IMG/VR virus record: IMGVR_UViG_3300045953_000088
Location: 1-53,620 of that record
Length of the DNA: 53,620 nt
Direction: 5' to 3' (one strand)
DNA from: a virus
Taxonomy: Duplodnaviria > Caudoviricetes
The notes under the pieces were generated by a model. That model was not told the origin of the DNA. It ran no database searches and saw nothing but the letters and a program-made list of their open reading frames with translations. The first letter of the stretch is position 1. Each line of letters begins with the position of its first letter. A program made the translations under genes and the position numbers. Shown piece by piece: positions 1-53,620 of the stretch.

Positions 1-769
1 AGCCGTCCTTGTACGTCTGCGGATGCTGGCCGCCGAGCACGTCGATTTCCTGGATGTCATGCCAGACACCGTTGGCCCAAGCGATCCAGTCGTACATGCT
101 GAGCCAGCCGCGAGGATTCTTTGCCTTCATCTCGACGCCCCAATTGCGAAGGTACGCGACGTAACCGCGATCGTCCTTGCTGTTGTGGCGGAACCACTCC
201 TCACGCCTCAGCGGGCGTTTGCCCTCGCGATAGACCAGCGGCCGAATTGGGACAGCAACCTCGCCGGGCTTTTGAAACACGAGAACGTAATCATTGGGCG
301 CCATCGCCCAATCGGTCGCCGTCCGGCTGTGGCCCGTCTTGAATTGAAGGCTGTGCAGATTCAGTTTGTTGGCCAGCGCTTGCGGGTCTTTATTGATGGC
401 GACTTCACCCTTGAACTGGAAACCGGCGGCGCCGAAGATGTCGATAGTCGCCCCGCGGAAATCGCGGCGGCCGCTGAAGCCGTGTTGATTCTTGTAGGCG
501 AGCAGCTGCTGGATATGGCAACACCAGTTGCACCCTGGTGCGATGACGCGAAACAGTTGCTCGGCAAAGAAGCGGAGATTGAGTGCGAATCGTCCCTTAA
601 GAATGTCGATCGTGCTGCCGTTGTTGCCAACGTCCTCGTCTTTCCCCGAGTAAACGAACAAACTCTCGAACGGGATCGAGCTGACGGCAAGGTGCACGGA
701 CGCCGGCGGCATCTCTGCCATGCCGCGGATGCAATCTTGATTCAGTATCGTTGCCTTTGGCGTCATCAT
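1..769 (-). CDS. DNA N4-cytosine/N6-adenine methyltransferase (3' end truncated by the window edge)
   Basis: Not in the ORF track. Manual translation from ATG 769 (GAGG upstream) gives MMTPKATILNQDCIRGMAEMPPASVHLAVSSIPFESLFVYSGKDEDVGN..., matching the DC..M..L/SPPF-type motif IV region of beta-class phage MTases. Open to position 1. Confidence 0.8.
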   Translation of the reverse strand, partial: MMTPKATILNQDCIRGMAEMPPASVHLAVSSIPFESLFVYSGKDEDVGNNGSTIDILKGRFALNLRFFAEQLFRVIAPGCNWCCHIQQLLAYKNQHGFSGRRDFRGATIDIFGAAGFQFKGEVAINKDPQALANKLNLHSLQFKTGHSRTATDWAMAPNDYVLVFQKPGEVAVPIRPLVYREGKRPLRREEWFRHNSKDDRGYVAYLRNWGVEMKAKNPRGWLSMYDWIAWANGVWHDIQEIDVLGGQHPQTYKDG

Positions 770-860
770 CTGACCTCAGATAAAATCGCCGCGCCGCAAC
801 GAGCGGACGCGGCTCTGCTACCACGGCCGGAATTTACAGACAGCCGTGGACACTTGAAAA

Positions 861-1754
861 TCACGCACTCGCCGTGGCCTTGCCGCCACGCTTCCAGAAC
901 TCCTCCGCGGCGTCCGCAATCTCACCGGCAGCCTTGGGGCCCACGCCTTCGAGGTCATTCACCCAAAAGTCGCCTTTCTTCGCTTGGAAGTCGGAGAAGT
1001 CGCCCATGGTACTGATGTCCGCCAGCTCGAACGCCTTGTACGTTCGACTGCCAAGGCCCTGGAGCGCCTCGCCGACCGGAACGGTCCGCCAGTTCTCATC
1101 GATCTTCGCGTGCGAATGGCCGTTGACCTTGCCGTTGTGATTGCCGTTGCTCTCGGCCGTGTTGTCCTCAGTCGGCACTTTTTGCTCATTGGGATTAGTC
1201 GCTGGCGACGCCGGCTCGGGAATCTCCTTGAAGAGTGGCCCCTCGGCGCAGGCCTTGGCGAAACGCTGCAGGTCGCGCTTGTACAAGCCATGGCGCCGGA
1301 TTACCGACTCGAATTCCTCGATGTCGTGTTTCTTGATCCGGTAGACCTTGCGTCCGCGTTCATCGAGGACCTGGTCACCCGATTTCTTGTCCTCCGCCAC
1401 GCCGGCGTGGCACAGCTCGTGATCCATCAAGGCCGCCCGTTGCTTTTCGTTGAACTGTTTCCAAGTCGTCGAGTTCAGAAAGATGACGAAGTCGAACTCG
1501 CGCATTTCGCGATCGAGGTCGGACTGCTTCTTACATTTGCCGAGGACGAGGAACCCATCGACGTTTGCCTTGACGTCGAGCATCCAGGCGACGGCGATTT
1601 TGGCGTCGTCGAGATGTGAATGATGCTTCAGCATCTTGTCGAGGTAACCGTACGGACACTCCGGATCCTTCGACTTTCGTTCTGGCCTAGGTAATAGCTG
1701 GACTTTGACGGCTTTACGTCTTGGCTTGCGAGCGGTTCTTCTTGCGCGGACCAT
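861..1754 (-). CDS. Putative phage metallopeptidase with C-terminal HhH / RNAP alpha-CTD-like domain
   Basis: HELCH and HDIEEF motifs; C-terminus LGSRTYKAFELADISTMGDF...LEGVGPKAAGEI. Confidence 0.7.
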   Translation of the reverse strand: MVRARRTARKPRRKAVKVQLLPRPERKSKDPECPYGYLDKMLKHHSHLDDAKIAVAWMLDVKANVDGFLVLGKCKKQSDLDREMREFDFVIFLNSTTWKQFNEKQRAALMDHELCHAGVAEDKKSGDQVLDERGRKVYRIKKHDIEEFESVIRRHGLYKRDLQRFAKACAEGPLFKEIPEPASPATNPNEQKVPTEDNTAESNGNHNGKVNGHSHAKIDENWRTVPVGEALQGLGSRTYKAFELADISTMGDFSDFQAKKGDFWVNDLEGVGPKAAGEIADAAEEFWKRGGKATASA

Positions 1755-1914
1755 GAGAATTCCTTTCAAGTGATTGGTTCTTGTTGGTCAATTCGTTGGC
1801 TGCTCTTATCCACCTTTGCCAAGTCGTAGGATCGACTTCCATTGGAGCGTCGGTGTCGCCTTCATAGGTGGCGTCATATTCCAAGATGGATTGGGCAAGT
1901 TCATGATTGCTCAT
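1714..1914 (-). CDS. Hypothetical phage protein
   Basis: ORF packed into the operon; start overlaps the upstream stop. Confidence 0.5.
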   Translation of the reverse strand: MSNHELAQSILEYDATYEGDTDAPMEVDPTTWQRWIRAANELTNKNQSLERNSHGPRKKNRSQAKT

Positions 1915-2126
1915 CGCTGCCATGACTCGGCTCCAGTTTGAATGTTGTCGATCGCCACGCATTGAGCGGGGCTGACGTATTCGTTTTCGTCGATCCAGTC
2001 GGCGATGCTTTCAATCGTCTCCGACGCCGAAGCCGCAAAGTCGTCGGCTGCAGACGGCAGGCTTTCGAGGAGATCGAGCAACTCCTCGCACTGAGCCAGC
2101 CGTTTTTCCCACTCAGCTTGCGGCAC
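1911..2126 (-). CDS. Hypothetical acidic protein
   Basis: Probable GTG start (VPQAEWEK...), packed between neighbours. Confidence 0.5.
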   Translation of the reverse strand: MPQAEWEKRLAQCEELLDLLESLPSAADDFAASASETIESIADWIDENEYVSPAQCVAIDNIQTGAESWQR

Positions 2127-2493
2127 GGGCCAACTCCCAAATCGTGACGACGACCTTCCCGTCTTGGCAGGGCTCGCAGCGGATGATCCGCTCATCGTCA
2201 ATCTGCTCGTCATCAACGAATGCCGTCGAGTGTTCGAGGGAATCGAGTAAACACTTCCAGAGGTTATTCAGGTCCCGTCGCCGGCCGTCCGCCGGCGGAT
2301 GAGCCTCGACGTAGACACCAAGACGACCTTTCATCGGTTCTTGACTGATCTTGCACGCGAGACGCATCGCGCGGATTTTCTCGACCACGTGAGACCGATA
2401 TTTCAGTCCGTCGCTGCTGACGATGATCCTGCCGTTGGCCATGGTCCAATAGGAGTTCACGCTCGGCGTCCATGGCAGTTCGAGCTTGATCAT
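2113..2493 (-). CDS. rusA: RusA-family Holliday junction resolvase
   Basis: LPWTPSVNSYW, RRRDLNNLWKCLLDSL, DDEQI motifs. Confidence 0.85.
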   Translation of the reverse strand: MIKLELPWTPSVNSYWTMANGRIIVSSDGLKYRSHVVEKIRAMRLACKISQEPMKGRLGVYVEAHPPADGRRRDLNNLWKCLLDSLEHSTAFVDDEQIDDERIIRCEPCQDGKVVVTIWELARAAS

Positions 2494-2747
2494 TTCCTCG
2501 CGTCCCTCTCCGCGATCGCCTGTCTCAAGTAAACTGCCAAATCTAAGGCTTCCTGGTAGGCATCCATCAGCGCATCGCGGCCGTTGTTCGCCTGGACCGG
2601 AGTGCCGTATTTGGCGATGCCAAACTTTCGCCGTTGCTTCATATCTGTCATGACGAGCTTCCAGACGTCGCCCGCAGATGTCTTTGGTGACGTCTGCACG
2701 TTGGCACCCAGCGATTTCAGAGCTTCCTTAAGCCGCTTTTTGGTCAT
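2490..2747 (-). CDS. Conserved phage helical protein (possibly all-alpha NTP-PPase-like)
   Basis: GIAKYGTPV...DAYQEALDLAVYL pattern. Confidence 0.55.
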   Translation of the reverse strand: MTKKRLKEALKSLGANVQTSPKTSAGDVWKLVMTDMKQRRKFGIAKYGTPVQANNGRDALMDAYQEALDLAVYLRQAIAERDARK

Positions 2748-5701
2748 GACGCCCTCGATTTGCGACGCGCCTTTGCCGGCACGTAGTTCGCCTTGACCAA
2801 GACTTCCGCCATCACCGGACAGACAGAATTTCCGATCCTGGCGACCTGGCTGCTCTTGCTGCCAGTGAGGATGTAAGAATCTGGGAATCCCTGTGCTCTC
2901 GCGAGTTCACGCGGCGACAGCATTCGCATTCCGATATCGACGATGACGTACGGCTCGCCGTTGATCGACACGGTGACCAGGCCGAAGCGGTCTTTGCCTG
3001 TGGCGGTCGGCATCGGTTCGATGAGGCTGGCGCCGATCGCCGTGCCAAAGTATTTCACTAGGAAGCTGTAGACGAGGGCGGCGTGGTTTCCGCTCGTGAC
3101 GGTCGGAAGTGGCTCATCGGCCCCATTCCATTGTTTTTCGCCATGGTTCATTCGGATGATGTTCGCGGCGACAAGGCCAGCGTGATTGCCGCCGGCCATG
3201 ACGGTGTTCATCGGCTCGGACGGCGAACTCGGTTGCGTATTGTTCTTAAGATGAATCAAGTTCGCAGCGACAAGCGAGTGATGATCCTTAGCTGTGACCG
3301 TGGATGTTGGGCCGTCGGCTGGGACGCCAACAACGCCGCCAAAGTGCTTGGCAAGGAACGCGGAAACGAGAGCATGCTTCTGTCCGTTGACGCACGTGCC
3401 GAGCGGTTTTTCAAGATCAAGGCACCGCGGCGACTGGCCTTTGCGTTCGGTGTAACCTGTCTGAACCATAGTTGCAGCGACTACATGACGATGATTTTCG
3501 GTCATCAGCGTCCCGATCGGCTCGTCAACTGGCCGCGGCTTGCCGGCGTTCGATGGTCCACCTGCGCCAACGAGACACGCCGATACCAATGCATGATTGT
3601 TGCCGCCAGCATGAACAGTACCCAGTGGCTGATCAGCGGCATTCACTCGCCCGTCGCCAAACGTTGTGCCGGCTGGTCCGTTGCCGTGAGCTAGTTGTGC
3701 TATCACTACGCCGTAGCCGTGCTTTCCCGTCACTGTCGACAGCGGTTGATCAATCGACTGCCCACGAAAATGATCGCCGCCATGTTCGCACCGAACAATG
3801 AACGGAGTCGGATTTTCAAGTACGTACCTCTTGATACCCATCGCGATTCGACGCAGCGTGTTCTCCGCCAGCGGCCGTTTGCGTTCGAAGATCGACGGGC
3901 AAGCAATCGACCAGTCGATGCATTCAGCGGCTGTGCGCCACGGCTGCAGCGTTCCGAACAATGGTTGTGCGTTGATCTTTTTCGGATCGCCATGCGTCGG
4001 CTCTGGCCAAACAACCTTCTGACCGTCGCAACGGGCAATAAGGAAGAGACGTCGGCGATGTGTTGGCGCTCCAAAGTCACTGGCATTCAGGACGCGCCAT
4101 TGCACTTCGTAGCCGAGATTGCGGAGGCGACCGGCCCATCGCTTGAACGAATGGCCTTTGCGCGTTGGATCGGGGACCAGGACGGGAGAGCCGTCGTCGA
4201 GGACCTGACCGACGCCATCGACTATCTTCTGAACCAGCGGGCCCCAGTCTTCGAATTCACGTACGTTTTCGAGAATAATGACGCGCGGCCTAACTTCTGC
4301 AGCCCATTTCACGACAACCCAGGCAAGCGAGCGAATGTGTTTCTTAACCGGCTTGGCGCCTTTCGCTCTGCTGAAATGGGTGCAATTGTGAACTACTATG
4401 CTTTCTGCAACATAGCTTTCGTCCTCATCGACACTTAGATTGTAAACCTCAGTTTGACCGTCAATCCCTGATTCAATTTCTCTAATCGGCGTGTATCGAT
4501 GGAGGTCGTCGCAACGCGTTTGTTCGTGATCGGCATCGACGTGGTGCCGCCATCTGAGTTTGTAAACGTCGCGACTGTTGATTTTTCTCCCCTCAATTTC
4601 GTTCGAATGTTGGTGCGATTTGTAAACAGCAACGGCGTGACCAAATGACATTGCCAGCGACTTAACGCCGAACGCCAATGCCTTTGAGACCGTTGTGGCT
4701 TCCATGAAGTCTTGAGACTTCCAGCCATCACCTGACATGTATCCAGTGAGGAACGCGGCGCGGATCGTTTCTGGCGCGCCAAGCATCCAGCCGGGAATTC
4801 GTTTTTCGTGTGCCAGATGCCCAAAGTTTGTTCTGAGCCAATCAACAAGACCGCGATGATTCGTCGAAAACTGACACGCAGTTTCAAGCTCTCGGAAATG
4901 CCATTCTAGTTCACCAAACTGAGACCGTGCCGAAGATCTTGGCCAGGACGCCAGTTTTTCTTTGAGTGCATTGACTTCGTCTTTCCCACAGATGATGACC
5001 AACTCGGCACGGGTGTCGGTTAGTCTGGTCCATCCGTCAGCCAAATAGCGGCCAGCTAACCACATCAAACGGTCATCTAAATACATGCCGCGACCACCAA
5101 CTTCTGGGATTGCCAGTGGCTCGAATTTTGTCGGCGATGACCAGTAATGACCGGACTGGCTTGCATCACGTCCGGTCAGGGGAGTGAGTTCGCTGGCTTT
5201 AGTCCACTGTGGAGAGTCAAACGTCGGGACGTATCGGCGCACGCTGTTATCCCAAGTGTTTGTTCGGTGGACTGACAAGAACGGATGCTCGCTCGAAACT
5301 GCCAAACCGAAATGTCCGTGACCACGAATGGTCATCGTGTTTTTCACTGACGACATTGTTTGGTTGACGCGGCGCCATCTGCCGCGGTGAGTAAGAACCA
5401 AATCGCCGACGTGAACTTGTTCAATCGGAATATAGCCATCGGCCGTCAAAACAAGCGTCCCGGCCGGGAAGCAATCGGGGCTAGCCCACAGCAAGCCGAG
5501 GGCGCGGCCTTTCGTTAGGCTCGCCGGCTTGAGACTCCAAATGTCGTTTGGATAATGTGCCGTCTCAGGGTGATTTGCCGTGTGCATGGCGATCGCGTCT
5601 GCGTCGTGATTGATCGCGACATCGACACGGAATCCAGCCTGACCGATGCCGAATGAGGCACCGCCTCCGCCGGCGAAACTGTCGATGATAAGCTCACGCA
5701 T
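2744..5701 (-). CDS. DNA (cytosine-5) methyltransferase with intein
   Basis: FAGGGG motif I, SPD/C motif IV split by the intein, ENV motif VI, HRRRLF motif VIII, AQGFPDSY and IGNSV motifs IX/X. Confidence 0.92.
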   Translation of the reverse strand: MRELIIDSFAGGGGASFGIGQAGFRVDVAINHDADAIAMHTANHPETAHYPNDIWSLKPASLTKGRALGLLWASPDCFPAGTLVLTADGYIPIEQVHVGDLVLTHRGRWRRVNQTMSSVKNTMTIRGHGHFGLAVSSEHPFLSVHRTNTWDNSVRRYVPTFDSPQWTKASELTPLTGRDASQSGHYWSSPTKFEPLAIPEVGGRGMYLDDRLMWLAGRYLADGWTRLTDTRAELVIICGKDEVNALKEKLASWPRSSARSQFGELEWHFRELETACQFSTNHRGLVDWLRTNFGHLAHEKRIPGWMLGAPETIRAAFLTGYMSGDGWKSQDFMEATTVSKALAFGVKSLAMSFGHAVAVYKSHQHSNEIEGRKINSRDVYKLRWRHHVDADHEQTRCDDLHRYTPIREIESGIDGQTEVYNLSVDEDESYVAESIVVHNCTHFSRAKGAKPVKKHIRSLAWVVVKWAAEVRPRVIILENVREFEDWGPLVQKIVDGVGQVLDDGSPVLVPDPTRKGHSFKRWAGRLRNLGYEVQWRVLNASDFGAPTHRRRLFLIARCDGQKVVWPEPTHGDPKKINAQPLFGTLQPWRTAAECIDWSIACPSIFERKRPLAENTLRRIAMGIKRYVLENPTPFIVRCEHGGDHFRGQSIDQPLSTVTGKHGYGVVIAQLAHGNGPAGTTFGDGRVNAADQPLGTVHAGGNNHALVSACLVGAGGPSNAGKPRPVDEPIGTLMTENHRHVVAATMVQTGYTERKGQSPRCLDLEKPLGTCVNGQKHALVSAFLAKHFGGVVGVPADGPTSTVTAKDHHSLVAANLIHLKNNTQPSSPSEPMNTVMAGGNHAGLVAANIIRMNHGEKQWNGADEPLPTVTSGNHAALVYSFLVKYFGTAIGASLIEPMPTATGKDRFGLVTVSINGEPYVIVDIGMRMLSPRELARAQGFPDSYILTGSKSSQVARIGNSVCPVMAEVLVKANYVPAKARRKSRAS
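4385..5473 (-). mobile_element. Intein with LAGLIDADG homing endonuclease (363 aa)
   Basis: Starts CFPAGT, has block B SSEHPF, LAGLIDADG-like helices LAGRYLADG and FLTGYMSGDG, and ends VYNLSV..VVHN followed by C+1. Confidence 0.92.
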
Positions 5702-5746
5702 TCGAATCGTCCCTGAGTTTCCCTGCCATCTCAAACGGCATTCGGA

Positions 5747-7012
5747 TCACGCCACGTCTACGATCTCTGCTTGCAACGGCTCGCCTTTGGCAACAACCTC
5801 GCACACGAGCTGGACGCCGTGCTCTTTTGCGAATTCGTTGATGGGCGCCATGTCATCGATCAACGACGCATCACGAACGGCAATCAGTCGATGACCGAGT
5901 GCCGCGGCGACGAGAATGTCGAGTCTCATGCGCGCCGCCGTATTGAGCGCCGATAGTTCGACGGGCCCTGTGCCTTGATCGAGAGTGACTGCCTCTCCCT
6001 TGATGCTAAGGCCGTCAATCGGGAGTTTCACGTTCGCGAGTTGGCGGCGCTTGGTGTCGTTGATCCTGTCCAATCTGGCCGACAGGTCATCAGCGAGCTT
6101 TTGTTTGGCCGCGGCAATTTTTTCGAGTAGCGTTTTGTTTGTGCGAGCCTGGGCGGCTTCGCGCATGTTTTGACGCTCGCGAGCGAGTCGAGCGTTCTCT
6201 TCTTTGGCTTGCGCGATTTCGGCGTCAATTGCCGACGTGTCCGGGTCGATCAGGTTTGCCGCCGCATTTTTGGCGATTGTCAATGCGCCGTCCGCTTTGG
6301 CTTGATCACGGTCGGCATTCTCCATTTGCTCTTGTGCGCGTTCGAGGGCGAGGATGCACTCGGCGCGACGCTCGGCGGCAGTTCGAGCGGCACGTTCTGC
6401 ATTCTGGTAGTTTTGGCGAAGTTGATCGTTTTCAAGACGCTTTTTTTCGATGCCCGTTTTCTTCGCGGCGATCGCGACAATATCAATGTCATCCGGCACG
6501 CTCACTGGAGCGTCGATGATGACGACGCCGTTGGCCTGGGCGGTCAGCGTCGCTGCGTCTCGCCGTTCGGCGTAAATGCGTTCGTATTCCGCGTCGAGGG
6601 AGGAAGTATCGATCTCGGGTGCAAGCCGGCGCAAGATCGCTGCCTGCTCTTTCGCTGGCTTTGTCGAGAACGTTTGACGCTCGATGGCGCCAATGAATCC
6701 GCTAAGTAAAGCCGTCGGCGATGGCAGGGCCTTGCCGCCGTTGGCCGGCTTGACCACCAACGACGGAGCGCCTTCACGCTTCTGCTTGCGGGTAACGACG
6801 TACTCACCGAATTCGACGCGTGTCTCGGCAGCGTCGGCGCCGTTGTTGATGACGGTGCCGTCGAGACGTCCACCGAGCCCCCAATACAAGGCATCGACCG
6901 CGCTCGACTTGCCTGCACCGTTCTTGCCCTTGAGCGTCAGGCTTTTACCGTTAGGTTCGGCTTCGAATTCGACGATGCCGCGAAAGCCGCGAATGGAGAA
7001 TCGTAATAGCAT
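5747..7012 (-). CDS. SMC/RecN-like AAA ATPase with coiled coil
   Basis: N-terminal IRGFRGI, Walker A GKNGAGKSS, long coiled coil, degenerate signature and Walker B near the C-terminus. Confidence 0.8.
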   Translation of the reverse strand: MLLRFSIRGFRGIVEFEAEPNGKSLTLKGKNGAGKSSAVDALYWGLGGRLDGTVINNGADAAETRVEFGEYVVTRKQKREGAPSLVVKPANGGKALPSPTALLSGFIGAIERQTFSTKPAKEQAAILRRLAPEIDTSSLDAEYERIYAERRDAATLTAQANGVVIIDAPVSVPDDIDIVAIAAKKTGIEKKRLENDQLRQNYQNAERAARTAAERRAECILALERAQEQMENADRDQAKADGALTIAKNAAANLIDPDTSAIDAEIAQAKEENARLARERQNMREAAQARTNKTLLEKIAAAKQKLADDLSARLDRINDTKRRQLANVKLPIDGLSIKGEAVTLDQGTGPVELSALNTAARMRLDILVAAALGHRLIAVRDASLIDDMAPINEFAKEHGVQLVCEVVAKGEPLQAEIVDVA

Positions 7013-7039
7013 AGATAACCTCTTGATTGTCTGACTGTC

Positions 7040-7082
7040 AAAAACCCGCTCCGCTCGGCATCATGCTCTGCGGAGAGGGGGC
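7040..7082 (-). terminator. Possible intrinsic terminator
   Basis: Minus strand CTCCGC...GCGGAG(CGGG) stem followed by TTTTT. Confidence 0.4.
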
Positions 7083-7095
7083 GGCTAACGAGCGA

Positions 7096-7238
7096 ACCCA
7101 TCAGCCCATCGTGTCCCACACTCGCGGGGTCGCACCGTACGCTTATGAGGCGGCGATCGTTTACCCTCCCGCACTGTCGATCGCTGGCATGCCTGAGTAC
7201 CGTCACTCATCCAGGACGGCTCGTGGGCTCTAATGGGT
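7096..7238 (-). ncRNA. Candidate structured non-coding RNA
   Basis: Nested complementary segments: 7096-7111 with 7222-7238, 7153-7159 with 7178-7184, 7192-7198 with 7205-7215. Confidence 0.35.
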
Positions 7239-7243
7239 AAGCA

Positions 7244-8386
7244 TCAATCTTCGTCTCCTGGTTCGCGCTGCTTTTGCGCCAACGCCGTTTCCAGGTCCTT
7301 AAGGTGAGCCAACGCGTCTTGTTCGAGCAGCTCATTCCATTTCTTGATCTTGATCGTCGCGCGGTAGGTGTTCTCGGCCATGCCGAGTTTCGAGAGTATT
7401 TCTTGAATTTTGGTGAGCGTGGCGGGGCGAAGTGGCATCGGCTTCGGAGGCTGATCTTGCGTCTGCACCTCTGCTTGCTCAGTCGCCTTGGCTTGCTCCT
7501 CGGACGCCGCGGGTTTCATTTCTGGTTGCTCTTGAGACGAATCCGCATCATCCTTCTTGCCGCCCTTGATCTTCTCCGCCAGTGTTTGGGATTTCGTCTG
7601 CAAAGACGGGAAACATTCTTCGATCGTCGTCTGCTTGTCTTTGATCGCCGTCCAGAACCCGAGCAGAAGCTGAATTTCGTCCAGCCCGATATCCTGCAAG
7701 CCTGGCTTGCCGAGGGCCGCGAGCAACCGATCTTGCTTGACCCCTTGTTTCTCCCAGAATGCGACCGCCTCCGAGCGGCGTGCTTCGAGCGACGTCGCGT
7801 CACCAAGAGCAACCTTTGCCGCCTGCGTGCGAATTTTCTCGACGAGTGACTTCGGGATGATTCGAAAGATCGCGTTGCGAAGGATAATCGAGATTGCCGC
7901 GTTTGCCGTGACGATGATCATGTCGTCATTGAACCGGCGATTTTGTTTGTCGGTGATACGACGAGTCGTTTCCTGACTGATGCGGTTGTTTGTTTCCATA
8001 TCCCAAGCCGTGCCTGCGACTTTGACGAACTGATCGCCGATCTCGACGATGCGGCCTTCGACGTGAAGATTGCCCCACGCAAGAACGCAGATTTCAGCCA
8101 GGCGAACGCTCGGCCCGGTGATCGTTTTGCCGCCGCGCGGGACAGCGTAGGTGCAACTGGCGGCAACTTCCTTGTCCTCTGTGGCGTAGGTCAATGCTCG
8201 CTGCATGAACAACTTGATTGAGCGAGGCCGCTTGACTGCCGTGTCGAGTTGAGCCTCGGTGAAAGCTGCCTCGCGCGGGTCGACCTTGGCAGTCGATGCC
8301 TGATCGATGATTTGCTCAAGCAGCTCGCCATCTTCCGTGACATATTCGGATTGCTGGCCACGCGGTTGTTGAAGGGTCGTCGTCAT
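7244..8386 (-). CDS. Conserved phage protein, putative single-strand annealing partner of YqaJ
   Basis: Y.VPRGGKTITGPSVRLAE...WGNL motif; lies directly downstream of the exonuclease. Confidence 0.6.
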   Translation of the reverse strand: MTTTLQQPRGQQSEYVTEDGELLEQIIDQASTAKVDPREAAFTEAQLDTAVKRPRSIKLFMQRALTYATEDKEVAASCTYAVPRGGKTITGPSVRLAEICVLAWGNLHVEGRIVEIGDQFVKVAGTAWDMETNNRISQETTRRITDKQNRRFNDDMIIVTANAAISIILRNAIFRIIPKSLVEKIRTQAAKVALGDATSLEARRSEAVAFWEKQGVKQDRLLAALGKPGLQDIGLDEIQLLLGFWTAIKDKQTTIEECFPSLQTKSQTLAEKIKGGKKDDADSSQEQPEMKPAASEEQAKATEQAEVQTQDQPPKPMPLRPATLTKIQEILSKLGMAENTYRATIKIKKWNELLEQDALAHLKDLETALAQKQREPGDED

Positions 8387-8417
8387 CAAAGTTGCCTTTC
8401 TGGTTTTAACTGGGACA

Positions 8418-9272
8418 TTACTTTTTCGATCGGAGCACGCGATATGAAGTCGGCTTGGCCACGTAGCCTTCGCGGTGCGTTTCGTAATATGTGACCAAGC
8501 CGCCCACGTAAGTCCCGAGTTCGGCGTCGCCAAGCGACGCGATGATTTCGGCCTTCAAGTCTTGCTCGCGTTTCTCCGCGTCCTTGCGAACATCGATTGC
8601 CTCAATCCATGCGCGAACGGTTTCGCCATCGATCTGAGTCTCTTTGGCTGGCACGCGGCGTAGGCGCTTCGCGACGTCGAGCGTCGGCTTGCTCCAATCG
8701 GGCGGAGTGTCGGTGACGATGCAGCGTTCCCAAAAATCAATGATCTTTTCCATGATGGCGTCGATAAGCACCTGGTCGCGTTCGACACGGTAGATAAGGA
8801 ATCCCTTCGGCGGACAGAGGGCGGCAAGGTAGGCGTGATCGAGCGTCGGATCGCACGCCATTTGATGCTGAAGCTGGACGGTGAACCGCTCTGGAAACTC
8901 TTCATCCGTCCAGAAGTCGTGACGTAGCGGCGAAACGATGCCCGAGCTTTTTGCGTCCACGTTGACGCGAACGCCGTTGATACCGAGCACGGCATCCAGG
9001 TTGGCGGCGATGAACTTCACATGAGGGTGAGGAACGAAAACGCTTCGCTCAATCGACGAGGCGTTGAGCCGGTCGGCAGCCCAATCAATTACCACACGCT
9101 CAAGACGATCGCCCGCATCCGTAGCGTCGTTGCCGCCAAAGTTCTCAACGCGGCCAGTTTTTTCGCACCAAATGTCGTAGGACGTGCGGTACGGATCGAT
9201 TTCGCAGACCGCTGCCGCGTCGGAAGCTCCAACGTACCCTTTGCGTTCAGTTATTTGTTGCTGGGTGAGCAT
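8418..9272 (-). CDS. YqaJ-like (lambda exonuclease family) viral recombinase
   Basis: RKGYVGASDAAAV, PYRTSYDIWCEKTG, ANLDA, DAK, QLQHQM. Confidence 0.9.
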   Translation of the reverse strand: MLTQQQITERKGYVGASDAAAVCEIDPYRTSYDIWCEKTGRVENFGGNDATDAGDRLERVVIDWAADRLNASSIERSVFVPHPHVKFIAANLDAVLGINGVRVNVDAKSSGIVSPLRHDFWTDEEFPERFTVQLQHQMACDPTLDHAYLAALCPPKGFLIYRVERDQVLIDAIMEKIIDFWERCIVTDTPPDWSKPTLDVAKRLRRVPAKETQIDGETVRAWIEAIDVRKDAEKREQDLKAEIIASLGDAELGTYVGGLVTYYETHREGYVAKPTSYRVLRSKK

Positions 9273-9406
9273 CCGCTTTCCCCTTGTAAATAGCCAGCGC
9301 CACGCGCGCATTCGATTTCAACATGGATTCACAATCGCTCGCGATCACTTGCTCCAGGGACCGCACGAGAAACGACCTATGGCGTCGTCGGCGATTTTGA
9401 TGATGG

Positions 9407-9775
9407 TCATCGATGAACCCTCGTGCCGCTTCCGCCACACTCGACGCACCGCCAGTTTTCATCACCGCCAACGCCAAGACACGCTGGGCAATCGTCTGCG
9501 AACCGTCGCAAAATCTCATCGCGGATCATCGAGGTAATTTTTTTCTGCTGGTTTCGGTTCACGACGATTGCCTGGCGAACCTCATTCTTCGAGGACATTT
9601 CCAAGTCGCTCAACAACTCAGACAGCGTTTTTGTCGAGAGGCTCATTTGAAAGTCCAATTGTTTCGATAACCAGGGAGGGCCCCGAATCACAATCGCTCG
9701 AACAAGCGCGGCCAGAACACCCAACAGCGCACACGCACATAATGTGTTGATGACTTCCATGCAAAGGCCCTCCAT
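9407..9775 (-). CDS. Hypothetical membrane protein with C-terminal Zn-finger (CPAC..G..CVECGGSG)
   Basis: N-terminal hydrophobic helix and DnaJ-like CxxCxGxG repeats. Confidence 0.45.
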   Translation of the reverse strand: MEGLCMEVINTLCACALLGVLAALVRAIVIRGPPWLSKQLDFQMSLSTKTLSELLSDLEMSSKNEVRQAIVVNRNQQKKITSMIRDEILRRFADDCPACLGVGGDENWRCVECGGSGTRVHR

Positions 9776-9789
9776 AGCCTCAACTCGAT

Positions 9790-10069
9790 CAAACTGCGCG
9801 AGCTCTTTTTGGAACGCGCCACCTTTGTAGGTAGTGATTTGACTCCAAGAGCCGACGCAGACACTTCGGAGCACAACGCGCTCGGCAACGATTGCACAAC
9901 GCGCTCGGCAACGATTGTCCGAAGCCTCAAACATCATCACCGCGGCCCACTTTCCTATTTGCTTCAATTCGGCGTTGGTGAGTGATTGCAATCCTTCCGG
10001 AACTTAATTTTCAACGCACAAGAGCATGTTGGTTATCTGCTCAAGCAAATCAGTTCTGGTAACTGGCAT
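9790..10069 (-). pseudogene. Probable disrupted small phage gene
   Basis: GGAGG plus ATG at 10069, in-frame TAA at 10004-10006, and a 23-bp tandem duplication that shifts the frame. Confidence 0.4.
9871..9916. repeat. 23-bp tandem duplication
   Basis: gcacaacgcgctcggcaacgatt x2. Confidence 0.9.
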
Positions 10070-10141
10070 GGTCAACCTCCCCAACGAATCATCCGGCTCC
10101 ATTTTCTCCGACGTCCTGCCAGTCGCTCCAATCGTCGTCCT

Positions 10142-10396
10142 TCATGACTTCTTCGCCTCCATCGATTCCAGCATCCGAGCCGCCGTTTCAGCAGCTTCCT
10201 CGGCGGCGCGAACCAGGCAACGTTTGATGACGTTCAAAATCACCGGGAAGTCAGCTTGCACAAGCTCCTCGATGTTCAACCTGATGATTCGCCACTTGCG
10301 GCTTTCCGCGTCGAAGCGAACAGTGAACGGCCTGTGCGTCCCTGATTTCTTCATGCCGTCGCCATTGTTTGAAAGCCCCATCCTGGGGCGGTCCAC
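10142..10396 (-). CDS. Hypothetical protein
   Basis: ORF in the leftward early operon. Confidence 0.45.
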   Translation of the reverse strand: MDRPRMGLSNNGDGMKKSGTHRPFTVRFDAESRKWRIIRLNIEELVQADFPVILNVIKRCLVRAAEEAAETAARMLESMEAKKS

Positions 10397-10460
10397 ATTC
10401 CTTGCTGAAGCGCGGCCGCGTCAATGTGGCCTTCCCTGCTTAGCGCTTCCGTTGCGTGGT

Positions 10461-10811
10461 TCATGCCGGTTCCCAAGTAACCATTCGAGTTCCCTTGACG
10501 GTGCACTTGCGGATCGGGCCTTGCTTGACGCGGCCCTCGTTTTTCAAACCGGACAGCCGGCGCATCAACTCCGTGCTGTCGGAAAGCTGCACGGCCTCTT
10601 CCGCCGTCGTCAATTTCCAAAGCTCCTGGAAGGTCTTGCCAGGACATCGCTTGACGAGGGCGAAGGCGATGTCCGCATGAACGGACAGTTTGCCGGTTCG
10701 CTTGTGCCTTTCGCCAGCTTCGCGAGAAGTTTCGGGATCGGCAGGGCTGGACAGACGCTCGCCATAAGCGTTGATGCCGGAGCCGAACAGATTTTGTTGT
10801 TTAGCGGTCAT
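10461..10811 (-). CDS. Hypothetical protein, probable winged-helix DNA-binding
   Basis: DPETSREA motif, RRLSGLKNEGRV, and C.V.G..M.TW ending seen in phage wHTH proteins. Confidence 0.55.
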   Translation of the reverse strand: MTAKQQNLFGSGINAYGERLSSPADPETSREAGERHKRTGKLSVHADIAFALVKRCPGKTFQELWKLTTAEEAVQLSDSTELMRRLSGLKNEGRVKQGPIRKCTVKGTRMVTWEPA

Positions 10812-10944
10812 GTTCTCACCAATCGGATGCCTGAGATTCGAACTCAGATTCCCCTCTGGACTGACGCGGTTTGCCACATTCTTCGAGAATTGGCCACCTT
10901 GAGGTCCAGAGGGTGCGTCCTTTCGCCTGCACCCGTCCTTGCAT

Positions 10945-11658
10945 TTACGCAATCGTTGCAATTGGCATCCCCGCCGCTTTCATGTTCTCAATCCAGAGAT
11001 CAACCCATTCGAGGGCGAGTTTGGAAAACTGACTAGTTTCCGGCGTGTCGCCTTTTTTGATTGCCAGAAAGAAGCGTTCGGCTGGTCGCTCTTGGTTTGG
11101 CCGGAGCGATTCGAATGCGTTGAAATCACAGCCGCGCACGTTCGCGAGCGTGCCTACCAGACAAGCGCATTCGCCTTCGTAAGTCGAGCCGTCAACCCGG
11201 CCCTCGGCCAGAGCGGAACGAAGGCCAGGAACTTCTTTCGGCGCCGAGCAAAGGACCGCCCAAAGGTCATCACGAATTGGAGTGAGGCGGGCACCGTCGA
11301 GGCTGGCACCGTCGAGGCTGGCACCGTCGAGGCTGGCACCGTCGAGGCGGGCACCGTCGAGGCGGGCACCGTCGAGGCGGGCACCGTCGAGGCGGGCACC
11401 GTTGAGGCGGGCACCGTTGAGGCGGGCACCGAAGAGGCTGGCACCGTTGAGGCGGGCACCGTCGAGGCGGGCACCGTCGAGGCGGGCACCGTCGAGGCGG
11501 GCACCGTCGAGGCTGGCATAATTCAGGCACGTTTCCGCTTTGACAGCCTGTTGAACGGCGTCAATCAGCGACTCGGCCTCGCAAGCGAAAAGCACCTTGC
11601 CATCCAGCCAGCTTTTGATTTCAAATTTTTGCATTTGGTCATCCTTTTTCTTGGGCAA
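10945..11658 (-). CDS. Pentapeptide repeat protein
   Basis: 15 A(R/S)L(D/N/F)G repeats plus a C-terminal domain (STYEGECACLVGT). Confidence 0.9.
   Translation of the reverse strand: MPKKKDDQMQKFEIKSWLDGKVLFACEAESLIDAVQQAVKAETCLNYASLDGARLDGARLDGARLDGARLNGASLFGARLNGARLNGARLDGARLDGARLDGARLDGASLDGASLDGASLDGARLTPIRDDLWAVLCSAPKEVPGLRSALAEGRVDGSTYEGECACLVGTLANVRGCDFNAFESLRPNQERPAERFFLAIKKGDTPETSQFSKLALEWVDLWIENMKAAGMPIATIA
11284..11518. repeat. 15-bp coding tandem repeat (~15.5 copies)
   Basis: ggcaccgtcgaggc(g/t) units encoding the pentapeptides. Confidence 0.95.
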
Positions 11659-11727
11659 GCGTCATGAGATTCCCGCGTGTCGTTCGGACACGTTATCAAT
11701 TCGACCCTTTAGACTTCAAGTTGTCAC

Positions 11728-11796
11728 TGTCACCAAAATGCGGTGACACCGGAAAAATGGCTACGAAGTCCACGTGTCACCAGCCGTTTGGTGACA
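11728..11796. promoter_or_regulatory. Two palindromic operator-like sites TGTCACC-N7/8-GGTGACA
   Basis: Sites at 11728-11748 and 11775-11796, upstream of the pentapeptide operon. Confidence 0.55.
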
Positions 11797-11798
11797 AC

Positions 11799-12134
11799 CT
11801 AAGCCCCCTTTTTCTTCCGGTATCCCCCCTTGTCGCTGACGATCTTGCCATCTTTCTTGAGTGACGACAGGGCAGTACGAACCTTCGAGTTCGACTTGAT
11901 CCCGGCGGCGGTGGCAATGGCCTTGGCAACCGCTGCCGGCTTGTCATGGTCTGGAACATGAGGCAGTAACAGGGCTTTGAGCATTTCGTCGGGCTTTCTT
12001 GGCTTACCAACCTTGATCCGGCACTCATTTCCACCTTCGGATTCGATGGTTACGACTTTCGCGGAGTCGCCTGGCCACAGTCGATTCACGTACCAGCGAA
12101 CAAATTCCTTCAATCTCTCAGTTCTCTCGTCCAT
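11799..12134 (-). CDS. Putative winged-helix regulator
   Basis: C-terminal AKAIATAAG..SKVRTALSSLKKDGKIVSDKGGY. Confidence 0.6.
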   Translation of the reverse strand: MDERTERLKEFVRWYVNRLWPGDSAKVVTIESEGGNECRIKVGKPRKPDEMLKALLLPHVPDHDKPAAVAKAIATAAGIKSNSKVRTALSSLKKDGKIVSDKGGYRKKKGA

Positions 12135-12163
12135 CTACCGGCCATCCCTGGGCGAAAGTGGCC

Positions 12164-12316
12164 TTAGCTTTTGCGTCCCCAAATCACGTCAAGCATGTCC
12201 GGCAGCATGACGCAACCGAATATCGAGAACGCTGCAATCAGCACGGCATAGGCCGTCAGGGCAATCCGAATGCCGAGGAAGGCGCCGCGCTTCAGGTCCG
12301 TGATAAAGGCGTTCAT
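12164..12316 (-). CDS. Small membrane protein (50 aa)
   Basis: Manual translation MNAFITDLKRGAFLGIRIALTAYAVLIAAFSIFGCVMLPDMLDVIWGRKS. Confidence 0.45.
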   Translation of the reverse strand: MNAFITDLKRGAFLGIRIALTAYAVLIAAFSIFGCVMLPDMLDVIWGRKS

Positions 12317-12358
12317 GATCGATCATTTTCTTTCGTTGACTATTCATCTCTGGATGGC

Positions 12359-12388
12359 ATCTTATTCGTGTGGACGACCACATGTCAA
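12359..12388 (-). promoter_or_regulatory. Sigma70-like leftward promoter with internal palindrome
   Basis: TTGACA-N18-TAAGAT; spacer contains TGTGG-TCGT-CCACA. Confidence 0.6.
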
Positions 12389-12480
12389 CCACAAATATAC
12401 GAAATATTCAAAAAAAATCCGATTGTGGAACCCAATAGCCGAATATAGAATGACTTGCGTGATACCACGCGGAGGAAACG

Positions 12481-12705
12481 ATGTCTACAATTGCGGTCAT
12501 GGGACGAAAACGCGAAACGAACCAGGCCAAAGCTGACCGCCACAAGCCCCGCAAGATGGTAGCCATCCGGAAGCAGTATCACCATTTGGCCGAGCAACTT
12601 GCCGTTCGCCTCGGCTGCAGCGACTTGACCGAGCTGGCGAATATTGCGTTGCGTGAGCTTTTGGAGAAGCACGAGCTTTGGCCGCCTCCAAAAGAGCAGC
12701 CATGA
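12481..12705 (+). CDS. Small ribbon-helix-helix (Arc/CopG-like) regulator, candidate repressor
   Basis: GGAGG RBS; beta-strand KMVAIR followed by two helices (...LTELANIALRELLEKHELWPP); divergent from the early operon. Confidence 0.6.
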   Translation: MSTIAVMGRKRETNQAKADRHKPRKMVAIRKQYHHLAEQLAVRLGCSDLTELANIALRELLEKHELWPPPKEQP

Positions 12706-13145
12706 GCCGGTGTATTGTTGCCATTGCGATCGCCCTCTTCTTCATTTCTCACCTCGCCGCACAGCCGACTCCCGAAGCGGACAAGGCCATCAAAGACGCC
12801 ATTGCCACGCTGAAAAAGAAACAGGCCACCACAAAGAACCAGAACGAGAAAGTCAAACTTGGCAAGGCTATCGCGGCCCTTGAGGCAACGCTGAACCCGC
12901 CGATCGTCGCGGACGCCAGCAAAGTTACACGGGCGAATTACGACAAGATCCTCGTCAACATGACATTGAACGACGTTCAGGATCTGCTCGGCCTTGGCAA
13001 AGAACTTCGCCGCGGAGGCGGTCGCATGTCGATGCGATGGACTGGGGAGAAGGTTGCTGGAAAACGAGCGATAGAAATCGAGATTGAATTTGATGCGCGA
13101 GCCGGTTTTGTGGAACAGGTCTTGAGCAAACGTATTGACGATTAG
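12702..13145 (+). CDS. Exported protein (possible superinfection exclusion / lysogenic conversion)
   Basis: Signal peptide; NYDKILVNMTLNDVQDLLG resembles BamE/BLIP-like domain starts. Confidence 0.55.
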   Translation: MSRCIVAIAIALFFISHLAAQPTPEADKAIKDAIATLKKKQATTKNQNEKVKLGKAIAALEATLNPPIVADASKVTRANYDKILVNMTLNDVQDLLGLGKELRRGGGRMSMRWTGEKVAGKRAIEIEIEFDARAGFVEQVLSKRIDD

Positions 13146-13246
13146 CATCGTTGCACCTTGAAGTCAAAAAGGCGCATCCTTGCGCCAGCGTCCCTACTGC
13201 GGTCCCTCTTGCGGCCATGCCAACGGCCCGCGTCCTTATTGCTGGC

Positions 13247-13522
13247 CTACTTCCTGATTCCGACTTCACGCAACACTCGATCAACTTCGGTGTCTCGTGC
13301 TCGCTTCTCTGATTTTGATTGAACGACCTGGCCTCTCGTGGCCTGGTGCTGTTCCACCTGGGCAAGCACATCCTCACGCGAGACGAATCTTTTCCATCCA
13401 ACGCGCCAGCCGGCGATCTTGCCAATTTTGATCCATCGGCGAATGGTGCCGCTCGAGAGATTGATGAGGCGTCCAGCTTCCTTCAAGCCGATTGCATCGG
13501 CTGGCAAGTCCGTTTTGCTCAT
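13247..13522 (-). CDS. Excisionase-like HTH protein
   Basis: LKEAGRLINLSSGTIRRWIKIGKIAGWRVG; near the integrase. Confidence 0.75.
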   Translation of the reverse strand: MSKTDLPADAIGLKEAGRLINLSSGTIRRWIKIGKIAGWRVGWKRFVSREDVLAQVEQHQATRGQVVQSKSEKRARDTEVDRVLREVGIRK

Positions 13523-13577
13523 GCACTAGTTTTCGCAGATTTGCGAATTTGAGAAAGGCCCTTGGCGCCTGCCCTGC

Positions 13578-14057
13578 TCAGGACGCGTTTGCCCTGGAAT
13601 GCCCTGATTCGGGCGTGGGCGGGAGTTCGTAGCCGTAGCCATCGTCGCCTTTTTTCAGCGTGCCGTTTGCGACCATCTCTGCCAGTACACCGCGGAGATT
13701 TCCGTCCGCTCGTTTCTTGCCGATCCGAATGGCAATCCAGTGAGCTTTGCGCGCTGGCTGATTGGCGAGCGCGGCCACGATTTTTTTCATTTGTGGCGTG
13801 AGGCGTATTGACGGAGATTCATCGGCAACTTTCGCGAGAAATTTCTCGAGTGCATCAGCGTTCGCCGTCCACGGCTCGCAACTGGCGATGGTGATTACCA
13901 CCTGCATGCCGTGTTCTGGCGATTTAGCAGACGCGACGATTTCGCCAGGCTCGGTTGGCGCGAGAACACCAAGATCGATGAGTTTGGAAAGGATGGAGTG
14001 AGCACGAGAGGACGCAAAAGAATAAAGAGACATTGCGCACACCGTAACTGGACGCAC
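13578..14057 (-). CDS. Putative winged-helix protein
   Basis: LTPQMKKIVAAL...AHWIAIRIG...LRGVLAEMVANGTLKKGDDGY; architecture resembles 11799..12134. Confidence 0.55.
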   Translation of the reverse strand: MRPVTVCAMSLYSFASSRAHSILSKLIDLGVLAPTEPGEIVASAKSPEHGMQVVITIASCEPWTANADALEKFLAKVADESPSIRLTPQMKKIVAALANQPARKAHWIAIRIGKKRADGNLRGVLAEMVANGTLKKGDDGYGYELPPTPESGHSRANAS

Positions 14058-14233
14058 ACCCTGGATTCACTACAGGGTATGCGTTGAACTGGCCCCCGAT
14101 GCTCATGCGTGGGTTAGCCTGTGGTTCTACTGGTGCGACGCCCTCAGCGTCAGCTGGAGATGTGCTCCGTGCTTAGGACGTAAAAGGGATTTTGCCACGG
14201 CTCGCATTTGAATGCAAACTCCGTTGCAAAAAA

Positions 14234-15355
14234 TTACCCGATTTTTTTGGCCGTCTCGATCGCCAATTTCAATCGCTGTTTGTCGGTGTAAATCTTTGTC
14301 GTCTCGAGCGAGTGATGACCTAACACGGCCGCTGCCGCGGGCAATCCGCCAACTTCTTCCGCTCGATGGCCGGCGGAGTGCCTGAGCTGGTACAGACACC
14401 ATGGCTTGACCTTCGCTGCCTTGATGGCGCGGCGAATGGCCTGGGCGTAGCCGTTCTCGAGATAGTATTGTGCACCGTTGCGGCGCTTCGCCGGCGGGAA
14501 GATATAGCCATCGGGTTCGGCAGCCATGAACCAGGGCGCCAAGGTCTGTTGCGCGATTGGGCCCAGAGCGATTACGAGCGTTTTTTTTCGCCATTTGTTT
14601 TTGTGCTTGCTTGGCCGATAGAGCCAGATCCCGTCCTCGCATTGTTCAATCTCGCATCGACGCATTCGGCAAACATTATCTGGCCTCATGCCCGCGTGGT
14701 ATTGCACGGTGAGCATCGCTCGGACGACCGGCGCCATGAACTTCAAACACGGTTTGACTTGAGCTTCCCAATCAGCCGGCTCGCGATCGGGATGATCGAA
14801 TATCCGCGGATCGTTGATTTCGAGCGGCTTCACCGTTCGAAGATGCTCAGCGATTCCCATCGGCAAGATTTCCGTGGACTCGCCCCAACTGAACACAATG
14901 ATGATTCGTTGCACGGCTTTGTTGATCGTGTTGCGGCACCATGGTCCGCACTTCTCTTTTTCTTCGTCCGTCATCCAGCGTTGGTCAATCATCGCGTCCC
15001 GGGTTGCGCGCAGGCGATTGGCCCGATACTCGCCGGCTTGGGTCGGCCCGAACAGACGAGAAAGCGGCACGCATGCGCGAGCGACGCGTTGCACCTGGGG
15101 ATGATCGAGTCCGCGAGGATCTGCTTTGAGGCAGCCGGCAATTAGTTCGTCAACGGTCATGCCCAGCGAAGACGGCAGCGAGGGCATGGCGAATCCGAGG
15201 GCATGCTCGGCGCGAAGTCGCTCGTATTCCTTATAGCTTTCAGGGCTGCCATACTTGCCAAGGTAGTGAGACTTTCCGTTGATCTTCACCCGAGCGCCGC
15301 CGCCGTGTATAAGCGGTTTGGCAGGATAAATAGGGAATGGCTTTGGTCGAGACAT
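14234..15355 (-). CDS. int: Tyrosine recombinase / phage integrase
   Basis: GMRPDNV (R), HKNK (K), YQLRHS, LGH...TKIY catalytic pattern; N-terminal HYLGKYGSPES. Confidence 0.93.
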   Translation of the reverse strand: MSRPKPFPIYPAKPLIHGGGARVKINGKSHYLGKYGSPESYKEYERLRAEHALGFAMPSLPSSLGMTVDELIAGCLKADPRGLDHPQVQRVARACVPLSRLFGPTQAGEYRANRLRATRDAMIDQRWMTDEEKEKCGPWCRNTINKAVQRIIIVFSWGESTEILPMGIAEHLRTVKPLEINDPRIFDHPDREPADWEAQVKPCLKFMAPVVRAMLTVQYHAGMRPDNVCRMRRCEIEQCEDGIWLYRPSKHKNKWRKKTLVIALGPIAQQTLAPWFMAAEPDGYIFPPAKRRNGAQYYLENGYAQAIRRAIKAAKVKPWCLYQLRHSAGHRAEEVGGLPAAAAVLGHHSLETTKIYTDKQRLKLAIETAKKIG

Positions 15356-15490
15356 GCGCGACTCCTTTCGCGTGATTGTCGGCGTGTCTTGCGCCGGAAC
15401 AATGCCCTGAAAGTCCTGCGGGAGCGCGGCGCTCCCAGAGGACATACAGAAGTACTGTAAAAACGTGGGTTTTCTGCGTTAGAAGTGTGA

Positions 15491-15529
15491 TCCGGAGGCC
15501 GACGCTCTATCCAATTGAGCTACGGGGAC
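15491..15529 (-). tRNA. 5' fragment of tRNA-Arg(CCG), putative attP core
   Basis: GTCCCCGTAGCTCAATTGGATAGAGCGTCGGCCTCCGGA: acceptor 5' strand, D-arm, anticodon stem 5' strand and CT-CCG-GA loop, then no 3' half; adjacent to the integrase. Confidence 0.8.
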
Positions 15530-15557
15530 ACACGCGTAAAACCCGCGTTTCAGATGA

Positions 15558-15586
15558 ATCTTATCGACTTGCAACTTTTACAACAA
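15558..15586 (-). promoter_or_regulatory. Putative promoter upstream of the tRNA fragment and integrase
   Basis: TTGTTG-N17-TAAGAT on the minus strand. Confidence 0.45.
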
Positions 15587-15662
15587 CGCCAACTTGGGAA
15601 TCAGTCGGGAACCAGTGGAGCGCCGAATGCGCGATGGTGTGCGCAATAATGGGACGTGATTT

Positions 15663-15860
15663 TCACACCATCACCTTCCTACCCCTCGTGCTGCCCTTCC
15701 GCCGATACCTCCCGCGCCGCACAACGAGACACGTCTTGCATCGCGACTTCGATTTGCGATGCCGTTTGCGCCGGCCGCAATCGACGCACAAGCCCGCGAG
15801 CATCTTCTTGACTTGCCAGATTCCTTGGCGTGATTTCATGGCGAGAAATTCCGGGCGCAC
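15663..15860 (-). CDS. Small basic Zn-finger protein
   Basis: GLCVDCG...CKTC. Confidence 0.45.
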   Translation of the reverse strand: MRPEFLAMKSRQGIWQVKKMLAGLCVDCGRRKRHRKSKSRCKTCLVVRRGRYRRKGSTRGRKVMV

Positions 15861-15948
15861 ACCGGCGTTAGATGCGTGCCTGATGAATCAGGAGGTTGCC
15901 GTGCAGCAACGAGCTGCGGCGCCCGGCTTCCCGCGGGAAGTTCAATTG

Positions 15949-16191
15949 TCACCACTTCGCCCACCAATACCGCCGCTCGACGACTTGCTTGACCGCCGCA
16001 ATCACCGCCTCGCGAAACGTATCGAGTTTGTCATGGTCGCATGCGACGATGAGGATTGGCGTCCAGTCCTCCGGCGGCAAATGGCGAATATCCACGCCGT
16101 ATTCGTTCAAGACAACGCGGTAGGCACGACGGACATAGCTTGGCGTGTACTTGTTGAAGGTGAGTTTCGGGAGTTGTTTGACTTCGGTCAT
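15949..16191 (-). CDS. Hypothetical protein
   Basis: GAGG RBS, ATG start. Confidence 0.5.
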   Translation of the reverse strand: MTEVKQLPKLTFNKYTPSYVRRAYRVVLNEYGVDIRHLPPEDWTPILIVACDHDKLDTFREAVIAAVKQVVERRYWWAKW

Positions 16192-16453
16192 GGCGTCCTC
16201 TGCACAAGTGAAAGGAAGCCAGCCCGTCAGTGCCGTTTGGAGTGGTCAAGCGGGCTGGCTTCCGACGCGACGAATCGCGAGATTGTGGATCACCTTGCCC
16301 TTTCTTTGTTAGAGAACAGCGAACCCGCCTCGACACTGCGGGTATCGCCGCTATGACGGTCCAACATTCAGCCACGGACGACGCCGACCGGCCATCGCAT
16401 AAATGCCGCCTCTCCTACGGCACCCAACGCTCCGAATCGGCGTCGCCTGGGGC

Positions 16454-16735
16454 TCATTCATCATCGCCGTCGAACAAATCCAAAATAGCCTTGATGAGTG
16501 GCACGAGGATTTGAATCAACGCCGCGAATTCCTTCGGTAGGAACGCCGTCCAATCAATATCGCCGATGCTGGTGAACTTCCCATCCGCGATCAGCTTTTG
16601 CGCCGCCGCGTTCTCGACGTTGCCAAGGATCCGCTTGCGTCGCGGCCGGCTTCGTGGCAGCGCCAAGATGCGGCGCAACTTGCGGTCTTGCGCGGTCAGT
16701 TTCGGTTTGTTCTCAAGGAAATTCGACAATTTCAC
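16454..16735 (-). CDS. Hypothetical protein with C-terminal amphipathic/hydrophobic helix
   Basis: ...IDWTAFLPKEFAALIQILVPLIKAILDLF; follows the lipase. Confidence 0.55.
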   Translation of the reverse strand: MKLSNFLENKPKLTAQDRKLRRILALPRSRPRRKRILGNVENAAAQKLIADGKFTSIGDIDWTAFLPKEFAALIQILVPLIKAILDLFDGDDE

Positions 16736-16736
16736 T

Positions 16737-17339
16737 TCAAAAGCTCGGCTCAAGAGGCACCTCCAGTTGTTCAAGGACGGCACGATATGCCGCGAGATAG
16801 TGGTCTTCGATGATGTCGAGGTCCTGAAATCTCCGGCCGATCTGTGTTAGCGGCCGCGGATGAAACCAGCCAAACGGCACACGCGGAACGGGATCGTCGG
16901 CGTTGCAATAGTCGGCGCCGGGAATGTTCTTCAGGAAAGCCGCCAGGCCGCTGCCGGCGAGAAAGCACGATCTTGGCGAGCCGAACGTCGTGAGCTTCGT
17001 CACCTGTCGCCCGCCGGCGGAGAACATGCCCGCGAGGATATGGGCCTCGGCGCCACCTTTGGAATGGCCAGTGATGACAATGGGCCCTTCGCTCGGGATC
17101 TTTGCCCAAACCGATTTGACGGCCGTAAGAAATCCGGCGTGGATCGAACCAAGATGTTCGTGCGTGAATGGAATCTTGACGAAATCTTGCAACCAGTCAC
17201 GCGGCGAATTGGTGCCACGGAAGGAAATGACCTTTGCACCCTTGTAGTCGGTGAGAAGGACGTGGATGCTGCCCGTGTCGATCGTGCAGGGGCCGTAGGC
17301 TTGGGCGGCCAGGTCGCAAAGTTCGATGTCGGAGATCAT
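16737..17339 (-). CDS. Class 3 lipase
   Basis: FRGT, HAGF, GHSKGG nucleophile elbow, TFGSPR, DPVPRVP, late His. Confidence 0.9.
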   Translation of the reverse strand: MISDIELCDLAAQAYGPCTIDTGSIHVLLTDYKGAKVISFRGTNSPRDWLQDFVKIPFTHEHLGSIHAGFLTAVKSVWAKIPSEGPIVITGHSKGGAEAHILAGMFSAGGRQVTKLTTFGSPRSCFLAGSGLAAFLKNIPGADYCNADDPVPRVPFGWFHPRPLTQIGRRFQDLDIIEDHYLAAYRAVLEQLEVPLEPSF

Positions 17340-17342
17340 GTC

Positions 17343-17495
17343 TTACTGCTTTCGCTTCTGGTGCTGGTATCGCCTCCAACGTTTCCGCTCGCGACGTTCG
17401 AACGCCGCTTTCAATCGGTCCATGTATGGGTAGTCACCCTTGCGGAAACGATAGCGCGCGTGAAATCGCCGTTTGTATTTTTCGTCAGCGTTCAT
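17343..17495 (-). CDS. Small basic protein (50 aa)
   Basis: Manual translation MNADEKYKRRFHARYRFRKG...; start overlaps the matrixin stop. Confidence 0.4.
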   Translation of the reverse strand: MNADEKYKRRFHARYRFRKGDYPYMDRLKAAFERRERKRWRRYQHQKRKQ

Positions 17496-18370
17496 ACCTT
17501 CTGCAGTTCCACCGTCGTCGGCTTGTACCCCGCCGCCTCGATCTTCACCGCCAACGTGCCCACCGGCGGCGCCGGGGTTGGCGGCGGAGGCACCGGTGTC
17601 TGCGCCGCGCCGTACAATTGACGGATTCTCGGAATGTCGTCGTTGGCTTGCGGGCTGATGATGATTGCCGAATAAAACGGGGCCATCAACGCCGACGACG
17701 TTCGCGAGTGGTCAAGCCCCAAGAGATGGCCGAACTCGTGACAGGCGACGTTGCGAAACAGGATTCCGCCTTGCGGGTTTCCAGCCACCCAACGCTCATC
17801 AATGTCGAACCTCATGAGCAATTGCTGGTCTGAGCCGTTTGGCAAGAATGCCCACGCCAACGTCCCACCGCCTCCGTCCATGCCTTGCGAGGGCCCGCGC
17901 CCAGTCGAAATCACAATGTCAGCCCCTTGCTGGCTCATGACTGGTGTCAACACCACGTCAGCCGCGGCCTGCCAGTCATTCCACGCGAGGCGAATCAAGT
18001 CGTCCTGGTCCGATTGGCTGATCCCTCTGACATAAGCCGCGACGAAATACGTGAGCCGATTCTTGCGCCAGCGAGCTTCCTCGATCGACACGAGAGAACG
18101 CTGCGCATCGGTACAGCCGCACCGTGGCTCGGTCATCTTGGCGAGAGTTTGCACGTCGATTTCGCCGTTCGCGTTGACGCCGGCGATCGACTGGAACAAC
18201 GCCAGTGCTCGCTTGATGTGCTCGATGCGTTCGTGGATGGTGATGCCGACGGCGAGAAATCGCGGATCGATGTAGCCGTAGTGCGTGAGGTATTCCGCCA
18301 CGCGCTTGACTTCGGGGAGATGGCGGCCGAATGCGCCGGCCAGTGCGATGAGGGTCGAGAGGTCGAACAT
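17492..18370 (-). CDS. Matrixin (M10A, MMP-like) metalloprotease with PG-binding-like prodomain
   Basis: YLTHYGYI..ALALFQSIAG..GEID prodomain, cysteine switch PRCGCTD, HEFGHLLGLDHS, ALMAPFY Met-turn. Confidence 0.9.
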   Translation of the reverse strand: MFDLSTLIALAGAFGRHLPEVKRVAEYLTHYGYIDPRFLAVGITIHERIEHIKRALALFQSIAGVNANGEIDVQTLAKMTEPRCGCTDAQRSLVSIEEARWRKNRLTYFVAAYVRGISQSDQDDLIRLAWNDWQAAADVVLTPVMSQQGADIVISTGRGPSQGMDGGGGTLAWAFLPNGSDQQLLMRFDIDERWVAGNPQGGILFRNVACHEFGHLLGLDHSRTSSALMAPFYSAIIISPQANDDIPRIRQLYGAAQTPVPPPPTPAPPVGTLAVKIEAAGYKPTTVELQKV

Positions 18371-18466
18371 TGCAATTCTCGCATTGGGTGTCTATAATTC
18401 CAATGCTGAAGTGCTCAGTGGTTTTTCTTCGATATGGCCTGACAGGTCACAACTGTCAGGCTTTTT

Positions 18467-18844
18467 TCATCTCACTACCGTCCGCGTCCGCACAACCGAC
18501 CTTTGCACTTGCTGGACCTGTTGCACCTGGACGCGCTGCACAACCTGCCGTTGCACTACGACATTTTGCACAACCGGAACATGAACCGCCTGCACATGTT
18601 GGACAACTACTGGTTGAGCATACACTGGCTGCACAACTTGCTGGACAATCTGTTGCTGCACGATCGGCTGCACGGCGACGGCTTGCAACTGCACCACGGG
18701 CGCGGCGGCAACGACGAGACGTTGACGCACGACCGAGAACACGGCGGCGTTGTTGCACGAGTAGCATTGAGCGAACGACGGGGTCGCGAGAGTCGCGAGG
18801 CCAATCAGGGCAAGAGCGGCAATTCGAATCATGGGAAACTCCAT
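18467..18844 (-). CDS. Secreted Val/Gln-rich low-complexity protein
   Basis: Signal peptide, then VQ-rich repeats ending VRTRTVVR. Confidence 0.65.
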   Translation of the reverse strand: MEFPMIRIAALALIGLATLATPSFAQCYSCNNAAVFSVVRQRLVVAAAPVVQLQAVAVQPIVQQQIVQQVVQPVYAQPVVVQHVQAVHVPVVQNVVVQRQVVQRVQVQQVQQVQRSVVRTRTVVR

Positions 18845-18896
18845 TGGGTAAAAGGCGAAACAAGAATTTGAGTCTTTGAGTCAAAGACTCATAATG

Positions 18897-19469
18897 TCAT
18901 TTCAGTGTGTCCAGCCAAGCCATGACCAAACCCACGTCGGCATCCGCGAGCCCCTTGGTCCCCTTGGGCATGCGATTTGAGAACACCTCGCGTGCGATGT
19001 TCAATTTGTCCCTGTCTGTAAACTTCTCAGCGAGCTTGTCACCGTCGAACAGTACAAACCCATTGCCTTTCTGAAACGCCTTGTCGCTGTTGTGGCAACT
19101 CGCGCAGTTCTTGCGAAGGATACCGACGCCTGGATGCTCCTCGACGGCAAGCTTCTTTGGCGGCGCTTGCAATTTCTCCGGCTGTTGCAATTGCAGCTTG
19201 AGCATTTCGAAATCGTTGCGGAGTTTTTGCAGCTCGATTTCCGCGCGAAGGCGTTGCAGTTCACCTTGCGTGTTGTCAGCGTAAGCGACTGAATAAGCTG
19301 GAATCGCAACCGGCACGAATACCGCCTGCACAATTGGAGCGACGTAATCGTAGTGCTGCACGGCGGCGGCTTGATGGACGACACGTTGACGGACGACGCA
19401 GCCGCTGCCGTCGGCGACTGGCGCGATGGTGATGAGGGCGAGCAAGGAAAGGCAGACAAGAAAACGCAT
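18897..19469 (-). CDS. Exported c-type cytochrome-like protein
   Basis: Signal peptide, coiled coil, CASCH, distal RMP and W-terminated helix. Confidence 0.8.
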   Translation of the reverse strand: MRFLVCLSLLALITIAPVADGSGCVVRQRVVHQAAAVQHYDYVAPIVQAVFVPVAIPAYSVAYADNTQGELQRLRAEIELQKLRNDFEMLKLQLQQPEKLQAPPKKLAVEEHPGVGILRKNCASCHNSDKAFQKGNGFVLFDGDKLAEKFTDRDKLNIAREVFSNRMPKGTKGLADADVGLVMAWLDTLK

Positions 19470-19478
19470 GATGAACTC

Positions 19479-20945
19479 CTATTGTTGGTGTCCTTTGAGG
19501 ATCAACTGAGCCGCGCCGTAAGAATCTTCCCACACTCGCACCGGCACCCGATTTAATCGCGGATTCTGAAGTAGCATCGACGACAAGACGGTATCGCCGC
19601 TCCCACTCCGCACGCTCGCGTCCAGTGCCTTCCACCATCGTTCCACCGAAACGCCAAGGTCCGCTGCGGCCTCGGCAAGCCCGATCTTGGCATCCTCGTA
19701 TCGCTCCCACTCGGCTGCGTAAGCGGCGGCGAATTCCTTTGGCTCCCAGCCGCCCGTAATCTCGCGAACGGCATTCGCGAACACGGCGCGGTCTTTCTCG
19801 ATGAACGGCTCGAGTTTTCTCGCGTACTGCCGGCGCAACTCACGCACGCGGTCAAAATCCGGCGAACGCAATTGCAACGGCGGTGTCAACAGGTTCCGCA
19901 CCCAGCCGTCGAGGTCCTGCAAACCTCCATTCGCATGACACCGAATGCACGAGACATTGACATGCACGCGGCGATCGTTGCTCTTGCTCATGCCGTCGCT
20001 GGCGATATTGTCTGGTGCGCTCGCCTGCACTTTGCCTTGGCGGTCGAACAAACCAGTTGCCCACAGTCCATTGGGCAGGTGTCCGAATTGCTCGCTCGCG
20101 TCGTATTCCTTGTCGATTTCCCGACCGAGCACACGCAACGGATTCTTGTTGCCCTTCACCTGGCCAATGTCAAGCGTCTTCCAGAGTGAGCCTGTCACGG
20201 TGCCAAGCCGCACGATTGCTCGAGGATGGAGCGTCACACCACTATCGGCAACTGCCTCGCGGAGCTCGGCCCCGAGATCCTCGGCACGCTTGACGTCGGC
20301 GCCGATCGCCTTCTGGAACGTCGCCTCATCCTTGACACCGAGAAAATCGTAATAGTTCGGCGATCGATCCGCGGCAGCGGCCGTCTGATTGAACCACCAG
20401 GCCGCATGAACGACTGGCGCCTTGCTCCCCGTCCATTGCACGACTTCGGCAAGCCGCTTTTGTGCCGCGGCCGTGTCGCTCAGCCACGGGGCCAGGGCTT
20501 GGCTCCGAACGGTTTTCTTGTACCTGAACGCACCTTGCGGATAGTAACGTCCATCATCGCGCCACGTTCCACCTTCCCACGGCGTTTCTACTGTCGTCTC
20601 GACCATCGCCGTGAAATACGGGTCGAGCAATTTTTCCCACGTTGCCTTGTCCCATCGGTAATCGCGAAGGTCGATCCTCACGAGCGAGCCTTGCGTGCCT
20701 GGGACGATCGCGACAGGCGTCAGGTCAGGCTCGCGGCTCAGGGCGTTGCAATGGGCGTTGAGAACACGGATGAAACGCTCGCGTTCTTTCGCCGGCGTCG
20801 CGTACAAGCTCAGGTATCGCAGCCTGGTCTTGTCGCCGGCGATCTTCGCCAGGTCTGCATGCGCGGCTGCAATCGCATCGGACGGGGACAACGAGCCCTG
20901 TCCCTGACCTATGGCGAGCAATACGAATGTGGAGAGGGAAACCAA
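19479..20945 (-). CDS. Exported protein with a single CxxCH haem-binding motif
   Basis: GGAGG plus TTG start, N-terminal hydrophobic segment, VSCIRCH. Confidence 0.7.
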   Translation of the reverse strand: MVSLSTFVLLAIGQGQGSLSPSDAIAAAHADLAKIAGDKTRLRYLSLYATPAKERERFIRVLNAHCNALSREPDLTPVAIVPGTQGSLVRIDLRDYRWDKATWEKLLDPYFTAMVETTVETPWEGGTWRDDGRYYPQGAFRYKKTVRSQALAPWLSDTAAAQKRLAEVVQWTGSKAPVVHAAWWFNQTAAAADRSPNYYDFLGVKDEATFQKAIGADVKRAEDLGAELREAVADSGVTLHPRAIVRLGTVTGSLWKTLDIGQVKGNKNPLRVLGREIDKEYDASEQFGHLPNGLWATGLFDRQGKVQASAPDNIASDGMSKSNDRRVHVNVSCIRCHANGGLQDLDGWVRNLLTPPLQLRSPDFDRVRELRRQYARKLEPFIEKDRAVFANAVREITGGWEPKEFAAAYAAEWERYEDAKIGLAEAAADLGVSVERWWKALDASVRSGSGDTVLSSMLLQNPRLNRVPVRVWEDSYGAAQLILKGHQQ

Positions 20946-21130
20946 ATAAGCCTCCGTTGCTTACACGCCGTCAAAATGCTTCGCATATCGCGGCCAATAA
21001 ACCGCGTCCCAAATCGTCTCGCCAGTTCGCAACAGAACTTCCGCCAAGAGCAAGGGACAGGCGAGAGCGATGTCGAGCGTCTTGTTCACGGATGAGGTCA
21101 ACCCTTACTTTGGTTTTCCGATTTCCCCGA

Positions 21131-21159
21131 TTCACGATTGGCAAACGGCAATTTACAAT
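21131..21159 (+). promoter_or_regulatory. Sigma70-like promoter for the antisense peptide gene
   Basis: TTCACG-N17-TACAAT, followed by an AAGGAGG RBS. Confidence 0.55.
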
Positions 21160-21180
21160 TCCCACCAAAAGGAGGTTGCC

Positions 21181-21288
21181 ATGCAACAGCACATCCAGCA
21201 ATCAGTCCCCGCTACTTGGTGGACCTGGGAGCGCGTCCTTGCTATCGTCGTTTTCTTTCTGTTCGCCTTTGTCGTCTCGAACTACTAA
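21181..21288 (+). CDS. 35-aa single-TM peptide antisense to the holin 3' end
   Basis: MQQHIQQSVPATWWTWERVLAIVVFFLFAFVVSNY with a strong RBS. Confidence 0.55.
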   Translation: MQQHIQQSVPATWWTWERVLAIVVFFLFAFVVSNY

Positions 21289-21621
21289 TTGCTCCGGCCA
21301 ACCTATCGCCCTCTTTCCTGCTCGAATCAGCATCTTTCCCAACGCCGCTGCGCCCTCTTGCTCCGTCGCGTGAACCACCGTCTTGCACGCCAAGAACCCA
21401 ATGAGTCCGATTGCAAAAGCTGTCGCGTGAATCTCATGCTTGTCCGTCCAGTCCCGCCAGGCACAAACGAACGGCGTGAGCCAGAAGGACGCCATCGAGC
21501 CGATGCTCAACGTTCCGGCGCTGCGCCAGAACGACTTCCGATCCGGGCGGATGAAGGCGAACACGAACGCGCCGGCGGCGCCAGCCAGGAACATTGTTAG
21601 CTCTTGCGGTAATCCGTCCAT
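21202..21621 (-). CDS. Putative holin
   Basis: Three hydrophobic segments (AGAAGAFVF, GSMASFWLTP, AFAIGLIG), charged C-terminus, position after the tail genes. Confidence 0.65.
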   Translation of the reverse strand: MDGLPQELTMFLAGAAGAFVFAFIRPDRKSFWRSAGTLSIGSMASFWLTPFVCAWRDWTDKHEIHATAFAIGLIGFLACKTVVHATEQEGAAALGKMLIRAGKRAIGWPEQLVVRDDKGEQKENDDSKDALPGPPSSGD

Positions 21622-21630
21622 GAGGGCTTG

Positions 21631-21738
21631 TTACCGTAGTATGTCGTTGATGAGTGCTGCAAGTGCAGCCGACGCCGTGAGCAACGCGGCGATGCGTTGC
21701 CAGCACCAAAAGCAAACTTCTTCGCGGCCCCTTTCCAT
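21631..21738 (-). CDS. Small hydrophobic peptide (35 aa)
   Basis: GAGGAG RBS; MERGREEVCFWCWQRIAALLTASAALAALINDILR. Confidence 0.4.
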   Translation of the reverse strand: MERGREEVCFWCWQRIAALLTASAALAALINDILR

Positions 21739-21817
21739 CGTTGGCTTGCTCCTCTTGAGTTTTTCCCCGGTTTAGTAAGTGCCCTCGTCTCTGGTCAACA
21801 GTTCGTAAACCATGTCC

Positions 21818-22186
21818 TCAGTCGCGTAGGATTTCGTTCGTGCTGGCGTCTTCAACATTCTTGACAACTTCAAACTGAACGGGCTCGCCCCAAAGTTTGT
21901 TGCCGCTCAAGTCAGTGCAATAAAACTGGTACATCCAAGTTCCAATAGCCGTGAACGTGTGGGACGACACTTTAACGGTGCCGTCTGCCGCAACAACAAT
22001 CGAACCTGTTAGCACGTCGGCTACGGAGTAAGAAGTGCCGCCGAGTTTTAGTTCACACTTAACCTCGTTGACTGAGAAATCAGTTAGCAAATTGATCGGC
22101 AAATTGGTCACCGCATCGCGAAACGCGTAAGGACCGATCGTCACCGGCATGTTTACGCGAACAGGATAATCAAATTTCACTGTCAT
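21818..22186 (-). CDS. Ig-like / BppU-like tail-associated protein
   Basis: Beta-rich sequence, GTWMYQF motif, position at the end of the tail genes. Confidence 0.55.
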   Translation of the reverse strand: MTVKFDYPVRVNMPVTIGPYAFRDAVTNLPINLLTDFSVNEVKCELKLGGTSYSVADVLTGSIVVAADGTVKVSSHTFTAIGTWMYQFYCTDLSGNKLWGEPVQFEVVKNVEDASTNEILRD

Positions 22187-24117
22187 ACGCCGACCTCGAT
22201 TGAGCGAACTGTGTCGCCCGCCGATATGAGCGATGGGACGGTGTTCCCGTTGGCAGAAATCCCCATGGTAGTAAAGCCGACAGCACTAATAAGGAACCGC
22301 GGCGTGCCAGCGACAGCCAAGATCGGGTCCACGCCGGTCAGTGAGTAGGTCCCAGCTTCTGTAGTCAGAATGTAAATTCGAGAGAAGGTCAAATCGTTTC
22401 CGGTCTGGCTGTAGACGCCAGCGTCGATCGACATCGACTTGCCGCGAGACATCGAAGGATCAATGCCAGTGAGCGCGTACGTCCCAATGTCCGGTGAAAC
22501 TACTTGGCCGCGCAGTAACATCGGATCAACACCTGACAGAGCATAGTTGCCAGCGTCTGTCGCCATTACGGCCGCTCGCTGTAAAGCTGGATCGATCCCG
22601 GACAATGTGTAGGCGCCGACATCCACTGCAAGAACACAACCACGCGACAGCGCTGGATCAACTCCAACCATGGTGTAATTGCCAATGTCGGTAGCTACGG
22701 CTCGGTTGAATTCGAGGGAAGGATTGGCACCGGTGAGCGTGTAACTGCCGACGTTGCAATTCAAGACGAACGCACCAGTTGGCGTGTAAATTAATTCAGG
22801 CTCAACGCCGATGACTGAGTAAGAGCCAACATCCACGGCAACGACATGTGCTTGAAGTAAGGCAGGATCGACGCCAGTGAGTGAATAAGCTCCCACATCT
22901 GGAATGATGGTATGGCCGAACAACAACGATGGATCAATGCCAGTCACCGCATAAGAACCAACGTCTGGTGAAACTACGTGCCCATGCAAGAGTGCGGGAT
23001 CAACTCCCGATAGCGTGTATGAACCAACGTCGGGAGAGACTTTCCTGCCGAACGCAAGCGAAGGCTCAACGCCAGACAGCGCATAAACGCCGGCGTCTAT
23101 GTCCATCGTGATGCCGCCGGTGTCGTGAATGAAATCGCCGTAGATGCGACCTGGCACCGCCATCGGCATCATGTCGGTGATAGGTCCAGGTGCAGGTCGA
23201 GGCGTGCCTCCCTCGCTCATGTCCACGTCGATGCCGGTGAGCGTGTAACTTCCAACGGCGAGGACAATTTGTAGTGCTTTCAAAAACGTAGGTTCGACAC
23301 CAGTTAGAGAGTAACTTCCTACATCTGGATCGGTTTTGTAGCCGTGAACGAAGGTAGGATCGACGCCGATTAACGTGTAGCTCCCAACATCCGAATCAGT
23401 TCTGTGACCAAATTGCAAGGATGGTTGAACGCCACTGACAGCGTAACTTCCGACATCGATGTCGAGACGATAATCCTGGAAAATGTCTGTAGAGAATTCA
23501 ATCCACGGATTATTCGCGGCGGTAACGGTCTCGTTCTCAGCGATGTCCGTACCACTGTTGCTTCCCATCGAAAGCGAACCTGTTACGGACGAGCCGCCCG
23601 CACCGCTGACCTGGCCGCCCAACTCGACTACAAGGTAATCTCCGGCAACCGTGGTGTAAGTTGATCCGTGGCTGGCCATCGTGTCGCCGTCGCCAAAGGT
23701 CTTGCTCGTCAGCGTGCCATTTACCCATTCCGTAGTGTTCGGTCCATAGTGCCCAAGCGACTTGAGCGTTGCTTGAAGCGTGGTGCCGTTGTAAATCTTG
23801 ATCGCAATAGGCTGCCGGTTGAGGTTGTCGTTCGTCGCGCTCTCCATGCAACGTATGTAACACTTGAAAGTCGCCGTGGTCAGGAACTGCGTGCCGACTT
23901 TGATGAAAGGTCCGCTAAACTGCACTGCAAGCGCCGTCGCGTCAGCGGCCGGGTTCGTGTTTCCGAAAATGGTCAGACTCGACATGGCCGTGCCGTCTTT
24001 GGTCGTGCGCATAATGCGACGCACGCCGTCCGAGTTCCGCGTCCAACCACCGTCGAACGACGGCGAGTTGGGCGGAGCGGTTGTGGACGACGTAAAGTAG
24101 TAGCGCGTGACCATCAC
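22183..24117 (-). CDS. Tail fibre-like protein with ~29-aa repeats
   Basis: About a dozen DVGSY(T/S)L(T/S)GVDP repeats. Confidence 0.7.
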   Translation of the reverse strand: MMVTRYYFTSSTTAPPNSPSFDGGWTRNSDGVRRIMRTTKDGTAMSSLTIFGNTNPAADATALAVQFSGPFIKVGTQFLTTATFKCYIRCMESATNDNLNRQPIAIKIYNGTTLQATLKSLGHYGPNTTEWVNGTLTSKTFGDGDTMASHGSTYTTVAGDYLVVELGGQVSGAGGSSVTGSLSMGSNSGTDIAENETVTAANNPWIEFSTDIFQDYRLDIDVGSYAVSGVQPSLQFGHRTDSDVGSYTLIGVDPTFVHGYKTDPDVGSYSLTGVEPTFLKALQIVLAVGSYTLTGIDVDMSEGGTPRPAPGPITDMMPMAVPGRIYGDFIHDTGGITMDIDAGVYALSGVEPSLAFGRKVSPDVGSYTLSGVDPALLHGHVVSPDVGSYAVTGIDPSLLFGHTIIPDVGAYSLTGVDPALLQAHVVAVDVGSYSVIGVEPELIYTPTGAFVLNCNVGSYTLTGANPSLEFNRAVATDIGNYTMVGVDPALSRGCVLAVDVGAYTLSGIDPALQRAAVMATDAGNYALSGVDPMLLRGQVVSPDIGTYALTGIDPSMSRGKSMSIDAGVYSQTGNDLTFSRIYILTTEAGTYSLTGVDPILAVAGTPRFLISAVGFTTMGISANGNTVPSLISAGDTVRSIEVGV

Positions 24118-24413
24118 TCTTTCTTGCCGCCGACGGTTAAATTCTGACCGAGGACTCCAAGTCGACCAGGCTCGCAGGCCATGACAAAGTGCCGCTTGCC
24201 TTCGCTGTCCACTTCATACGGCGGCGCCGTTTCAAACTTGCCGCTCGCGATGATTTGAGACACAAACGAACGCCCTTCGCGCGGCTTCCCCGTTTCTGTC
24301 CAGATCACTACGCCCGTATCAACGTCGATCCATTCAACCTTGACGCGACCAGGCTCCGGGATCGATATGCGAGGGCGCAGCGTTCCTTGATACTGCTTGG
24401 CGATGTCAGCCAT
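24114..24413 (-). CDS. Hypothetical virion-region protein
   Basis: Translationally coupled ORF. Confidence 0.55.
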   Translation of the reverse strand: MADIAKQYQGTLRPRISIPEPGRVKVEWIDVDTGVVIWTETGKPREGRSFVSQIIASGKFETAPPYEVDSEGKRHFVMACEPGRLGVLGQNLTVGGKKE

Positions 24414-24429
24414 GCTTCACGCAGTCCTT

Positions 24430-24729
24430 TCATTTGGGAGCGATCTTGGCAATCTGCCGGTTGATTTCTGTTAGGCGCGGCCGCTCGATGGCGGTAATTT
24501 CCGTGTCGAGTGCGCGCATCTTGTCGAGGTCGGGTGCGATCTTCTCGGCCAACTTCTTGCGCTCCTCGCGAAGCGGCGCCGCCTTCGATTCGATCTCGAC
24601 TTTCTCGGCTAGAAGGTTCGCGAGGAGTTTGTCGAGCTCCGGCGTCTTGGATGCCTTAGGTTTCGAATGCAATTTGCTGGCGTCCAGCGTGCCAACATCG
24701 TCGGCGGTGATGGTCTGTTTTTCGGACAT
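24430..24729 (-). CDS. Coiled-coil hypothetical protein
   Basis: GAGG RBS; heptad-rich. Confidence 0.55.
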   Translation of the reverse strand: MSEKQTITADDVGTLDASKLHSKPKASKTPELDKLLANLLAEKVEIESKAAPLREERKKLAEKIAPDLDKMRALDTEITAIERPRLTEINRQIAKIAPK

Positions 24730-24779
24730 AGCCGTAATCCTCGGTGATGTTTGGGTGCCATCCAACACGCTCGCGTTGT

Positions 24780-25253
24780 TTACGCCAGCGTGAACAAATC
24801 AGTTGCGAAATTCAAAGTGAACGTCTCACCGTTGGCGAGCGTTACGTCCGAACCATAATCGAAATAACAAATGAGCGGATCGGCCGGCGAGGTTGGATCA
24901 TCGTTGTAAATCGCGACGTGCCGAAACGTCGCAACGGCACCCGAAGCGGTCAATATGAGGTCATCCACGGTGAGATGCACCGTTCCTGTCGTGTGCTCAG
25001 CCGTTACGCCGGTGATGACACGAGAAGAGAGGTTCGTGTAGCTGATCTGCGTCAAGTTGCCGAGGATCGAGTTCGTAGCCACCGGCGCGTTGGCATTCGT
25101 CGTGAGCGCCACCGTGAGCGTACACGTCGAGTCCGAGGTAAAATTGTGGACGCCCTTGCACAGGTCCTCAACGAACTGTTGGAATTTCGAATAAGTAACT
25201 CCAAGAATCAGCAAGGGGATAACAAATCCTAGCAACGAAAAAAACTCAAACAT
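24780..25253 (-). CDS. Phage structural (tail-associated) protein
   Basis: KFQQFVEDL...LICYFDYGSDVTLANGETFTLNF conserved phage pattern. Confidence 0.7.
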   Translation of the reverse strand: MFEFFSLLGFVIPLLILGVTYSKFQQFVEDLCKGVHNFTSDSTCTLTVALTTNANAPVATNSILGNLTQISYTNLSSRVITGVTAEHTTGTVHLTVDDLILTASGAVATFRHVAIYNDDPTSPADPLICYFDYGSDVTLANGETFTLNFATDLFTLA

Positions 25254-25833
25254 GGTTCGCTCCTTGAATAAGACTCTGCTCGCGCTTTCGCTTAAGTGCG
25301 GCTTTAATGGACTCGGAAAGTCGTTGTCTATGCAAAAGAGAATGTGGGCCCCGTTTTTTACCTTGCTTTGCGAGAGACAAAGCACGTCGGTGAGCATCAG
25401 ATTTTGGGATTCCCTTTAGTGGACTTGATTTCCCAGATTTCTTGTATTTCATCCCAACGCGCAACTTGTTGCTTTCTGATACCCTCATTTTGCCGTGCGC
25501 GGAGAGTGGTTTTCCGGTCATTCTCTTTGAAACGCTTTCGGCGAATTTTCGTCGTTGCCATCCATAAATTTTGTTGTTGTGTCTTTCCCCTTGATTCTTG
25601 TTTCCTCCAGTCATCATGAATGACGCCCAGAGCAAGCCTTCGCTGTGCGGATAAATCTTAACCAACAGCAAATGAGCCACGTAATGCTCCTCTGCTGTCA
25701 ATCGAACGATATTGGAATCGTCATCAGATCCACCGAGACATTTTGGCTGTACGTGATGTCGCTCAGAATATCCATGAAGGATTCTTGACTTTGCTCTCGC
25801 CATCAAACGGTCATAATGCGATTGATAGTTCAT
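25246..25833 (-). CDS. Free-standing HNH homing endonuclease with NUMOD3-like repeats
   Basis: ERHHVQPKCLGGSDDDSNIVRLTAEEHYVAHLLL and H..R.S repeats. Confidence 0.88.
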   Translation of the reverse strand: MNYQSHYDRLMARAKSRILHGYSERHHVQPKCLGGSDDDSNIVRLTAEEHYVAHLLLVKIYPHSEGLLWASFMMTGGNKNQGERHNNKIYGWQRRKFAESVSKRMTGKPLSAHGKMRVSESNKLRVGMKYKKSGKSSPLKGIPKSDAHRRALSLAKQGKKRGPHSLLHRQRLSESIKAALKRKREQSLIQGANHV

Positions 25834-25844
25834 GTAATTTTGTG

Positions 25845-26510
25845 TTAAACAATGACTGCCACATCTCCGCTTGCCGGAGCCTGACTTAATGCATCGGTTA
25901 ATGTTAATTCCCCGCTCCCATCGGTGCTCTCGATTCTAGCGCCCTGACCACGAAGTTCCGCTGAGGTTGTATCGCTCAAGAACAGGAGCACACGCCCGGC
26001 GAACTGGTTAACGTCAGCTTCCGACGGGTCAATTGAACTAGTGTTGATGACCGTCGTTGTGCTGCCGCTCGTTACGGTCACAAGACATATCGTCTTGCCG
26101 GAAGCGTTCAACCTCTGCGCCGCCGAACTGTACATGTCCAGGTTGACCAGCTTGAACTTCTTCGGGGTCGCTGCCGCCAGACCGGACGTGATACAGACGT
26201 AGACAACGACTTCCCACGCACCCGTCGCGAAGCAAGCGTCCGCGATGTCCAGACGGTATAGTCCAGGCGCTAAGGTACTGCTGACCTCCTTCAAACCCCA
26301 CGCATTGAAGCTCGATGTCAGCGCCGCCAGATCGTTGAGGCTGCTCGTTACGTCCGTCACAACAGCATCGTTGTCCGTCTCCATCCGGGTGTACGATGCT
26401 GTAAGATTTGCCGCCACCAGGCCCGTTTTACCGGCACCGACCGTAGAGGCCGGATCGGGGATGAAGATGAGGACGGATTTACTGGTGAAGCCGATCAGGA
26501 TTTCCTCCAC
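25845..26510 (-). CDS. Phage structural protein
   Basis: GKTGL..., PGLYRLDIADA, APASGD motifs. Confidence 0.65.
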   Translation of the reverse strand: MEEILIGFTSKSVLIFIPDPASTVGAGKTGLVAANLTASYTRMETDNDAVVTDVTSSLNDLAALTSSFNAWGLKEVSSTLAPGLYRLDIADACFATGAWEVVVYVCITSGLAAATPKKFKLVNLDMYSSAAQRLNASGKTICLVTVTSGSTTTVINTSSIDPSEADVNQFAGRVLLFLSDTTSAELRGQGARIESTDGSGELTLTDALSQAPASGDVAVIV

Positions 26511-26989
26511 TATTCGGCCCCCCCTTCGCGTTCCTTGCCAAGATATCCAATCGCCTTTGAGATTAACGCTGGATCATCGTTAAGAAAGCCGATAGCACTG
26601 TTGCACTTGTAGCACAAAAGACCTCTTACAGTTCCTGTGCAATGATCGTGGTCCACAACGAGAGAATTTCTGTAACGACCGCTGCTCACGCCATTACAAA
26701 TCGCGCATACGCCGCCTTGAGACTGCAAAATCGCCTGATACTGTTCTTCCGTTAGTCCATAAAGGTACTTGCGTTTTTTTGCCTTTTCCTTCTCCAAATC
26801 CAGCTTGCGATATTCCCTCCCTTGCTCACGACATCTTGCGCGTTGGTTTTCTATGTTGGCTGCGTACCATTCGCGTTGCCTTCGCCGTCGTTTCTCCAAG
26901 TAAATCTTCCGATCCGCCTCAGTCAACGACGCCACCCTGTCACGTTCCCTTGCGTTTTTTCGCTGGCTTTTTGTTAGGATTTCTTCCAT
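26510..26989 (-). CDS. Endonuclease VII-family homing endonuclease
   Basis: YGLTEEQY...QGGVCAIC...VDHDHCTGTVRGLLCYKCNSAIG. Confidence 0.9.
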   Translation of the reverse strand: MEEILTKSQRKNARERDRVASLTEADRKIYLEKRRRRQREWYAANIENQRARCREQGREYRKLDLEKEKAKKRKYLYGLTEEQYQAILQSQGGVCAICNGVSSGRYRNSLVVDHDHCTGTVRGLLCYKCNSAIGFLNDDPALISKAIGYLGKEREGGAE

Positions 26990-28422
26990 CAGACCAGCCC
27001 CCCGTTTAGGTTGACGGGGCGCAGTAGAGCGCCGCCTGAGTCTTCGTGTTGCACAGCGCCAATGTCGGGGTAGCCGACCGTGCCACCGTCGTAGGTTGCA
27101 TCGGTCAACGTGAATGCACCTCGCCCCGCGTTCTTAGCCGCTGCGAGCGTAATTCGGAAATCGCCCTCGTCTGGATTTGCCCACGGCGTCACGTCGGAAG
27201 CGTAGGTGACAGTTGCAATCTCTTCAACGACAGAAGTTACTGGAATATTTGTTGTTCCAGATGTGTTTGCTTGTGTCCCAGAACCGAATCCACAATTGCT
27301 CAGAAAAACAATGGCGTTGGCACTGTTAACTTGTAACCCATATCCACCATTCTTTACAAAGTTGCAGTTTTCTAGCAGCACGAAATTTTGAACTGAACCA
27401 TCCACACCGTGAGAAACGTTGTCGTAAAAATCGCATGCTCGCAAAGAAAACAAACCGCTATTATCGCTATAGCCAATACCACTACCGCCATTTTTGAACG
27501 AAGCGCAACTTTCTAAGACTGCCTTGGTTGCGAAGCCCGCCGAAGAAAAACCATGACTCCCGTTATCGTGCGATATGCACCTTCGACAGTAAACGGCACT
27601 TCGTAATTCAAAACCGATGCCAACGTTGTCGTATGCTTCACACTCTATAAAGTTTCCCCCTGCATGAGCAAAAACACCGCTCCCCTTCATTCCTTTGAAC
27701 ACGCACCTTGTAAATGTGGTAATGCTAGAATTTCCTCCATCCCCATTTCGCACTCCTGACTCTGTTCCAGTCGCCCCATTATTCTGAAAAACCAAGTCAA
27801 GGAAACTGATACTAAGGCAGTTAACAATTTGCAAAAGGATATAGCTACTTCCAGAAGTGCCACCGTCTATAGTGGCTTTCCCTAAGTCTCCATAGCTCGA
27901 TGAAAAACCTTGGAAGACAGTAACGCCATTGTAATCGTTTGGAATTTGCATCGCCGCTGTCACATCGTAATTAGCATCGTTCCTAAAATTAACTCGCGTT
28001 CGATGGTCGCTTGAATTACGGAGCGTGCTTTGCACGAAATCGAACGGAAAGTCTTCACTACCATTCGGTCCCTTCCAAGCTCCGCCTATCTTGAGCGTCC
28101 GATTTCCAGTCCCGTCCGTTGGTGCAGATCCAGCCTTAGCAGACAGGCTGACAGTGATCGTTGTCGCATCGCGTGCCGTCACACGACCAACAAACCCAGT
28201 GACCGTCGAGCCGTCCGCGTACACGCTTGCGAAGTCGCCTACCGCAACGCCATCGCTAGAAGGGTTGCCTGATGCGACCGTGAACACGCCGGTCGATTGC
28301 ACCCAATTGCCGCTGGCATACGTGAAATCCGCCGACGTGCCAGGAACGGTGGAATTGCCCGTCCGCGTTCCCGCGTTCAGGTTGCTTCCTCCGGATCGGC
28401 AGCAGAATTCCGTGAATGCCAC
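26989..28422 (-). CDS. Right-handed beta-helix (pectin lyase-like) tail spike / receptor-binding protein
   Basis: C..x.NG..G beta-helix repeats; C-terminal GDFRI...DIGAVQ. Confidence 0.75.
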   Translation of the reverse strand: MAFTEFCCRSGGSNLNAGTRTGNSTVPGTSADFTYASGNWVQSTGVFTVASGNPSSDGVAVGDFASVYADGSTVTGFVGRVTARDATTITVSLSAKAGSAPTDGTGNRTLKIGGAWKGPNGSEDFPFDFVQSTLRNSSDHRTRVNFRNDANYDVTAAMQIPNDYNGVTVFQGFSSSYGDLGKATIDGGTSGSSYILLQIVNCLSISFLDLVFQNNGATGTESGVRNGDGGNSSITTFTRCVFKGMKGSGVFAHAGGNFIECEAYDNVGIGFELRSAVYCRRCISHDNGSHGFSSAGFATKAVLESCASFKNGGSGIGYSDNSGLFSLRACDFYDNVSHGVDGSVQNFVLLENCNFVKNGGYGLQVNSANAIVFLSNCGFGSGTQANTSGTTNIPVTSVVEEIATVTYASDVTPWANPDEGDFRITLAAAKNAGRGAFTLTDATYDGGTVGYPDIGAVQHEDSGGALLRPVNLNGGLV

Positions 28423-28425
28423 GTT

Positions 28426-28782
28426 TTAGACTCCAGGTGCCCGAACGCAGGCGTCCATCAGCGAAGGCCATTGTGTCGCCAGATCGTTCACTGCCGCGAT
28501 GCGTTCGGCGTCGTTGGCGAAGTCATTCTCCACGACCTTGATGAACTGCGAAATCCAGGTGTTGAAAGCGAGAACGTGGTCCGGTGTCAAAAGCGTCGGC
28601 GGCCCGTCCGTCCGGTTATCTGTCCACGTCGCATTTTCCGGAGGATCACAGGCATCGTAAACATCATCAATGGCCTGCTTGTTGTCCAAGGACAGAAGGT
28701 ACAACGCCCTCGCTTTCTCCGCAAAGGGACGGACGCGGTCGTTGACGTAGACCTGAACTTGTTGATCGGTTGCTTGTGGCAT
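28426..28782 (-). CDS. Hypothetical protein
   Basis: GGAGG RBS. Confidence 0.6.
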   Translation of the reverse strand: MPQATDQQVQVYVNDRVRPFAEKARALYLLSLDNKQAIDDVYDACDPPENATWTDNRTDGPPTLLTPDHVLAFNTWISQFIKVVENDFANDAERIAAVNDLATQWPSLMDACVRAPGV

Positions 28783-28799
28783 ATCGCCTCCAGTGAAAC

Positions 28800-28828
28800 A
28801 AAAAAGGCGGCGCGTTTCCGCGTCGCCT
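28800..28828 (-). terminator. Intrinsic terminator
   Basis: AGGCGACGCG-GAAA-CGCGCCGCCT followed by TTTTT. Confidence 0.65.
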
Positions 28829-28966
28829 CACTGAAGGCCACGAAGGTCAGTGCCTCCCCCAACAATCCATGTTGAGTTTGGCCCTCCCCGAAACGGCGCG
28901 AAATTTCGCACCGCCTTTTCGATTTATCGCAGGTATTTTACCGCCTGCGATTTGTTTAGTCAAACA

Positions 28967-30580
28967 TCACGCCATCTGCTTCGTCGCTTGCATAACGGCG
29001 CGAAGCGCGGCCAACTGCACCGCAATGCTCGCAAAGTTATCGTTTATGTTTCCGTCATCGCCCGTGCCGCTCACGGCGTTGAGCGTGCCGCCTGGTGTGC
29101 CGCCGGTTGAGTCACCCAAGGCGCCATAATCAGCTTCTTGCACGACCGTCAGCGGGTCGCCTGTGGCCGCTTGAATGACCATGCCCGGGCCGGTTGCCGA
29201 CAAGTCGCTGCCAGTTCCCCCTTCAGCAACTCCAGGTCCAGTCGTCGCACGATCCGCGAGCTCGTCAAGCGCCTCTTGAATTGTTTCTGGCGTGGAATCC
29301 CAATCTCCAGCGTCGCCAGGCACGTAAGCCAATGCCGCGCATCCTTCAAGATATTGCACGCGGTAGGCGATGCTTCCAACAGCCATCTCGTCGCCGATGT
29401 CCGCGCCTTTCTGGATGCCCTTTAGTTGGAGAACAAAATCCGTCCCGTTCGTCACGGAATCCACAACGCCGGATAGATACGCATCATCGCCATGCTCAGT
29501 TGTTGTTCCCAAGATGATGACCGTATCGCCCGCAGTTAGACCTGAAGTGTTTCCAATTTCCACTGTCACAGTGCCGTCCAAGGCCGGAATCGTGAAAGCG
29601 GCAGTCACCGAGCCGTCAACGATTGTAGGTGTAACCGAAGTTGTGATGGCTGCTATTGTAACTGGGTTGATTTCGCGGAAGACGAAAACGGTGTCCGCTG
29701 TGCTCGCGACTTCATCGAGTGGCTTCATCAAACTAAAGTAGCCGCCGCCGCCGAAACGAGGGTCTACGGTATGCTCCACAGAATAGCACGCCAACGGCAA
29801 CTCCGTTATGCCGTGGATGATGCCCGTCTTCCACTCAGTGTCGGATTGTGTATGCGAGATTTGCCAACCAGCGGCTGCGGCCGGCGTCCCGATTTCGGAA
29901 CGCTTTTGACCCTTGCCCGTTTGAACGGAATTGACATTGAGGATACCAGGCGTCGAGGTTGACCAATCGGAGACGCTGCCGCCCGAAGTTTTCGTGACGA
30001 TGTAAATGCCGCCGAGCGGATTCAGCAAGACGTGAACTCGCTCGCCACTGGCAATGGTGCTGGTCGAGGCATTGTAAATGGTTTCTTCACGATGTTCATC
30101 CTCGTTGAGGTCATAGTCCTCATCTGGATTCAACATCGCCTTCGAAATATACGCCGTGCCGCGGCCGAGTGTGAAAACGATCAAATTGACATCCGCATTG
30201 TCGGAATGCGCCGCCGGGGATGTACCGTTGTAGCCCCGTTCAATTTGGATCGTGGAAATGCCTGGTGCCGCGAGCACAAGAATGTCTTCGCTGTCGATGC
30301 GAACAACAAACACGCGGTCCGGAAAATCGGCAATTGAATCGACCGTTATCGTTGTTTGTGAATCGCTGATGGCACCGTTGAGCTGCGTGATCGCCGTCGT
30401 CACTGTCGCCGCCGCACTGATCGTGCTCGTGGTGAGAGCGAGATATGTTTCAATGACGGCTGCGCCGCTGATTGCGCGTGCACCATCTGCAGGCTTCAGT
30501 CGTGATCCGCCTTCGAATTCTTCCAGCATCCGGCGCAAACGGTCAATCTGTTCGCCGGTCAATCCATAAAGATCGTCCAT
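28967..30580 (-). CDS. Tail tip / fibre protein
   Basis: Beta-rich, RGYNGT domain, C-terminal trimerisation-like helix. Confidence 0.65.
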   Translation of the reverse strand: MDDLYGLTGEQIDRLRRMLEEFEGGSRLKPADGARAISGAAVIETYLALTTSTISAAATVTTAITQLNGAISDSQTTITVDSIADFPDRVFVVRIDSEDILVLAAPGISTIQIERGYNGTSPAAHSDNADVNLIVFTLGRGTAYISKAMLNPDEDYDLNEDEHREETIYNASTSTIASGERVHVLLNPLGGIYIVTKTSGGSVSDWSTSTPGILNVNSVQTGKGQKRSEIGTPAAAAGWQISHTQSDTEWKTGIIHGITELPLACYSVEHTVDPRFGGGGYFSLMKPLDEVASTADTVFVFREINPVTIAAITTSVTPTIVDGSVTAAFTIPALDGTVTVEIGNTSGLTAGDTVIILGTTTEHGDDAYLSGVVDSVTNGTDFVLQLKGIQKGADIGDEMAVGSIAYRVQYLEGCAALAYVPGDAGDWDSTPETIQEALDELADRATTGPGVAEGGTGSDLSATGPGMVIQAATGDPLTVVQEADYGALGDSTGGTPGGTLNAVSGTGDDGNINDNFASIAVQLAALRAVMQATKQMA

Positions 30581-31374
30581 CAGTTCTCATATACCTTTGT
30601 GTGAACTTTCGGCGTCCCCGCCGCGGCGATGGCTCGAATCACAACACCAGGGTAAACGCGTTCCACCGCGAACTTGCCAGCATTGACCTTTCCCCATGGC
30701 ATCATCACGCCGCCGATCTCTGGTCCGTAGATCACGTGATTGGCGGATGTGGTATCCAAGTTCTGAATGAACATGAGACCTGCCGTCGAGATGTTGCCCT
30801 GTGAAATCACGGTGCCCGCGGCGCTTTGTTTGAAGTTGATCGCGTCGGTGCCGACGACAGGCGCCGTCGTGTTCGTGACGCTGTAATGTCTCCCCGCATT
30901 GACGGTGCCGCCTTCGATGTAGACGCTGGCGCCTACGTATTCGCCTGTTACATCCATTGCCGTTACGCGCGTGAGAACGAACGGATTTGAGCCGTCGCCA
31001 ACTGTGGTCAACTCGTACAGACCGTTTTGCAATCCCGATGCCTGGTCCTTGACCAACAACTTTTGCATGGCGACGAGCGTGATGCCGTCCTGAGCCGCGA
31101 GCGCGCCATTCGAATTGCCAGTCAACGTGGCGCCAACTCCAGATGATCCGTTGGCGTACGTACATGCGGGAAGCGTTGTCGTCGTCGCTGCAGCAGCTGA
31201 TGGCTTCTGATTCTTGCCGTGTAAAGTTTCGCTGCCTGAAATCGCAGCGAGAGTTGTGATGTTGTCGGCAACGCCTTGAGCCGCCTGGTCCTCGGTGACC
31301 TGGCGACTGAACGGATCCGTGAAGTTCCCATTCGTCAGGTTGAAATTAAGTCCGATGTTGAATTCGTTGGACAT
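30580..31374 (-). CDS. Tail protein with inserted fibre-type domain
   Basis: DGITL...LLVKDQ...QNGLY domain embedded in the protein. Confidence 0.65.
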   Translation of the reverse strand: MSNEFNIGLNFNLTNGNFTDPFSRQVTEDQAAQGVADNITTLAAISGSETLHGKNQKPSAAAATTTTLPACTYANGSSGVGATLTGNSNGALAAQDGITLVAMQKLLVKDQASGLQNGLYELTTVGDGSNPFVLTRVTAMDVTGEYVGASVYIEGGTVNAGRHYSVTNTTAPVVGTDAINFKQSAAGTVISQGNISTAGLMFIQNLDTTSANHVIYGPEIGGVMMPWGKVNAGKFAVERVYPGVVIRAIAAAGTPKVHTKVYEN

Positions 31375-31383
31375 GTTCTTACC

Positions 31384-32658
31384 TCACTGCACAGCGGCAA
31401 ATGACTGCGGCAATCCCAAAGCCGCGAACGGCAGTCGGTTGTACGGCCTGATCGTGAAAAAGACTCCCGGCGAGTAGGCGTATTGCCAACCAGTCCCTGT
31501 TGTCGTTAATGCGATCCGTGCCCCGCCGGGCGTTGTAGAAACGTCGATCGCTTGTGCGCCGGCCGTGACGGTGTTACTGATCACGTAGTAAACGGTGTTG
31601 AAGCTCAATGGCGCCGGTGCAACAACGCTGCTCGGCGGGCTTCCTGTTGTTGGAATCGCGGTGAATTGAATCAAGTCGCCGACGTTGAACTTTTGAATTG
31701 GCGAAGTCGCGGCGATCGTCACGGCGCCCGGGCCGGCGCCGGTGACTGGAGTCCAGGGAACCCGATCGGGAAGCGGCATGCCGTATCCGTTGAGCGGAGC
31801 TGACGTGTCGTGACCATCTGCCGTCTTGATCTTGATTCGCCGAGCCGGAATTGCTCCAGCCGCTCCACCGGGAGAATTGACAGGCCGTTCCCAATAGTAG
31901 CTGCCGTAATCCAGAAGCTGGATGTCCCAGCCTGCCGGGTTGTACTCAGCGACATAGCTCACGCGCAAAAATGGGAATTTGTAAGGTGCAACTGGAATCT
32001 GCCGGTCCTGGCGTTCTGGGACAATTTCTTTGAATCGCCAGTAACCCGCTGGAAGTCCCCAAAACACGTCCGAATTGATGGCGTTCGTGTATAGCGCCGC
32101 GATGCCAGGCTGATTTGCGGCAATCGACTCGTTTCTCTGAATCTCCAACGTTGCAAACGTTTCAATGAACTTGGGCGGAGGATCGAACACCTCGCCGTTG
32201 CTTGCCGTGCACGGCTTAACAATGCCCGTCGTGTTGTCGTAAATCCGAGTCAACAGCGCCTCACGGCCGCTCGAATGCCACTTGACTGTCGGGATCTCGA
32301 GCAGAGGATTCGTGAATTCACCCGCCGTCCGCCGGCCAGTGCCAGCGCCGGCGTCACGATTGGAACGTCCTTCCTTCGTCTCAGGCGTTTCGTAGATCGC
32401 CTCGACGATCCACGTCAGTGTTTTCGAACTGCCCTGGCGTTTGGATTCGAAACGGGTAAGCACAAGCTCATCATTGCTCTCGCTGCCCCACGCGTAAGTT
32501 GAGTAGATCACTGGCAAACCTGGAGCACTCGCAACTGTGAGCGGGCCGTCGTTCTGGCTGTTGACGATGACACGATAGGGTACGCGCACCATCTGCCGAC
32601 CGAGGCCAAAATTACCCTCGGGCATGTTGATCGGTTCTGCGCTGCCAACCACTGACAT
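31384..32658 (-). CDS. Tail tip / distal tail protein
   Basis: Follows the tape measure; ASNGEVFDPP, NAINSD.FWG motifs. Confidence 0.65.
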   Translation of the reverse strand: MSVVGSAEPINMPEGNFGLGRQMVRVPYRVIVNSQNDGPLTVASAPGLPVIYSTYAWGSESNDELVLTRFESKRQGSSKTLTWIVEAIYETPETKEGRSNRDAGAGTGRRTAGEFTNPLLEIPTVKWHSSGREALLTRIYDNTTGIVKPCTASNGEVFDPPPKFIETFATLEIQRNESIAANQPGIAALYTNAINSDVFWGLPAGYWRFKEIVPERQDRQIPVAPYKFPFLRVSYVAEYNPAGWDIQLLDYGSYYWERPVNSPGGAAGAIPARRIKIKTADGHDTSAPLNGYGMPLPDRVPWTPVTGAGPGAVTIAATSPIQKFNVGDLIQFTAIPTTGSPPSSVVAPAPLSFNTVYYVISNTVTAGAQAIDVSTTPGGARIALTTTGTGWQYAYSPGVFFTIRPYNRLPFAALGLPQSFAAVQ

Positions 32659-34520
32659 TACAACCTCGCTCGGCGCATGACCGGTGCTTGTCGAAGTTCC
32701 GCTCGAATGTCTCGCAAGAATTCACCATGCTGCGCGAGTCGCTCGGCCATGGCACGTTGGTAAAAGTCCTGCGTCCCGCGCGTGCTATTGAGCAAAGAGA
32801 AAGCTCGTTCGCTTTCCCGCGTGACGGCGCCGTGATCGGTCTGGGCCTTGAGCAATCCAACCTCAAGCGGTCGAACCGCCTCTTGAACAACTGCCGCCGC
32901 TTGCTGAGCGTGGCGCAACAAACCGCCACCGAGCTCGAAATCCCACTGATGAACCTGAGCACGAATGGCGTCTTGGAAATTACCCAGGCCACGGGCGAGT
33001 GTGTTTTGGAGTCGGCGTATTTGTTGGTCCAGGCCACTGACACCCAAGTCCCGCTGGAACTCAAGCCACTTCAATTTGATGGCATTAATCGCCATATCCC
33101 AAACGTCCCTGATCCTGTCGAGGCTGACCTTGATCGCGGCCAGAACAGTCAGTGCCGCTGTCTTGATGTCATTCCAGCCGACGCCCATTGATCGGAACCA
33201 GTCCGCGAGAAAACTCATGTTAAATGCTTCCGCGATTCCAGTTGCAACTGCACGAAGCGCGTCCGCCGCAAACTCCCAAACGACTACCGCCGTACGTGCG
33301 ATCATGTCGTAAAAACTCGCGGCAATCTCGACTCCGAATTTTAGCCACGTAACGGCGACACGAAAGCCTTCGACAAACGATTGGCCCGTCCCCTCGAATA
33401 GTCGACTGTAAAAACTGAGAGGAGTAAAAACCTTAATCAGTGCACTACCCCACGAAACGATGAGGTTGCCAACCTCTGCGGCCAACGGGATGATCGCCAC
33501 GAACATTCCACCAATCGTTTCGCCGATCCGACTTATGAACCCCCAAAGCGGAGCAAACTTCTCAGCAATATTTGCCCCAAATGCTTCGAGGTATGGCTGC
33601 GCGGTCTGGAACATTGAGACAATTCTTTCTCCGATCGCTGATCCGACTCGTCCGATCGACTCCCAAACCGGCGCCAACATGATAGCCGCCTGACGACCAA
33701 TCCCCTGAATCGCCAGGCCAAATCCGTTCCATTCTTGTTCGGCGGCGCGCAAGGCCTTGGCTTGGGATTCCGACACGTCGAGGCCGAAACGCTGTACCCG
33801 CTCCTGTAACCGATCGAGCCCCGCCGTGCCGCCTTCGAGCAAGTCCATCATCGGCATGCTTCCGCGTCCAAACAGCGCACGCATCGCCTTGACACGCTCG
33901 ACCTGATCGCCGAGGTTCTCGTATCCGGCAGCGAGCATACGAATCTGTTGTTCGGCGGAGGCCAACTTCAATTGCTCTGGGTTGATCTGCATTGATTGCA
34001 GAGCAGCTTGAGCGGCCGGGGGAATTTCGTCGAGCAAACCCTGGAGGCGATAGACGAGATTGCCGACACTTTCAATGCTGTCGATGCCCGGCGCCAGGCT
34101 GTACGCAGTCAGGGCGCCGATCGACAATTCGAGGTTGTTCGCCAAGTCGTAGATGTGTTTGATGTCAGCGGCGCCACGCGAGGCCATCGCATGCAGCGAG
34201 ATACCAAAGGCTACGACGGCCGCGCCGGCAACGGCGATTGCACCGGCAATTGCCGCCGCTCCAAAACCGATAGACGTTGCCAGGCCCGCGAAAACGCTCT
34301 TCACGCTGAGAAGAGTGTCCTTGATTGGGAACCAAATGAAGCCGAATGTTCGCATGCCAGCGAGATCAGCGAGTGAGTTAAATGCGCTCTTGAGACCGTC
34401 ACTTTGCTTGCGAATTTCGTCACTAGTTTGGGCTGTGCGCGAACTCACGCGCTGCATGCCGGCGTCGTACGCCGAAACGTTTGCGTTTACGATGACGTCG
34501 AGATAGCCAGTGATGGCAAT
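32658..34520 (-). CDS. Tape measure protein (probable ATT start at 34520; first ATG at 34457)
   Basis: Ala/Gly-rich helical protein with ALFGRG motif, after the tail chaperones; frame open from IAITGYLDVIVNANVSAYDAGM. Confidence 0.85.
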   Translation of the reverse strand: MAITGYLDVIVNANVSAYDAGMQRVSSRTAQTSDEIRKQSDGLKSAFNSLADLAGMRTFGFIWFPIKDTLLSVKSVFAGLATSIGFGAAAIAGAIAVAGAAVVAFGISLHAMASRGAADIKHIYDLANNLELSIGALTAYSLAPGIDSIESVGNLVYRLQGLLDEIPPAAQAALQSMQINPEQLKLASAEQQIRMLAAGYENLGDQVERVKAMRALFGRGSMPMMDLLEGGTAGLDRLQERVQRFGLDVSESQAKALRAAEQEWNGFGLAIQGIGRQAAIMLAPVWESIGRVGSAIGERIVSMFQTAQPYLEAFGANIAEKFAPLWGFISRIGETIGGMFVAIIPLAAEVGNLIVSWGSALIKVFTPLSFYSRLFEGTGQSFVEGFRVAVTWLKFGVEIAASFYDMIARTAVVVWEFAADALRAVATGIAEAFNMSFLADWFRSMGVGWNDIKTAALTVLAAIKVSLDRIRDVWDMAINAIKLKWLEFQRDLGVSGLDQQIRRLQNTLARGLGNFQDAIRAQVHQWDFELGGGLLRHAQQAAAVVQEAVRPLEVGLLKAQTDHGAVTRESERAFSLLNSTRGTQDFYQRAMAERLAQHGEFLRDIRAELRQAPVMRRARL

Positions 34521-34523
34521 GAC

Positions 34524-34837
34524 TCACCTCAATCCACACTCGCGCAAAACATCTTCGACAGTCAGGTTTTCCGAGTCCCCTTGGTACGGATCAAGCCACG
34601 GAAGGAAATCCATCGGAATGACTTCAGACGCTCCTATGCCAGCGTTGACGTTCCGGAAATCTGCCAAGGCAATTGCCCAGAACGTGTCTTCTTTTTCCGG
34701 CGACAAATTGAACTGCAACGCGTATTTGACCCATCCCTGATATTGACCTGGTGTCAAGCTATCCTTCATGTGGTCAGGATGGTCCCAACGCTTTAACGCA
34801 TGGCAGAGGTGAAAGTCGATCGCCTCTGCCGGCGTCA
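34524..34837 (-). CDS. Tail assembly chaperone, frameshifted (gpGT-like) part
   Basis: The -1 frame from the slippery site continues into ORF 34524..34769. Confidence 0.75.
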
Positions 34838-35197
34838 GTTTTTTGAAAAGTCTCGATCGAGCCCAGACAGACGATTCATCACCGTCATAATTTTCACGAA
34901 GTCACTGGCCGATACGTCAAAATTAGCCTCAACGTCTACCGGATCGTCGAAGAGTTGCGTTCCGTTCTCATCAACCAGGCAGCACGACATGAGGAAGTAG
35001 CCCGCGTTCTTACGATCGCTTTCTGGTATCGATGGGTTTTGGAGGGTCTTAAGGTGCTCGACGTGTCGCTCGCCTTCGGGAACGGTCAGGCCGCGAACAT
35101 AAACGAATGTACTTTCGCCATGCTCCGGACCGAGAACAAATTTCTCTCGCTTGATCTTCGATTTGTCCGGTTTGCTGCCTTTTTGAAAGAGACCCAT
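34835..35197 (-). CDS. Tail assembly chaperone (gpG-like)
   Basis: VYVRGLT...CLVDENGTQLF...ends SKN. Confidence 0.8.
   Translation of the reverse strand: MGLFQKGSKPDKSKIKREKFVLGPEHGESTFVYVRGLTVPEGERHVEHLKTLQNPSIPESDRKNAGYFLMSCCLVDENGTQLFDDPVDVEANFDVSASDFVKIMTVMNRLSGLDRDFSKN
34838..34844 (-). other. -1 ribosomal frameshift slippery site A_AAA_AAC
   Basis: TCA AAA AAC TGA at the end of the chaperone gene. Confidence 0.8.
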
Positions 35198-35243
35198 AGC
35201 GAGGATTCCTTTGGTTGGAGAGAACCAAGACGCATCTGCGAGA

Positions 35244-35702
35244 TTATGTTTGCAGGCCCGGATTGCCCGAGATGTCGATCGTCACCGGCACGATGAGCGG
35301 CGACTTGACGTCCAGGTCAACGTCGCCAAGGTCAGTCACCCAGCCCTTGAACGTTTCCGATATGGCGTTGACGGCGCCGACGGCAGGATACGTGATCTGG
35401 AAGTTGGCCTCGGTGCCAGGGGGACCCGTGTCCGCCAGCGCTGCCGATAGCAAGCGGCTGTTATTCGTGTTGGAGGAATCGGACGGATCATAGTAGACGT
35501 TGAATTTTGTCTGCCCGGGCGTGATCTGTCCTTTACCCTTTGGGATGTACGTGTCCGATGCGATCGGACACGGAATTACTTCCGCCTTGCCCGTGCCGCG
35601 TTTGGTTCCACCGATGAGATAACCAAGCGCCGTGAAGTTCGAGCCACCGCTCCGGTCGATGCCGATCGTGATTCCAAGGCCGATGCGTCGTGTGAGTGAC
35701 AT
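35244..35702 (-). CDS. Tail tube (major tail) protein
   Basis: Size, position, and FKGWVT...VTIDISG.P ending. Confidence 0.75.
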   Translation of the reverse strand: MSLTRRIGLGITIGIDRSGGSNFTALGYLIGGTKRGTGKAEVIPCPIASDTYIPKGKGQITPGQTKFNVYYDPSDSSNTNNSRLLSAALADTGPPGTEANFQITYPAVGAVNAISETFKGWVTDLGDVDLDVKSPLIVPVTIDISGNPGLQT

Positions 35703-35714
35703 GACAATCTCCCA

Positions 35715-36320
35715 TCAGGAAAGAACGAGCGCTTGAACGGTCGCGACTCGATAGCCGTCATCCTCGTCAAGGAAACGAGGCTGATAATTGTCGGAGTGAT
35801 CCTCGAGGAAAACTCCCAAAGCAGTCGTGTTTCCGAACTCTCCTCGAAAACCATTCAATCCATGAATCGAAACGTTCGCATTGTTCGCGTGGTTCGCCGC
35901 TGTCGTCCCGTTGTATCCACGCGTCACCGTCGCCACGCTACTCGAGATTGCCGTGACCTTCATGTCCTCGGAATCGATCGTGATGACAAACGCTTTGTTC
36001 GTTGGCAAGCCGCTTGCATCGTCCAGGGTGATCGAAGCGACTGAGCTATTAACGGCACCGTCCAGCGTCGTTCGAACAACTCCGTTCTTGATTCGGTCCA
36101 TCAAGTCCTGAGTGTTATCCTCGTCGATCGCGGCTACCTCGATGTCAAAAACGGTTTCCTGCATTCCCAAGGCACCGCCCTGCAGCACTTCGCGATTGCC
36201 CCCGGACAACTCGTAATAGACTCGAGTCGGCAACTGTTCCATGCTGATGTTGCCCTTCTCGATCGGCGTGGCGGCCGGCATCAGCGTTAACAGCAGCGTT
36301 CGGAAGTCTTCGTCGATCAT
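35715..36320 (-). CDS. Tail terminator-like protein with inserted domain
   Basis: Position; P.VYY, FDIEV, LNGFRG motifs split by an RGYNGT domain. Confidence 0.65.
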   Translation of the reverse strand: MIDEDFRTLLLTLMPAATPIEKGNISMEQLPTRVYYELSGGNREVLQGGALGMQETVFDIEVAAIDEDNTQDLMDRIKNGVVRTTLDGAVNSSVASITLDDASGLPTNKAFVITIDSEDMKVTAISSSVATVTRGYNGTTAANHANNANVSIHGLNGFRGEFGNTTALGVFLEDHSDNYQPRFLDEDDGYRVATVQALVLS

Positions 36321-36844
36321 TTGGCTGTTACCGCTGCCTGTTTTTCAAGTTCACGAACGCACGTCGCAAGAATCGTCCGTTCCGCCTCGGCCGCGCTTTC
36401 CTTGAATGCTCGCCGCTGGTAATGCTGAGGCTCGATCCGCCATTTGAGTGCGTGGTACGAGACCGATCTTTCTTCATCTGTGACGCGAACGCCGCGGCCG
36501 CCAACCGTGATCTTCTTCGACGCCTTTCGAACTCGCACGCCTCTCGGCTGAACCTTGACACCGCCTTCAAGGAACATCGTGTAAGGCTGGCCCTCGGGTG
36601 TCTGAGCGAACAACACGACCATGAAACCGATGCGACCGCGTTTTCGTTTGAGTGCTCGAACCTTGATACTGGCAACCGCCTTGCCTGTTCGCCGCGGATA
36701 AATCGCACGAAGGTGATCAGCAACCACCTTGGCGCCAGCACGCAGACCCTTTCGAAAAATCGCCCTTCCTCGCCGGCCTGTGCTGAGCAGCGAGTGAGCC
36801 ATCTCCTGCAGCTCTTCCGAGCCTTCGAGCACGAATTCAGCCAT
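36317..36844 (-). CDS. HK97 gp10-like tail completion protein
   Basis: LRAGAKVV...P.RTG...FLEGG...PQHY.RRAF. Confidence 0.8.
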   Translation of the reverse strand: MAEFVLEGSEELQEMAHSLLSTGRRGRAIFRKGLRAGAKVVADHLRAIYPRRTGKAVASIKVRALKRKRGRIGFMVVLFAQTPEGQPYTMFLEGGVKVQPRGVRVRKASKKITVGGRGVRVTDEERSVSYHALKWRIEPQHYQRRAFKESAAEAERTILATCVRELEKQAAVTAK

Positions 36845-36847
36845 GAC

Positions 36848-37213
36848 TCAACTCTGCGCGGTCGCGCCTTTCAGTTCGGTCACCGTGAGAATGAGCCGCA
36901 CATGCTGCTCTTCGACATCTTCCTGGTGACCGATGTTGAAAATCCGGCCCCTGTACTTCAGTCGATGCCGCTCAACGTCGAGTTCGCGGTAACGAATCTC
37001 GACGACATGCGTTGCCGTCGGCACAAGCTGGCGCGTCTTCTCGATCTTGCCAGCGTTTGGCGTTTCGATCTTGCACGCCACGTCGACCAGGTACGACTTC
37101 CATTCGCGAATCGGATGCCCGCGGCCATCGACCTCGCCGCTCTCGGTGTATTTCTCAATGTCGATCCGCTTGTCCAGATCTCCGGCGTCAACATGGGCTC
37201 GCTGCGTTGCCAT
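36848..37213 (-). CDS. Head closure protein (SPP1 gp16-like)
   Basis: AGDLDKRIDI...THVVEIRYR...RLKYRGRIFNI. Confidence 0.85.
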   Translation of the reverse strand: MATQRAHVDAGDLDKRIDIEKYTESGEVDGRGHPIREWKSYLVDVACKIETPNAGKIEKTRQLVPTATHVVEIRYRELDVERHRLKYRGRIFNIGHQEDVEEQHVRLILTVTELKGATAQS

Positions 37214-38157
37214 TAATATGCCCCCCATTCTTCGAGGGCCGCGAGCGATTCAGACACCTTGCGTTCGAAGTCGTCCGCCGAACTCGGCTCGCGATTGCGA
37301 TAGCCGTGAGCAATCTTTCGCAGCAACAGCCCACGAATGTTTGGCGGGACCTGGCCGACGAAGACTTGACTGGATCCGTTGTTCGTCAAGTCGATCACGG
37401 CGCCGCCAGGCGTCAGCGACACCTGGAAAGTCAGGCCACCGTTCGTTGGATTCACCACGTAGTAATTCACACCTGCAACCAACGGCGTTGGCACCTCGCC
37501 GTCCGAGGTCGCTGAGAACGTCACCGTTTGATCTTCCTCAAACGGAATTGCCGCCGACGTAAACGTGTCAGCAGATGACGATGCTCGGACCGGTGTCAAG
37601 ACTCCTGAAACAAACTGAATCAGGATCGGATACGCTCGCTGCGTCGAGAGAGCCGGCCAAACCTGAAACGGTCCGATGTCAACTTCGCCCGGTTGGCGCC
37701 ATGCCGTTCGAACCAAATACCCTGACGTCGAGAGCGTCTGCAGGTTGTCGCTTGAATCGTAGTACTTGATCCAGCTCACCGACTGCAGCGGAGGCCTCGG
37801 TAAACGCAATGATCCGTCACCGTTGATTCGCCCGTAGCTGATACCGGTGATTCCCGGGTAACCAGGGTGCCACTGACCAGACAAACCTCCCCACCACATG
37901 CGCACCGGCATTTGATAAATCGCGGTCAGGATCTGCCGGCCGCCAGTGCGTTTCTCGAACCAGTCGGTTGCTTCATCGATCAGGCCGAGGATCCGGGGAT
38001 CGTCCGCCGTGATGTCGTCATCGGAACGGCAGGCTAGTTTCGCTTCACGAAGGCTGACGGCCCTGCCGATCGGTGATTGAACTTGAATCAGCGGCCCGTC
38101 GAGGTATGCCTTGAAGGCTGGCTGAATCGGAGAGCCGTATGGATTTATCAGCCCCAT
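37213..38157 (-). CDS. Head-tail connector (HK97 gp6-like) with inserted domain
   Basis: VSLREAK, LPRPPLQSV..IKYYD, VPPNIR.LLL.IAH.Y.NRE. Confidence 0.85.
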   Translation of the reverse strand: MGLINPYGSPIQPAFKAYLDGPLIQVQSPIGRAVSLREAKLACRSDDDITADDPRILGLIDEATDWFEKRTGGRQILTAIYQMPVRMWWGGLSGQWHPGYPGITGISYGRINGDGSLRLPRPPLQSVSWIKYYDSSDNLQTLSTSGYLVRTAWRQPGEVDIGPFQVWPALSTQRAYPILIQFVSGVLTPVRASSSADTFTSAAIPFEEDQTVTFSATSDGEVPTPLVAGVNYYVVNPTNGGLTFQVSLTPGGAVIDLTNNGSSQVFVGQVPPNIRGLLLRKIAHGYRNREPSSADDFERKVSESLAALEEWGAY

Positions 38158-38160
38158 CGA

Positions 38161-38418
38161 TTATCTCTTGCTGCGCTTCGAGGGTTGCAATTGCGGCTGA
38201 GTGATGACGGACTTCTCGACCGCGGCCGCCGGTGCTGGCTGAACGCGTGGCTCCTGGCCTAGCGGCGTGCCATCGTTGGCCCGACCAGGAGCCCATTCGG
38301 CGATACGTCGTCGCACCAGCGCCTCAGCGACGATTAAGCTCAATCCCGGAATGATCATGTTCGCCAGCCGGCCGCGCCACGGATGCAACAGCCGGATCGT
38401 CGTGTCTTGCTTTTCCAT
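38161..38418 (-). CDS. Small head-module protein
   Basis: IRLLHPW...AEALVRRRIAE pattern typical of genes after the capsid. Confidence 0.55.
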   Translation of the reverse strand: MEKQDTTIRLLHPWRGRLANMIIPGLSLIVAEALVRRRIAEWAPGRANDGTPLGQEPRVQPAPAAAVEKSVITQPQLQPSKRSKR

Positions 38419-39154
38419 TCGTTGGTTCCTGTTTTTCTGGCGATGCCTCGGGTGCGTTTGTTTTGTCGTGATCCCAACCCCATTGCTGTTGGTTATTCCA
38501 ATAGAACGGACCCCAATGATTAATCCGGACTTTCCGCGTCGCTGCGAGTTTGAGCCCAAAGCGGCGAACTTGCCGGCTGAAATCCCAATCCTCAGGAATC
38601 ACTCGATGCTCGAACCGGCCATCCGGTGACTGGAGAATCTTGTCCTGAATCGTGAAACACGTCTTGAAAGCCCACGGGCCTAAGCGGCAAAGCCAAAGAC
38701 CTGTGTTGAGAAGGAGCGGTCCGCCGACGTCCTTCTCCGTGAACGTCTCAGGAAATTTCATCACTTCCTTTGTCGTCAGCCGGCGGACCTTCCACTGATC
38801 GCCCGTGTCGTCAATGGCTGTCGACGTCAAACCGCGTTCGTCCTTGATTGGCACGACGGCCGAGATGATGTCGGCGCCGACCTTTTCCATTTCGGCGAAC
38901 AGGATGTCGAGCCAGTTGACCTCGGCGCCAATGTCCGAGTGCATCATCGCGAACCCGTGAATGTCGCCCTCGGCGAAGTGATTCAGGGCCTGGCACCAGT
39001 GCAGGTTGAAAGCTGCGCCAAGCAAAGAGCCGCCGGCGCTTAGAGAACGTGCAACCTCGATTGAGCCGCCGTCACGACAGGGTTCGAAGAAGGCCTTGGC
39101 GGCTTCGCATTCCATTGTCGTGGTATACCGAGGCATCGCCAAAAATACGCGCAT
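38324..39154 (-). CDS. GT-A fold glycosyltransferase
   Basis: VFLAMP, MHSDI (DxD-like), NTGLWL, EDWDFSR, V.INHWG. Confidence 0.75.
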   Translation of the reverse strand: MRVFLAMPRYTTTMECEAAKAFFEPCRDGGSIEVARSLSAGGSLLGAAFNLHWCQALNHFAEGDIHGFAMMHSDIGAEVNWLDILFAEMEKVGADIISAVVPIKDERGLTSTAIDDTGDQWKVRRLTTKEVMKFPETFTEKDVGGPLLLNTGLWLCRLGPWAFKTCFTIQDKILQSPDGRFEHRVIPEDWDFSRQVRRFGLKLAATRKVRINHWGPFYWNNQQQWGWDHDKTNAPEASPEKQEPTNGKARHDDPAVASVARPAGEHDHSGIELNRR

Positions 39155-39215
39155 CCATGAACCTCGTTTGGAGAGTAGGGCGATCACGATTGAACGAGTG
39201 AGCGATCAACGGCGA

Positions 39216-39683
39216 TTAGCCGATCATGCGCTGAGCCGGCGCCGTGCCGGAGCCCGCGGCCGTGTTCGGCGCCTCATGCGGACGGCTGAGTTTGCAGACG
39301 ACGCTGATCAGGCAAGTGTTGTTGGCACTCACCGGCGTCGTGATCGACGGCTTGAGGTAACGTTTCTTGCCGCGGAGATCGACAAGGGTCTGGAACGCCT
39401 TGTTGTCGTCCGTCGCCGATGGCAGCGTGCTGGCCGAACCGGTGTCGTTGTTGTCCGTGCCCATGACCGTGCCGCTGATGTCGGCCGGGCTGGCCATGTT
39501 GGATTGATCCGATTGCTGGATCTTGTGCGCCGACAGTGCGTTTGCCGTGACGCCGATCATGGTGATGAACTCGGCGTATTCGTAGCCGATCGTGTCAACC
39601 GTCGCGCACGTCAATGTCGAGTTGTCCGCCAACGACTGCGGCGGAGATACCACGACCGTTTTTTCCTGAAATTGAGGAAGCAT
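39216..39683 (-). CDS. Capsid decoration / cement protein
   Basis: VDTIGYE...KIQQSD...GKKRYLK; directly after the major capsid gene. Confidence 0.65.
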   Translation of the reverse strand: MLPQFQEKTVVVSPPQSLADNSTLTCATVDTIGYEYAEFITMIGVTANALSAHKIQQSDQSNMASPADISGTVMGTDNNDTGSASTLPSATDDNKAFQTLVDLRGKKRYLKPSITTPVSANNTCLISVVCKLSRPHEAPNTAAGSGTAPAQRMIG

Positions 39684-39746
39684 GGAAATTCCCTCTTGCG
39701 TTGTTGTGAATCCGTATGTGGGCGATGCCGCATTCGCGGCGGTTAG

Positions 39747-41264
39747 TTACGACGCAGCCGTTTGTAAGCCGACAATCGGGCCGGGGTTGGCAGAACGAGC
39801 GTCGCCAATGCCAGAGGCAAAGCCGACATCATGAACGTTGATGTCGATTCGCTCGATGCCGCGAATACCGATCTGGTTGCGTTCCCAGAGCGACTGGCCG
39901 CCGACGCTGGCGTGTTCGGAGAAATCGACTTGCATCGCCTGCCGATCGCCAATCATGGCACCTTGAGAGAAATCGCCAAGCAGGGCGGACACCTGACTGA
40001 CCGCCGTTGTGCCCGGCATGACCTGCACGAACTCGACGGGATAGCCGAGGAAAACCGGACGCTGCTTTCCGCCTGGTGCTTCCGCTGCGGCTTCGCGGGC
40101 TTCGACGCCACCGAGCGCTATCATCACCCGGTGCATGACCGAGTAATAAAACGTCTTGTGGCAAACCCAGCACGCACGCTCGGTATCGGCAAACTTCGGC
40201 AGCAAACCAACGACTGATTCGAAATCGGACATCGAAAGAGTGGCGAAAGTGTGATGGCCGGTTGGGGCCTGAAAAAGTCCGATCGATGGATTCGCACCAT
40301 CCACGAGCAACAACTTCGTGCGGACCCCAACGCATCGGCCGTACGTGCTGGTGCCGTCGCCGTTGAACGCCGCCTGATCTTCGGAGTAGGAAAACGCGTA
40401 GGCGATTTCCTTCGCGAGATCATCGCCCCAATTGATGATCACGTCCGCGTTGACCTGGCGGCTCGCGCGGCTGATGACAGTCAAGTCCTTGGCAACTAGC
40501 TCAACGTCATCCCACGTCTTGTTGCTCTCGGTGTTGGCCGCATTCTCGGCCGTCCAATATGCTGTCAAACCGGAGCGGCGACGCGGCACGCGCTTCGTGT
40601 CGCTCATCATCGGCTCGATCTTGAACAGCCGGCGAGCGTCGCCGAACTGCTCGCGCAGATCGATGATGTCCTGCGAGAACTCGGGCGGAATGAGGAACTG
40701 ATAACCACTCGCATCGGTGGACGACACGGCCGCCATGTTCTTCTTCACCCACTCGGTTGCCTCGGCATAGAACGGCGAGGCCGACATGAGCTTTGGAACG
40801 TCGGCCGCCATGCGAGCGGCCGCCCACATGCCGAAACGGAAGGCCCGCATTTCGGCCGTCAAGCCGTTGCGAGTTCCTTTGAAGTTGCGGATGCTGCCGA
40901 CCTTTTTCGGCTCGGCCCAGATAACCGTCTTGCCATCCCCGGCGTTCGGCACGATGACGCCGTTTTGTGTCGGCGCGTCCGCCGTGGTGATTCGATTGCC
41001 GCCGGTCACCGTCGCGGCCAGACGTTTCTTCTCGGCCTCGCGTTCGGCGGCTTCGCGTTCCAGACGAGCCGTCTCGGCCTCGTTTGCGTCGAGCTGTTTC
41101 TGCCGCTCGATCTTCTGCATCAGCGCGGCACGCTCGCCGCTCCTGCCGTCCGCGCCGACCAGGCGGTCATGCTCGGCTTGTTGATCCGTGGTCATGGCGT
41201 CCGCGCACAAAAGCTCGCGGATTCGCGCGTCCATCGCCTTGAGTTTTTGGATAAGTTCGTGCAC
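39747..41264 (-). CDS. HK97-fold major capsid protein with N-terminal delta domain
   Basis: G.FLIPPEFS.DII, AYWTAEN, EDQAAFNGDG, LGYPV, LLGDFS, RGIERID. Confidence 0.93.
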   Translation of the reverse strand: MHELIQKLKAMDARIRELLCADAMTTDQQAEHDRLVGADGRSGERAALMQKIERQKQLDANEAETARLEREAAEREAEKKRLAATVTGGNRITTADAPTQNGVIVPNAGDGKTVIWAEPKKVGSIRNFKGTRNGLTAEMRAFRFGMWAAARMAADVPKLMSASPFYAEATEWVKKNMAAVSSTDASGYQFLIPPEFSQDIIDLREQFGDARRLFKIEPMMSDTKRVPRRRSGLTAYWTAENAANTESNKTWDDVELVAKDLTVISRASRQVNADVIINWGDDLAKEIAYAFSYSEDQAAFNGDGTSTYGRCVGVRTKLLLVDGANPSIGLFQAPTGHHTFATLSMSDFESVVGLLPKFADTERACWVCHKTFYYSVMHRVMIALGGVEAREAAAEAPGGKQRPVFLGYPVEFVQVMPGTTAVSQVSALLGDFSQGAMIGDRQAMQVDFSEHASVGGQSLWERNQIGIRGIERIDINVHDVGFASGIGDARSANPGPIVGLQTAAS

Positions 41265-41469
41265 GGTTTGGTCCCTCGTGTGGGCCGGGGACCGTGAACG
41301 CGCATGAAAAAACGCCGTGCGTTGAGGCCACCGGCAAATGATCGCTTCCGATCTTCGCCAGCAAGCCATCAGTCGCTACAGCGCCCGATGAAATGCTTAC
41401 CTGTCGTTGCGTTCCGTCCGCTACAGCGTCCGGTTGGTTTGGACAGGGTGAGATTTAATTGTTGATGGA

Positions 41470-41507
41470 AGTATAAGAGCGGGCCTGACTGATTGTCAAG
41501 CCCGCTC
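41470..41507 (-). promoter_or_regulatory. Strong promoter for the capsid gene, overlapped by an inverted repeat
   Basis: TTGACA-N18-TATACT within GAGCGGGCTTGAC-AATCA-GTCAGGCCCGCTC. Confidence 0.65.
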
Positions 41508-41518
41508 AGATTTTTTTC

Positions 41519-42004
41519 TCAGTCGTTCGCGGCCATCACACTCGCGACCTCGCTGGCCACGAGCCCGTAATCAATGCCGACCGCGAGCAACCCGGAGAGA
41601 ACCAAGCCGCCACCGGTCAGCAGAGCAATCGCGTGAGCACAATGCCAGATCGAGAGAACGAGCAGGGCGACGCCGGCCGCGCCGACCGCGAACGCCAGCG
41701 GGCGCTTGCCGGCTCGGTACGCATGCCCGGCGATCCGTCCGAGCATCCACACGAGTAACGGGACGACCGCGCCAAGGACGCCGGCTGCTGTGCACGCCAA
41801 CACGTTCAACGAGCCGCACATGTCGACGTTGGCCCAAGCGTTCAAGCCGCTCGACAGGATGCACGCCGCCACTACGTAGCGCGTTCCCCATCGCTCGACC
41901 TGGCGAAGATGACTGGAATGATTCGGCGCCTTGGGCTTGCTCGGTTTCTTCGCCGGGCGAGCTTTCGGTAAGTCGATACGCGATCCGTTCAATACGCTGT
42001 CCAT
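41519..42004 (-). CDS. Four-TM membrane protein (moron)
   Basis: Four hydrophobic helices; GAGGAG RBS. Confidence 0.65.
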   Translation of the reverse strand: MDSVLNGSRIDLPKARPAKKPSKPKAPNHSSHLRQVERWGTRYVVAACILSSGLNAWANVDMCGSLNVLACTAAGVLGAVVPLLVWMLGRIAGHAYRAGKRPLAFAVGAAGVALLVLSIWHCAHAIALLTGGGLVLSGLLAVGIDYGLVASEVASVMAAND

Positions 42005-42111
42005 GATCTACGCTCCTCGAAAGTGTAGGTCCAGCGGGCCGGATGTTTGCAGCATCGCGGCCCGCAATATCCACCAGTGACAAGGGCCGCCTCTTTCGAA
42101 GCCCTGCGTCG

Positions 42112-42387
42112 TTACTTGCTGGCTTCAGCCATGGCGCACAAGATGACGCCGATGAGCTGGAACACGCCCTTGACCATCTCCACCGCGAAGTAGCATCCAA
42201 TGATGCCATCGCCAGCCATGGAGCCGGCCGCGGCCATGCCGCCAACCAGGATCGCCACGCAGCCTACCGTGCCCAGGATCCACATGTACGCGAGCGGCGA
42301 AAGCACGCTCAGGCACATCAGGGCCACCGAGAAGCTGACGAAGCTCACCCAACCACACGTCACCAGAACAGGGTCACGACGGGTCAT
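42112..42387 (-). CDS. Small membrane protein (moron)
   Basis: AGGAGG RBS; hydrophobic. Confidence 0.55.
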   Translation of the reverse strand: MTRRDPVLVTCGWVSFVSFSVALMCLSVLSPLAYMWILGTVGCVAILVGGMAAAGSMAGDGIIGCYFAVEMVKGVFQLIGVILCAMAEASK

Positions 42388-42437
42388 AACGACCTCCTTT
42401 CCTCTACCATACTATACGATTTTTGCCGCCAAATATT

Positions 42438-42499
42438 GCATTAAATCCAAAATATATTTCGGATTTAATGATTGCACACGCCATGCCGTTGCCTATAAT
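42438..42499. promoter_or_regulatory. Divergent promoter region with palindromic operator
   Basis: CATTAAATCC-N12-GGATTTAATG; plus-strand TTGCAC-N16-TATAAT. Confidence 0.6.
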
Positions 42500-42522
42500 T
42501 CGGATTGAAAGAGAGGTGATTT

Positions 42523-42717
42523 GTGGGCAAGTCAGCAAAACGCGGACGTCCGAAGGTGCACGATACGCCGCGTAAACACCTTGGCATACGTCCGTCTGCC
42601 GAAGTGGCAGCAGCACTTGAGGCGTATTGCAACGCGCAAACGGTCAGACCGTCTGATTCTGCGGTTGCGATGCACGCGCTAGTCGAGTTCTTGAAAAGAG
42701 AGGGTTACTTGAAATGA
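42523..42717 (+). CDS. Small RHH-like regulator
   Basis: RGRPK AT-hook-like motif, strand-helix-helix, ALVEFLKREGY; same style as 12481..12705. Confidence 0.6.
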   Translation: MGKSAKRGRPKVHDTPRKHLGIRPSAEVAAALEAYCNAQTVRPSDSAVAMHALVEFLKREGYLK

Positions 42718-42923
42718 AACGCCCATGCTGTCGCCCCGCCGCCTCGCACGCCTGGAAGCCACTCCCAGGCGACGGCAACTACGTGACGTGCAGCAAGTGC
42801 GGCCGCCTCGCCGGCTATCAGCGCGGCGGTCTTCTCGCACGACGCGGACGACTCAAGTTGTTCAACTATCCAGAAATTGAAGAATCGATCCGAGAGCGCG
42901 CGGCCAAAAATGTGAATTCTTGA
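42714..42923 (+). CDS. Small Zn-ribbon protein
   Basis: CC..H.W...CSKCG; translationally coupled. Confidence 0.5.
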   Translation: MKRPCCRPAASHAWKPLPGDGNYVTCSKCGRLAGYQRGGLLARRGRLKLFNYPEIEESIRERAAKNVNS

Positions 42924-42927
42924 TGGG

Positions 42928-43188
42928 CTATTCGTCTTCGTCTAACGAATCAATCAACTCGGACAACGACTCTTCGTCGAGGTTGCCGCCAACGATTTCA
43001 GCGATCGCAGTAGACTTGTCCTCGATCTCGTGTTCCCCGTTGCCAAGTTCGAGGATCTCATCGTACGTCCAACCCAGAAACGAATCACCTTCGACTATCA
43101 AATGGGAAAGTTGGCCGATAGAATCATTCGCTTCGGCGCTCGCAAGAGCCTGAATTCCGCCATCAACCTTACTCAAGAAAACGGTCAT
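42928..43188 (-). CDS. Small acidic protein, candidate immunity protein
   Basis: ATGA overlap with the upstream metallopeptidase gene; very acidic. Confidence 0.55.
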   Translation of the reverse strand: MTVFLSKVDGGIQALASAEANDSIGQLSHLIVEGDSFLGWTYDEILELGNGEHEIEDKSTAIAEIVGGNLDEESLSELIDSLDEDE

Positions 43189-44177
43189 TTTTTCTTGCCC
43201 TTTATTAGTCCATCGATCTTTGATTTGATGACGCTGACCGTCCGTGGAAAATGCTTGGCGAGTTCATTATAGGAGCAACCGCCAGTGCCATGTTCATCTT
43301 TCCCTTTGTGAATTTGAGCAAATAATTCGGCAAACGCTTCGCTGCGTGCTCTCGCGTAGGGAATTCCGTCGCCGACATGCGTGAAATACGCGAGCCCTTC
43401 TTTTTCTTTCACAGGAATTGAAGAATTGTCTATGTTGTACGCCTCGATGAAATCGGCGTGCGTTGATGCCCAATTCAACGCCTGGTCAACAGAATGACCG
43501 TACTCATGCCGAGCCGTTCCGACGACGCGATTTGACTGGTACTCTTTTCCACCAACTAAATAATGAGACGCCACGATTGCCCGGTTTCCAGAGGACGTAT
43601 GAACTCCATCAGGCAATGTTCCTGCGCCCCATCCGCCAAATCCTGATTCGTTGAGCGACTCGTAACCGGGTAATTCATCCGTGACCTTGTTGACCACAAC
43701 AACCTTGCCAGGTGAGTCAGCGCCAACAACAGCATCGTGAACGTGATCGGGAATAGTGCTTAGGGCTTTGTGGACTTGGTTCGTGACTTCTTTTGGAGGA
43801 TCGCCCTTCGTTTCCAGTGCGTACGCTTTCGGCACTTTGCTGTAGTCCTTTTCGGGTTTTTCGACTGGAGTCTCTTTTTTCGGCGTCTCCTGCTTTTCCT
43901 TCGCGTACTTTTCCTTCAGCCGGTCTGCCAGTTTCTTGACGAGTTCGGATTTCTTTCCGCTCGCCTTGACGCCGTGATCTTTCTTAAGGCTGTGGAGTTG
44001 CTTGACTGTCATCTTCGACAGGTCACGCAGCAGAGCCTTTGCCTCTTCTTTGCTGCACTTGCCGCCGTTCTCCTTGATCTTCGCAATTCTATCGCGAGCC
44101 TTTTTGTCGTCCTCTTTTCCTTGGGGACATGGACCAGGAACGCCGCTACCAGGGCCGCCACACCCTAAGCGCGGCAT
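43185..44177 (-). CDS. CGGPGSG-tagged SAP-like domain plus anthrax-lethal-factor-like Zn metallopeptidase (probably a frameshift extension of the protease)
   Basis: CGGPGSGVPGPCP; LSKMTVKQLHSLKKDHGVKASGKKSELVKKL (SAP-like); HEYGH...YF...SEAFAELFA. Confidence 0.8.
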   Translation of the reverse strand: MPRLGCGGPGSGVPGPCPQGKEDDKKARDRIAKIKENGGKCSKEEAKALLRDLSKMTVKQLHSLKKDHGVKASGKKSELVKKLADRLKEKYAKEKQETPKKETPVEKPEKDYSKVPKAYALETKGDPPKEVTNQVHKALSTIPDHVHDAVVGADSPGKVVVVNKVTDELPGYESLNESGFGGWGAGTLPDGVHTSSGNRAIVASHYLVGGKEYQSNRVVGTARHEYGHSVDQALNWASTHADFIEAYNIDNSSIPVKEKEGLAYFTHVGDGIPYARARSEAFAELFAQIHKGKDEHGTGGCSYNELAKHFPRTVSVIKSKIDGLIKGKKK

Positions 44178-45121
44178 CGGTCGAAAAAATAGGAGCCCTC
44201 GAACAGCAACGCCGCTTCGCGCTCGCGCTGCTCTTGCCGCAGCATCATCATGTTCGTACCGCCGCTACGAGCGTCCGACGCGCCGACGCCCAGGCCACTG
44301 AGAAGTGATTCCAGGGAGCGAATCTGATCGATCATCCCGGCCGCCAGCGCCGTCTGCGCGGAAACGACGGCGCCTTGACCGAACTTCTCGCGCACGTCCG
44401 ATTTGTTCATGTCGTGGCGATTCCGAGCGACGGCAGCAATGAACGCCGTGTAAGTTTCATTGACGCTCGCCTGGATCGCCGCGCGAGCATCGTCGTCAAG
44501 AGGCTCAGTCGGGAAGCCCTCGGCCTTGCGCTTGCCGGCTTTGACGATCGATACCTTGATGCCAGCCTTTTCGAGCGCCTTCGATTGATCGACGTGGATT
44601 TGATAAACGCCGACGCTGCCGACGTCGCCGCTTGGCGTGCAGCAAAACGTTGATGCCGAGGTTGCGAGCCAGTACGCCGCGGAGCACGCGACGCTGTTCG
44701 CAATCGCGTAGCACGGCTTTTTCGCTCGCGCATTGTAAATCTTGTCTGACAGTTCCTGAATGCCGTAGCTCGTTCCGCCTGGGCTGTCAACGTCAAGCAC
44801 GATCGCGCTGACGCTCGGATCGTTCACGGCGGAATCGAATTGAACGCCGATTTCATCGCAGGACGTTCCGCCCATCATGTAACCCATGAAGGACAAATGC
44901 TGCTCAAGGAATCCGTAGACGCCGATCATCGCGACGCGGCCCTTGACGGCGCGGATCGCTTTCGCCGCAACGTGCTTGGCGGCGTCCATTCGCTTCGCTC
45001 GCTCTGCCTCAACGCACTGAGCTGACGGGACCTCGCGGCGCGACGCGGCTTCCAGCATCTGCTTGAATCGCGTCGGCTCGGCGAGCCAAGAAGTGTTGTC
45101 AAGGGCTTTGATGTCGAACAT
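44165..45121 (-). CDS. S49-family prohead protease
   Basis: IVLDVDSPGG, ACSAAYWLA, VGSVGVY, KAGKRKAEG, AGMIDQI. Confidence 0.92.
   Translation of the reverse strand: MFDIKALDNTSWLAEPTRFKQMLEAASRREVPSAQCVEAERAKRMDAAKHVAAKAIRAVKGRVAMIGVYGFLEQHLSFMGYMMGGTSCDEIGVQFDSAVNDPSVSAIVLDVDSPGGTSYGIQELSDKIYNARAKKPCYAIANSVACSAAYWLATSASTFCCTPSGDVGSVGVYQIHVDQSKALEKAGIKVSIVKAGKRKAEGFPTEPLDDDARAAIQASVNETYTAFIAAVARNRHDMNKSDVREKFGQGAVVSAQTALAAGMIDQIRSLESLLSGLGVGASDARSGGTNMMMLRQEQREREAALLFEGSYFFDRCRA
44183..44189 (-). other. Candidate -1 frameshift site T_TTT_TTC fusing the protease to the effector
   Basis: TAT TTT TTC in the protease frame; the -1 frame reads ...FRPMPRLGCGGPGSG; hairpin 7 nt downstream. Confidence 0.65.
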
Positions 45122-45125
45122 GGCG

Positions 45126-45458
45126 TCAGTCCTTTTTTGGTGCCTGCACGAATCGCGGTTTCTTCTCGACCTTTTCGTAGGGGATGATTTCTTCGACTTC
45201 CCATTCTTCCGCGCCGTTTTCCTGTTTGACTGGGCCTTTCAGCAATGGAACTTGATCATCACGAATTTCCGGCCGTCCCTTAACCGGCGTGAATCCCCAC
45301 TTGGTGACAAGTGCAGCGATCATCAATTCTGGATCATCGCCTTGCCATGGGATTTGTTCGTCCGGGCTGTCCGGAGTCCGCACAAAAAATTCATTGCCGT
45401 CTTGAAGGGCAATTCGGGCTGGCCCGGCAGCGGCGACGACAATGAAGTTACGCATCAA
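45126..45458 (-). CDS. Small protein, candidate immunity protein for the portal-fused toxin
   Basis: Start abuts the portal stop; GGAGG RBS. Confidence 0.55.
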   Translation of the reverse strand: MMRNFIVVAAAGPARIALQDGNEFFVRTPDSPDEQIPWQGDDPELMIAALVTKWGFTPVKGRPEIRDDQVPLLKGPVKQENGAEEWEVEEIIPYEKVEKKPRFVQAPKKD

Positions 45459-48317
45459 CTAACCTCCGGTAATTTTCTTGAGCCAGCCGAACCAGCCTTT
45501 GTTTGCTGCCTTCGCCGCGGCGTCATTAGCCCGCTGTTTGGCGGTTTCGTAGGACATAGTTTCGCCGGTTTCGTCGTGAAAGAAACGAACCGGAATCCCC
45601 GCCTTGGCGGCCAATTCCATGAACTGATCAACGCCGGCCCTGGTAGAGCTCAAGGATGGCATCCGGATTTCTTTCACGTTGTCCTTGTCCAGCGGTACAT
45701 CGCCCCAAATCTGTTGCTCATTATACGCTGCCGGGTTGACGTCCTTCATGCCGCTCGGGTCAATGCCGGCTGCAGCCATAGCCCGGCCGTTGCCAAGCAT
45801 CGCGTGATATGGATCCTGCGGAGTGCCAACGCCGCTATCGTCACGATGACCAAAACTGTTGCCGTTGGTCATCGTTGTGCGATCGTCGAGCTTGTCTTTG
45901 TTGAGCACAATGGTTGCGTCGCCATAGACCGAAGCGGCGCCGTAGAGATTGTTTTCCCAATTGACCGCTGCGTATTTTGGGCGATCGCCGTTCTCGACGT
46001 CCTCGCCGGCACCGAGGGCCTCATTCTCTTGTTTCGCTCTGGCTTTCAAGTAATCAGGACCTTTGGCGCCTGTTTCGAATGCGTTCTTGAGGCTGCCGCT
46101 GCCGAGAATCCTTGCCAGGTCCTCGGGATCGGCGTTGATCGTGACTTCGGCCTTCGCATACGCATTGCTGAGTTGATCCTTGACCGCCTTGGCGCCTTCT
46201 TCGCCCTTTGGCCCCTTCCAGGCGTCGCTGTTCACAAAGTCAGCGACGGCCTTTTCGCTTTTGCTCTTCGCGTCCGTCTGCAATTTTTCGACGGCCTTTG
46301 CGGCCGGCTTTGATAACGGCCTGCTGTTCGACTTTTGCTTGTCGTTTTTTTCCTTGCCGTCTTTATTGCCCTTGGAATCGTCGCCCGACTTTTCGTCCTC
46401 TTTGCCTTCTGGACAAGGGCCTGGCACGCCGCTACCAGGACCGCCGCACGCTTGCTTCGCCTCGCGATCTGCTCTCACCGTCGGCCAATCCGCCAGCATG
46501 CGCGAGAAGCGATCCTTCGTGAGCGTGTTGTACCCGTTGAGCAACAGCTTCTTTGAGTCAGCGCAGAGGCGACTCGCCAGCTTTTTCGTTTTGACTTTGA
46601 TGCCGACGGCTTTCGCCATCTGGCACGCGGTACGAAGTTCCTCGACAGCCAGAGCCTCGTGAGTCGCGTAGAACTGCTCGAGCCAGGCGTCAAAGTCTTT
46701 GCTCGCCGCGGCGCGATCGGCGGCCTTGGCTTCCTTCGTGAGAATGCGAGAAATGGCGTCGCGCAGCACGACTTCAGCCGCCGCCTTTTGTTGCTCGGCT
46801 TTCTTCCTGTCTTCGACCGCCGGCTGCGGAGCTGGCAAAGCCGCTGCGCGATAATCGGCCTTCAGGCTGGCTTCGATCGAATCAAGCCGGCGGTAAAGTT
46901 CCTGGCGATCGAGCGTGAGCATTTTCCGAGTCCAAGCGTCAAACGCCGCGGCGCCGTCGCCGCTCATCGGCGGAAGCGCCATCGGTCCTCCATCGTTTGG
47001 AGCGCCGGTGTGATCGCTGCCGGGCTGGCCAGGTTTCGTGCCTCCTTGTGCACCGCTGACCTTACCCGCGATGAGATCTTCAAGAACCACCATGTTCGCC
47101 GGGAACATCGCCTTGTCGCCAGACGGCCCAAGGCCGTTCATGTTTTCAAGCCGGCGACACTCATTGACCGTTAGTACGCCGATCATGATGCCCGTGCGGT
47201 AGGCATTCATGCGGGCCTGCATGTCGCCACGGAGCAAGCCGTTGAAATCATGCTGGACGAAGAAGCGGCCCCGATCTTCCTTGCGGAAAAGCTTGAGGTT
47301 GTATTGCTCTTCGGCTCTCTTGCACCAAGGGTAAAGACAGTAGATGACGAACTCCAAGCCGAGGGCTTCGACGGTGGCATACTTCGAATCCTTGAGGTCG
47401 GCGAGCATGTGCGGCGGGACACGATACCAACAAGCGATTTGATTGCGGTTGTAGTCAAGCAACTCAAGGAACTGAGCGTCTGCCGCGCTAAAGCTCAACT
47501 GCTCGAGCTTCGCGTCGCGATGCCAGAGGATCGCCAGCTCGCCACTGTCCGGCGATCCGTGCATCGTTTTCCAGTTTTCGCGAAACTCCCGGCGCTGTTC
47601 TTGATCCGCCAAGTCTGGGTCAATCAGGGCCATGCGCGGAGTGTTGCCGTTTCCGAGGTTCGTTGCAACCTGTCGGTCGCCTGCAATGCCGACGCCGAAA
47701 GATTCACGGGCATAGGAGACGACGCTCTTGCCCCAAATGCCATCTTCGGCGTGCGCGCCTGGATAGTGCAGCATGTTCTTCGCGAGTACTGCCACCGTTC
47801 CGCCGTCGTTGTTGCGAACGAGATAAGCGCCCATCGGGATCGGCCGGCCGTCTCTGTATTTGTCACCCGGTTGAACGGGCCGAACACGGCCGGGGTGAAT
47901 CGGCCAAAGTGCGATCGGTTCTTCCGTTTTCGGATCGCGTTCGATCTCCGCGAAGCCGTTGCCCATGTTGACCTGGTGCAACGTGCGGCCAGTTCGGAAT
48001 GCCGTCGAGCCCATCAGCTCGTTGGGGAAATAACGGAGCAGATCGTGGACAGTATTACCGATCGCTTCTTTGCGCGAACTGTCGTCGTCGCTCGTACGTT
48101 GGTAGGTGATGAGATCGCGATCGGCAACACCTTCGTCAAGCACACGCGAGGCACACCAGCACGCAGATAAAGTCAGCGCCAACTCTTCGTTGACGACAAC
48201 GTTTGATTGGGTTTTCGCGCGGCTGTTGTACCACGGACCAATATTCCAGCCGTCAGCCGCGGCGGCGTGTTTGCGAACGCCAGTCGGCACGAGCATGTCG
48301 AGCAGAGCGCCGAACAC
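45459..48317 (-). CDS. HK97-family portal protein with C-terminal CGGPGSG tag and DUF3626-like toxin domain
   Basis: GNGFAEI, LWPIHP, GIWGKS, DAQFLE, IA..YRVPPHML, LTVNECRRLENM; tag at 46410-46448; RPKYAAVN...YGDA...RTT.T.GNS...YNEQQIWG. Confidence 0.9.
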   Translation of the reverse strand: MFGALLDMLVPTGVRKHAAAADGWNIGPWYNSRAKTQSNVVVNEELALTLSACWCASRVLDEGVADRDLITYQRTSDDDSSRKEAIGNTVHDLLRYFPNELMGSTAFRTGRTLHQVNMGNGFAEIERDPKTEEPIALWPIHPGRVRPVQPGDKYRDGRPIPMGAYLVRNNDGGTVAVLAKNMLHYPGAHAEDGIWGKSVVSYARESFGVGIAGDRQVATNLGNGNTPRMALIDPDLADQEQRREFRENWKTMHGSPDSGELAILWHRDAKLEQLSFSAADAQFLELLDYNRNQIACWYRVPPHMLADLKDSKYATVEALGLEFVIYCLYPWCKRAEEQYNLKLFRKEDRGRFFVQHDFNGLLRGDMQARMNAYRTGIMIGVLTVNECRRLENMNGLGPSGDKAMFPANMVVLEDLIAGKVSGAQGGTKPGQPGSDHTGAPNDGGPMALPPMSGDGAAAFDAWTRKMLTLDRQELYRRLDSIEASLKADYRAAALPAPQPAVEDRKKAEQQKAAAEVVLRDAISRILTKEAKAADRAAASKDFDAWLEQFYATHEALAVEELRTACQMAKAVGIKVKTKKLASRLCADSKKLLLNGYNTLTKDRFSRMLADWPTVRADREAKQACGGPGSGVPGPCPEGKEDEKSGDDSKGNKDGKEKNDKQKSNSRPLSKPAAKAVEKLQTDAKSKSEKAVADFVNSDAWKGPKGEEGAKAVKDQLSNAYAKAEVTINADPEDLARILGSGSLKNAFETGAKGPDYLKARAKQENEALGAGEDVENGDRPKYAAVNWENNLYGAASVYGDATIVLNKDKLDDRTTMTNGNSFGHRDDSGVGTPQDPYHAMLGNGRAMAAAGIDPSGMKDVNPAAYNEQQIWGDVPLDKDNVKEIRMPSLSSTRAGVDQFMELAAKAGIPVRFFHDETGETMSYETAKQRANDAAAKAANKGWFGWLKKITGG

Positions 48318-48319
48318 GT

Positions 48320-48538
48320 CTATTCCTTTCGACGTTGGTTCGCGCTTAGGGAGGAGAGGAAAGCGCGGAGTGACATTAGAATTATTACCAAAGAGCACGG
48401 CACTATCAATGACAAAGGAGGCCAGGCGAAGAAAAGACCAATCGCCAAGCCGATCATCGCAAGAAAGAAAAACAGACCTTGCCCGTTTTTCGACATCCAC
48501 TGACTAAAGGTATTGTGTTCAGTCCGTTGATCATCCAT
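48320..48538 (-). CDS. Small membrane protein preceding the portal
   Basis: Two TM helices; usual position in HK97-like phages. Confidence 0.6.
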   Translation of the reverse strand: MDDQRTEHNTFSQWMSKNGQGLFFFLAMIGLAIGLFFAWPPLSLIVPCSLVIILMSLRAFLSSLSANQRRKE

Positions 48539-48550
48539 GCTCCACTCCCT

Positions 48551-50320
48551 TTAATTCCAAAGGTCCCCGGGCTTGTATGGCGGCGGCGCCGTCGCCGACC
48601 AGAACAAAGCGCGTCCGATGCTCATGACGGCCGCAGTAACACCGTCGATCTTCTCCGGAGATTTTTCTTTGCTTGGCTTCACGAGGTTGCCGCGACGTTC
48701 AGCTACGACATTAGACACCATCCAACGCATGACAGGATCGCCGGCGTGATGTAGGCGCTCGGCTGACAACAATTCCAAGAACTCCCGGAACGGCGCCGCC
48801 ATACTAAGAATGCCTTGGGGAAATTGAAAGATCTTGCGGTCACCGTACTTCTTCTGCAGGTTGGTGCTCATCTGACCGCCCTGGAAGCCGCGGTCGAGTG
48901 CAAAGTCGCGGAACGTGTACGGCGCCAGCAGTTCTTCAATGTCCACGAGCACCATGTCATAATCGACAGAGGATCCTGGCGTTGCTCGGATGAACCCCTC
49001 TTTGCGCCAACCATCGATGACAGCTTGCATGCGATGATCGCGCTTGACAGGTTCCTCCGGCAGCCAGAATGTCATCAGTGCCGTGAAACTGCGGCGAACG
49101 ATCCGCCGTGATCCGATTGGTTTGCCAACGTCGTCAAAGCTCGGAATCTCGACAGTCACGGCGTCATCATGCGGAAACAGTCGGCAAAGTGCAACGAAGT
49201 CGGACGTGGCGCCGATGTCGAGCGATGGATAGCATTCACGACCTTTCAGGGCCGAGAGGTCGATGTTTCGCTTGCCGGCGTCCCAGAGGTGCATCTGAAT
49301 GAGACGTTCCGCTGTCGAAGTCTTTTGGTTTAGGTTCAGGCGCCGGAACGTGTTCTCGTATGCCGGAATCTCTTGCGCACGTTTGCACTCTCGACGCAGA
49401 TAATCGAGCGAAACAGAAACGCCAAGATTGGGATTTGCCTTGATCCAGTGTTGTTCATCTCGCCAGTCAACGTCGCGCGGAACTTCGTAGATAACCGGCA
49501 AGAACGTTTGGTCGTTAATGATGCCGTCGCGCACCTTGCATGCGTATTCGTATTTCTCATTGCAAATCGACGGTCGATCGTAGTCAGCCGTCGTGATGCA
49601 GATAAACAACGGCTGCTTTCGGTTCGAGCTGGCGAACGAAGTCTGGAAGACGTCGACCAGGTCGCGATTCGGTTGCACATGCAGTTCGTCGATGATCGCA
49701 AGGTGCGTGTTGCCGCCGTGCTTGCCGGGTGCGTCGGCGCTGATGACGCGCAAGTAAGAATGATCTTCTTCTCGGGCGATCGACTTTGACTGTCCGGCGG
49801 TCGCGTTGCCCCCGTAAATCTTGCAGCGAGATTCAAGCTCGGGCTCGGCTTCAACCATTCCCTTGCAATGACGGAACAACGCTCCGGCTTGTTCTTTCTC
49901 GCCGGCGGCGATGAAGTCCTGCTGGCCCTTCTCTTCGTCGGTGAAAAACACCAGCAACGCCAGGCCTGAGACAGTCGGCGTTTTGCCGTTCTTGCGCGCC
50001 ACATACAGCAGCGACTCGCGATAACGACGAACTTTTCGGCCGTGCTCATCACGTCGTTTCCAGCCCATCAAATTCGCGATGAAAGACTTTTGCCACGGCT
50101 CAAGTACAAACGGCTGGTCCGCGACTTCACCTTCGACGTGGCGCAAACACTGGGGAAAGAAATCGAGTGCGAGCTGCGCGGCGCCGGCATCAAACGACGC
50201 GTCGCCGGCCGTGGCGATCGAATCGTAGCCAGGAATAAGCAGCAGGATATCGCGCCACTCTTGCGGAATTTCAGAGGGCCGAAAGATGCCTGTCGGAAGT
50301 TCAGTTGCTGTCGCGACCAT
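48551..50320 (-). CDS. terL: Terminase large subunit
   Basis: LEPWQ, VARKNGKT, IIDELH, ITTA, KANPNLG, LDIG, EKIDG. Confidence 0.95.
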   Translation of the reverse strand: MVATATELPTGIFRPSEIPQEWRDILLLIPGYDSIATAGDASFDAGAAQLALDFFPQCLRHVEGEVADQPFVLEPWQKSFIANLMGWKRRDEHGRKVRRYRESLLYVARKNGKTPTVSGLALLVFFTDEEKGQQDFIAAGEKEQAGALFRHCKGMVEAEPELESRCKIYGGNATAGQSKSIAREEDHSYLRVISADAPGKHGGNTHLAIIDELHVQPNRDLVDVFQTSFASSNRKQPLFICITTADYDRPSICNEKYEYACKVRDGIINDQTFLPVIYEVPRDVDWRDEQHWIKANPNLGVSVSLDYLRRECKRAQEIPAYENTFRRLNLNQKTSTAERLIQMHLWDAGKRNIDLSALKGRECYPSLDIGATSDFVALCRLFPHDDAVTVEIPSFDDVGKPIGSRRIVRRSFTALMTFWLPEEPVKRDHRMQAVIDGWRKEGFIRATPGSSVDYDMVLVDIEELLAPYTFRDFALDRGFQGGQMSTNLQKKYGDRKIFQFPQGILSMAAPFREFLELLSAERLHHAGDPVMRWMVSNVVAERRGNLVKPSKEKSPEKIDGVTAAVMSIGRALFWSATAPPPYKPGDLWN

Positions 50321-50335
50321 GCGATAAACGTGTGC

Positions 50336-50860
50336 TCAAAAAATTGTCGAGGATGCCATGCGGTCAGGGCCAATCTCGACAACGGCCGGGAACGATTGCA
50401 GAAACTCCGCGACGCCAGTCATATCGTGATCGTGCCAAATAATTCGGCTGTCTTGGCTCTTCTTGAGAAGCGGCAACACCGCCTCAGTATCGTGTTTCAC
50501 TGATTCGTAATCGTGGGCCCCGTCGATGTAGGCGACGTCGAATTGTTGGCAGGCGAGCAACGGCAACGTCACGTCGAACTTGCCGACGAGCATCGTCACC
50601 TTGTCGCGAACACCGTATCGTTTCAAGTTGCCGTCGAGCAGCGCGAGGGTGTCTTGTTGGCCGATGTGGGCATCACCGCCGTGCCAGTCGCATGAGACGA
50701 CGTGACGCGCAACGCGGGCGATTGAGATTGTGCTCATGCCGGTGTAGCTGCCAAGCTCAATGACGAACTTGCCCTTGCACATCTCGGCGAGGAATTCGCC
50801 CTCGGCCTCGGTGAGCATCCCGGGAAAGTTGTGACGGATGCCCTGGAATTTGAAGTCCAT
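50336..50860 (-). CDS. Class I SAM-dependent methyltransferase (Methyltransf_24-like)
   Basis: IELGSYTGMST, YIDGAHDYESV..D, HD. Confidence 0.85.
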   Translation of the reverse strand: MDFKFQGIRHNFPGMLTEAEGEFLAEMCKGKFVIELGSYTGMSTISIARVARHVVSCDWHGGDAHIGQQDTLALLDGNLKRYGVRDKVTMLVGKFDVTLPLLACQQFDVAYIDGAHDYESVKHDTEAVLPLLKKSQDSRIIWHDHDMTGVAEFLQSFPAVVEIGPDRMASSTIF

Positions 50861-50872
50861 TTCGGTCCTCGT

Positions 50873-50989
50873 TCAGTTGCCGATCACCCATTGAATTAGT
50901 TGCCATGCGAGCCACGCTGGCAATACGATCACCGCGAGCACAAGTGCGGCGAGCCAAAACCAAATAACGCTGTTTGGAGAAAATCGCAT
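50873..50989 (-). CDS. Small membrane peptide (38 aa)
   Basis: MRFSPNSVIWFWLAALVLAVIVLPAWLAWQLIQWVIGN. Confidence 0.4.
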   Translation of the reverse strand: MRFSPNSVIWFWLAALVLAVIVLPAWLAWQLIQWVIGN

Positions 50990-50991
50990 CT

Positions 50992-51963
50992 TCAGTTCTT
51001 AACCAGGAGAGGTCGTTCAACCTTCACCACTCGCCGCGCCTTCGCCGCCAGCCGCTCAACAAATCGTCCGTCTGCAAGGAAGTCCGTACCTTCCCATTTT
51101 ACTTGTCGAATCAAATCCGCCGACGCCAGCCAATTGCCGACGTCCGCGCAGCCAGCTTTCGGCTCGGCCGGGACAACACCATAGCCGCTGTAGCTGTGGA
51201 GCATTTGGCAAATGGCGAAGTCGGCATCGTTTGCTTGGAGAGCGTGAACGAGTTGCTCGAAGTAGCCGGGTGTGAGGTAGTTGTCGTCGTTGTTGAGGCC
51301 GATGAAGTCAGCCTCATTGTCGATACATCGATCGATACCAAGCTGCCGGTACGGATGGCCCCACAGTCCGCAACGCATGCTCGTCTGATGAACCGATATT
51401 CGTTGTGTGACCAACTCATTCGTGCTTACCATCGTGCCATCCGTGACGAGATTGCAAATCCAATTTGTGTATCGTTGTCGCTCCAACGATGAACAGAAAA
51501 GCTTCGCTCGGTCCATTGGATACTTCACGCGCACCGCCAGCGCCACGAGTGGCTCAGCTCGCAATGGCAAGCCGAACTCAAGCGCCAAAAATCGATGCAA
51601 TTTCCGGTTGTAGGTGCCGCCCGCAATGATTACCTCAGCAACCTTCTTGTCGCCGTACCACTCAGCAACCGCGGCGGCAACCGCGGCACTTCGCCCGACG
51701 CCGGCCTCGCACTGAACTATGAGAAAGTCGTTGTCGCCCAGGCCGTGGATAAATTGATAGATTTGTTTCGCTTGCTGTTCGTTCGGGCCAGGCAAATCTG
51801 GCATCACCTCGCGCACATCAAAGCATTCGAGATCGAGTCGGCGCACGCAGCCTGGCGGCGCTTTCACTTCCGGCGTGAGAGGATCGCGAAATGAAATCAG
51901 GTGATAGTCGCCATAGCCCGGACGGGATTCGAGTGCGTGTCGCGAAAGGAAATTCAATCGCAT
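50992..51963 (-). CDS. Fusion of a Cys-dependent (CX5R) phosphatase and a GT2 glycosyltransferase
   Basis: VQCEAGVGRSAAVA; GLWGHPYRQLGI...LNNDDNYL.P...ADGRFVE. Confidence 0.8.
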   Translation of the reverse strand: MRLNFLSRHALESRPGYGDYHLISFRDPLTPEVKAPPGCVRRLDLECFDVREVMPDLPGPNEQQAKQIYQFIHGLGDNDFLIVQCEAGVGRSAAVAAAVAEWYGDKKVAEVIIAGGTYNRKLHRFLALEFGLPLRAEPLVALAVRVKYPMDRAKLFCSSLERQRYTNWICNLVTDGTMVSTNELVTQRISVHQTSMRCGLWGHPYRQLGIDRCIDNEADFIGLNNDDNYLTPGYFEQLVHALQANDADFAICQMLHSYSGYGVVPAEPKAGCADVGNWLASADLIRQVKWEGTDFLADGRFVERLAAKARRVVKVERPLLVKN

Positions 51964-51979
51964 GTTGTTCGTCCCTGAG

Positions 51980-52414
51980 TTAGCCGGCTTTCTCACGCGC
52001 CGCAAAGAACTTCAACTTTGGATTGTCAGCCTGCTTCGGCTGTGGCTTGACGCCGAGCTTGCGCCGCGCGTCCGGATTGAGCCCGAGCTTGCGGGCCATT
52101 TCATTCATCTGCTTTTGTGCACGGTTCGAGATCGCGAGATATGGATCCTGCGACGCGCCTTTCTTGCCGCGGACAACGAGGCCGCGCTTGAGCTTGGACT
52201 CGGCGTGGCGCCAGCGTTCGAATGCGACACAGTAAAGAGCGATCGCGTCCTGGTCCGCTTCGTGCAACAGATCGTACGTCGCGAGCACGCGCACCACCTC
52301 AGCCCACTTTTTTTTGGCGACGCGGCCGAGGTAAGACGGGCACTCGGGCGCGGCGCCGAGGTCAGCGGTGAGTGGCGACTCAGGTTTTGGTGGTCGGCCT
52401 CGTGGCATGGTCAT
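51980..52414 (-). CDS. terS: Terminase small subunit (P27 family)
   Basis: GRPPKP, P.YL..VAKKKW, LALYC-like, P.LAI, LGLNPDAR. Confidence 0.9.
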   Translation of the reverse strand: MTMPRGRPPKPESPLTADLGAAPECPSYLGRVAKKKWAEVVRVLATYDLLHEADQDAIALYCVAFERWRHAESKLKRGLVVRGKKGASQDPYLAISNRAQKQMNEMARKLGLNPDARRKLGVKPQPKQADNPKLKFFAAREKAG

Positions 52415-52419
52415 GGTCC

Positions 52420-52505
52420 CTCCGTATGAAAACGGTCCCGAAAAATGCGTAACCCTGGGAGCGGTCTAGAAAACTGTTCCACTCCAACATTTTCGACCCC
52501 CTATC
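52420..52505 (-). other. Putative cos / packaging region
   Basis: Between HNH and terS; GGGGGTCGAAA...GACCG...TTTTT pattern common at this position in P27/HK97-like phages. Confidence 0.4.
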
Positions 52506-52815
52506 CTAGCCTCCCAAACCCACCGTCTTCAGTTGCTGTCTTGCGGTTGTGGCACGTCTCGCATCTCCATTGTACCCGACCATGATCAAGCCGCCCTGGA
52601 TCGTCAGGTCCTGTCAGTGGTGGATCATGATCCAAATGCATGAGCGAACTCTCTAGTGCGGCTTTGCAATCGACGCAAATCATTGGCACGCGTCGCGCGT
52701 GCTCTTCACGAAAGCAACGCCAATCGTAGCCATAGCCTCGCTCAGCCGATGATGCACGCTTTTCGCCCTCAGGCATTGGAGTCTGCAAACTGTGCGTTTG
52801 TGGTTTTTTTGGCAT
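52501..52815 (-). CDS. Terminase-associated HNH endonuclease
   Basis: RGYGYDW, C..C, LDH, C..CHNRKTATEDGGFG. Confidence 0.88.
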   Translation of the reverse strand: MPKKPQTHSLQTPMPEGEKRASSAERGYGYDWRCFREEHARRVPMICVDCKAALESSLMHLDHDPPLTGPDDPGRLDHGRVQWRCETCHNRKTATEDGGFGRLG

Positions 52816-52819
52816 GCTG

Positions 52820-53434
52820 CTAAGCTTCGACGCTTGCCCATTTTGGTGGGGCTGTATTATAAATGTTCTCAAGTATGGCGGAAAATTCAGGGTGAATTTC
52901 CAAAATCGCCATACGTGCTGCGTCGCGAACCTGCTGGGCAAAATACCCCATTAGCTTGCTCGGATCCTCATAGCCATATCGAAAAGTTATGAAAGCGTTG
53001 CTTGCTTCCTGAATTACGCGATCAAAGTCGTACAAGTGCGGATTCTTTTGATGCGACATTACGGCGTTTGCATGCCGGCTGTTTTTGATGAGTTCTACGT
53101 AGATTTCTTTGATCCGTTGCCGCCGAGGGGCCGAGAGCATGTTGTAAAATGTGAGGAGATGATGACCGTGCGGCGGATTCGCATTACGCTCAATTCGAAA
53201 CAGACATTTCAAATACAACTCGATTGCGAATGCATCATAAACAACTCCAGCAAGGAAACACGGGAATGATGTTTTCGCTGATCCGGAACGAACAGTTATC
53301 GCCGCGCGCTTGTTTGTGTCAACGGACAATACGCGCATCGCGTACTCGAATTGAGCAGCGTAAGTGAATATTTTCTCAGACGAAACAAGGGGGTTGTTTG
53401 TTTGTTTGTTTTCTGTTTTCTTTTTGTTTCTCAT
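52820..53434 (-). CDS. HEPN-like protein (lower-GC moron)
   Basis: FAIELYLKCL...HGHHL..FY..L...F...RY.YE. Confidence 0.6.
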   Translation of the reverse strand: MRNKKKTENKQTNNPLVSSEKIFTYAAQFEYAMRVLSVDTNKRAAITVRSGSAKTSFPCFLAGVVYDAFAIELYLKCLFRIERNANPPHGHHLLTFYNMLSAPRRQRIKEIYVELIKNSRHANAVMSHQKNPHLYDFDRVIQEASNAFITFRYGYEDPSKLMGYFAQQVRDAARMAILEIHPEFSAILENIYNTAPPKWASVEA

Positions 53435-53620
53435 GGGGTCGATTCTCCTAACAAAGTTGACAGAACGTTTTCCCGGCTGGTTCATTTTTTTTACCGTCAA
53501 GCGGCCCAGCGTCTTTGCATTCGAGTGTAGTTGCATTAGAACAGATTGTCACTCGCCTTCACGCCGCCGCCCTGTGGCGACTCAAGCAACTCCTTCGCTG
53601 CTAACCGGCTGATGTACGCG

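Follow-up and report, generated by a model that had tools for sequence, protein, structure and literature searches.

The head module of the viral DNA analysed here (a stretch of 53,620 nucleotides, referred to below as the window) raises the question of why one short peptide precedes two unrelated protein domains, and what role it may have there. The reading to which we give roughly an even chance is that an uncultured temperate phage has, in the head module at this locus, two modules of internal-head cargo, and that the peptide, called here the tag, is a portable module header. The features concerned are the following.

45459..48500, minus strand: portal open reading frame (ORF) with C-terminal cargo, 1013 aa from the longest start
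47142..48164, minus strand: portal core domain, residues 113-453, Pfam PF04860
46410..46448, minus strand: tag copy 1, CGGPGSGVPGPCP, portal ORF residues 685-697, followed by a Lys/Asp/Glu/Gly-rich linker
45462..46331, minus strand: SopF/DUF3626-type domain of ADP-ribosyltransferase fold (cargo 1), portal residues about 724-1013
45126..45458, minus strand: ORF110, small acidic ORF (pI 4.8), directly past the portal stop
44165..45121, minus strand: S49 (ClpP/SppA-like) head maturation protease, Pfam Peptidase_S49 E 1.3e-32, phrog_53 E 1.4e-82
44183..44189, minus strand: T_TTT_TTC heptamer, candidate -1 frameshift site in the protease frame, codons 311-312 of 318
43185..44177, minus strand: ORF330 (cargo 2), 330 aa, with tag, charged linker, SAP domain and predicted zincin metallopeptidase
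44124..44162, minus strand: tag copy 2, CGGPGSGVPGPCP, ORF330 residues 6-18
43923..44024, minus strand: SAP (helix-extended-helix) DNA-binding domain, ORF330 residues 52-85, Pfam SAP E 4e-4
43311..43790, minus strand: predicted zincin metallopeptidase domain, HEYGH at 43494-43508 and EAFAE at 43326-43340, Pfam ATLF E 1.3e-3
42928..43188, minus strand: ORF86, very acidic small ORF (22 Asp+Glu, 2 Lys+Arg, pI 4.05), in ATGA overlap with the ORF330 stop

Two copies of one peptide and the cargoes behind them

A degenerate back-translation search found CGGPGSGVPGPCP at exactly two sites of the window, both on the minus strand (the search core matched at 44125-44162 and 46411-46448), and 100 dinucleotide-preserving shuffles of the window gave no match, none being expected by chance. 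The identity of the two copies, on which the sequence-only reading of this locus was built, is thus confirmed, and extends to 20 residues, CGGPGSGVPGPCP[E/Q]GKED[E/D]K. At the DNA level the copies differ, as that reading had it, at 7 of 13 codons (Cys1, Gly3, Val8, Pro9, Gly10, Pro11, Pro13), in each case synonymously. Its view that the peptide and not the DNA is under conservation agrees with the identical 12-mer found elsewhere, the 17 instances of which show 16 distinct coding sequences, at a mean nucleotide identity of 0.75. The alternative role once proposed for the tag, that of a DNA-level recombination signal, is contradicted, because the copies diverge synonymously. Beyond the two linkers the sequences are unrelated to each other, again as first described, with Pfam matches to DUF3626 in one and to SAP and ATLF in the other.

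The portal ORF matches Pfam Phage_portal over residues 113-453 (E 1.3e-74) and the portal family phrog_12 (E 2.4e-72). Its real start is likely to lie near 48317, at residue 62 counted from the longest start at 48500 and directly past the stop of a small upstream ORF. Portal, tag copy 1 and cargo 1 share one reading frame; in the AF2 model the tag and linker (model residues 1-37) have a pLDDT below 50 and no confident structure. Cargo 1 scores just under the Pfam DUF3626 cut-off of 27 bits (26.7 bits, E 3.6e-6), and the ADP-ribosyltransferase fold earlier considered possible for it is supported by a SopF-like fold. Its sequence identity to Salmonella SopF, the DUF3626 ADP-ribosyltransferase (PDB 7dn8, 7dn9), is 16-17%. 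SopF is a type III secreted effector, whereas cargo 1 is an appendage of a phage portal, and the substrate of the latter is expected to be a bacterial target, unlike that of SopF. The same domain recurs in bona fide polyvalent giant proteins beside ART-PolyVal, LPD1 and ParB, and also in portal and MuF fusions that lack the tag. Only 9 of 153 stored cargo 1 homologues, that of the window included, have a tag, so the tag is dispensable for this type of fusion. An enzyme fused to the portal might also never be delivered, staying instead at the portal vertex, with the DNA or proteins that pass during packaging or ejection as its substrates and the tag as a stiff spacer kept through module shuffling; we consider this rather improbable.

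Cargo 2 was described earlier as a SAP-like domain joined to an anthrax-lethal-factor-like HExxH peptidase, and this assignment, as a predicted zincin, is supported by the sequence. The Pfam SAP match of ORF330 is below cut-off; its homologues P0002 and P0003 pass, and the block MTVKQL..HG.KASGKK.LV is invariant in the four sequences compared. Similarly, ORF330 falls below the cut-off for ATLF (18.9 vs 27.4 bits), and its homologue P0004 (31% identity, E 1e-9) passes at 8e-21. As in anthrax lethal factor-type zincins (Pfam ATLF), the HExxH motif is followed by an Asp three residues on (HEYGHSVD) and by a downstream Glu (EAFAE), and the H, E, G, H and later E.FAE are invariant across six tag-associated zincins. 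An HExxH variant with this Asp/Glu pattern is also described for phage-type polyvalent zincins in the available text of PMC5512222; ORF330 gave no match to PF18818. Its AF2 model (pLDDT 40.8) is too poor for fold confirmation. Anthrax lethal factor is a toxin of animals, and ORF330 a small SAP-linked phage protein.

The small downstream genes and the protease junction

Each cargo is followed by a small, tightly coupled gene, as had been noted: ORF110 begins with a TTG immediately 3' of the portal stop, with GGAGG 5 nt upstream, and ORF86 overlaps the end of ORF330. Such an arrangement would suit a polymorphic toxin-immunity system in the sense of the MuF toxins, for which downstream immunity genes are established in the available text of PMC5576092 (Jamet et al. 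2017); the cargoes would then be antibacterial toxins directed against competitors and ORF110 and ORF86 the immunity proteins. ADP-ribosyltransferases and metallopeptidases are common toxin types, and ORF330 and ORF86 lie in one cassette-like patch of low GC (0.49-0.53 in the ORF330 region vs 0.58-0.62 in the flanking head genes). However, no Pfam or PHROG family, usable Atlas match or fold match was found for either small ORF, so the immunity role proposed for them is without support apart from adjacency. Moreover, the window has no MuF domain, and the same tag elsewhere heads cargoes such as a sigma factor, topoisomerase IB and an AAA ATPase, which would serve host takeover or the handling of DNA more readily than killing. 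A toxin-immunity system in this sense is quite unlikely.

The portal and the protease were both initially named as carriers. This stands for the portal, the fusion being in frame. In-frame joining of tag copy 2 to the S49 protease was rejected: ORF330 is read in its own frame, shifted by -1 from that of the protease, and its ATG precedes the stop codon of the protease by 10 nt. In this phage the protease is not established as a carrier, because a -1 frameshift would be required that is itself unproven.

Such a programmed frameshift at T_TTT_TTC would additionally yield ORF330 as a protease-cargo fusion, reading ...FFRPMPRLG-tag, and would make the protease a true carrier parallel to the portal. 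The heptamer is of the canonical X_XXY_YYZ form, lies 12 nt upstream of the ATG of ORF330, and the junction can be read through in the -1 frame, which is open for 29 codons ahead of that ATG. The ATG lacks a Shine-Dalgarno sequence at working distance, which most genes of the window have, and the tag begins at residue 6, as though the polypeptide continued. An in-frame fusion of S78 protease, tag and AAA ATPase is known in the tag-bearing stretch L025, and effector fusions to a capsid-processing peptidase are reported in the available text of PMC9503650. Set against this, the background of 31 in-frame heptamers per 11,267 codons leads one to expect about 0.08 in the open stretch, another heptamer that arose by chance, A_AAA_AAG where ORF110 ends, enters only a junk frame, and the hairpin downstream of T_TTT_TTC is no more stable than in shuffled sequence (z -0.06). 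The tag is found in none of 120 longer S49 homologues, and no close relatives were found for a conservation test. N-terminal tags are, besides, frequent on stand-alone ORFs (among first tags in 5'-closed frames, 23 of 56 are no more than 60 residues from the start codon), and termination-reinitiation at the overlapping ATG accounts for the layout equally well. On balance the frameshift seems unlikely.

The tag in other phages

The tag of the window represents one class (CGGPGSGxPGPC-P) of a broader motif, C-x(1-2)-G-x-G-[SG]-G-x-x-[PG]-x-C, the commoner form of which is N-x-F-C-P-T-G-x-G-G-G-[VI]-D-P-[ST]-C. It was found in 97 stretches of viral contigs in 106 distinct contexts, with 134 distinct instances overall, all in uncultured phages; the collections searched contained no cultured phage with the tag or with either cargo, and the tag was not found in the searchable literature. 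It lies in MuF proteins, in two portal families, in an S78 head protease and, where an ORF stands alone, close to its N-terminus. On 22 tag-bearing frames the carriers were MuF in eight, Phage_portal in two, Portal_Mu with topoisomerase I in one, and S78 prohead protease with an AAA ATPase in one. Two more Portal_Mu proteins have two tags each, and in one of these the tags enclose a zincin, with an ADP-ribosyltransferase past the second tag. The initial statement that no MuF domain is recognisable thus holds for the window and not beyond it, where the tag lies mostly in MuF proteins and 14 of 20 tag-bearing virus records encode MuF.

A tag that always preceded the same domain would have spoken against the sequence-only reading. 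It clearly does not: 125 segments downstream of tags fall into 57-62 unrelated clusters, with named modules that include MuF, topoisomerase IB, sigma-70 regions 2 and 4, ART-PolyVal, ADPrib_exo_Tox, zeta toxin, GNAT and AAA ATPase. The proposal that the tag joins carriers of the head interior to interchangeable, unrelated modules therefore holds well outside this phage. The tag stands as a header: fewer than 40 residues follow it in only 2 of 62 cases, and fewer than 40 precede it in 18 of 91. G, S, K, A and P abound in the 25 residues after it, and those before it are of ordinary composition, ending in N-x-F.

A possible, though less probable, reading is that the tag serves above all for proteolytic processing, a cut at or in the loop freeing modules from portal, MuF or polyprotein and trimming short N-terminal leaders; the enzyme could be the head protease, the co-encoded zincin or a host enzyme, or the cut could be made by self-cleavage. 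A portal-fused cargo would need cutting to exit the capsid, and between portal and cargo nothing but the tag is conserved. Polyproteins with up to eight tags have them at module boundaries, and zincins share an ORF with the tag in six distinct contigs, the window included; in P0113 a zincin lies between two tags. Zincin processing of polyvalent proteins was proposed by Iyer et al. in the available text of PMC5512222. Yet an invariant Gly/Pro loop of 12-14 residues with two cysteines is unlike known head-protease sites, and the sequence ahead of the tag is not linker-like. The head proteases also differ among the 20 tag-bearing records, with S78 in seven, S49 in one (the window only) and neither detected in 12, and the tag does not depend on any one head-protease family. 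The tag-linked zincin clade occurs in 7 of the 20 records and is absent from six of the eight near-complete ones, and PF18818 was found in none of the 20.

A proposed portable header and its known relatives

In the reading of the tag as a portable module header, the portal continues in frame, at its interior-facing C-terminus, into cargo 1, a SopF-like ADP-ribosyltransferase, and cargo 2 is a predicted SAP-zincin protein encoded at the end of the protease gene. Both cargoes start with the invariant Cys-bracketed Gly/Pro loop followed by a flexible charged linker, and the motif travels with the module downstream of it. The tag may be a head-incorporation or tethering signal that also marks the point at which cargo and carrier separate, the cargo then being released and delivered to the host. 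Since a portal-fused cargo needs no targeting signal, a role in release or cleavage is favoured there. The invariance of the two cysteines suggests a loop closed by metal or by a disulfide. A single strict tag is present in three of the eight near-complete genomes, so tag-to-tag pairing between different proteins is not general. The major capsid protein (MCP), portal and protease families all vary among tag-bearing phages, and no phage-encoded partner shared by their genomes was found beyond the cluster of portal, MuF and tag proteins; a docking role would thus have no identified receptor.

Short signals that head unrelated cargoes are known from other systems. The capsid-targeting sequence of T4 is a short N-terminal peptide of the internal proteins and Alt, which are packaged into the head; this signal is confined to its lineage and contains no pair of cysteines; it binds to the scaffold core, and gp21 cleaves it at L/I-x-E. 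The tag is likewise short, heads unrelated cargoes and would mark a processing point, packaging and processing being putative in its case. Unlike the T4 signal, it can also stand inside a protein, the carriers being portal, MuF and protease, and the phages that have it differ in their head protease or have none detected. In encapsulins, a short conserved peptide on a flexible linker directs unrelated cargo into an HK97-fold shell; for the tag no shell-binding pocket or receptor was identified, and MCP families vary (PF05065 in 8 of 20 records). In AB toxins, a Cys-bracketed loop between the carrier and the enzymatic part stays closed until it is reduced in the target cytoplasm. The tag loop may be likened to this disulfide-bridged nick loop, disulfide and nicking being putative in the phage protein. 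The tag has no sequence similarity to either encapsulin cargo-loading peptides or AB-toxin nick loops.

The closest relatives are phage effectors. In the available text of PMC5512222 (Iyer et al. 2017) and PMC9503650 (Iyer et al. 2022), effector fusions to MuF, portal and capsid-processing serine peptidase are read as means of head packaging and injection. Polyvalent proteins and these portal-, MuF- or protease-fused effectors resemble the window in their location in portal-terminase head modules, in the fusion of ADP-ribosyltransferases, zincins and DNA-binding domains (Rho-N/SAP) to portal, MuF or capsid-processing peptidase, and in extensive domain shuffling. Polyvalent proteins are single giant polypeptides, whereas the window has part of its cargo fused to the portal and part in a small ORF of its own, each module being headed by the invariant Cys-bracketed Gly/Pro motif; the words linker, glycine and cysteine are all absent from the main text of PMC5512222. 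The zincin of the window is also nearer Pfam ATLF than the MPTase-PolyVal of polyvalent proteins, which was found in none of the 20 tag-bearing records. With MuF polymorphic toxins, as the available text of PMC5576092 presents them, the window shares a head-module protein with a variable C-terminal toxin-type domain, a temperate phage and small downstream genes, and, like these toxins, the tag elsewhere is most often in MuF proteins. The carrier in the window is, in contrast, the portal, with no MuF domain and no recognisable immunity protein, and the main text of PMC5576092 makes no mention of a linker, glycine, cysteine or conserved motif. The system thus falls, as a variant, among the known phage effectors of the polyvalent or portal/MuF-fused type, and its new element is the tag, which may give a handle for finding and studying proteins thought to travel inside phage heads.

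Head module and cargo genes of the window

The tagged genes of the window lie in a head module encoded on one strand, in the order TerL, portal with cargo, ORF110, S49 protease, ORF330, ORF86 and, farther on, the major capsid protein (MCP). The cargo genes are found inside this terminase-portal-protease-capsid module, the placement by which the effector fusions of Iyer 2017 are recognised. The record (53,620 bases, estimated completeness 66%) comes without host context and contains an integrase, which indicates a temperate phage.

Head module of the window and other features named in the text
48551-50320, minus strand: large terminase (TerL), start of the head module
between TerL and the portal ORF, minus strand: ORF of 72 aa
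45459-48500, minus strand: portal ORF with cargo 1, 1013 aa from the longest start
45126-45458, minus strand: ORF110 (110 aa)
44165-45121, minus strand: S49 head maturation protease
43185-44177, minus strand: ORF330 (330 aa), with tag, charged linker, SAP and zincin
42928-43188, minus strand: ORF86 (86 aa, acidic)
42714-42923, plus strand: small ORF with CxxC pairs, in the moron-like insert
42523-42717, plus strand: small basic ORF, possibly ribbon-helix-helix, in the moron-like insert
41519-42004, minus strand: multi-pass membrane ORF of 161 aa, in the moron-like insert
39747-41369, minus strand: HK97-type major capsid protein, after the short insert
50992-52005, minus strand: ORF immediately upstream of the terminase that weakly matches a polymorphic-toxin-type DSP phosphatase and a glycosyltransferase
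17492-18370, minus strand: matrixin with a peptidoglycan-binding domain
861-1769, minus strand: PhageMetallopep protein

The peptide CGGPGSGVPGPCP occurs exactly twice in the window and in none of 100 shuffles, and the identity of the two copies extends further, to CGGPGSGVPGPCP[E/Q]GKED[E/D]K. In the portal ORF, the core (residues 113-453; Pfam Phage_portal, E 1.3e-74) and a helical extension are followed in frame by the first copy, residues 685-697; the second forms residues 6-18 of ORF330, with a charged linker and then a SAP domain behind it. Between the two DNA copies 7 of 13 codons are different, each by a synonymous change, and on this point the sequence-only reading is borne out in detail. 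Its option of a recombination signal acting at the DNA level is not, since the peptide is conserved while the encoding DNA differs.

Cargo 1, the domain behind the tag on the portal ORF, scores 26.7 bits on Pfam PF12294 (DUF3626), for which the gathering cut-off is 27; its homologue P0006, of 56% identity, reaches 34.8 bits, and 13 of the 14 other homologues scanned match at E<=0.001, 12 of the 14 having a DUF3626 row and P0011 and P0016 none. By the fold test the domain is SopF-like, and it carries the family-invariant residues R821, R840-P-x-Y843 and Y926-x-E928-x-Q930, as read from the sequence. Homologues of cargo 1 are found in proteins of 2264-3703 aa together with ART-PolyVal, ADPrib_exo_Tox, LPD1, ParB and RelA_SpoT, as well as on Phage_portal, Portal_Mu and MuF carriers, including untagged portal and MuF fusions. 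P0006 consists of an acidic leader, the tag and the DUF3626 domain, and has no close relatives in the viral contigs searched; another protein of the same 100-kb contig, P0003, consists of a tag, a hydrophobic domain, a second tag, a SAP domain and another domain. The window now places the SopF family of ADP-ribosyltransferases, known from a Salmonella effector, among putative phage head cargo.

Cargo 2 is the SAP-zincin of ORF330. In its SAP domain the block MTVKQL..HG.KASGKK.LV is invariant in four homologues, and two of the four score above the Pfam SAP cut-off. The zincin motifs are HEYGH at residues 224-228 (HEYGHSVD) and EAFAE at 280-284, and the HExxH and downstream Glu residues are invariant in six tag-associated zincins. 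ORF330 itself, with 18.9 bits on ATLF, is below the family threshold of 27.4; its membership in the zincin family is drawn from the homologue P0004 (E 1e-9 to ORF330), which matches ATLF at 8e-21 and 75.1 bits. The record contains no match to PF18818, the polyvalent-protein metallopeptidase family. The AF2 model of ORF330, built from four sequences, is too poor for a fold search (pLDDT 40.8, pTM 0.24), no close relatives of ORF330 were found in the viral contigs searched, and a search for longer forms of the zincin returned none.

A low-GC patch covers ORF330 and ORF86 (0.49-0.53 versus 0.58-0.62). The nearest longer relatives of the window S49 protease, P0160-P0279, join S49 in a single chain to an HK97-type capsid protein or PF25209; this direct fusion and the low-GC patch together suggest an insertion at that place, comprising the SAP-zincin cassette and the genes from there up to the capsid gene. 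Several of these relatives are from MAGs of Pirellulales or Phycisphaerae, a hint of hosts among the Planctomycetota for the phage group. Among the species-representative genomes scanned, the only one with the canonical peptide (L018) is likewise a Planctomycetota MAG. The stretch from ORF86 to the capsid gene is occupied by a moron-like insert (41400-42925), none of whose ORFs has a Pfam family. Elsewhere in the window, a 996-aa C-5 cytosine DNA methylase ORF (2744-5734, minus strand) is apparently interrupted by an intein: Pfam places Hint_2 and Hom_end_hint at residues 88-135, a LAGLIDADG domain at 325-389 and two methylase stretches, the best at 525-582.

The S49 protease had also been proposed as a carrier; in the window it is not one in frame, ORF330 being in the -1 frame with its ATG 10 nt before the protease stop. 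A protease-cargo fusion could still arise by -1 frameshifting: at 44183-44189 (minus strand), over protease-frame codons 311-312, lies the heptamer T_TTT_TTC, from which a -1 slip is predicted to give protease...FFRPMPRLG-tag-cargo. This reading is improbable. In its favour are a 0-frame heptamer of the X_XXY_YYZ type, a -1 frame without stops through the junction, open for 29 codons ahead of the ATG, and an ORF330 ATG that, unlike most starts in the window, has no well-spaced Shine-Dalgarno sequence. On the other side, in-frame heptamers number 31 per 11,267 codons, or about 0.08 expected in the 29-codon open stretch; the hairpin 4 nt downstream has no extra stability (z -0.06 versus shuffles); and the tag is present in 0 of 120 longer S49 homologues, most of them S49-capsid fusions. 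Caution comes also from the end of ORF110 (45126-45140, minus strand), where an equally good in-frame A_AAA_AAG, four codons before the stop, leads into an Arg-rich junk frame and is read as chance. Termination-reinitiation at the ORF330 ATG is the simpler reading. An in-frame protease-tag-cargo protein does exist in the contig stretch L025, where an S78 prohead protease is followed by the tag, zinc ribbons and an AAA ATPase; its gene lies immediately before the capsid gene.

ORF110 and ORF86 are real-looking, tightly coupled small ORFs, and neither has a family, homologue or fold match or a usable Atlas match. Their position makes it possible that they are immunity proteins, as the sequence-only reading had proposed.

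Tag distribution, carriers and modules

Scans with the class-1 tag pattern returned 11 viral-contig, 26 metagenome-contig and 7 species-representative-genome stretches, many of them duplicates. From the genome and metagenome scans, ten stretches in which the Ser position is occupied by G, R, P, A or Y (L015-L017, L019, L020, L026, L031, L033, L035 and L041) were set aside together with L014; all are in Arg/Pro-rich, GC-rich frames and appear to match by chance. A class-2 motif, N-x-F-C-P-T-G-x-G-G-G-[VI]-D-P-[ST]-C, which aligns to class 1 from G-P-G on, is commoner and is carried by the same proteins; its scan of viral contigs gave 97 stretches with 106 distinct contexts. Altogether 134 distinct tag instances were collected (class 1, 26; class 2, 108), and all tag-bearing sequences are from uncultured sources. 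In tblastn against 50,697 phage records neither ORF330 nor the tag with the cargo 1 region had a match, and the polyprotein of L001, a tag-bearing stretch, was matched in its MuF domain and nowhere else. Seventeen identical CGGPGSGVPGPC peptides are encoded by 16 different DNA sequences (mean identity 0.75), which argues for selection on the peptide, not on the DNA.

Among 22 tag-bearing frames Pfam recognised MuF in eight, Phage_portal in two, Portal_Mu with topoisomerase I in one and S78 protease with AAA in one, the remaining ten having no informative family. Two tags may be found in one protein: P0113 is composed of Portal_Mu, tag, zincin (HEMTH), tag and ADPrib_exo_Tox, and P0143 of Portal_Mu, tag, a domain without assignment, tag and another such domain. 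The tag has a polarity. Fewer than 40 residues follow 2 of 62 tags in 3'-closed frames, and fewer than 40 precede 18 of 91 tags; the first tag lies within 60 residues of the start codon in 23 of 56 cases, some with clear ribosome-binding sites (L008). The 25 residues after the tag are rich in G, S, K, A and P, while those before it are of ordinary composition, class 2 having N at -3 (83/108) and F at -1 (104/108). Judged from these sequences, the tag belongs to the module behind it, and its polarity, the flexible linker and the frequent N-terminal position make tags look like portable headers of cargo modules.

The modules themselves are diverse. The 125 segments downstream of tags fall into 62 BLAST clusters when cut at 300 residues and 57 when cut at 400, counts that vary with segment length, the largest cluster at the 400-residue cut (57 members) being held together by MuF; the claim that the tag precedes interchangeable unrelated domains is thereby upheld. 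MuF, topoisomerase IB, sigma-70 regions 2 and 4, ART-PolyVal, ADPrib_exo_Tox, zeta toxin, GNAT and cupin are the modules that could be named, and 44 of 55 segment representatives have no Pfam family. A complete sigma-70-type factor (regions 2 and 4) stands directly behind a class-2 tag in L138 (1540-2118, plus strand) and in two cluster mates; the factor sits within a phage polyprotein, which suggests a sigma factor carried as head cargo. Topoisomerase IB catalytic domains behind the tag (L046, 1853-4546, minus strand; L115, 481-1500, minus strand) are represented by one Mu-type portal fusion and one four-member cluster behind class-2 tags.

In several phages a conserved small gene (about 86-117 aa) immediately follows the tag-bearing MuF protein. 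It is unrelated to ORF110 and ORF86 of the window and, judged by eye, may encode a winged-helix protein.

Small gene after tag-bearing MuF proteins, in contig stretches (L) and compared genomes (G)
L006, 5178-5438, minus-strand view
L007, 3760-4026
G004, 46376-46657
G006, 64777-65127
G007, 19613-19870
G008, 32178-32444

Two further stretches are irregular. In L004 (3340-3520, minus-strand view) no start codon (ATG, GTG or TTG) lies between the stop ahead of the tag-MuF frame and its tag; this frame overlaps, in the +1 frame, the end of a 474-aa upstream ORF, probably a portal. Either an assembly error has disrupted a portal-tag-MuF fusion or a +1 shift takes place. In L045 a near-identical tag stretch (LSPVGGEEYDEF-CGGPGSGVFGPC-PEGRKDDE) appears on both strands of one contig end, probably as an assembly artefact.

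Possible roles of the tag

Most tag loci are short and the counts of co-occurring genes are therefore lower bounds: in 20 tag-bearing virus records an S78 head protease is present in 7, S49 in 1 (the window) and neither in 12, the tag-linked zincin profile in 7 (2 of the 8 records at least 90% complete), PF18818 in none, PF05065, among varying capsid families, in 8, and MuF in 14 (7 of the 8 near-complete ones). The distribution of S78 and S49 weakens the tag as a head-protease site; that a single head protease cuts there is unlikely. Co-occurrence equally weakens the tag-linked zincin, or PF18818, as a dedicated tag protease; the zincin does not explain the tag. Docking onto one capsid-protein family is unlikely given the PF05065 count. 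All-against-all BLAST of nine genomes, in which remote homologues would be missed, left the portal/MuF/tag-protein cluster as the sole one common to all, with no universal phage partner beyond it. Tag-to-tag pairing between different proteins is not a general rule either, as three of eight near-complete genomes hold one strict tag (1, 3, 1, 2, 1, 3, 2 and 5 per genome).

Neither tag class and neither cargo had a meaningful match among PDB sequences (best, an integrin Cys-rich module, E 0.6), the tag motif being in no solved structure by this search, and AF2 gives the tag no ordered structure. By eye, the residues on either side of the tag do not fit a lipoprotein box, an intein, an RTX repeat or a 2A-like skip, and these readings were rejected.

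We give about even chances to the tag being, taken as a whole, a signal for head incorporation or tethering that marks the point of release as well. A serious rival, somewhat unlikely in our estimate, is a plain cleavage site; its main support is that portal-fused cargo needs cutting to exit the capsid, and the spread of proteases among tag-bearing records weighs against it. As for the signal itself, its two invariant cysteines may close it into a loop through a metal or a disulfide. A more specific and rather doubtful proposal is that this loop, the short leader and the linker make a self-contained, transferable head address label, by which cargo would be loaded, clasped and released. Such a label would load whatever protein is fused behind it into the capsid interior, where the metal- or disulfide-closed clasp would hold the cargo until it opened in the reducing cytoplasm of the host, and it would function in phages that differ in portal, capsid protein and head protease.

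Along with their DNA, phages are believed to deliver enzymes, and to our knowledge the choice, holding and release of such cargo are poorly understood outside T4, P1, N4 and a few others. An invariant peptide heading more than 100 unrelated modules offers a search handle for candidate injected proteins in metagenomes, and the candidates already reached include a sigma factor, topoisomerase IB, several ADP-ribosyltransferases, a zeta toxin and an AAA ATPase. The tag is also a defined element open to mutation or transplant in studies of loading and release and, if portable, could be used for loading proteins into phage capsids.

Comparison with known systems

Effectors fused to a portal, MuF or capsid-processing peptidase have been read as packaged, injected cargo (PMC5512222; PMC9503650). 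At the level of sequence, the system of the window fits these already described head-module effector fusions. Its cargo 1 has homologues both in recognised polyvalent proteins and in portal and MuF fusions that carry no tag. As in the polyvalent proteins of Iyer 2017, the domains of cargo 1 are common to recognised polyvalent proteins and shuffled among architectures, and HEYGHSVD of ORF330 has the same His-Glu-x-x-His-x-x-Asp form as described for phage-type polyvalent zincins (Iyer et al.; PMC5512222). Compared with polyvalent giants of 2-15 domains, the portal ORF has one effector domain, and ORF330 a DNA-binding domain and a peptidase; the window is a minimal version of the polyvalent effector fusion. 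It differs from the MuF polymorphic toxins (Jamet 2017) in showing no N-terminal MuF carrier domain: the statement of the sequence-only reading to this effect holds, Phage_Mu_F having no match in the 46 ORFs scanned or in a six-frame search of this 66% complete record.

The tag itself appears to be a new element. Its peptide strings are absent from the literature searched, work on capsid-targeting and cleavage motifs has nothing on the motif, and the main text of PMC5512222 and PMC5576092 mentions no linker, glycine or cysteine, while their supplementary alignments could show it. The nearest likeness is to the T4-type capsid-targeting sequence: the tag, too, is a short N-terminal peptide common to unrelated modules, here predicted head cargo. 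Unlike the T4 signal, it occurs internally as well. If the address label proved true, it would be distinct from both the T4 capsid-targeting sequence and protease-site junctions, and would amount to a general load-and-release signal for injected phage proteins.
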